Assembly (NCBI GenBank): GCA_965369655.1
Contig: CBDUQR010000034.1
Coordinates: 1 to 31,170 of the forward strand
DNA: 31,170 nucleotides
Source: an uncultured bacterium
GTDB taxonomy: Bacteria; Zixibacteria; MSB-5A5; JAABVY01; JAHJOQ01
Reading direction: 5' to 3'
Position numbers and translations under genes: made by a program. Under the pieces are notes generated by a model, which searched no databases, had not been told where the DNA came from, and saw only the letters and a list, made by a program, of their open reading frames with translations. The number at the start of each line of letters is the position of its first letter. Positions within the stretch are counted from its first letter, which is position 1. Below are positions 1 to 31,170 of the stretch, one piece after another.

Positions 1-246
1 ACTCGAAAGAGCATTATCAAACACTTCACCAACGTTCATGAAATGTTCGGGCTAAACCCTATCTGATCCTAATGTTGGCATTCCGGTCTGTCAAGCCGTT
101 TGATGATATCAGCGCGTCAGTCCGAGTCTGAGCCTCTTTTGCTGCCAGTAACTTGGCTAAATCCTCAAAGCTCCATAGTCCATCTATTGCACCAACCCAA
201 ATTAAATGCCTGAGCATTTTGGATATGTCAGTAGAGATATTTACAT

Positions 247-292
247 ATTACGGTAATTTGTTATTGACAGGAAAGAACAATTACTGTAATAT
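247..292 (+). promoter_or_regulatory. sigma70 promoter of higBA with two palindromic operator candidates
   Basis: TTGACA (264-269)-17 nt-TAATAT (287-292). ATTAC-N-GTAAT palindromes at 247-257 and 280-290; the second overlaps the spacer and -10. Confidence 0.75.
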
Positions 293-301
293 GCCGTTAC
301 A

Positions 302-605
302 ATGGATGTAGAGTTCAAAGATTCGGGCATGCAGCGCCTATTCACAGAGAGCGGGTATATTGGGAAATGGGCACCACAGATAGTCAACAAATACCGCGAG
401 GTGGTTACATTGCTCATGTCGATCAAGGATTCTGATAGTCTCTACAAGGGTTGGAAAGGTCTTCATTGTGAGAAGAGAAAGGACGGAAAGTACAAAGGAC
501 TATACTCTATATAGGCTCAACAAGCAATGGAGACTGTTTCTTGATATCAAGAAACGCGAAAAGGGTGAGACGGTAATCGTGTTGTACATAAGGGACCCTC
601 ATTAG
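302..605 (+). pseudogene. higB: HigB/RelE-ParE family toxin interrupted by a +1 frameshift at ~512
   Basis: Frame 302-514 ends ...KGLYSI*. The +1 frame from 513 reads RLNKQWRLFLDIKKREKGETVIVLYIRDPH* (TAG 603-605). Joined, they give the HigB-type YSIRLNxQWRL motif and a DxH end in a 101-aa protein upstream of higA. Confidence 0.85.
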
Positions 606-618
606 TGTGGGTGGTGTT

Positions 619-1755
619 ATGAGTCAGAAATTCGTATCAGACCCATTTCCGCCGGGTGTGTTCATCACACGAGAACTTGAAGCACGAGGATGGAAACAGG
701 TTGACTTAGCCCAGATAATGGGCACATCAAATCGTGTGGTTAATGAACTAATAAAGGGTAGGCGCAGAATTACCACGAAAACAGCACAGGAATTGGCGGA
801 CGCATTTGGAAGCCAGCCGGAGGAGTGGTTATCACTTCAGAATGCGTATGATCTGGCCTTGGATAGGCTTCCGGTTACTGATATCCGTAAGAGAAAATCA
901 AAGCTGTGGCATATTGCACCCATGAGAGAGATGCTCAATAGGGGGTGGCTTGCGGAAACTGAGAGTATTGATTTCCTTGAAGCACAGACGAAGCAGTTCT
1001 ACGGAACGGATGATCTTGAGAAACGTCAGGGTATTGCGTGGGCTGCAAGGAAATCAACTGATTATTCTGGAGTCAGTAGAGAACAGGAAGCATGGTTGCA
1101 GAGAACCTGGAATCTTGCTACGGCTGTTTCCGTATCGACAAAGTACAAGAAATCCTCGTTTGAATCACTTAGGGCAGATTTGCGCCGCTTACTGATGGAT
1201 ACTGAGGAAATTAGGCACGTACCTAAGGTGCTGTCCGAGTATGGGATCAGGTTTGTAGTGGTCGAACATTTGCCAAGCACTAAGATTGATGGCGTGTGCT
1301 TCTGGCTCGACAGCAACTCACCTGTGATCGCTATCTCTATGCGCTACAACCGCATCGATTGGTTCTGGTTTACGCTCACACATGAACTTGCGCATGTATA
1401 TTTTGGTCATGGTAAGAAAACACCTTCGTTGGACACCTTGCTTGTAGGAAAGGATGCACAACCAACTGACGAGAAGCCGGGTGAGGAGAAACAAGCGGAT
1501 CGGTTCGCTGAAGAGTTTCTGATAGAGAAGAAAGAGTTAGGTGGTTTTATATCCCGATCTATGGGTGCATTATACAATGTCGCAATAAGTGCATTCGCTG
1601 AGAGACTTGGGGTTCATGCTGGTATTGTGGTAGGGCGCCTCCACCACATGGGAAAGATACCGTACAGTAGGGGTAGAAATATGTTAGTACCGGTCAGAAA
1701 TATAGTTGTTGAATCAGCCTTGACCGATGGTTGGGGTTACACCTTGGAAATATGA
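619..1755 (+). CDS. higA: HigA-type Xre HTH antitoxin fused to an ImmA/IrrE (M78, DUF955) metallopeptidase
   Basis: N-terminal PPG..ELEARGWKQVDLA..GRRRIT..LADAFG..WLSLQNAYDL HigA signature. C-terminal FWFTLTHELAH zinc motif and EKQADRFA. ATG 619 preferred over GTG 607. Confidence 0.88.
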   Translation: MSQKFVSDPFPPGVFITRELEARGWKQVDLAQIMGTSNRVVNELIKGRRRITTKTAQELADAFGSQPEEWLSLQNAYDLALDRLPVTDIRKRKSKLWHIAPMREMLNRGWLAETESIDFLEAQTKQFYGTDDLEKRQGIAWAARKSTDYSGVSREQEAWLQRTWNLATAVSVSTKYKKSSFESLRADLRRLLMDTEEIRHVPKVLSEYGIRFVVVEHLPSTKIDGVCFWLDSNSPVIAISMRYNRIDWFWFTLTHELAHVYFGHGKKTPSLDTLLVGKDAQPTDEKPGEEKQADRFAEEFLIEKKELGGFISRSMGALYNVAISAFAERLGVHAGIVVGRLHHMGKIPYSRGRNMLVPVRNIVVESALTDGWGYTLEI

Positions 1756-1768
1756 AGGGGTTTGAACC

Positions 1769-2296
1769 ATGGAAAGTTACAAGAAGCAAATGCAGAATAT
1801 TGCCCGTAAGTACGAGGAGGCAACTGGCCACAAGACATACGCGGCTAATGAAGTGGCAAGGTGGGCAATTGAAAACGGATTGTGGAAGGCACAAGAGACA
1901 ATGCTGATTAAGCGATGTGCCGATGATTTATCTCGTGCGTTGCGTGAAGAGTATACAACCGATCCACAAGGTAGACGGGCGCGGAGTAAGCATATGGCCT
2001 TAATAAGCAAAGACGGTCAACAGATTCCAATATGGGCTGACATGCGGAATGCGCCTCGTGCTCACATGTTGACCGCATTCCATCAAAGGCGAAAACAGAT
2101 TGTAGGCGATTGTAAGCAGCTTAAGACTGATGTTGATAGTTACAATGACAACTACAATCTGGGTGAGTCGATACAACTCGTCTTGGATTTCACGGATGAT
2201 GTACGTGAGGCTGAGCTAATAGAAAAGGCGAAGAAGATTTCCGCCATCGAGCGTTCGCAGCCTTCTTCGCAATCTCGTGACGCTGTTCGGGCGTAA
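1769..2296 (+). CDS. hypothetical protein (175 aa), probably co-transcribed with higBA
   Basis: ATG preceded by AAGGGG, 13 nt after higA; globular-looking charged protein with no motif I can name. Confidence 0.7.
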   Translation: MESYKKQMQNIARKYEEATGHKTYAANEVARWAIENGLWKAQETMLIKRCADDLSRALREEYTTDPQGRRARSKHMALISKDGQQIPIWADMRNAPRAHMLTAFHQRRKQIVGDCKQLKTDVDSYNDNYNLGESIQLVLDFTDDVREAELIEKAKKISAIERSQPSSQSRDAVRA

Positions 2297-2489
2297 GTTC
2301 TTTTACCCGCGCCTTCCCGCCCTTGAGACCTCCGAGGCGACCAGCACGAACAGCTTTGCGGTCTTTATCCCCGGCGTCTGGCTCTGGCAGTGAATCCTCT
2401 GGGGGCTTGCTGTCGGTAGCGTCGTCCACAATGTCTTTCGCCAGAGTGTTGACATTGCGTGGGCGTTTCTTTTTCGAGCGGTCTGCCAT
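2190..2489 (-). CDS. small basic IS-associated protein (KRPR...GRLGGLKGGKAR...IAKKAANARW type, often labelled histone H1-like)
   Basis: MADRSKKKRPRNVNTLAKDIVDDAT...AGRLGGLKGGKARVKELTPEQRHEIAKKAANARW resembles a family I recall beside IS1/IS1595-type transposases. ATG at 2489. Confidence 0.75.
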   Translation of the reverse strand: MADRSKKKRPRNVNTLAKDIVDDATDSKPPEDSLPEPDAGDKDRKAVRAGRLGGLKGGKARVKELTPEQRHEIAKKAANARWRKSSSPFLLAQPHVHHP

Positions 2490-2547
2490 CAACCATTTTA
2501 TTCGCTCAAGCAGACGGATTGTCGAGGTTATTCTGAGTAAGCATATT

Positions 2548-2565
2548 ATAAACTGACCCACAACC
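2548..2565 (-). mobile_element. putative terminal inverted repeat of an IS1-family-like element carrying passenger genes
   Basis: Minus strand reads GGTTGTGGGTCAGTTTAT, resembling GGTAGTGGGTCAGTTTGA ends I recall for IS1-related elements. It sits at the boundary between accessory and housekeeping genes. The partner end and transposase are not in the window. Confidence 0.5.
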
Positions 2566-2640
2566 AATGATTCGGAGTGTATAACTTGAGTTTATCACAG
2601 AAGTTGATTTATGTGCACGGTTTGAAATCAAACTAAGAAC

Positions 2641-2669
2641 TGGACAAAAGGTCTCGCTGTTGCTATGAT
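2641..2669 (+). promoter_or_regulatory. sigma70 promoter upstream of the ccm operon
   Basis: TGGACA-17 nt-TATGAT with extended -10 (TGc). Confidence 0.6.
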
Positions 2670-2685
2670 ACCGATCGGTAGACGG

Positions 2686-2854
2686 AAGCATACGTTCCGG
2701 CAGTTCTTGCATCCGCCGTCGGTCGCTGATCCCGATCCCTGAGGGAAAGGCGGGTGTGTGAACTGCCGGTTAATGAAGACAATGCCGTGTGGCAATTAAT
2801 TGTATATCGCCAGGTCACATCGACGACTCTGTCGCCGCCAAGACCTGTCGAAAC
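2686..2854 (+). repeat. structured dispersed repeat, copy 1 (homologous to the reverse complement of 26455-26595)
   Basis: Shared blocks CGTTCCGGC, GTGTGAACTGCCGG, ATCGCCAGGTCACA, CGACGACTC, CGCCAAGACC, GTCGAAAC in the same order. Long stem CCGGCAGTTC (2697-2706) / GAACTGCCGG (2760-2769). Confidence 0.88.
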
Positions 2855-2878
2855 AATCTATGTGAGTATCATGCGTAT

Positions 2879-3550
2879 ATGACAAATGTCTTGAAAATCC
2901 TGTTGCTTCTCTATATGTCACTGGTGATCGTGTTGAGTTTTGTATACCCGCCGCCTTTGCCGGGACTCGACTGGGCTGACGCATCGCGGATATTCTATTT
3001 CCATGTACCGCAGGCATTGGTTTCGTTCGTCGCTTTTGCCCTCGCAATGGCTTACAGCATAATATATCTCAGGACAAAAAAAATTGAAGACGATGGGAGG
3101 GCTGCGCTCGCCGCCGAACTCGGTATGGTATTCTGTATTCTGGCGACGCTGTCCGGGGCAGTCTTTGCGCGGGTGGCATGGGGATCGTTCTGGAACTGGG
3201 ACCCGCGTGAGACGTCGATCCTGATACTCCTGGTAATCTACGGCGCCTATTTCGCACTTCGTCAGTCGATTGCCCAGCCGGAGAGGCGGGCGTCGTTCTC
3301 AGCGGTCTACTCGATTCTGGCATTTGCCACGGTGCCATTTCTCGGCTTCATTGTTCCACGCGCATACGAATCGCTTCACCCTGAGAACACGCTGGTATCG
3401 CAGGGCGGGATCAATCTCGACGGGTATGTGGCGTTCATTTTCTTTTCATCGATGCTCTGTTTTCTCTGTCTGTATATTTGGCTGTTTATCATCGGCAGCC
3501 GCGTTTTGAAACTGGAACAAAGACGGCTGGAGGAGAGTTATGTCGACTGA
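2879..3550 (+). CDS. ccmC: cytochrome c biogenesis heme-delivery protein CcmC
   Basis: WWD motif WGSFWNWDPRET, RIFYFHVP and SLHP histidines, ~6 TM segments. ATG 2879 chosen. Confidence 0.92.
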   Translation: MTNVLKILLLLYMSLVIVLSFVYPPPLPGLDWADASRIFYFHVPQALVSFVAFALAMAYSIIYLRTKKIEDDGRAALAAELGMVFCILATLSGAVFARVAWGSFWNWDPRETSILILLVIYGAYFALRQSIAQPERRASFSAVYSILAFATVPFLGFIVPRAYESLHPENTLVSQGGINLDGYVAFIFFSSMLCFLCLYIWLFIIGSRVLKLEQRRLEESYVD

Positions 3551-3656
3551 TTGGCAGAATATTGCGGTCATGGCCGTGACGCTGGCGATCTGGATCGGGG
3601 TATTCGTGATTGTATTCCGTCTCGACCGAAGGGTCAGGCGACTGGAGGAGGATTGA
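3540..3656 (+). CDS. ccmD: CcmD-family small membrane protein (38 aa; absent from ORF track)
   Basis: MSTDWQNIAVMAVTLAIWIGVFVIVFRLDRRVRRLEED*: one TM helix plus basic tail, GGAG RBS, located between ccmC and ccmE and overlapping both. Confidence 0.85.
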   Translation: MSTDWQNIAVMAVTLAIWIGVFVIVFRLDRRVRRLEED

Positions 3657-4018
3657 AACGCAAGTGGATCATCGGCGGAGCGATTGTCGTTGTCGCCGCC
3701 ATTTGGCTTATGAGTTCGTTCAACGAATCTCTCACAGCGTATGTTTCCTTCGACGAAGCTAAGCAGAAAGATCGCCGGGTGCAGGTAATCGGATCGATCA
3801 TCAGGGATGGTGTACGATACGACACCGACAGTCTCCAGCTTGTTTTCGATGTCGAGAATGATGACGGCCAGATCATGACAGTCGTCTATTCCGGTACGAT
3901 GCCGGGCAATTTCGATCAGGCGACCAAAATTGTCTGCAAGGGAAAATACACAGATGGTCGGTTTGTCGCCGACGAGCTTCTCCTGAAATGTCCCTCCAGG
4001 TATCAGGGTGAATCCTGA
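3653..4018 (+). CDS. ccmE: heme chaperone CcmE, CxxxY variant
   Basis: TTG start at 3653 after GGAGGA; N-terminal TM anchor; VVYSGTMPGNF...G.F.ADELLLKCPSRY. Confidence 0.9.
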   Translation: MKRKWIIGGAIVVVAAIWLMSSFNESLTAYVSFDEAKQKDRRVQVIGSIIRDGVRYDTDSLQLVFDVENDDGQIMTVVYSGTMPGNFDQATKIVCKGKYTDGRFVADELLLKCPSRYQGES

Positions 4019-4020
4019 CG

Positions 4021-6201
4021 ATGTTCTCCGGAAACCTGTTTCTTACGATGGCGTTCACTGCCTGCGTCGTCTCGACCGCCGGATATTTCCTCGGTGCGGT
4101 TGGGCGCAGTGGCTTCATATCGCTCGGACGACGAGCGTATATCGCTTTCGCCGGTCTCACAACTATACTGACAGCCATATTCCTGTATGAGCTGTTGACC
4201 CACAATTTCCAGATAGCATACGTTCACGATTACAGTTCGACCGACCTGTCGTTCTTCCTTCTGCTATCGACATTCTGGGCGGGGCAGGTTGGCACATTTC
4301 TGCTCTGGCTTTTCCTGACAGCCGTGATCGGATTGCTGATATACAAGCAGCGGGATACGCTGAACTCGACCGTGATGTTCTACTATCTCATAAGTGCGCT
4401 TTTCCTGCTGGTGCTGCTTTCGGTCAACTCGCCGTTCAAGCTCCTGCCGGTCATACCGGCTGAGGGGCGGGGCTTAAATCCACTGCTGCAAAATTTCTGG
4501 ATGATAATTCATCCGCCGATCGTGTTTGTCGGCTATGCTCTTTTCGCGGTACCGTTCGCGTACTCGATGGCGGCAATGACTAAGAACGATTATAAAGACT
4601 GGAACAAACGGGTGTTACCGTGGGCGCTGGTTTCGTCCGGGATTCTTGGGCTTGGTGTTTTTCTCGGCGGCTACTGGGCTTATGAAACTCTCGGGTGGGG
4701 CGGCTACTGGGGATGGGACCCGGTCGAGAATGCCTCGTTGATACCGTGGCTGACTAACCTTGCACTCGTGCACGGCCTGCTCGTTGAACGGAAATACGGG
4801 CAGCTTCGCAAGACAAATTTGATCCTGGCGGCATTCGGGTACCTGCTCGTGATGTATGGCACATTCCTGACCCGAAGCGGTGTGCTCGCAGATTTCTCTG
4901 TCCACTCGTTTACCGATCTTGGTTTGAACATCTATCTCGTGCTGTTCCTGGTCGGCGTACTCTTCGGAATATTTGCGCTTTTCGCATTGCGATTCAGGCA
5001 GATCAGGCCGAAGAAAAAGACCGATGATCCATGGTCGATTGATTTCCTGATGACGGTCGGTATGATCGTGACTACTCTCTTCGCTGTCCTGACACTGATC
5101 GGAACATCATCGCCGCTCATTACGCGACTGCCGATTTTCGATGCGACCGCCAATGTCGATATCAGTTACTACTACAGAATTGCGCTGCCTACCGGCGTTC
5201 TCATGGCACTGCTTGCCGGTCTCACGCCATTCCTTGCTACGAAGAAACCGACCGTGGGAGCTGTGCTCAGACGGTCGATACCGTCGATTGGGATCGCGAT
5301 ACTGGGAGCTGTCATTGGCGTGTTTCTTGGAGTGACTTCGATCAGGCACCTGATGGTTATTTTCTTAGCAGTCTTCGCAATCGCGGCCAACCTGCAGATG
5401 TTCGTCATGTTCCCGGCCAAACTCGGTCGCAAAATGGGCGGACATATCTCGCATATAGGGTTTGGCATACTCCTGATCGGGTTCATCGGTTCGACAGTGT
5501 TTGCGCGGAACGAGAAAGTTGTCCTGAAAATCGATGAGCCATCCGAGGCGTTGGGATATTCAGTCACCTATACCGGGCTTGAGAGAGGTCTGGAGCAAGT
5601 CAACAACTCAGTTTTTGTCGAGATCGAGAAGGACGGCGAGTCGGTGACTGCCGATCCGAGATTGTATTATGATTCGTACAATCGCGGCATCATGAAGAAG
5701 CCGTGGATTCAATCGCATCTGCTATTTGATCTGTATCTGTCGCCGGAGCAAATCGAGACAAGGCGTCCGGGTACGACGTTCTTTTTGACCAAAGGTGAGA
5801 CCTTCGACATGGATAATGTCAGCATTACTTTCGAGAATTTCGATATGTCGTCGCACGGCGAGCCGGGTTCGATCGAGGTTGGTGCGGTTCTTCTCATCGA
5901 GACTCCCGATGATTCGTTCACTGTCGTGCCGAAGCTATCTGTGCTCGCTGATGGCGGACGCGAAAGCGTTCCGGTGGAAATCGGCAGCGACGGTCTGGCT
6001 GTGTCGCTCGAGAGCGTCATGCCTGATCGCAGGATGGTCGAGTTGCGTGTCGCGGGACAGGACGAAACCGAAACAGATATCCTTGTCCTCGATGTCGCCA
6101 CCAAACCGCTTATCATGTTTGTCTGGCTCGGATCGATCATAATAGTCGTTGGTGCCTTGATTGCGACTTATCATCGCTATCGACTCTCCAAAGCTATCTG
6201 A
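4021..6201 (+). CDS. ccmF: cytochrome c heme lyase CcmF
   Basis: GLNPLLQ..IHPP, WAYETLGWGGYWGWDPVENAS and FLTRSG..SVHSF motifs; many TM helices. Confidence 0.95.
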   Translation: MFSGNLFLTMAFTACVVSTAGYFLGAVGRSGFISLGRRAYIAFAGLTTILTAIFLYELLTHNFQIAYVHDYSSTDLSFFLLLSTFWAGQVGTFLLWLFLTAVIGLLIYKQRDTLNSTVMFYYLISALFLLVLLSVNSPFKLLPVIPAEGRGLNPLLQNFWMIIHPPIVFVGYALFAVPFAYSMAAMTKNDYKDWNKRVLPWALVSSGILGLGVFLGGYWAYETLGWGGYWGWDPVENASLIPWLTNLALVHGLLVERKYGQLRKTNLILAAFGYLLVMYGTFLTRSGVLADFSVHSFTDLGLNIYLVLFLVGVLFGIFALFALRFRQIRPKKKTDDPWSIDFLMTVGMIVTTLFAVLTLIGTSSPLITRLPIFDATANVDISYYYRIALPTGVLMALLAGLTPFLATKKPTVGAVLRRSIPSIGIAILGAVIGVFLGVTSIRHLMVIFLAVFAIAANLQMFVMFPAKLGRKMGGHISHIGFGILLIGFIGSTVFARNEKVVLKIDEPSEALGYSVTYTGLERGLEQVNNSVFVEIEKDGESVTADPRLYYDSYNRGIMKKPWIQSHLLFDLYLSPEQIETRRPGTTFFLTKGETFDMDNVSITFENFDMSSHGEPGSIEVGAVLLIETPDDSFTVVPKLSVLADGGRESVPVEIGSDGLAVSLESVMPDRRMVELRVAGQDETETDILVLDVATKPLIMFVWLGSIIIVVGALIATYHRYRLSKAI

Positions 6202-6211
6202 ATCGTGTCGG

Positions 6212-6402
6212 GTAGGTCGAAATCTTTACCTGTCCTGAGCCTGCGAAGGGCGGTTTCGACAATTCACGCAAAGCGCGAAAAGAAAAAATGTCAAGTCTCT
6301 CCGCTCGCTTCGCGAACTCCGAGATTTGACCTACTCAACTTTTCCTCGATGGCAAAACCGCTCAAGGCAGAGTCCTGAGCTCGGCGGAGCGATTTTGCCC
6401 AC
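6212..6402. repeat. REP-like palindrome cluster
   Basis: Inverted pair GTAGGTCGAAATCT (6212) / AGATTTGACCTAC (ends 6334). Hairpin GGCAAAACCGCTC...GAGCGATTTTGCCCAC (6351-6402). Both contain a GTCCTGAG-N-CG(A/G)AG unit. Confidence 0.7.
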
Positions 6403-6594
6403 AAAACTCAAGGATTATGTTTTCCTGGCAGGCATTCCTGAATCACAAAAGGGGACAGAGTCGAGAATCTGTCACGGGACAATGTGGATTGGGAGTAACA
6501 AGGCTGAAGTTTCACTGTTCAAAGTCATAAAACGGATTGCACTTTTGCACCATAGACTTTATGATGAGCTGAAGAACTGTTGTACCTGAGGAAT

Positions 6595-7923
6595 ATGACT
6601 AACAGGAATAATGATACAACCGAAATCATCCTCGACTCTATAGCCGACGGAGTGTTTACTGTCGATCGCGAATGGCGAATCACCTCATTCAACCGCGCAG
6701 CTGAGGAGATTACCGGCATTCTCAGGGAGGAGGCTATCGGCCAACGGTGCTGTGACGTTTTCCATGCTTCAATCTGCGAAACAGACTGCGCACTCAGAGA
6801 GACGTTCAAAACTAATCAACCAGTAGTCAATCGCGCAGTTTATATCATTGATGCGGGTGGAGACAGAGTCCCAATCAGTATTTCAACTGCGGTTCTAAAG
6901 GACAAGAGAGGAAATGCTATAGGTGGCGTTGAGACGTTCAGGGATCTGAGCGCGATTGAGGAACTCAGACGGGCATTGGAAAAGAAATACTCCTTTCACG
7001 ACATCATAAGCAAAGACGCCGAAATGCTGAGAATCTTCGATGTTCTTCCCGCTATTGCCCAAAGCGACAGCACCGTTCTCATCGAAGGCGAAACCGGCAC
7101 CGGTAAAGAGCTGATCGCCCGTGCTCTTCACAGCCTTTCTCGTCGGAAGGACAAGCCAATCATAACTGTCAACTGTGGAGCACTTCCGGACACGCTGCTT
7201 GAATCGGAGCTATTTGGTTACAAGGCCGGAGCGTTTACCGATGCGCGCAAAGACAAACCGGGTCGCTTCGCAATGGCCGAAACCGGGACGATTTTTCTCG
7301 ACGAGATCGCTGATATTTCTCCTGCATTGCAGGTGCGACTGCTGCGGGTTATTCAGGAGCGAACCTATGAACCTCTGGGTGCCACGAAATCAGTTGAAGC
7401 GGATGTTCGCATTATTGCCGCTACGAACAAGGGTCTCGAAAGGCTTGTTAAATCAGGTAAGTTTCGGGAAGATCTCTATTATCGAATAAATGTAATTCGC
7501 ATCAAATTGCCGCCACTTCGAGAGCGCAAAGAAGATATTCCTCTGTTAGTTAATCATTTCATACGCCGTTTCAACAATCTCAAAAAGAAACTTGTGGCAG
7601 ATATTTCCCCTGTTGCAATGACGGTCCTGATAAGTTATGATTACCCGGGCAATATCAGAGAGCTGGAGAATATCATAGAGCATGCCTTCGTTCTCTGTCG
7701 AGGAACCATCATTGACATCGACAATCTGCCGGAGAGTATCAGACCCAAAGAGGTCAAACCTTTGACCCCATCGACTTCAATGGATGATCTTGAAGCTGCT
7801 TACATTCGCGAGGCGTTGAGAAGACACAATTGGAACAGGAAAAAGACGGCCGAAGAACTTGGAATGCATAAGACAACGCTCTGGCGAAAAATGAAAAAAC
7901 TCGGAATCCACCCTCCACGATAA
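6595..7923 (+). CDS. PAS-domain sigma54-dependent activator (OrpR-like)
   Basis: PAS domain with C-X8-C-X3-C (CCDVFHASICETDC), Walker A GETGTGKE, ESELFG-GAFTDA, FLDEI, FREDLYYR, PGNIREL, and a C-terminal Fis HTH. Confidence 0.92.
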   Translation: MTNRNNDTTEIILDSIADGVFTVDREWRITSFNRAAEEITGILREEAIGQRCCDVFHASICETDCALRETFKTNQPVVNRAVYIIDAGGDRVPISISTAVLKDKRGNAIGGVETFRDLSAIEELRRALEKKYSFHDIISKDAEMLRIFDVLPAIAQSDSTVLIEGETGTGKELIARALHSLSRRKDKPIITVNCGALPDTLLESELFGYKAGAFTDARKDKPGRFAMAETGTIFLDEIADISPALQVRLLRVIQERTYEPLGATKSVEADVRIIAATNKGLERLVKSGKFREDLYYRINVIRIKLPPLRERKEDIPLLVNHFIRRFNNLKKKLVADISPVAMTVLISYDYPGNIRELENIIEHAFVLCRGTIIDIDNLPESIRPKEVKPLTPSTSMDDLEAAYIREALRRHNWNRKKTAEELGMHKTTLWRKMKKLGIHPPR

Positions 7924-7925
7924 CA

Positions 7926-7973
7926 GTTGCATGAACGCAACCCTCGCCCGCACGATAGTTGCGGTTCTGCAAT
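7926..7973. promoter_or_regulatory. two putative enhancer (UAS) sites for the sigma54 activator
   Basis: GTTGC-N6-GCAAC (7926-7941) and GTTGC-N6-GCAAT (7958-7973), 32 bp apart and ~100-150 bp upstream of the -24/-12 promoter. Confidence 0.7.
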
Positions 7974-8071
7974 CATTTCTGCGTCTCCACCTCCAGCGGA
8001 CAGATGTCGTCCTGCATGTAAGTCACTGCGCATAAGCACGATAACGTTTCCTCGCATCGGCCTGAAGGATT

Positions 8072-8088
8072 CTGGCATCAATTATGCT
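8072..8088 (+). promoter_or_regulatory. sigma54 -24/-12 promoter
   Basis: CTGGCATCAATTATGCT: GG at 8074-8075 and GC at 8086-8087, canonical 12-nt offset. Confidence 0.85.
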
Positions 8089-8105
8089 TTACAATAGTCA
8101 CGGTT

Positions 8106-8522
8106 ATGAAAGTTGCAATTCCAATATGGGATGGGCGTATTTCGCCCGTTATGGACACAGCGTGTCGTCTGCTTCTGGTTGAGATCGTAGATGACTGTGA
8201 GGTCTCAAGAACAGTCGTGGATATTCCTCAAGTGAATATTCCCGACCGCGTGAGATTCCTCTCGGATCTCAGTGTTGATGTATTGATCTGCGGAGCCATA
8301 TCGCATCAGTTCGAGCGGATGCTCGCTGCCTCCGGGATAATGCCGAAGCCCTGGTTTCGCGGTGATGTTGACGAGGTTATTGCCGCCCATTCCGACGGGA
8401 TTCTGCAGAATGATAATTTCCTTCTACCTGGCGGCGGACGCCGACGCTGTCAGAGAAGAGGTCGATGTCGCGAACGTCGCCCGGGCTTTGGCCGGGGCAG
8501 AACATTTAGGGAGGAAAGATGA
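8106..8522 (+). CDS. NifB/NifX (MTH1175-like) family protein
   Basis: MKVAIPIWDGRISPVMD...VDVLICGAIS...G.V; Arg/Gly-rich tail. Confidence 0.85.
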   Translation: MKVAIPIWDGRISPVMDTACRLLLVEIVDDCEVSRTVVDIPQVNIPDRVRFLSDLSVDVLICGAISHQFERMLAASGIMPKPWFRGDVDEVIAAHSDGILQNDNFLLPGGGRRRCQRRGRCRERRPGFGRGRTFREER

Positions 8523-8881
8523 GAATAGCGGTTTCATCTCAAGGAACTGATTTGATCAGCAAGGTTGATCCACGATTCGGGCGGGCGCATTGCTTCCTGA
8601 TTTTTGACACCAGTGACGAGAGCCTTGAAGTTGTCAACAATGACCAGAATGTGAATGCCATGCACGGAGCCGGAATTCAAGCTGCAGAGAAGGTTGCCAG
8701 CAAGAATGTGGATATTGTCGTGTCAGGGGACTTCGGTCCAAAGGCATTTCAAGCCCTTCAGGCGGCTGGTGTCAAGACTGCGCTGTGGTCGGATGGGACG
8801 GTTTCGCAGGCAATTGAACTGGCGCGTAATGACCAACTCGAGATATGCGACAAGGCCAGTACCGGAGGCCATTGGATGTAG
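8519..8881 (+). CDS. NifB/NifX family protein, Orange protein (ORP)-like
   Basis: MRIAVSSQG...VDPRFGRA...GAGIQAA...GPKAFQALQAAG; ATGA overlap with the previous gene. Confidence 0.9.
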   Translation: MRIAVSSQGTDLISKVDPRFGRAHCFLIFDTSDESLEVVNNDQNVNAMHGAGIQAAEKVASKNVDIVVSGDFGPKAFQALQAAGVKTALWSDGTVSQAIELARNDQLEICDKASTGGHWM

Positions 8882-8996
8882 TTGTCAGTGAAGTAAGAAG
8901 AAATGGAAGCGATTGACATTATTAACAAAGTTGAAACCATCGAGAGCGATGAAGAGTGAAGATGATTTCATCATCAAAGTGCGAAGGGAGATAACA

Positions 8997-9431
8997 ATGC
9001 CAGGAGGAGACAGAACAGGACCCATGGGTGCCGGACCAATGACAGGACGAGGTGCCGGTATGTGTGCCGGTTACGATGTGCCGGGATATATGAACCCATC
9101 TTTCGGACGAGGTTTCGGAGGTGGTCGTGGTTATGGATTCGGCCGCGGTGGCGGTATGGGCGGTGGACGCGGATGGCGCCACCAGTATTATGCCACCGGG
9201 TTACCGGGATGGGCGCGTGGATATGGCTACCCGTATCCTCATCCGGCAGGATTCCCGACTGGTTTCGGCACAGCCGCAACCTCAAGAGCAACTCAGGCGG
9301 AGGAACTCGTAAATCTGCAAGAGCAGGCTCAGTATTTCAAGAAAGCTCTCGATGATATCGAGGGACGTATCAATGAGCTTCAGCAGGATGCTGGAAATGC
9401 AAGTGAAGCTCAGCACAACACAAAGAAGTAA
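8997..9431 (+). CDS. DUF5320-family protein
   Basis: MPGGDRTGPMGAGPMTGRGAGMC start, Gly/Arg-rich middle with GRGWRH, C-terminal coiled coil; AAGGGAG RBS before ATG 8997. Confidence 0.85.
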   Translation: MPGGDRTGPMGAGPMTGRGAGMCAGYDVPGYMNPSFGRGFGGGRGYGFGRGGGMGGGRGWRHQYYATGLPGWARGYGYPYPHPAGFPTGFGTAATSRATQAEELVNLQEQAQYFKKALDDIEGRINELQQDAGNASEAQHNTKK

Positions 9432-9439
9432 GGGACAGC

Positions 9440-10090
9440 ATGCCTCAAAGAAACAATTCCCGCGGAGGGGGACGTGGCCAGGGCGGCGGACGTGGTCAGG
9501 GCAATCGCCGGGGCTTGGGAAAAGGCCAGGGTTGCGGACGGGGCATGGAGCGTAGTGGTGGACGTGGAACGGGATACAGTATGAACTGGGGCCGTGGTGA
9601 TGGTGATAGCACGAGACAAGGTTTGGGACAAGGCATAGCCATGGAAGTACCCGCAAACCCGGTCGAGCCACCACATGTCCAATCATATTCTGAACACTCT
9701 GGCCCGGAAGGAATAGGGATAGAAAGCCCGGATCAGGAAATCGAAATGCTCAGGGCACAGGCTGATGTATTGAAATCTCAATCCCAGACCATCAATACAC
9801 GCATCTCTGAATTACAAGTGGGAGAAGTGTCTGCGGTCACTGATGTTGCAGATGTGGAGATGCCCGGGATAATCTCGAATGACATGATGGGTGGAAGAAA
9901 TGTCGCAATCGTGGCCGGAGAAAATTGTGTCAATTGCGGGATATGCGCCAGTGTGTGTCCAAAGGAAGCAATCACCATGTGTGACATTGCGGTGATCGAT
10001 CCTCAGAAATGCACTGGCTGTGGCGCATGTGTGGACGAGTGCCCGAACTCGGCGATCTCGCTCGTCGAGTTAAAAAAAGTGGAACTATAG
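9440..10090 (+). CDS. Gly/Arg-rich plus coiled-coil protein with C-terminal 2x[4Fe-4S] ferredoxin domain
   Basis: CVNCGICASVCP and CTGCGACVDECP motifs. Confidence 0.85.
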   Translation: MPQRNNSRGGGRGQGGGRGQGNRRGLGKGQGCGRGMERSGGRGTGYSMNWGRGDGDSTRQGLGQGIAMEVPANPVEPPHVQSYSEHSGPEGIGIESPDQEIEMLRAQADVLKSQSQTINTRISELQVGEVSAVTDVADVEMPGIISNDMMGGRNVAIVAGENCVNCGICASVCPKEAITMCDIAVIDPQKCTGCGACVDECPNSAISLVELKKVEL

Positions 10091-10267
10091 TGATAGTCCA
10101 GTGGTTAAGGCATATTGCTATAAGGGGCTCGTGAATCTGAAAGAGCAAGCTTGATATGTTATGGGTAGTTCTTTAAGATATCAAGATGTGTATCGATGAG
10201 CTTCAGTAGCAAATGAAGCGGTCAGGCAAAATGCAGAAGAAAGAGAAAAAGCGAGAAAGGATACTAT

Positions 10268-10465
10268 ATGTCACCAAGAGGTAGTTCAGGCGGAGGTGGA
10301 CGCGGCCAGGGCGGCGGTCGAGGTTTAGGGCGTGGCGGTCAAGCACTTGGCCCGGGTGGTAAGTGTGTCTGTCCGAATTGCGGAGCGACTGCTCCGCATC
10401 AGCAGGGTGTGCCTTGTATTGACGTAGATTGCCCAAAGTGCGGCCAGAAGATGACAAGGCAGTAA
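10268..10465 (+). CDS. small Gly-rich, six-cysteine metal-binding protein (65 aa)
   Basis: AAAGGA RBS; GPGGKCVCPNCG...HQQGVPC...CPKCGQKM pattern typical of orp-like clusters. Confidence 0.8.
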   Translation: MSPRGSSGGGGRGQGGGRGLGRGGQALGPGGKCVCPNCGATAPHQQGVPCIDVDCPKCGQKMTRQ

Positions 10466-10484
10466 ATAGCTGAGAAACTCATCA

Positions 10485-11333
10485 CTGGAAATATCTGTTG
10501 CCAGCGGCAAGGGTGGCACAGGAAAAACCACCATTGCTACAAATCTTGCTGTAGCCATTGCAAGAACAGGTAAGGATGTCGCGTATCTCGATTGTGATGT
10601 CGAGGAGCCAAACGGCCATATATTCCTGAAACCGGAAATTACAGAGCAACTTGATGTTACTGTCCCGGTTCCAAAGGTGGATATGGACAAGTGCACTCTG
10701 TGTGGTGAGTGTTCCGCAGCCTGCGAGTATCATGCCATTGCTGTTCTCGGAAAATCCGTGCAGGTCTTCCCATCGCTGTGTCACAGTTGCGGGGGATGTC
10801 TCGATGTTTGTCCTGAGGATGCCATTGAGGAAATTCCCCGAACCATTGGCCAACTCAGCCGTGGGGTTGGTATGGGCGTCAAGTTTTATGAAGGACGTCT
10901 GAATGTAGGAGAAGCTATATCGCCTCCCGTTACAAAAGCATTGCGGAAGCTCGATACTGATTCCGAGGTGCTTATTATCGATGCCCCGCCCGGCACATCC
11001 TGCCCCGTGATTGAGGCGATCAACGGCACAGATTTCGTGATTCTTGTAACTGAACCGACTCCGTTTGGACTGAATGACCTTGAACTGGCGGTAGGAATGG
11101 TACGAGAGATCGGTCTGCCGTACGGAGTTGTGATTAACCGCTCGGACATCGGCGACAACAGAACAAAAGAGTATTGTCGGAGAGAAGGAATCGATATCCT
11201 GATGGCGATTCCATATGATCGTCAGCTTGCTGTGGCTTACTCGCGGGGTGAGATGATGTTCAGCGTCAATTCAGAGTACGAGGAGAGCTTGTACAAACTT
11301 TACCAGAACATAGCTGATCGGATTAGCCGATGA
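10485..11333 (+). CDS. MinD/ParA-like P-loop ATPase with inserted 2x[4Fe-4S] domain; apparent CTG start
   Basis: The frame of the 10677 ORF is open back to a TAG at 10467-10469 and encodes LEISVASGKGGTGKTT..DCDVEEPNGH. Later motifs: CTLCGECSAAC, CHSCGGCLDVCP, DAPPGTSCP, VTEPTPFGLNDL. Confidence 0.88.
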   Translation: MEISVASGKGGTGKTTIATNLAVAIARTGKDVAYLDCDVEEPNGHIFLKPEITEQLDVTVPVPKVDMDKCTLCGECSAACEYHAIAVLGKSVQVFPSLCHSCGGCLDVCPEDAIEEIPRTIGQLSRGVGMGVKFYEGRLNVGEAISPPVTKALRKLDTDSEVLIIDAPPGTSCPVIEAINGTDFVILVTEPTPFGLNDLELAVGMVREIGLPYGVVINRSDIGDNRTKEYCRREGIDILMAIPYDRQLAVAYSRGEMMFSVNSEYEESLYKLYQNIADRISR

Positions 11334-12226
11334 CAGAACTGGTTGTCCTCAGCGGCAAGGGTGGCACCGGCAAGACCAGCCTGGTCGGATCGCTTGCTGC
11401 TTTATCACGGGATAAGGTGCTGGTTGATTGCGATGTCGATGCTGCTGATCTTCACCTGATTTTGCAGAACAAGGTACGGAGGACAATCGAATTCATCGGT
11501 GGTAAGCAAGCCTCTATTGTTGACAAGAGATGCACGAACTGCGGAGTCTGTCAGGAGTATTGTCGGTTCGATGCAATCAAGTATCAGGCAGAGAATGCAG
11601 GCGGTGAACGATACTGGATAGATAAACATGCCTGCGATGGATGCGGGGTCTGTGTTCGCCACTGTCCTGAACAGGCGATTGAATTCAAAGAAGTTGTTAG
11701 CGGTGAATGGTACGTTTCCGATACGCCGCATGGCCCGCTGGTACATGCGCGTTTGGGTTTCGCACAGGCTAATTCGGGCAAACTGGTGTCGCTGTTGCGT
11801 CAGCAGGCAAGGTTGTTGGCAGATAAGAATGGATTTGACTTGATTATCATTGACGGTCCTCCTGGTATTGGCTGTCCTGTAATCGCATCAATTACCGGGG
11901 TAGGATATGTCCTGATAGTAACTGAACCGTCCATGTCGGCACTGCACGATATGGAACGGCTGTTGCAGTTAACCAACCATTTCAGAATTCCTACGGGAAT
12001 ATGTATTAACAAATCGGATATCAGCCCCGATCTGACATCTAGAATTGAAGAGTTTGCAGAGAAACAGAAAGTGAAGATACTTGGGCGAATCCCATTCGAC
12101 CCGGCCATGACAGCGGCACAACTGGCCGGCACCACTGTTGTCGAACATGTTGACACAGGTGTATCCGAGAACATAGCACTCTTGTGGTCGAGTCTAAGAG
12201 AAGAACTCAGTAATAAGGTGCGGTAG
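11330..12226 (+). CDS. second MinD-like P-loop ATPase with 2x[4Fe-4S] domain
   Basis: SGKGGTGKTS, DCDVDAADLH, CTNCGVCQEYC, CDGCGVCVRHCP, DGPPGIGCP. Confidence 0.92.
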   Translation: MTELVVLSGKGGTGKTSLVGSLAALSRDKVLVDCDVDAADLHLILQNKVRRTIEFIGGKQASIVDKRCTNCGVCQEYCRFDAIKYQAENAGGERYWIDKHACDGCGVCVRHCPEQAIEFKEVVSGEWYVSDTPHGPLVHARLGFAQANSGKLVSLLRQQARLLADKNGFDLIIIDGPPGIGCPVIASITGVGYVLIVTEPSMSALHDMERLLQLTNHFRIPTGICINKSDISPDLTSRIEEFAEKQKVKILGRIPFDPAMTAAQLAGTTVVEHVDTGVSENIALLWSSLREELSNKVR

Positions 12227-12284
12227 AACATATCGAAACCACGAAGAAGAAAGAACCAATAGTAATTAGTATGGAGCATAGAGC

Positions 12285-12656
12285 ATGAAAATCGCAATCC
12301 CAACGGTCGATGGAGTATTGTGTCCGCATTTTGGGCACTGTCAGCAGTTTGCAGTCCTTAATGTTGATCCTGAAACGAAGTCAATTACTGAGTCTGAAAT
12401 GCTAACTCCACCCCCACATGAACCGGGCATACTTCCCGCATGGCTGAGCCAGATGGGATGCAGTGTCATAATAGCCGGTGGTATGGGCGGGCGAGCCATC
12501 GACATGTTCCGGCAGAATGGCATTGAGGTTGTCATAGGTGCACCAAATGGAAAGCCCGATGAGATCGTGATGGCTTACTTGAACGGTAAGCTTACTACTG
12601 ACGCCAACCCGTGTGACGATCCTGCTTTTCATGGAGACAAGCCTTGCGGGAATTAG
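12285..12656 (+). CDS. NifB/NifX family protein
   Basis: LCPHFGHCQQF...PPPHEPGILPAWL...IAGGMGGRA. Confidence 0.9.
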   Translation: MKIAIPTVDGVLCPHFGHCQQFAVLNVDPETKSITESEMLTPPPHEPGILPAWLSQMGCSVIIAGGMGGRAIDMFRQNGIEVVIGAPNGKPDEIVMAYLNGKLTTDANPCDDPAFHGDKPCGN

Positions 12657-12789
12657 CTGTATCAGTCAAAGGACAGTAATCTGAGAGCTATGATTACTGT
12701 TCTCCTTGATTTGAGAGCGTCCAATTACCAGAACCAGATACCACTCAAGTGACTGAAGCCGGAGTCCCGCAGGTCATGAGCCCTGCATA

Positions 12790-13000
12790 GTCCTCAGCTT
12801 TGCGAAGGGTGCTCCTGATGTCTTCGTGTTGTGAATTGAATCGTCAGGACCGCCCTTCGCCAAACTCAGGACACGCAAGTCGGGTGGCTCACCCCCTGGG
12901 GTGAGGTCTCTGGTCCCTAACTCGCGATGAAGAACTTTCACCCAAAGGGGTAGGTCACCGGTCTTTCATAATATCATTGCGAGCGAAGCGTGGCAATCTC
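12790..13000. repeat. REP-like cluster: two inverted 31-bp doublets plus a CATTGCGAGCGAAGCGTGGCAATCTC unit
   Basis: 12790-12820 pairs with 12842-12872; 12881-12911 pairs with 12931-12961; the unit at 12973-13000 recurs at 20436-20463. Confidence 0.8.
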
Positions 13001-13088
13001 AGCCTAATCCCCCTTTTCCCAGTCAGGAATTCATTATCAGGCACGGGCACAGGACACCCTTCGATGACCAAAAAGAGCAACTAATCGA

Positions 13089-13117
13089 TGGACAATATGG
13101 GGTTTCTGATATATGAT
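13089..13117 (+). promoter_or_regulatory. sigma70 promoter upstream of gdh
   Basis: TGGACA-17 nt-TATGAT, the same hexamers as the ccm promoter at 2641. Confidence 0.55.
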
Positions 13118-13206
13118 ACGCGACGGCAATATGGTAGTCGAATACCATTGACGCGACAGGCGCTCAAGGCGTAATTGCGACAGCAATGAATGAACAAATG
13201 TGAGGC

Positions 13207-14502
13207 ATGAAACTTATGGTACAGACAGAATTCAACCCGTTCAAAATGGCACAGGATCAGTTCAACAGGGCCGCCGAATTCCTCGGTCTCGATAGCGCAA
13301 CCTGTGAACTTCTGCGCACACCGATTCGCGAATATCAATTCAGCATTCCTGTGCGTATGGATGATGGGAACGCGAAAATATTCCGAGGCTTTCGAGTCCT
13401 TCACAATGATGCGAGGGGTCCCGGCAAGGGAGGCATTCGATTTCATCCGCAGGAAACGATCGACACCGTGCGTGCTCTCTCTATGTGGATGACATGGAAG
13501 TGCGCTGTTGTCGACATTCCACTGGGCGGCGGTAAAGGTGGAGTGATATGCGATCCCCACAGCCTCAGTCTCAGGGAGCAGGAATTGATATGTCGCGGTT
13601 ATGTCAGGCAGATGTGGAACAATCTCGGTCCGGCGGTTGACGTCCCGGCGCCCGATGTAATGACAAGCGCTCAGCATATGCTCTGGATGCTTGACGAGTA
13701 CGAGGTAATCTCGGGAGAAAAGAAACCTGGGTTCATCACCGGCAAGCCGGTCGGTCTCGGAGGCTCGCTCGGGCGGAAAGAAGCGACAGGCTACGGTGTA
13801 GTTTTCACAATTCGCGAGGCGCTCAAAGAGCTTGGAATCAAGGCGGAGAATACAACCGCGAGTGTGCAGGGCTTCGGGAACGTCGCACAATATGCAATCG
13901 AGCTTTATCAGCAGATGGGCGGAACTGTCGTATGTGTATCCTGCTGGGATCAGAAAGATCAGGTGTCGTACTCGTTCAGGAAAAAGTCGGGCGTTGACTT
14001 GAAGGAACTTCTCGGCATCACAGATCCATTCGGTGGAATCGAGATTGATAAGGCGCTGGATCTCGGATATGAAAAGCTTCCGGGTGATGCGTGGCTTGAG
14101 CAGGATGTGGACATACTCATTCCGGCCGCGCTCGAAAACCAAATAACTGCTGACAATGTCGATAAGGTTAGTGCCAATGTCAAGATCATGGCTGAAGGTG
14201 CGAATGGTCCGACTACACCTGATGCCGACGAGGTGTTGAAGAAGAACAATGTATTCGTCATACCTGATTTTCTCGCGAATGCCGGTGGAGTTACATGCAG
14301 TTATTTCGAGCAGGTTCAAAGCAATATCAACTACTTCTGGGACAAGGATGACGTGCTGGGAAGGCTCGACCTGAAAATGACGTCTGCATTCCAGGCAGTC
14401 AGTCAACTGGCGAAGAAGAAAAACCTGTTCATGCGTGACGCGGCATATTTCATCTCCGTCGACCGTGTAGCTCGGGCATGCAAGGACAGAGGCTGGGTCT
14501 GA
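13207..14502 (+). CDS. gdhA: Glu/Leu/Phe/Val dehydrogenase, most likely glutamate dehydrogenase
   Basis: RGPGKGGIRFHP, MTWKCA..PLGGGKGG, VPAPDV, TGKP..GGSLGRKEATGYG, QGFGNV, AEGANGPTT, PDFLANAGGVTCSYFE. Start could be ATG 13216. Confidence 0.93.
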   Translation: MKLMVQTEFNPFKMAQDQFNRAAEFLGLDSATCELLRTPIREYQFSIPVRMDDGNAKIFRGFRVLHNDARGPGKGGIRFHPQETIDTVRALSMWMTWKCAVVDIPLGGGKGGVICDPHSLSLREQELICRGYVRQMWNNLGPAVDVPAPDVMTSAQHMLWMLDEYEVISGEKKPGFITGKPVGLGGSLGRKEATGYGVVFTIREALKELGIKAENTTASVQGFGNVAQYAIELYQQMGGTVVCVSCWDQKDQVSYSFRKKSGVDLKELLGITDPFGGIEIDKALDLGYEKLPGDAWLEQDVDILIPAALENQITADNVDKVSANVKIMAEGANGPTTPDADEVLKKNNVFVIPDFLANAGGVTCSYFEQVQSNINYFWDKDDVLGRLDLKMTSAFQAVSQLAKKKNLFMRDAAYFISVDRVARACKDRGWV

Positions 14503-14565
14503 TTCCGAGGGAATCGCGACTGATGGTTCGAGATTCAATATGGAATCGGGAGGTATTATCTGGAA

Positions 14566-16287
14566 ATGCTGAAGGAATTCGATCGGCAGTTCTTCGGCTC
14601 TGCAGATCGTCTGACATATATTGGATCGGGTGAGTTGGGCGGCAAGGCTGGCGGGTTGGTCTATATTCGGGACTTTCTCGAAAGGGATTTTGATCCGCAA
14701 GCCATACCTCAGATAGAAGTATCCATTCCTATCATGACAGTCATCACTACGGACATGTTTGACAAGTTCATGGAGAGGAATGATCTATATGAAGTTGCCA
14801 GTTCAGATGCAAGAGATGATCAGATTGCTCTCGCTTTTCAGCAGGCTTCGCTGCCGGTTGAACTGGTGGGCGATCTTCGCGCGCTTATTTCGAAAGTGCA
14901 TCAACCACTTGCGATCAGATCTTCCAGCCTGCTCGAAGATACCGTCAATGAACCATTCGCGGGCGTCTATTCAACCAAGATGATCCCCAACAATCAGCCC
15001 GACCCTGATGTACGATTCCAGAAGCTGGTTGAGGCGATCAAATTCGTCTATTCCTCGACTTATTTCAAGAGTGCGAAGAACTACTCCCGTGCGACATCCA
15101 ATCTGAGTTCCGACGAAAAGATGGCTGTCATCATACAGGAAGTTGTCGGGTGTCGGTTCGGAAATCGTTTCTATCCGCACGTGTCGGGGGTTGCTCGATC
15201 ATATAACTTCTACCCGAGTGGTCATGCAAAACCCGAAGACGGCGTGGTGAATCTTGCGTTGGGTTTGGGCAAGACTGTTGTCGATGGCGGGAAATGCTGG
15301 ATTTATTCCCCAGCCTATCCCAGGACCAATCCGCCCTATAAGTCGATCAGTGATATGCTCAAGCAGACGCAGACATCGTTCTGGGCTGTGAATATGGGAA
15401 AACCTCCGGCCTTTGATCCGATTCACGAGACCGAGTATCTTGTCGAAGGGGATTTGCATGACGCCGAGGTCAACGGTTCCCTGTATTATACCGCCTCGAC
15501 TTATGATCCTCAGAACGATAAGCTGACGGTCGGAACAGGCTTGCCGGGACCGCGAGTGCTGACAATTGCTCCTTCACTGATGGTTCGCGATATACCGCTT
15601 AACAATTTGCTGAAGAATCTGCTTGAACTGAGTGAAAACGCTCTTCAGAACGAAGTCGAAATAGAGTTCGCTTTATCTCTTCATCCTGAATATGGATTAC
15701 CAGCTCGCCTCGGGTTCCTGCAGGTACGACCAATGTCTGTCTCCGATGCGAAAGTGGAAGTCACAGATGATGAGCTGTCGGCGAGCAACGCTCTGGTGGC
15801 ATCGAAAGTTGTGATTGGCAATGGAACCGAGGAATCGATCTCCGATATTGTTTACGTCAAGCCGCAGGCATTCGACGCAAAGAATACGAACAAGATCGCG
15901 TCTGATCTGATTGAGTTCGTAAACAGACTCGCTGATGACGACAGGAAATACATGCTTATTACGCTTGGCCGACTCGGAACGTCAGATCCATGGATGGGTG
16001 TGCCCGTTGAGTTCTCAGAAGTCGCAGGCGCCAAAGTCATTGTCGAGTCGACGGCGCCCGGCATGAATGTGGAACTGAGCCAGGGCTCACATTTCTTTCA
16101 CAATATCATAGGCATGCATATACTCTACTTCACGGTTCAGCATACGGGAGACTTTCCTGTGAAATGGGACTGGCTTGATCGGCAGGCCAGTGTGGTAGAG
16201 ACCGACAATGTAAGGCACGTAAGACTTGCATCTCCGTTACTGGTGAAAGTTGACGGACGGGCTGGTCGAGGAGTGGTGTTAGTATGA
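14566..16287 (+). CDS. PEP synthase/PPDK N-terminal (ATP-grasp) domain protein with C-terminal unknown domain
   Basis: LGGKAGGL, AIRSSSLLED..FAG, MAVIIQEVVG, SGVA, LGLG, EIEFA, LQVRP. No TSHA phosphohistidine motif and no PEP-binding barrel. Confidence 0.85.
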   Translation: MLKEFDRQFFGSADRLTYIGSGELGGKAGGLVYIRDFLERDFDPQAIPQIEVSIPIMTVITTDMFDKFMERNDLYEVASSDARDDQIALAFQQASLPVELVGDLRALISKVHQPLAIRSSSLLEDTVNEPFAGVYSTKMIPNNQPDPDVRFQKLVEAIKFVYSSTYFKSAKNYSRATSNLSSDEKMAVIIQEVVGCRFGNRFYPHVSGVARSYNFYPSGHAKPEDGVVNLALGLGKTVVDGGKCWIYSPAYPRTNPPYKSISDMLKQTQTSFWAVNMGKPPAFDPIHETEYLVEGDLHDAEVNGSLYYTASTYDPQNDKLTVGTGLPGPRVLTIAPSLMVRDIPLNNLLKNLLELSENALQNEVEIEFALSLHPEYGLPARLGFLQVRPMSVSDAKVEVTDDELSASNALVASKVVIGNGTEESISDIVYVKPQAFDAKNTNKIASDLIEFVNRLADDDRKYMLITLGRLGTSDPWMGVPVEFSEVAGAKVIVESTAPGMNVELSQGSHFFHNIIGMHILYFTVQHTGDFPVKWDWLDRQASVVETDNVRHVRLASPLLVKVDGRAGRGVVLV

Positions 16288-19200
16288 GTGATAAGAAACC
16301 TCCCGTCGGCAATCTCCTGGACTCTCTTCGAGAGAGAGCCAAGGAGTTTGACTGTCTGTACGAAATTGAAGAGATGCTGAAGGATTTCGACAGGCCTTTG
16401 GAGGACGTGTGCGCTGACATCATTGAGGAAATTCCGTCGGGCTGGCAATTTCCGGACGTCTGCGTTGCAAAGATCTCTATGGATGGCAAGGATTACTCAT
16501 CCCCAGACTTCGTCGAGACATCATGGGTACTGAGTGCACAGATTCAGAGTCAGGAGAAAGTGTTTGGATCGATCAATGTCTACTATACCAGGGAGATGCC
16601 TCAGTCGGGAATTGGGCCATTTCTGAGCGGAGAGAAAAGGCTGATTGATACGATTGCAGACCGATTCAGTCACTACATTCAGCATCGGAAGTGGAAGAAA
16701 ATTGTCAGGCAATGGGAAACGGCTCAGGATGATCTGTCAAGGCACAGGAAGCCGGAGTGGCAGGTTGTATTGGAGTTGCTCAGACGGACCGACAAGAACC
16801 TGCTCCTGAATGTATCTCACAAAATGCTGAATCACCTCTGTTGGAACGGCATTGAAGAGGCGGAGCAACTGCGACAGGGTGCGAGCATCGGGCCGATTAT
16901 GGACGACGAGGAAATGTTTCAGGATGTGAATCAGCCGCATGCGAAGCAAGCCCTGCTGTTCTCCGAGGAATTGAGCGTAGAAACGTTCAGGATCGCTTCC
17001 GAGCACTTTGCCGATGAAGACATCCTGAACAGGATGCAGCGGTGGATACAGCAGGAGAAACTTGTTTTTCTCGTACAGGTCGTGAACCGAAATCTTCCCC
17101 TGTCTGAGGTTGCCGATGCTATCAGGCGGTATCACCACCTCGCCGCAGAGGAAAAAGGTATAGAATCGCCCAACAAGAAAGGTATCGAGGTTTCTCTTAT
17201 TCGTCGCTTCTTTTCCGACCAGCTCGACTTCATAAAAGTAGCAAAAAACTATATCGAGGTCTCTGACTTCTATCAACTGCTGAAACGCGTCCTCTACGCA
17301 ACCGAAAGTCACGGAAAGCTTGGGGGCAAATGCGCAGGAGTATATCTGGCCTCGCAGATACTGAAGAAGTCAGAAAAGCACCCTGATCTGCTTGGGAATG
17401 TCAAGACTCCGAGAACATGGTATGTGTCATCAGATATGTTGCTCCAATTCATGCGCTATAACAATTTCGATGAAGTCGTCGAGCAGAAGTACAAAGACAT
17501 AGACCAGGTGCGGCTCGAATATCCGTACATCGTCCGGACATTCAAGAATTCTCACTTTCCTATGGAGATTGTCCAGGGATTGTCGCTCGCCCTCGACGAT
17601 TTCGGAGATTGCCCTCTCATCGTCAGGAGTTCCAGTCTTCTGGAGGACAGGTTGGGTGCGTCATTCTCCGGCAAGTACAAGAGCCTCTTTATCGCGAATC
17701 GCGGTACGAAGGCGGAGAAACTCGAAGCGCTCACGGATGCAATTGCCGAGGTTTACGCATCGACATTCGGCCCTGATCCGATAGAATACCGCGCCGAACG
17801 GGGGCTGCTTGATTTTGGCGAAGAGATGGGGATTATGATTCAGGAAGTGGTCGGCTCCAGGATCGGCAAGTATTTCTTCCCAACATTTGCAGGAGTTGCA
17901 TTCAGCAGGAATGAATTCAGATGGTCGCCGCGCATCAAGCGAGAGGATGGTCTCATTCGGATGGTTCCCGGTCTCGGAACGCGCGCTGTCGACAGATTGA
18001 GCAGTGACTACCCCATCCTCGTAGCTCCCGGCCAGCCGAATCTGCGAGTGAATGTCTCTATCAATGAGATCGTGCAATACTCGCCGAAGGAAATCGATGT
18101 TATCGATCTCGATACCAATTCACTCGAGACTCTGACGCTGGAGAAAATTCTCAGAGAGGTGGGCGACGAAATTCCCGGGGTCGAACACATTGTCTCGACG
18201 TTTGACGGCGATCATATCAGGAGGCTGTCAGGTCTCAATACTAACTTCGACGAAGGTAAATATGTAGTCACATTCGATGGGCTGATGTCTCAGACGAAGT
18301 TTATCGAGCAGGTCCATGCCATGCTCGAGGTTCTGGAAAGTGAGCTCGGAACTCCGGTTGACATCGAATTCGCTTCCGATGGTAAGGACTTCTATTTACT
18401 GCAATGCAGGCCTCAGTGCTACGCTCCGGATGCTCTTCCAGCGCCTATACCGAAGGATATTCCTGACGAGGATGTTCTTTTCTCAGCCAACAAATATATA
18501 TCAAACGGTACTGTGGAGGGCATAACGCACATAGTTTATGTCGATCCGATCAAGTATGGACAGATATCGGAGCACTCCGAAATGCTTGCGGTAGGCAGGG
18601 CAGTCGGCAGACTCAACAAACTGCTGCCGAAGCGTCAGTTTATACTGATGGGGCCGGGACGCTGGGGGAGCAAGGGTGACATCAAACTGGGAGTCAGCGT
18701 AACCTATTCCGACATCAACAACAGCGTAGTTCTGATGGAAATTGCTCGTCAGAAGGGCGATTATCTCCCGGACCTTTCATTCGGAACTCATTTCTTCCAG
18801 GATCTTGTTGAGACCAATGTGCGTTATCTGCCGTTATATCCGGATGACGACGGCGTAGTCTTCAACGAGCGGTTCTTCACGAGTTCGCCGAACATACTCT
18901 TGGAAGTACTGCCGGAATACGCCCATCTTTCCGATGTTCTCCGTCTGATCGATGTCTCCAAGTCCTCCGGGGGAAAGGTGCTCAGGATTCTTATGAACGC
19001 TGATCTGGATGAGGCGGTCGGTATCCTTGCTCATCCCGGAGGAGAAGAGCCGACAGCCAAACTGCTGGATCAATATGAGGAACAGCAACCGGAAAACCAC
19101 TGGAGTTGGCGACTGAGGATGGCTGAGAAAATAGCATCGCAGATGGACCCGTCGAAGTTCGGTGTGATTGCGCTTTACATATTCGGAAGTACCAAGAACG

Positions 19201-19466
19201 GAACCGCAGGACCCGGCAGCGATATCGATATTCTGGTTCACTTCAGAGGAACCGCGAATGAACGCGACATGCTCAATACCTGGCTGCACGGCTGGAGCCT
19301 CTGCCTCGACGAAGTGAACTATCTTCGGACCGGCTACAGGACAGGCGGGCTGCTCGATGTGCACATCGTCACCGACGCGGACATAGAGAAAAAGACGAGC
19401 TATGCTGTCAAGATAGGCGCGGTCACAGACGCCGCGAGACCTTTGTCACTCGGCAAGTCAGAGTAG
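16284..19466 (+). CDS. GAF-like + PPDK_N ATP-grasp + unknown domain + nucleotidyltransferase fusion protein (1060 aa)
   Basis: N-terminal ERAKEFDCLY..PSGWQFPD..PFL..E segment; LGGKCAG, IVRSSSLLED, DIEFA, LQCRP; C-terminal LYIFGSTKNGTAGPGSDIDILV..LDVHIV Pol-beta-type motif. ATGA overlap with the previous gene. Confidence 0.85.
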   Translation: MSDKKPPVGNLLDSLRERAKEFDCLYEIEEMLKDFDRPLEDVCADIIEEIPSGWQFPDVCVAKISMDGKDYSSPDFVETSWVLSAQIQSQEKVFGSINVYYTREMPQSGIGPFLSGEKRLIDTIADRFSHYIQHRKWKKIVRQWETAQDDLSRHRKPEWQVVLELLRRTDKNLLLNVSHKMLNHLCWNGIEEAEQLRQGASIGPIMDDEEMFQDVNQPHAKQALLFSEELSVETFRIASEHFADEDILNRMQRWIQQEKLVFLVQVVNRNLPLSEVADAIRRYHHLAAEEKGIESPNKKGIEVSLIRRFFSDQLDFIKVAKNYIEVSDFYQLLKRVLYATESHGKLGGKCAGVYLASQILKKSEKHPDLLGNVKTPRTWYVSSDMLLQFMRYNNFDEVVEQKYKDIDQVRLEYPYIVRTFKNSHFPMEIVQGLSLALDDFGDCPLIVRSSSLLEDRLGASFSGKYKSLFIANRGTKAEKLEALTDAIAEVYASTFGPDPIEYRAERGLLDFGEEMGIMIQEVVGSRIGKYFFPTFAGVAFSRNEFRWSPRIKREDGLIRMVPGLGTRAVDRLSSDYPILVAPGQPNLRVNVSINEIVQYSPKEIDVIDLDTNSLETLTLEKILREVGDEIPGVEHIVSTFDGDHIRRLSGLNTNFDEGKYVVTFDGLMSQTKFIEQVHAMLEVLESELGTPVDIEFASDGKDFYLLQCRPQCYAPDALPAPIPKDIPDEDVLFSANKYISNGTVEGITHIVYVDPIKYGQISEHSEMLAVGRAVGRLNKLLPKRQFILMGPGRWGSKGDIKLGVSVTYSDINNSVVLMEIARQKGDYLPDLSFGTHFFQDLVETNVRYLPLYPDDDGVVFNERFFTSSPNILLEVLPEYAHLSDVLRLIDVSKSSGGKVLRILMNADLDEAVGILAHPGGEEPTAKLLDQYEEQQPENHWSWRLRMAEKIASQMDPSKFGVIALYIFGSTKNGTAGPGSDIDILVHFRGTANERDMLNTWLHGWSLCLDEVNYLRTGYRTGGLLDVHIVTDADIEKKTSYAVKIGAVTDAARPLSLGKSE

Positions 19467-19468
19467 GG

Positions 19469-20308
19469 TCAGATCAACTCTCGTGTTGCGCCATCCAGAT
19501 TCTCGAGATCGAACCGCACCAGAGCCAGTTCAGGACCATCATGAGCGGCGGAAAACATGTGTGTTTCGCCAATCAGGTCGCGCCATGATCCAGTAAGTCG
19601 CGGCGACTCGTGGATATGGCCGTGAAGAGTCAAGAGCGGCTGCTGCGTTTCAATGAATTGCCGTACAGCTTTGCTGCCAACGTTAATATGTGACGGGATG
19701 TGATCGAGATTCGTACGGTAGGGCGGTGTGTGAAACAGCATGACGGATTTGCTTAAATCAGCGTCACCAGTCAATTGCTCCAGATCTTTCTGAATGGTTG
19801 AGTATCTCGTTTCGTCACTCGAAACATCAGAACTGTGGAAACCGTCCTCCGGTGAGATCGTTCCGGGATCAACATATCGGGAAACATCGTATCGCTCCCA
19901 GTCTTTCAAGAGAAACGGGGTCGGAGGAACATAGGCATATCCGTAGACTGAATGCTCGCCGAGTGCGACCTTGCGATCATGCACATAAGTCCAGATTCCC
20001 TCCGCTCTCAGGATCGAGCTTTCAGCCGCGCGACCGTCATCATTGCCCAGAATCAGGAACACTGTTGGATATGATTCGCCAAGTTCTCTCCTGACCCGTG
20101 CGAACTCCACTGCAAGGTAATCTGTCACGAAGTCGGAAATGCCACCGTGTCGATCCTGCTGACTCGATGACATGTGCGGCAGAATATCTCCTCCGATAAA
20201 GAGAACATCAAGCGGCTCACTCACAAGTCTGTCGAACAGCTTTTCGTACCTGTTGATGCTTCCGTGGATATCTGATACGAAAAAACATCTGGTCCGCTTC
20301 TCAACCAT
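19469..20308 (-). CDS. calcineurin-like (Icc-related) metallophosphoesterase
   Basis: SDIHG, GGD, GNDD, HTPP and HGHIHE motifs. Start ATG 20308; the longer 5' extension runs through a repeat. Confidence 0.88.
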   Translation of the reverse strand: MVEKRTRCFFVSDIHGSINRYEKLFDRLVSEPLDVLFIGGDILPHMSSSQQDRHGGISDFVTDYLAVEFARVRRELGESYPTVFLILGNDDGRAAESSILRAEGIWTYVHDRKVALGEHSVYGYAYVPPTPFLLKDWERYDVSRYVDPGTISPEDGFHSSDVSSDETRYSTIQKDLEQLTGDADLSKSVMLFHTPPYRTNLDHIPSHINVGSKAVRQFIETQQPLLTLHGHIHESPRLTGSWRDLIGETHMFSAAHDGPELALVRFDLENLDGATRELI

Positions 20309-20398
20309 AGAACATATAATGCCGTCAATCCTTCGTTCGATCAACACTTTTGTTCGCATTTGACGAATAGAGAAGAATCCGTGGCGACAGATAACCAA

Positions 20399-20463
20399 GT
20401 CGTTGCCGCTCCTCGCGAAGACGCCTGCGGTGTTCGTCATAGCGAGCGAAGCGTGGCTATCTC
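20399..20463. repeat. divergent pair of GTCAT(T/A)GCGAG...GC(A/T)ATCTC REP-like units
   Basis: 20436-20463 matches 12973-13000; the reverse complement of 20399-20422 resembles 26250-26273. Confidence 0.75.
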
Positions 20464-20564
20464 CAGCTTCTCGACTGTTTTTGTTGACTGTCGTGCCTCA
20501 TGTTGAATAATTCTTCTGACTGAGTGTAGTTATTCCAGACAGAGATTTCTGGTGAGAGGCAAAC

Positions 20565-21158
20565 ATGACTTTATCCGGATTCTTCTTCCTCTGCCTGATA
20601 GCAGGCCTGATATATGCGGTGATTAGCCTGATCATGTCGGGCGGATTTTCTGCCGGGACAGAAGCGGACATGAGCGTCGACGGCGGTGATATCGACGCGG
20701 GCGACGTCAGCGGCGAAATAACATTCTCGCCAGTCTCCCCCACCGTGATAGCTACATTCATAACCGCATTCGGCGGCGGAGGCATCGTTGCGACTGAAGG
20801 TCTGAAGTGGGGCGCACTGGCTGCCGTTGCGACAGCGTGCGGCTCCGGGTTTGCGATTGCGGGACTCGTATATGCAGTCCTGAGCACAGTCTACAAGCGG
20901 ACGCAGGGGTCGTCGGAAGCTCATGCGGAAGACGCTATCGGTGTGACGGCGCAGGTGCTCACTCCGATAGCGAACGACACAGTTGGCGAGATTGCGTATG
21001 TCTGTCGCGGTTCGCGTCTCACCGGACCCGCAAGATCAATCGACAATCAGGCGATCGGAAAGAATACTTTAGTCGAGATCATCAGGGTCGTAGGCTCGAC
21101 ACTCTACGTCCGTCCGGTCTCAGGCGATTCACAGGACGGTAAGGATCAGGAGGGTTAG
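20565..21158 (+). CDS. NfeD-like membrane protein (flotillin partner)
   Basis: Three TM segments then an OB-fold-type tail (IGVTAQVLTPI..GEI..ARS..I.K...VEII.V.G.TLYV), directly upstream of flotillin. Confidence 0.85.
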   Translation: MTLSGFFFLCLIAGLIYAVISLIMSGGFSAGTEADMSVDGGDIDAGDVSGEITFSPVSPTVIATFITAFGGGGIVATEGLKWGALAAVATACGSGFAIAGLVYAVLSTVYKRTQGSSEAHAEDAIGVTAQVLTPIANDTVGEIAYVCRGSRLTGPARSIDNQAIGKNTLVEIIRVVGSTLYVRPVSGDSQDGKDQEG

Positions 21159-21161
21159 ATC

Positions 21162-22610
21162 ATGTTCGGACTCGACATAAGCTGGGTATTCGCGGTCTTC
21201 GCGGTAATAATGGTCGTGTTCTTCCTTTTCATCGTAATCTCGAAGAGATATGTCAAGGTCGGACCAAACGAAGTTCTGGTCATCTCGGGCGTGAGGCACA
21301 AGATACTCACGGTAGATGGCGGCAAGGAATCAGTCGGTTACAGGATATTGAAAGGCGGCGGCACGTTCGTAATCCCGATTTTCGAACGTGTCGACCGCCT
21401 TTCACTGGAGATATTCACACTCGACGTGAACACACCGGAGGTCTACACGGCTCTGGGTGTTACGGTCATGGTGGATGGCGTTGCGCAGGTAAAAATCAAG
21501 GGAGATGACGTTTCGATACGGACAGCTGCTGAGCAGTTTCTTTCGAAGGGAAAGCAGGAGATAATGAATATCTCCCTGCAGACCATGGAAGGTCACCTGC
21601 GCGCCATCCTCGGAACCATGACGGTTGAGGAGATATACTCTAACCGCGATGCATTCGCCTCGAAAGTCCAGGAAGTTGCCGCCACAGACCTGGCGAACAT
21701 GGGAATGGTCGTCGTCTCGTTTACCATCCGCGACATCCGGGACAATCAGGGATATCTCGATGCTCTCGGAAAACCGCGTGTTGCACAGGTGATGCGCGAT
21801 GCCGCCATCGGTGAGGCGGAAGCGTCGAGGGACGCCACCATAAGATCGGCAGACGCTAAACGCCTGGGCGAAGTTGGCAGACTTGAGGCCGAGACAAAGA
21901 TCGCGGCGGCGGACCGGGACTATCAGATGAAGCTCGCCGAGTATGAAGCATCGGTAAACCAGAAGAAAGCCGACGCCGATCTCGCGTACGATCTCCAGAA
22001 ATACAAGACTGAGCAGCTTGTCAAGGAAGAGGAAGTTTCGGTCAAGATCGTCGAGAAGACGAAAGAGATCGAGCTCGCCGAGAAAGAGGTCTCACGCAAG
22101 CAACTCGAGTTGAACGCATCGATCCAGCGCCCTGCGGATGCAGAGAAATACAAGCTGGAGACGGTCGCAGAAGGGCAGTCATCCGCGATCAAACTAACCG
22201 GTCACGCTGAAGCCGAGGCGAACAAAGCTCGCGGCATCGCGCAGGCTGACGTCATCAGGGCACAGGGGCTTTCCGAAGCCGAGGCGATGTCCAAGAAATC
22301 CGAAGCCTGGAAAGAGTACAACCAGGCTGCAATCGCGCAGATGCTGATCGAGAAGCTTCCCGAAATAGCTCGAGCAATCTCCGAACCGCTGACAAAGACG
22401 GAGAAAATTGTCATTATCAATTCCGGCAATGGTCCCGGTGGCGGAGCATCGAAGATTACCGGCGATGTCACGCAGATAATCGCACAGCTTCCGCCGGTTG
22501 TCGAATCTTTGACTGGTCTGAAGTTCGAGGATATTCTCGGTCGCATTCCCGGCATCCAGCGCGAAAAGAAAGCCGAGGTCAGAATAAAGGACCCTGAACA
22601 GGAATCGTAA
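21162..22610 (+). CDS. flotillin (SPFH domain) protein
   Basis: N-terminal TM, GGGTFVIP, AAEQFL, EGHLRAILGTMTVEEI, GYLDALG, AEA-rich coiled coil, KLPEIARAISEPL. Confidence 0.95.
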   Translation: MFGLDISWVFAVFAVIMVVFFLFIVISKRYVKVGPNEVLVISGVRHKILTVDGGKESVGYRILKGGGTFVIPIFERVDRLSLEIFTLDVNTPEVYTALGVTVMVDGVAQVKIKGDDVSIRTAAEQFLSKGKQEIMNISLQTMEGHLRAILGTMTVEEIYSNRDAFASKVQEVAATDLANMGMVVVSFTIRDIRDNQGYLDALGKPRVAQVMRDAAIGEAEASRDATIRSADAKRLGEVGRLEAETKIAAADRDYQMKLAEYEASVNQKKADADLAYDLQKYKTEQLVKEEEVSVKIVEKTKEIELAEKEVSRKQLELNASIQRPADAEKYKLETVAEGQSSAIKLTGHAEAEANKARGIAQADVIRAQGLSEAEAMSKKSEAWKEYNQAAIAQMLIEKLPEIARAISEPLTKTEKIVIINSGNGPGGGASKITGDVTQIIAQLPPVVESLTGLKFEDILGRIPGIQREKKAEVRIKDPEQES

Positions 22611-22647
22611 GATTCCAGCCGTTGAATAGCGCAAAGCACAAACCGAT

Positions 22648-22673
22648 TGTAACAATGGCTTCCGCTTTTCGTA
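22648..22673 (+). promoter_or_regulatory. ECF sigma-type promoter upstream of the pspC-like gene
   Basis: TGTAAC-16 nt-CGTA, matching the SigW/SigX-type consensus spacing. Confidence 0.6.
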
Positions 22674-22704
22674 TTATTAGACTGGCACGAGCAAGGAGGT
22701 TGAT

Positions 22705-23112
22705 ATGAAAAAGCTCGAACGGTCGCGCGAAAGTAAAGTTATCGGCGGTGTATGTGGGGGCCTCGGCGAATACTTCAATATTGATCCAGTTATTTTCCGG
22801 ATCGCATTCGTGATACTCGCACTCGGTGAGGGGATCGGTGTGATCGCCTACATCGTCTGCTGGATCGCTATTCCTGAGCGCCCGAAGGGAAAAGTCGCGG
22901 ACACGACGCCACCGAAATCTGACCTTGTCAAGTTCCTGCCGGGACTCGCTCTTATACTGATCGGTGTGTTGTTTCTTTTCGACAACCTGTTTTTCTGGTT
23001 CGATTTCGACCACCTGTGGCCTCTGATAGTAATAGGCGCCGGACTGATGATGATTTTCTTCACACTCCAGAACAGAGGGGAGCGCAAAGAAAGTGAACGC
23101 GGGGAAAGTTAA
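22705..23112 (+). CDS. pspC: PspC-domain protein with C-terminal LiaF/DUF5668-like TM hairpin
   Basis: MKKLERSRESKVIGGVCGGLGEYFNIDPVIFR..YIVCWIAIPE; GLALILIG..LWPLIVIGAG; AAGGAGG RBS. Confidence 0.88.
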   Translation: MKKLERSRESKVIGGVCGGLGEYFNIDPVIFRIAFVILALGEGIGVIAYIVCWIAIPERPKGKVADTTPPKSDLVKFLPGLALILIGVLFLFDNLFFWFDFDHLWPLIVIGAGLMMIFFTLQNRGERKESERGES

Positions 23113-23995
23113 TTTCGGTCTGCTGCTGATTATTATTGGGCTTGCTGCTTTCGCTGTCAATGTCGATCTGATGGACTGGTATGTCTATCTCGATCTGCTC
23201 GATCTGTGGCCGGTCCTGCTCGTTGCGCTCGGCGTGCAGATGATCTTCCGACGGACTCCGATCCCGCAACTCGCCTATGTATCCAGTCTCTTAATCGCCG
23301 TAGTCGGTGGATATGTCCTGATGGATAATCTCGATATCGAGAATTCAGGCATGCGCGAACGCATTATCACCACGAGTCTGTCCGATCTTGACGATAGCGT
23401 TTCAAGGATGGTGTTCGACATAAATGTCGATGACTGTGATCTGACGATTGGCGGAACAGACTCTGAGATTGCCGAGTGCTGTTTCAGGAATTTCCTGACT
23501 AAACCGGACATCGAACTCGAAACGAGAACCGACCATGCTGTTCTGACCATAGGCGAAAGCCGTATTTCCGGGATCAACATTTTCGACCAGGAATACGCTT
23601 TGCCGGAATGGGATGTGAGACTCTACAGCATGCTGCCGGCAGAATTGAGACTCGACTGCAGGGATTCGGATCTCCGTCTCAACCTCGAAGATATTGAAAT
23701 AAACAAACTGACAGCCAGGATTCCGCATTCCAGCATGAATGTCAGGTTTGGCAGCAAGTCGCCCGAAATCGACGCTTCCATGACCGTCAGCCGATCCGAG
23801 ATTCGCATCAGGATACCGGAGGGCGCAGGCGTGGAAATTCTCGATGCGCGGAGTTTCAACGACTACTATGTCGGCGATCTGGACTTGACTGTCGACGGGG
23901 ACAGACTATACACTGCCGGATTCGACTCTGCGTCGGTCAGGTTCAGTTTCGATTTCAGTGGAAATGCGAAGCTTCTCAGGTTACTCCACTACTGA
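23093..23995 (+). CDS. LiaF/DUF5668-like TM domain plus extracytoplasmic beta-rich domain protein
   Basis: GLLLIIIG..LWPVLLVALG TM motif followed by a beta-strand-rich acidic domain; overlaps the pspC end. Confidence 0.7.
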   Translation: MNAGKVNFGLLLIIIGLAAFAVNVDLMDWYVYLDLLDLWPVLLVALGVQMIFRRTPIPQLAYVSSLLIAVVGGYVLMDNLDIENSGMRERIITTSLSDLDDSVSRMVFDINVDDCDLTIGGTDSEIAECCFRNFLTKPDIELETRTDHAVLTIGESRISGINIFDQEYALPEWDVRLYSMLPAELRLDCRDSDLRLNLEDIEINKLTARIPHSSMNVRFGSKSPEIDASMTVSRSEIRIRIPEGAGVEILDARSFNDYYVGDLDLTVDGDRLYTAGFDSASVRFSFDFSGNAKLLRLLHY

Positions 23996-24044
23996 ACCGG
24001 AGTCGGTCACAATCCCGAATGGTCGATCCCTGAGATAAGGGCGA

Positions 24045-25196
24045 TTACGCGTCTGTCCAGATTTCCTCGAACACGATGTTCCGTTTCGCAAGTTCATCGA
24101 AGAACTGTTCGGGTGGAACTGCGATCTCCTGCGGGACGGTGCCACGTGCGGTGATCCTGCCGTCGGCCTGCATCTGCGAAACTATGATCGCGGGAAACGC
24201 AGTCATCCTCATCATCGCGGTCAGACCGGTGCTGTCATCGAATAAGTCTACGAGCCTGTATTTCAGGCTCCTTCTGCGTCCATCGGTTTCGCCGATCAAC
24301 TCGACCTGCACAAGCACGACGTCTTTGCCGCTCGACTGGAGCGATCTCTCCAGCAGCCTTCCAGTCATCTCCCTCGGAACGACACGGCATCCGCTGATTT
24401 CGATTTCGTCCGATGAGAAAAAACCGAGATCGAGAAAAGGTCTTATCTTATCGCAGTGTCCCGGGTACCTGATAGTTTTGTAGTCCAGGTTTCTGACTTT
24501 GCCGAGATATGTGCCGACGAGTGTCGATGTGCCTCCCGATGTCGTGAATGCTTCGAGTCTGTCGAACGGCTCAGGGAATGATAAGTCCTCGATTTCACTC
24601 AGCGGAGACAGCGTTACCACATCACCATCTCTGATAGCGCGCACCGGTTCGATATATTCATTGATCAGCCCTTCCACCGAGAATACGAGCATGTAACTAA
24701 GCGGCGGTCGCGGATCCTGTGGCAGGCCGCCTACGCGGAGATGAATGTCATCGATCCTGTCGAAACGCTTCTCGCCATGCGCGACGACGACCGAGACCAT
24801 TCCCGGAGCGAGGCCGCAGTCGGGTATGATTGATACGCCCGCTTTCGCGGCATCGTCGGAGAGTGTCATCTGCTGATCGACAATTGAGTTATTACCACCG
24901 AGATCGCAGAAATGCGCGCCGAGTTCAATAGCCATCCGCGACAATTCGTAGTTGAATTTGTAATGGACTGCTCCGAGGATAGCGGCGGTTCCTTCGAGCT
25001 TGGATTTCAGTTCGTCGATTCGAGCAACATCCGCCTGAATAGGGATGATTCGTTCATCCTTGAATCTTGCCCTGAGTTCTTCAGCCGCATTGAAATCTAT
25101 GTCGGCAGCTATGATTCTCTCAATCTTTTCGTTTCTCGTCAGGTCATAGACGGCCGCCTGACCCATCAATCCACAACCGAGTACCGCAAGTTGCAT
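24045..25196 (-). CDS. saccharopine dehydrogenase-like oxidoreductase (lysine 6-dehydrogenase type)
   Basis: MQLAVLGCGLMG Rossmann motif, DLGG, DCGLAPG, VGGLPQ..FSVEGLINEY, YKTIRYPGH, TAMMRMTAFP; GGAGGT RBS before ATG 25196. Confidence 0.88.
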   Translation of the reverse strand: MQLAVLGCGLMGQAAVYDLTRNEKIERIIAADIDFNAAEELRARFKDERIIPIQADVARIDELKSKLEGTAAILGAVHYKFNYELSRMAIELGAHFCDLGGNNSIVDQQMTLSDDAAKAGVSIIPDCGLAPGMVSVVVAHGEKRFDRIDDIHLRVGGLPQDPRPPLSYMLVFSVEGLINEYIEPVRAIRDGDVVTLSPLSEIEDLSFPEPFDRLEAFTTSGGTSTLVGTYLGKVRNLDYKTIRYPGHCDKIRPFLDLGFFSSDEIEISGCRVVPREMTGRLLERSLQSSGKDVVLVQVELIGETDGRRRSLKYRLVDLFDDSTGLTAMMRMTAFPAIIVSQMQADGRITARGTVPQEIAVPPEQFFDELAKRNIVFEEIWTDA

Positions 25197-25229
25197 AATC
25201 ACCTCCGGGATGCATGATCGAAAACCGCA

Positions 25230-25258
25230 ATTATAGCACAACCGCGGACAAGAATCCA
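25230..25258 (-). promoter_or_regulatory. extended -10 sigma70 promoter for the dehydrogenase
   Basis: Minus strand TGGATT-17 nt-TATAAT with TGc before the -10. Confidence 0.6.
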
Positions 25259-25291
25259 GAAGTAAAGAGCGGCATTGTGGGTTACGCGGAA

Positions 25292-26185
25292 TCAGCCGAC
25301 CGATGAATCTCTCTCCGGACGACTCAGGCTTCCCAGATAGATCGCGGCAAGCGCAATAAACGCACCGACACCCTCGATAGGTGCGGTTGGCCTTCCAAAG
25401 AATAGAACATCCCACACGAATGCCATCGCAGGTTGCAGAAGAAGAATCAGCCCTGCATTTGATGTTCGAACAAGCGGCAACCCTCGAGCGATCAGAACCC
25501 AACCGATCACCTGTCCGGCGAGACCATAACCGACGAGCGAGAAAAGGCTTTGAACATCTGGAATGCGGAAGCTCTCGCCTTCGACAAACCCGACAAGCCC
25601 AAGCGTCAACGCCGATGTCACTGATATCACGGCAACCGTAAGGAAGGACGATCCAAGCTTTGTTCCAGTTTGCAGTTTTCGGAAGACAATAAGATAGGAT
25701 GCATAGGAAAGCGCTGTCAGCAATCCGAATATCACTCCCAACCTGTATCCGGAGGTCATGGCGCTGAAGTCGACACCGACAATCATCGCCAGACCGATGA
25801 TCGCAAGCGATATGGATATGGCGAGCCTCCCTCCGATGCGCTCCCTGAGTATCACGACGCCAAAGGCCCCAAAAAAGAAGACCTGGAAGTTAGCGAGCAT
25901 TGTCGAGAGTCCGGGCCCGATTCGATGGATACTCCTGTGCCAGAAGAACAGATCTGCCGCGAAGATAAGCCCACAAATGACACAGAGCATTGCCGCCCGC
26001 CGCGTAAACCACAGCTTTTCTCGTCTCGCCAGCACAATTGTCGCCAGGATCAATCCGCCGAACAGCATCCTGTAGAAGCCTGCGACTGTCGGTCCGACAT
26101 GCGCGAGCTTGACAAAAACCGCCGAGAAGCTGATCATGACGGCTCCGGCGACCAGGTAGAGTATCCCTCTCTGCGAGTTTGTCAC
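25292..26185 (-). CDS. EamA/DMT family transporter
   Basis: 297 aa, ~10 TM in two repeats (AVFVKLA..FYRMLFG; LLLQP..W). Confidence 0.92.
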   Translation of the reverse strand: MTNSQRGILYLVAGAVMISFSAVFVKLAHVGPTVAGFYRMLFGGLILATIVLARREKLWFTRRAAMLCVICGLIFAADLFFWHRSIHRIGPGLSTMLANFQVFFFGAFGVVILRERIGGRLAISISLAIIGLAMIVGVDFSAMTSGYRLGVIFGLLTALSYASYLIVFRKLQTGTKLGSSFLTVAVISVTSALTLGLVGFVEGESFRIPDVQSLFSLVGYGLAGQVIGWVLIARGLPLVRTSNAGLILLLQPAMAFVWDVLFFGRPTAPIEGVGAFIALAAIYLGSLSRPERDSSVG

Positions 26186-26249
26186 GTATCACTTCCGTTC
26201 AATATAGGCATGCTGCAAAACCTCATGTCGGGCACGAGCCTGAGATGTC

Positions 26250-26646
26250 GTCATCGCGAGGAGCGGAGCGACGCTCCATGTGCGCGCAGGGGCTATGCCC
26301 CTGCGCATCGTCGAGGCACAGCCTCGACGCGCACGCGTGGGTGAGCCACCAAGCATACTGTAGGCGGCAGATGTCCTCGCAAGTCCTGAGTCTCGAAGGG
26401 TCTGCCCCTCTTGTACTAACATCGGCAGATGTGGAGAGGCTGTCCCATAAGGTAGTTTCGACGGGTCTTGGCGACGACGGAGTCGTCGGTGTGACCTGGC
26501 GATCTTCTGCAAGCTGTTGCCAGACATTGCTTCCATTTGCCGGCAGTTCACACGTCCGCCTTCGGCGGACGCAAGAACAGCCGGAACGGATGCTTTTAGG
26601 ACAACCTCCGGACATCTGCCGAGCACTGAGCATCTGCGCTCTTACA
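26250..26646. repeat. mosaic cluster of REP-like hairpins
   Basis: Perfect stems 26284-26306 (10 bp) and 26309-26329 (9 bp); GGGTGAGCCACC matches 12883-12894 inverted; GTCCTGAGTCTCGAAGGG at 26383; GCAGATG/CATCTGC units around 26358-26646. Confidence 0.75.
26436..26608. mobile_element. 173-bp MITE-like element with 16-bp imperfect TIRs (copy 2 of the structured repeat)
   Basis: Left GAGGCTGTCCCATAAG; right CTTTTAGGACAACCTC (reverse complement GAGGTTGTCCTAAAAG, 13/16 match). It sits at the centre of the palindrome TCGGCAGATGT...ACATCTGCCGA; the interior matches 2686-2854. Confidence 0.75.
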
Positions 26647-26804
26647 GCCACGTCTCAGTCAGGATAATGCGATGTGGATTCATTGTCATACAAAAAGCCG
26701 TATCGAACGTAGATAATGTTGATATGAGCAGGTCAATTCAATATTGACAACCATAGCGGTGCGGGTTTTCTTAGCTGCGAAAGAATCAGCGAAAGGAGGA
26801 AAAT

Positions 26805-27365
26805 TTGAAGAGGCTGATTATTCTGTGCACACTGGGGTTTGTTCTCGCTCTGTCGATATCTGATGCTCATGCCATCAAACTTGGTGGAGGTGGGTTTGTC
26901 GGTATGAACATGCCGGTCGGGATGGAAGACGTCACCATGAGTTCAATGTATGGCATCAAGGCCAGGATTATTCTCATGCCCGCGATCGGTATCGAGCCTA
27001 ACTTCATCATCGCGAATTACGGCGATGGAGAAGCCGAAGTCTACGGTGTGACTATGGCGAGAGACGGCGGTGACATAAGTGCATTCGGCGTCGACGCCGT
27101 GATCGGCGGAATTCAGGGAAACCCGGGACTTTCGGTCTATGGTATCCTCGGGCTTGGGTCCGCCAAATGGTCGAGGGAAGGCCTCGAAGATATCTCCAGG
27201 ATGAACTGGCGCTTAGGGCTGGGGCTGGAGTATGGTTTCACGGAGATGATTTCGCTCGATATCAGAAGCACGGCGCAGATCATCCCCAATGAAGACGGGA
27301 CTTATAAGAACATCGGTGTGACCGCCGGCGTGAACTTCTACTTTGGCGAGATGGGGGGTATATAG
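26805..27365 (+). CDS. outer-membrane beta-barrel protein
   Basis: AAGGAGG RBS plus TTG start; signal peptide ending AHA; amphipathic strands; GVTAGVNFYF near the C-terminus. Confidence 0.8.
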   Translation: MKRLIILCTLGFVLALSISDAHAIKLGGGGFVGMNMPVGMEDVTMSSMYGIKARIILMPAIGIEPNFIIANYGDGEAEVYGVTMARDGGDISAFGVDAVIGGIQGNPGLSVYGILGLGSAKWSREGLEDISRMNWRLGLGLEYGFTEMISLDIRSTAQIIPNEDGTYKNIGVTAGVNFYFGEMGGI

Positions 27366-27367
27366 TT

Positions 27368-27901
27368 ATGAAAAAGATGCTGAAATATCTCCCGCTGTTG
27401 CTACTCGTTTTGTTTGTCGGATGCAATATCATTACCGGCAACAAGCTGATCGTGATCGAACTTGGCGACGCAACCGTTGAGGGTACGAGCAGTGGTTTCG
27501 AGAAATGGCGCGTCAGCAAAGATGACCCGAAGAATGGAACATGGAAAGACCATGCTGAGGATATCAAGCATGTAGTCGATCTCGGATTCGCCGTTCAGAT
27601 CAAGAATGATGCCAATGTAGTGGCTACTGCGAAGTTCTACGTATCCGAGGACAGCACTCTGAGTACTGTGACGGAAGTAGACAGTCTGGCTACGCTGGTG
27701 CTCAGCGGCATTTCGGTCGCCGCAAACTCAACGAAGATCATCAAGTGGCAGGATTCGTACGATTACCTTCACAATTTCGACACGCTCAAGGAATTGATCC
27801 TCAAGGGTAAGTTCTGGTTATACGCGACTGCGGTCGGCTCACCGGTCGACGTTACTTTCCACAACACGGCGGTGATCCTGACCATCAACGCAAAGCCGTA
27901 G
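27368..27901 (+). CDS. hypothetical lipoprotein
   Basis: MKKMLKYLPLLLLVLFVG-C lipobox; 2 nt after the OMP gene. Confidence 0.8.
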   Translation: MKKMLKYLPLLLLVLFVGCNIITGNKLIVIELGDATVEGTSSGFEKWRVSKDDPKNGTWKDHAEDIKHVVDLGFAVQIKNDANVVATAKFYVSEDSTLSTVTEVDSLATLVLSGISVAANSTKIIKWQDSYDYLHNFDTLKELILKGKFWLYATAVGSPVDVTFHNTAVILTINAKP

Positions 27902-27927
27902 AGTTTTCTGACGACATATTCTGATAA

Positions 27928-27960
27928 AAGCCCTCTGATACTACAGGGGGCTTCTCTTAT
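27928..27960 (+). terminator. intrinsic terminator
   Basis: AAGCCCTCTG-ATACTA-CAGGGGGCTT stem followed by CTCTTAT. Confidence 0.65.
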
Positions 27961-28032
27961 GTTACCTCACATAATCTACCGGAACATATGGCCCGATTCG
28001 GAGTTGCAAATCTGATGTTGCCGCTGTTGGAC

Positions 28033-28061
28033 TTGACATCGAGATTCGATGCGGTTAGCTT
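28033..28061 (+). promoter_or_regulatory. sigma70 promoter of lpdA
   Basis: TTGACA-17 nt-TAGCTT. Confidence 0.55.
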
Positions 28062-28113
28062 CAGGCGACCTGAGTTCGACAGGCGATGATTCATCAGAAA
28101 GGACGATTGTCAG

Positions 28114-29517
28114 ATGGGTGACCGATATGACGTAGCAGTTCTTGGTGGCGGACCAGGCGGATATGTGGCAGCCATTCGTGCCGCACAACTCGGAGCAAGA
28201 GTAGCGTGCATCGAAAAGGAACGACTCGGTGGAGTCTGTCTCAACTGGGGATGTATCCCGACAAAAGCGATGATCGCTACGGCTTCGTTGTACAGGAAAA
28301 TCCTCGATGCCGAGAAATTCGGGATCAAAGTCGGAGGTCCTGTCAGCGTTGATCTCAACGCAGTCCTGGCCAGGAAAAACAAGATCGTCGATGGTCTCGT
28401 TAAGGGCGTCGAATTCCTGTTCAAGCATCACAACATAGACTTGCTCAATGGACGCGGCAGACTTACGTCTGAACACGAGATCGAAATCGAGAAAGAAGGC
28501 GGCACCGAGTCGATCGAAGCCGAGAATATTATCGTTGCGACAGGATCGAGTCCGCTGAACATCCCGGTCTTTCCATTCGACGGAGAGGGAATCATATCAT
28601 CGAATGAGATGGTGACAATGACTGAGATACCGTCGTCGCTGCTGATAATCGGCGCCGGCGTCATCGGATGTGAGTTCGCTTTCCTGATGTCGCGACTCGG
28701 ATGCAGAGTCGAGATGGTGGAGATGCTCTCCCACGCCCTGCCGCTCGAAGACGAAGATGTCTCGAAACTGATAGAGCGCGAACTGAAGAAATCGAAGATC
28801 AAACCGCATCTCGGTAAGAGAGTCGCAAAAGTAGAGCGAGCCGATGATGGCGGCATGGTCGCGACCATCGAGGGAGCCACCGAGATCAGAACCGACAAAG
28901 TGCTCGTATCAATTGGTCGATCGTTCAACACGAAGGATATCGGCCTGATGGAGGTCGGCGTCGAGTTGAACGAGAACGGATCGATCAGAGTTGACGAGTA
29001 CATGAGGACGAATATCGAGAGTATTTACGCCATCGGTGACGCCGCCGGCAAGTATCTGCTGGCATACACGGCCTCAGCCGAAGGCTGCATCGCCGCGGCC
29101 AATTGCGTTGGTCAGAATCGTAAGATCGACTACGCCGGCGTTCCAAATGCTATTTTCACCACTCCGGAAGTCGGTACTGTCGGACTGCGAGAGAGTCAGG
29201 CGCGGAAAGCCGGATACAATGTGAAAGTGGGACGATTCAGATTCATCGCTCTCGGCAAAGCGCAAGCCGAGAATGAGATCGAAGGCGAGGTCAAGATCGT
29301 CGCCGATGCCGATACCGACAGGATTCTCGGTGTCCATATTGTTGGGGCGCATGCGACCGACCTGATCCACGAGAGCGCGCTTGCTGTGAGATATGGGTTG
29401 ACGGTCGAGCAACTCGGTGATGCCTTCCATGCCCATCCCGTTATGGCCGAGGCAGTACTCGAAGCGGCCCATGATGTTCACGGTCTTTCGATTCACACTC
29501 TCAAATCCGGGAAGTAG
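28114..29517 (+). CDS. lpdA: dihydrolipoamide dehydrogenase
   Basis: GGGPGGYVAAIRAAQLG, GGVCLNWGCIPTK redox disulfide, GAGVIGCE, IYAIGD, HAHPVMAE. Confidence 0.95.
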   Translation: MGDRYDVAVLGGGPGGYVAAIRAAQLGARVACIEKERLGGVCLNWGCIPTKAMIATASLYRKILDAEKFGIKVGGPVSVDLNAVLARKNKIVDGLVKGVEFLFKHHNIDLLNGRGRLTSEHEIEIEKEGGTESIEAENIIVATGSSPLNIPVFPFDGEGIISSNEMVTMTEIPSSLLIIGAGVIGCEFAFLMSRLGCRVEMVEMLSHALPLEDEDVSKLIERELKKSKIKPHLGKRVAKVERADDGGMVATIEGATEIRTDKVLVSIGRSFNTKDIGLMEVGVELNENGSIRVDEYMRTNIESIYAIGDAAGKYLLAYTASAEGCIAAANCVGQNRKIDYAGVPNAIFTTPEVGTVGLRESQARKAGYNVKVGRFRFIALGKAQAENEIEGEVKIVADADTDRILGVHIVGAHATDLIHESALAVRYGLTVEQLGDAFHAHPVMAEAVLEAAHDVHGLSIHTLKSGK

Positions 29518-29851
29518 TGGAATCCGGATCGATGCGCCGAAATCAAAGCAGCGGATTCTGCGGCGGTATTTACGCATATCCTGCGTCAGTATATGATAGT
29601 GTGCGACAATAGATTATAGCTGACACATGCTCTGTTGCGCACCTGTCCGCAGCGCAGCGACTGCGGACAGGCCCACTCGAATCACCAGACAGATTGATCG
29701 ATTACCGGGCCTATCCTGCTGCGAAACAACACATAAGAGGCCGAGTCATGTGCGGCAGCCCAATTCGGCACAGGTTTTGATACTCTTAATGGTTGTCAGT
29801 TACTCTAAGTACTTGATTTGGCGGTGAAGGGTACTTTGAGGAGGGGATGTG

Positions 29852-29892
29852 AGGAGTTCCTTCGGAGACGAAGGAACTCCTTCTAATTTTCT
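29852..29892. terminator. strong hairpin, likely terminator between convergent lpdA and carboxypeptidase
   Basis: 13-bp perfect stem AGGAGTTCCTTCG-GAGA-CGAAGGAACTCCT followed by a T-rich tract. Confidence 0.7.
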
Positions 29893-29925
29893 ATGAGACA
29901 GGTAAGCCTGCTGATTGTCAAGAGA

Positions 29926-31170
29926 TTATTGCCCGTACAGCTCTCCAAACTTCGATTTCAGATAGTCCATCATCGGTTTGTGTGACAGGGGTTTTCCAGT
30001 GACACGTTCACATAGCCCCTCCGCCGAGTATCTTCGTCCGTGACAGTGTATGTTATCGTTGAGCCATTTCTTGAGTCCGGCGAATTCGCCATTCCTGAAG
30101 CTGTCCTGCATGTCAGGCATAGCTTCTCCGGCTGTGGCGAAGAATTGCGACGCATAGAGATTACCCAGTGCATACGTGGCAAAATACCCGAACAAGCCTG
30201 CGCTCCAGTGGATATCCTGCAGGCAGCCCTCGGCATCGTCCTTCGGTGTGATTCCAAAGAATTCCTTGAATTTGTCATTCCAGACTGATGGAAGGTCTTC
30301 GGGTTTGATCTCTCCACGGAACAGATCGCGCTCGATCTCGAATCTCAGGAGAATATGCAGATTGTATGTCACCTCGTCAGCCTCGACCCTGATGAACGAC
30401 GGCTGTACATTGTTAATCGCGAAGAAGAAATCATCGAATGCCACGCCCTTAAGCGATGGGAATTTCGCAATCGCTTTCGGATAGAAATGCTCCCAGAAAG
30501 GTCTGCTTCGCCCAACAAGGTTCTCCCACATTCTCGATTGAGACTCGTGAATGCCAAGCGAAATGGGATGCCCGAGCGGAGTGCCGAAGTGTTCATCCAG
30601 GAGTCCCTGCTGATAGATGCCATGACCAGCTTCGTGCATGATACCGAACAGCGCCTGCCCGAGATGCTTAAGATTGAAACGAGTGGTGATCCTGACATCG
30701 CCGGGACCGATTGTCGTGCAGAACGGATGCGTCGTGACATCAAGACGACCAATGTTGAAATCGAAGCCGATAGCCGCGGCAGCTTCCCTGCCGAATTCCT
30801 CCTGAAGGCTCTCCGGAAAATCGTTCTCGATGATCGACATGTTCGGACGATTGCCCGAGTCTACGATCGATCTCACGAGAGGCACGAGTTCCGCGCGAAG
30901 TTTCGCGAAGACTTCGGAGATCGACTCAACGGTCGCGTACGGTTCATAGTCATCGATCAGTGCATCGTATGGCTCGGTATCATACCCGTATGCTTCGGCC
31001 TGGCGCTTTTTCAGATCGATGACTTCCTTGAGCTTCGGCTCGAACATTGAAAAATCGGATTTCTCTCTCGCCTCAGCCCAAATGCCCTGAGCCAGCGACG
31101 TTACTCTTGCGATCTCTTCAACGAGTTCCTTCGGAAGTTTGACCTGCTTGTCGTATTCGCGGCGGATCTC
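29926..31170 (-). CDS. M32 (Taq-type) carboxypeptidase, 5'-partial
   Basis: HPFC, HEAGH, HESQSR, IRVEADE, GCLQDIHW, GYFATYALG motifs; the frame stays open to the window end. Confidence 0.95.
   Translation of the reverse strand, partial: EIRREYDKQVKLPKELVEEIARVTSLAQGIWAEAREKSDFSMFEPKLKEVIDLKKRQAEAYGYDTEPYDALIDDYEPYATVESISEVFAKLRAELVPLVRSIVDSGNRPNMSIIENDFPESLQEEFGREAAAAIGFDFNIGRLDVTTHPFCTTIGPGDVRITTRFNLKHLGQALFGIMHEAGHGIYQQGLLDEHFGTPLGHPISLGIHESQSRMWENLVGRSRPFWEHFYPKAIAKFPSLKGVAFDDFFFAINNVQPSFIRVEADEVTYNLHILLRFEIERDLFRGEIKPEDLPSVWNDKFKEFFGITPKDDAEGCLQDIHWSAGLFGYFATYALGNLYASQFFATAGEAMPDMQDSFRNGEFAGLKKWLNDNIHCHGRRYSAEGLCERVTGKPLSHKPMMDYLKSKFGELYGQ

Follow-up and report, generated by a model that had tools for sequence, protein, structure and literature searches.

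The window, that is, the whole 31,170-nucleotide stretch of DNA analysed here, carries a glutamate dehydrogenase gene (gdh) followed by two large genes, denoted A and B, and by a convergent metallophosphoesterase gene:

13089-13117, + strand: sigma-70-like promoter candidate, TGGACA-17-TATGAT, 10/12 consensus matches, ~90 nt upstream of gdh
13207-14502, + strand: gdh, ORF of 431 aa with ELFV domains
14566-16287, + strand: gene A, ORF of 573 aa
16284-19466, + strand: gene B, ORF of 1060 aa
19469-20440, - strand: metallophosphoesterase (PF00149, 41.8 bits against a cut-off of 21.5), convergent with B

The ORF coordinates confirm the arrangement described in the earlier note, with a 63-nt spacer (14503-14565) between gdh and A, and the stop codon of A and the start codon of B sharing the ATGA at 16284-16287. 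The inventory in that note was correct for these three genes but overlooked the His-bearing C-domains of both A and B, the GAF-like sensor and the nucleotidyltransferase of B, and the convergent metallophosphoesterase. The spacer contains no terminator-like site, and a Shine-Dalgarno-like stretch (GGAGG/GAGGAG) is located ~12-13 nt 5' of the start codon of each of A and B. The promoter candidate is defined by consensus match only, with 11 such sites in the region against 7.5 expected; the sigma-54 pattern produced 5 matches in the window (7.7 expected), none of them within the 550-nt gap 5' of gdh, and an Rfam scan of the window returned no family. A 539-aa ORF on the - strand (13081-14700) was dropped as an opposite-strand shadow of gdh; it recurs in 20 loci because gdh recurs there.

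The domain architectures of A and B are as follows:

14632-15762, + strand: PPDK_N ATP-grasp domain of A, residues 23-399 (Pfam, 122.9 bits)
15763-16284, + strand: C-domain of A, residues 400-573, putatively swivel-like (conservation; AlphaFold2 alignment), with the invariant His509 (codon 16090-16092)
16311-16724, + strand: GAF-like sensor domain of B, residues 10-147
16755-17282, + strand: helical linker domain of B, residues 158-333, assigned to no family (secondary structure of the model)
17316-18434, + strand: PPDK_N ATP-grasp domain of B, residues 345-717 (Pfam, 191.2 bits)
18447-19043, + strand: C-domain of B, residues 722-920, putatively swivel-like (model alignment), with invariant GPGRWGS and SFGTHFFQD and with His836 (codon 18789-18791)
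19098-19463, + strand: minimal Pol-beta nucleotidyltransferase (NTase) domain of B, residues 939-1060 (PF01909, PF18765)

A is a dikinase-like core protein that consists of an ATP-grasp domain and a His-bearing C-domain and lacks a sensor, and B is a protein in which a sensor, a dikinase-like core and an NTase are combined. Both PPDK_N (PF01326) matches exceed the cut-off of 27 bits, and the hhalign comparison of A with B (probability 100%, 487 columns, 28% identity) identifies the two as paralogs, in agreement with the earlier reading of the locus. The ATP-grasp motifs GGK, RSSSLLED, QE, EIEFA/DIEFA and LQxRP are present in both proteins and invariant across 70 A and 78 B sequences; in A, the invariant positions are K27, R118, S119-S121, E124, D125, Q191, E192, E365, E367, Q386 and R388. 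Two observations support a partnership between the two proteins, also envisaged previously: the genes are coupled through the ATGA, and a natural A-B fusion protein (P0162) exists. The AlphaFold2 models have pLDDT values of 86.6 (A) and 79.4 (B), and the fold matches of the A model include rifampin phosphotransferase (RPH), PEP synthase (PEPS) and pyruvate phosphate dikinase (PPDK). As anticipated from the letters of the sequence, Pfam detects PPDK_N without PEP-utilizers_C (PF02896, the PEP/pyruvate TIM barrel) in both A and B, and PEP-utilizers (PF00391) is absent as well; the scores against the NCBIfam PEPS/PPDK equivalogs are all far below the cut-offs (for example, 52.1 against 883). Genome-wide, PF00391 matches only C36 and C1, and contig C36 carries a full-length 979-aa ORF with PPDK_N and PEP-utilizers. 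A PDB sequence search produced nothing for A at E-values up to 1 and, for B, weak ATP-grasp matches and a chance-level catenin match only. The source names of homologs include "pyruvate, water dikinase" and "pyruvate, phosphate dikinase."

The C-domains comprise ~175-200 residues and contain the invariant-His motif G[ST]HFF, not TSH; in A, S505, Q506, G507, H509, F510 and F511 are invariant. The A model, up to residue 573, aligns with PEPS (2ols) to residue 465 and with PPDK (1dik) to residue 505, whereas for the B core model, residues 306-917 align with 13-467 of 2ols and residues 306-921 with 12-513 of 1dik. Judging by the aligned ranges of these predicted models, the alignments with 2ols, 1dik and 5hv3 extend across the C-domain and into their His domain, a gain of ~80-110 aligned residues. 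At the sequence level, hhalign comparison of the C-domain profiles of A and B with PF00391-type swivel profiles, built from ORFs of related genomes (17 PPDK-like, 9 PEPS-like), yielded probabilities below 1%, and relaxed settings gave long alignments with zero confidence over the C-domain part. Pfam searches at E-values up to 10 with residues 394-573 of A and 715-945 of B found nothing meaningful, and an ESM Atlas search with residues 400-573 of A gave no usable match. Because sequence similarity is undetectable, the interpretation of the C-domain as a phosphocarrier draws on predicted structure (aligned ranges) and on the invariant His, and its correspondence to the central phosphohistidine swivel domain of PEPS/PPDK is putative. 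The previous description of A and B as devoid of a phosphohistidine domain holds for motifs and Pfam matches but not for the AlphaFold2 models, in which the invariant-His C-domain appears to overlay the central His domain.

The N-terminal part of B (residues 1-345) gave nothing meaningful in a Pfam search at E-values up to 10; for the helical linker, no match fell below 0.04. The NTase domain at the opposite end is recognized by PF01909 (40.8 bits, residues 948-1004) and PF18765 (30 bits), both above the cut-off, and its motif, G968-S969...S979-D980-I981-D982 with D1025 as the third carboxylate, is intact: G968 and S979 are invariant, and S969, D980, D982 and D1025 are conserved in at least 90% of the sequences. 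The motif is retained also in B paralogs, and throughout the gdh-linked branch, the catalytic residues of both cores and the NTase are conserved. The nucleotidyl-transfer module postulated in the earlier note does exist, albeit as a separate Pol-beta NTase domain rather than as an activity of the ATP-grasp. The NTase scores 28.1 bits against NCBIfam MntA (cut-off 60), and its region gives a faint match to Adenyl_cycl_N that is under the threshold (E 0.17); no GlnE or GlnD family domains are among the Pfam and NCBIfam matches of B, and no HEPN domain was found among the scanned neighbouring ORFs of the window.

The gdh product is a full-length, hexameric-type glutamate dehydrogenase (GDH; ELFV_dehydrog_N, 178.2 bits, and ELFV_dehydrog, 236.8 bits, in Pfam), with 1euz as the top PDB sequence match (E 6.7e-127, residues 7-431); it reaches no equivalog cut-off in NCBIfam (GdhA_Arch, 479.8 bits against 750). 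It belongs to a clade that travels with B and has its own insertions: B-linked GDHs are 62-79% identical across loci and genomes, compared with 42-54% for the GDHs of genomes lacking B. Of 201 genomes sampled from the phylum to which the window belongs, 117 encode B; linked-type GDH and B occur together in 109 genomes, B alone in 8, and neither in 83, with a single genome that has an intact linked-type gdh but no B. The linked GDH is a separate, dedicated clade co-inherited with B. The linkage of such proteins with gdh, brought up in the earlier note, proved to be very strong in the gene-neighbourhood survey: it is seen in 61 of the 62 loci with enough upstream DNA, under at least 12 phylum labels, and, for the phylum of the window itself, in 15 of 15 loci. 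Carriers of the module fall under at least 12 phylum-level labels, and most of them belong to uncultivated anaerobes or to lineages of soil and sediment. The NTase is inessential to this link because four of the five NTase-less forms of B are gdh-linked.

The stop codons of B and the metallophosphoesterase gene are 2 nt apart. Sequence comparison suggests that the true start of the latter is probably Met45 at 20308, for a product of 279 aa; its homologs align only from residues 46-52 onward. The gene is present in 34 of 80 loci and, for the phylum of the window itself, in 12 of 15, and it tracks A: the raw counts are 27 with both genes, 21 with neither, 5 with the phosphoesterase alone and 3 with A alone. 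In a PDB sequence search, the metallophosphoesterase matched YfcE alone (E 0.53), with no close solved relative.

Diverged paralogs of B are found in a second context, behind a glutamate-synthase-like trio of NuoF/GltD, Fe-S and GltB-like genes (17 of 21, counted from the low-identity rows of the homolog listing). These paralogs are as distant from each other as they are from B, and a search with one of them did not recover the others as a group. Some variants lack the NTase (~920-945 aa) or the C-domain as well (~715-747 aa), and some have eroded motifs, with the His gone in L133 and L139, while sensor, helical part and ATP-grasp are retained; because of these losses, catalysis is not a requirement in every branch. 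Given the location of the paralogs, the notion of a GDH regulator widens to that of regulators of the glutamate/2-oxoglutarate node.

Taken together, A, B and the dedicated GDH, which are encoded in one operon in the window and across many phyla of bacteria, probably represent an undescribed switch for a central enzyme of nitrogen and carbon metabolism. That gdh, A, B and the phosphoesterase gene form one module, which acts as a sensor-gated phosphoryl- or nucleotidyl-transfer switch for glutamate-forming enzymes, we regard as an even call. If the GAF domains of NifA and PtsP are a guide, the GAF-like domain of B might bind a metabolite, perhaps a nitrogen/carbon signal such as 2-oxoglutarate or glutamine, and gate the dikinase-type core, which would autophosphorylate by placing a phosphoryl group from ATP on His836 of the swivel-like domain; A, with His509, would provide a second copy of the core without the sensor. 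This phosphoryl group, a nucleotidyl group supplied by the Pol-beta NTase of B, or both could be passed to a target, most likely GDH, altering its activity; the metallophosphoesterase would strip the mark off the target, and the diverged paralogs would play an equivalent role at the glutamate-synthase-like complex. In this complete form, with a GAF-gated phosphohistidine dikinase and NTase that covalently marks the dedicated GDH (or, in the paralogs, the glutamate-synthase-like complex), A as a second kinase and the phosphoesterase as the eraser, the module would be a widespread, undescribed counterpart of GlnE/GlnD built on a PEP-synthase core, a proposal that we offer tentatively, at somewhat short of even chances.

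A metabolic role has to be considered, too, whereby A and B would be dikinase-type enzymes that use ATP to phosphorylate or nucleotidylate glutamate or 2-oxoglutarate, or else some cofactor or intermediate of that node, and may couple ATP to GDH/GOGAT. Because GDH and the proteins of the glutamate-synthase-like trio have unrelated folds and common substrates, a role in small-molecule conversion would be the simpler explanation of the two linkages; those fold matches that have been characterized (PEPS, PPDK, rifampin phosphotransferase and HpeI) all use small molecules, and the invariant catalytic residues of A and B, their Shine-Dalgarno-like stretches and the lack of a terminator-like site after gdh also count in its favour. 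We nevertheless consider this role unlikely: the third, acceptor-binding domain of PEPS, PPDK and RPH is absent, the sensor modules (GAF-like or receiver domains) are of the signalling type, paralogs with pseudo-enzyme-like erosion of the core are retained, and a separate co-inherited GDH clade with insertions of its own is more than a generic substrate link would call for. A similarly low probability attaches to a non-covalent scheme, in which B (and A) would be metabolite- or adenylate-sensing allosteric partners of GDH or the glutamate-synthase-like complex, with ATP turnover and the His setting only the state of B itself. The glutamate-synthase-linked variants, which keep the sensor, helical part and ATP-grasp, often without the NTase, C-domain or His, favour such a scheme, as does the reported interaction of VadK with methylcitrate-cycle enzymes (PMC13400623); against it, the gdh-linked branch conserves all catalytic residues of both cores and the NTase, and A is accompanied by the phosphoesterase gene, as would suit a covalent mark that can be removed. 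The presence of GAF, NTase and Metallophos domains within one module, along with the faint Adenyl_cycl_N match, would also accommodate a second-messenger loop, where the NTase makes a nucleotide that the GAF-like domain reads and the phosphoesterase degrades, GDH being merely co-regulated; this we hold to be quite improbable, given that the phosphoesterase tracks A and not the NTase (27/21 concordant against 5/3 discordant in the raw counts), that NTase-less forms of B are still gdh-linked, and that the two dikinase cores and the dedicated GDH clade are left unexplained. Finally, the identification of A and B as PEPS or PPDK, implied by the database names and the PPDK_N match, has a negligible probability in view of the two missing PEP-utilizers domains, the equivalog scores and the full-length ORF on C36, so that the earlier contention that these are not metabolic PEP synthases stands.

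Covalent control of glutamine synthetase is textbook knowledge; in the main texts searched in open-access PMC and bioRxiv, we found neither an equivalent for bacterial GDH nor a description of the gdh-A-B module. GDH and glutamate synthase stand at the junction of carbon and nitrogen metabolism, and metabolic reconstructions of carrier metagenome-assembled genomes that adopt the database names PEP synthase and PPDK include a gluconeogenic step in error. If A and B indeed switch glutamate-forming enzymes, they would embody a new chemistry of protein control, combining a dikinase-type His relay with an NTase, and a new route by which a ligand signal enters nitrogen metabolism, in a three- or four-protein system that is directly testable.

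Among known systems, PEPS, PPDK and rifampin phosphotransferase contain an acceptor domain (TIM barrel or rifampin-binding), whereas A and B lack one, as well as the TSH motif, and the module adds the sensor and NTase domains and the fixed linkage to gdh. In the nitrogen PTS, the GAF-gated phosphotransferase PtsP (EI-Ntr) transfers the phosphoryl group from PEP, via a PEP-utilizers_C barrel, to NPr; unlike PtsP, B carries an ATP-grasp domain, and no HPr-like gene was seen next to it. GlnE, the glutamine synthetase adenylyltransferase, and GlnD, the PII uridylyltransferase, are large multi-domain enzymes of the Pol-beta type that exert reversible covalent control over ammonium assimilation in response to 2-oxoglutarate and glutamine. 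B resembles them in being large and multi-domain and in having a Pol-beta-type NTase, but this domain is minimal (~120 residues) and joined to a dikinase core, and the presumed target is GDH. The NTases of the MntA type, from MNT-HEPN (type VII) toxin-antitoxin pairs, AMPylate a protein partner; the NTase of B is likewise a small Pol-beta domain with a G-S...D-x-D motif, although the match is weak and under the family cut-off, and, in contrast to MntA, it is the C-terminal domain of a 1060-aa enzyme without a HEPN partner among the scanned ORFs. Phenylphosphate synthase is a split dikinase with a catabolic function and a phenolic substrate. The same applies to HpeI, going by its PDB entry (9goj); the ATP-binding subunit of both these enzymes lacks a His domain of its own, whereas A and B each have one and adjoin gdh.

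Of all known systems, the Mycobacterium tuberculosis protein VadK (Rv1127c) comes closest: it is a truncated PPDK that functions as a regulatory kinase. The histidine domain of VadK is identified by overlay with PPDK, ATP-Mg-dependent autophosphorylation on His is reported, and the protein is described as interacting with and tuning methylcitrate-cycle enzymes rather than making PEP (PMC13400623). Like VadK, A and B appear to combine ATP-binding and His domains, the latter recognized in A and B by predicted structure only, and have lost the PEP/pyruvate domain. A and B differ from it in that their C-domain shows no sequence likeness to PF00391; VadK itself has methylcitrate-cycle partners and neither a GAF sensor nor an NTase, whereas B possesses both of these domains together with the linkage to gdh.

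The window spans an entire contig (C34 of its own genome, G000; 31,170 bases), and its glutamate dehydrogenase gene (gdh) is followed by genes for two ATP-grasp proteins, A and B, and by a convergent phosphoesterase gene:

13207-14502, + strand: gdh, 431 aa, both ELFV domains (Pfam)
14566-16287, + strand: A, 573 aa, PPDK_N alone, residues 23-399 (Pfam)
16284-19466, + strand: B, 1060 aa, PPDK_N at 345-717 and NTP_transf_2/Polbeta at 948-1004 (Pfam)
19469-20440, convergent with B: phosphoesterase ORF, Metallophos (Pfam)

A spacer of 63 nt separates gdh from A, with GGGAGG about 12 nt 5' of the A start codon (ATG), and the TGA of A overlaps the ATG of B in ATGA. A pattern scan, overall at chance level, returned a promoter-like site at 13089-13117 and no terminator-like site in the gdh-A spacer. 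The stop codons of the phosphoesterase and B are 2 nt apart; the real phosphoesterase start is probably Met45 because homolog alignments begin at residues 46-52. Elsewhere in the genome, PPDK_N was found in one more ORF, a 979-aa PPDK-like frame on contig C36 that also contains PEP-utilizers.

The 550-nt non-coding gap 5' of gdh (12657-13206) yielded neither an Rfam family nor a sigma-54 promoter-like motif. A series of small redox/assembly genes upstream (8913-12656) encodes DUF5320, a 4Fe-4S ferredoxin-like protein, two MinD/ParA-type ATPases with 4Fe-4S inserts, and a Nitro_FeMo-Co (dinitrogenase cofactor-binding-like) protein; these genes are not conserved beside the module at other loci. 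A PAS, sigma-54 activator, and HTH_8 regulator lies 5 kb upstream (6580-7923). At 607-1755, one ORF combining HTH_3 and IrrE/Peptidase_M78 precedes a 175-aa ORF without a family, and ccmC/E/F-like cytochrome c maturation genes follow (2789-6201). Just past the phosphoesterase (20565-22610) is an ordinary pair, an NfeD-like protein and a flotillin (Band_7 and Flot).

Relatives of A and B number in the thousands each, at about 55-68% identity, and their source records often call them PEP synthase or PPDK. Among the 80 best B loci in a species-representative genome set (all genomes compared here, including those of the own-phylum set below, being MAG-rich samples), gdh adjoins B in 72 and is 62-77% identical to that of the window. 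In 7 of the 8 remaining loci, the contig end cuts off the expected place of gdh; where 3.4 kb or more of upstream sequence is available, the gene is present in 61 of 62 loci, and a single locus of the 80 (L059) has 10 kb upstream yet no gdh. The record titles, with depositors' own labels, include Zixibacteria, Ignavibacteria/Bacteroidota, Calditrichota, Acidobacteriota, Planctomycetota, Spirochaetes, Chloroflexota, Bacillota, Gemmatimonadota, Krumholzibacteriia, Delongbacteria, Chitinispirillaceae, Deltaproteobacteria, and others. One layout, gdh-A-B, accounts for 41 loci, in most of which the convergent phosphoesterase is present, and the other is gdh-B, where it is usually absent; in 4 loci, gdh is divergent from B. 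The phosphoesterase, present in 34 of the 80 loci, tracks A: among 56 informative loci, both genes occur in 28, neither in 20, the phosphoesterase without A in 4, and A without the phosphoesterase in 4, after correction of two loci misfiled in the raw counts (27, 21, 5, and 3, respectively) because the ORF call of B extended into A. In the B-related protein P0162 (1634 aa), A and B are fused, and four more B relatives among those listed share its length.

Within the window's own phylum, B was detected in 117 of the 201 sampled genomes (67 of 108 genera). In 15 orthologous B loci from different families, gdh is upstream in all 15, A is present in 14, and the phosphoesterase in 12. Window-type GDH, called at E up to 1e-170 and at least 60% identity, occurs in 110 of the 201 genomes: 109 encode both, 8 B only, 1 GDH only, and 83 neither, these genomes being relatives and not independent. 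Two of the B-only hits are other paralogs, and the remainder come from assemblies 84-92% complete; the sole GDH-only genome (G029, L171:8710-9996) has an intact linked-type gdh, 73% identical, without a B-like gene downstream. In 19 of 20 B-less genomes, the top GDH is 42-54% identical. The A/B family travels with a dedicated GDH clade. Comparison of 41 linked with 21 unlinked GDHs revealed insertions common to the former (246-251, 283-286, and 322-323) and 27 near-invariant residues specific to this clade (among them C129, R134, H157, E166, W247, W296, C364, Q369, and N373), which are candidate docking or modification sites.

A and B are paralogous across the ATP-grasp domain and the following His-bearing C-domain (hhalign probability 100%; 487 columns, 28% identity; A 20-529 versus B 342-856). 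Across 70 sequences of A and 78 of B, the ATP-grasp residues GGK, RSSSLLED, QE, ExEFA/DxEFA, and LQxRP are invariant, and so are the C-domain motifs GR(L/W)G(T/S) and S-x-G-[ST]-H-F-F, the latter containing His509 of A and His836 of B. The C-domain has no Pfam family and, in profile-profile comparison, is not a PEP-utilizers domain at the sequence level. The AlphaFold2 models of A (pLDDT 86.6, pTM 0.86) and B (pLDDT 79.4) are confident. The isolated ATP domain 5hv6_A aligns with the A model over 277 residues only, ending at model residue 391, and the PPDK chains 5lu4_A and 5jvl_A over 227-234 residues only, ending near chain residues 348-374; the B model shows the same pattern. Because of these aligned ranges (not residue pairs) in predicted models, the C-domain appears to occupy the place of the phosphohistidine swivel domain docked on the nucleotide site, as in the docked conformer 1dik.

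The GAF-like domain of B, which occurs in 8306 representative proteins (E up to 0.001), is a modular sensor. Among 40 of the best 150 matches scanned for architecture, it is carried by 19 histidine kinases, 5 LuxR-type proteins, 3 other PPDK_N proteins, 2 MCPs, 2 Ser/Thr kinases, 2 STAS proteins, and 7 with other or no domains. The C-terminal nucleotidyltransferase (NTase) retains G968, S969, S979, D980, D982, and D1025.

Paralogous branches extend the linkage. Receiver-branch proteins (about 990 aa) combine Response_reg, DUF5752 (no mention in the open-access text searched), PPDK_N, and the His-bearing C-domain, and adjoin a second, GdhA-like GDH (about 453 aa, 32-34% identical; for example, L034:7380-11769 and L044:1475-5978) or, at L048:5431-9791, main-type gdh. 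Of 22 own-phylum genes no more than 53% identical to B, 21 were analyzed, and 17 directly adjoin a conserved glutamate-synthase-like trio: a NuoF-GltD fusion (about 1062 aa), a 225-aa 2Fe-2S/4Fe-4S protein, and a 530-aa GltB-like Glu_synthase protein (L131-L136, L139, L140, L202-L208, L210, and L211, with diverged B-like and also A-B-like genes; for example, L132:5983-14764). Of the remaining four, two are further paralogs, one of receiver type and one of 597 aa; the third locus is truncated at 950 nt, and the fourth is a normal gdh-A-B array that lies at the end of its contig. At L211:4698-14502, one strand carries in succession the trio, a B-like gene without the NTase, and a gdh of 63% identity; therefore, the sensor protein lies between both glutamate enzymes. 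In the window's own genome, the trio lies at C13:1668-7145, with no B-like gene beside it. Proteins of about 551 aa without Pfam hits (L052:3261-4916, L010:16427-18097, L011:5101-6759, and L016:16364-18031), located close to gdh or to a GDH gene of the second type, keep the A/B core motifs GGK, RSS, and G-T-H-F with large insertions and are probably a very diverged branch.

The A/B family is tied to two unrelated enzymes making or using glutamate from 2-oxoglutarate, and its input domains, GAF-like or receiver, are of the signalling type. The best-supported model is a sensor-gated covalent switch of predicted chemistry, with GDH the likely target. There are two main rivals, both plausible. A small-molecule role, metabolic or ATP-coupling, is suggested by the substrates common to GDH and GOGAT. 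Non-covalent regulation is suggested by the eroded paralogs: trio-linked forms are full length with NTase, NTase-less (about 920-945 aa), or also without the C-domain (about 715-747 aa); full-length ones keep sensor and NTase, with core and C-domain motifs eroded, and the His is gone in L133 and L139. All motifs persist in their A-like partners; of 5 NTase-less forms with 54-61% identity, 4 are linked to gdh; and, judging by conserved residues, each gdh-linked module retains at least one catalytically intact dikinase-like core. In the covalent switch, sensor input would gate a writing step, by His-relay phosphoryl transfer and/or NTase nucleotidylation, and the phosphoesterase would be the eraser. 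A precedent is VadK, a dikinase without the PEP/pyruvate domain that reportedly can autophosphorylate on His and regulates metabolic enzymes (PMC13400623).
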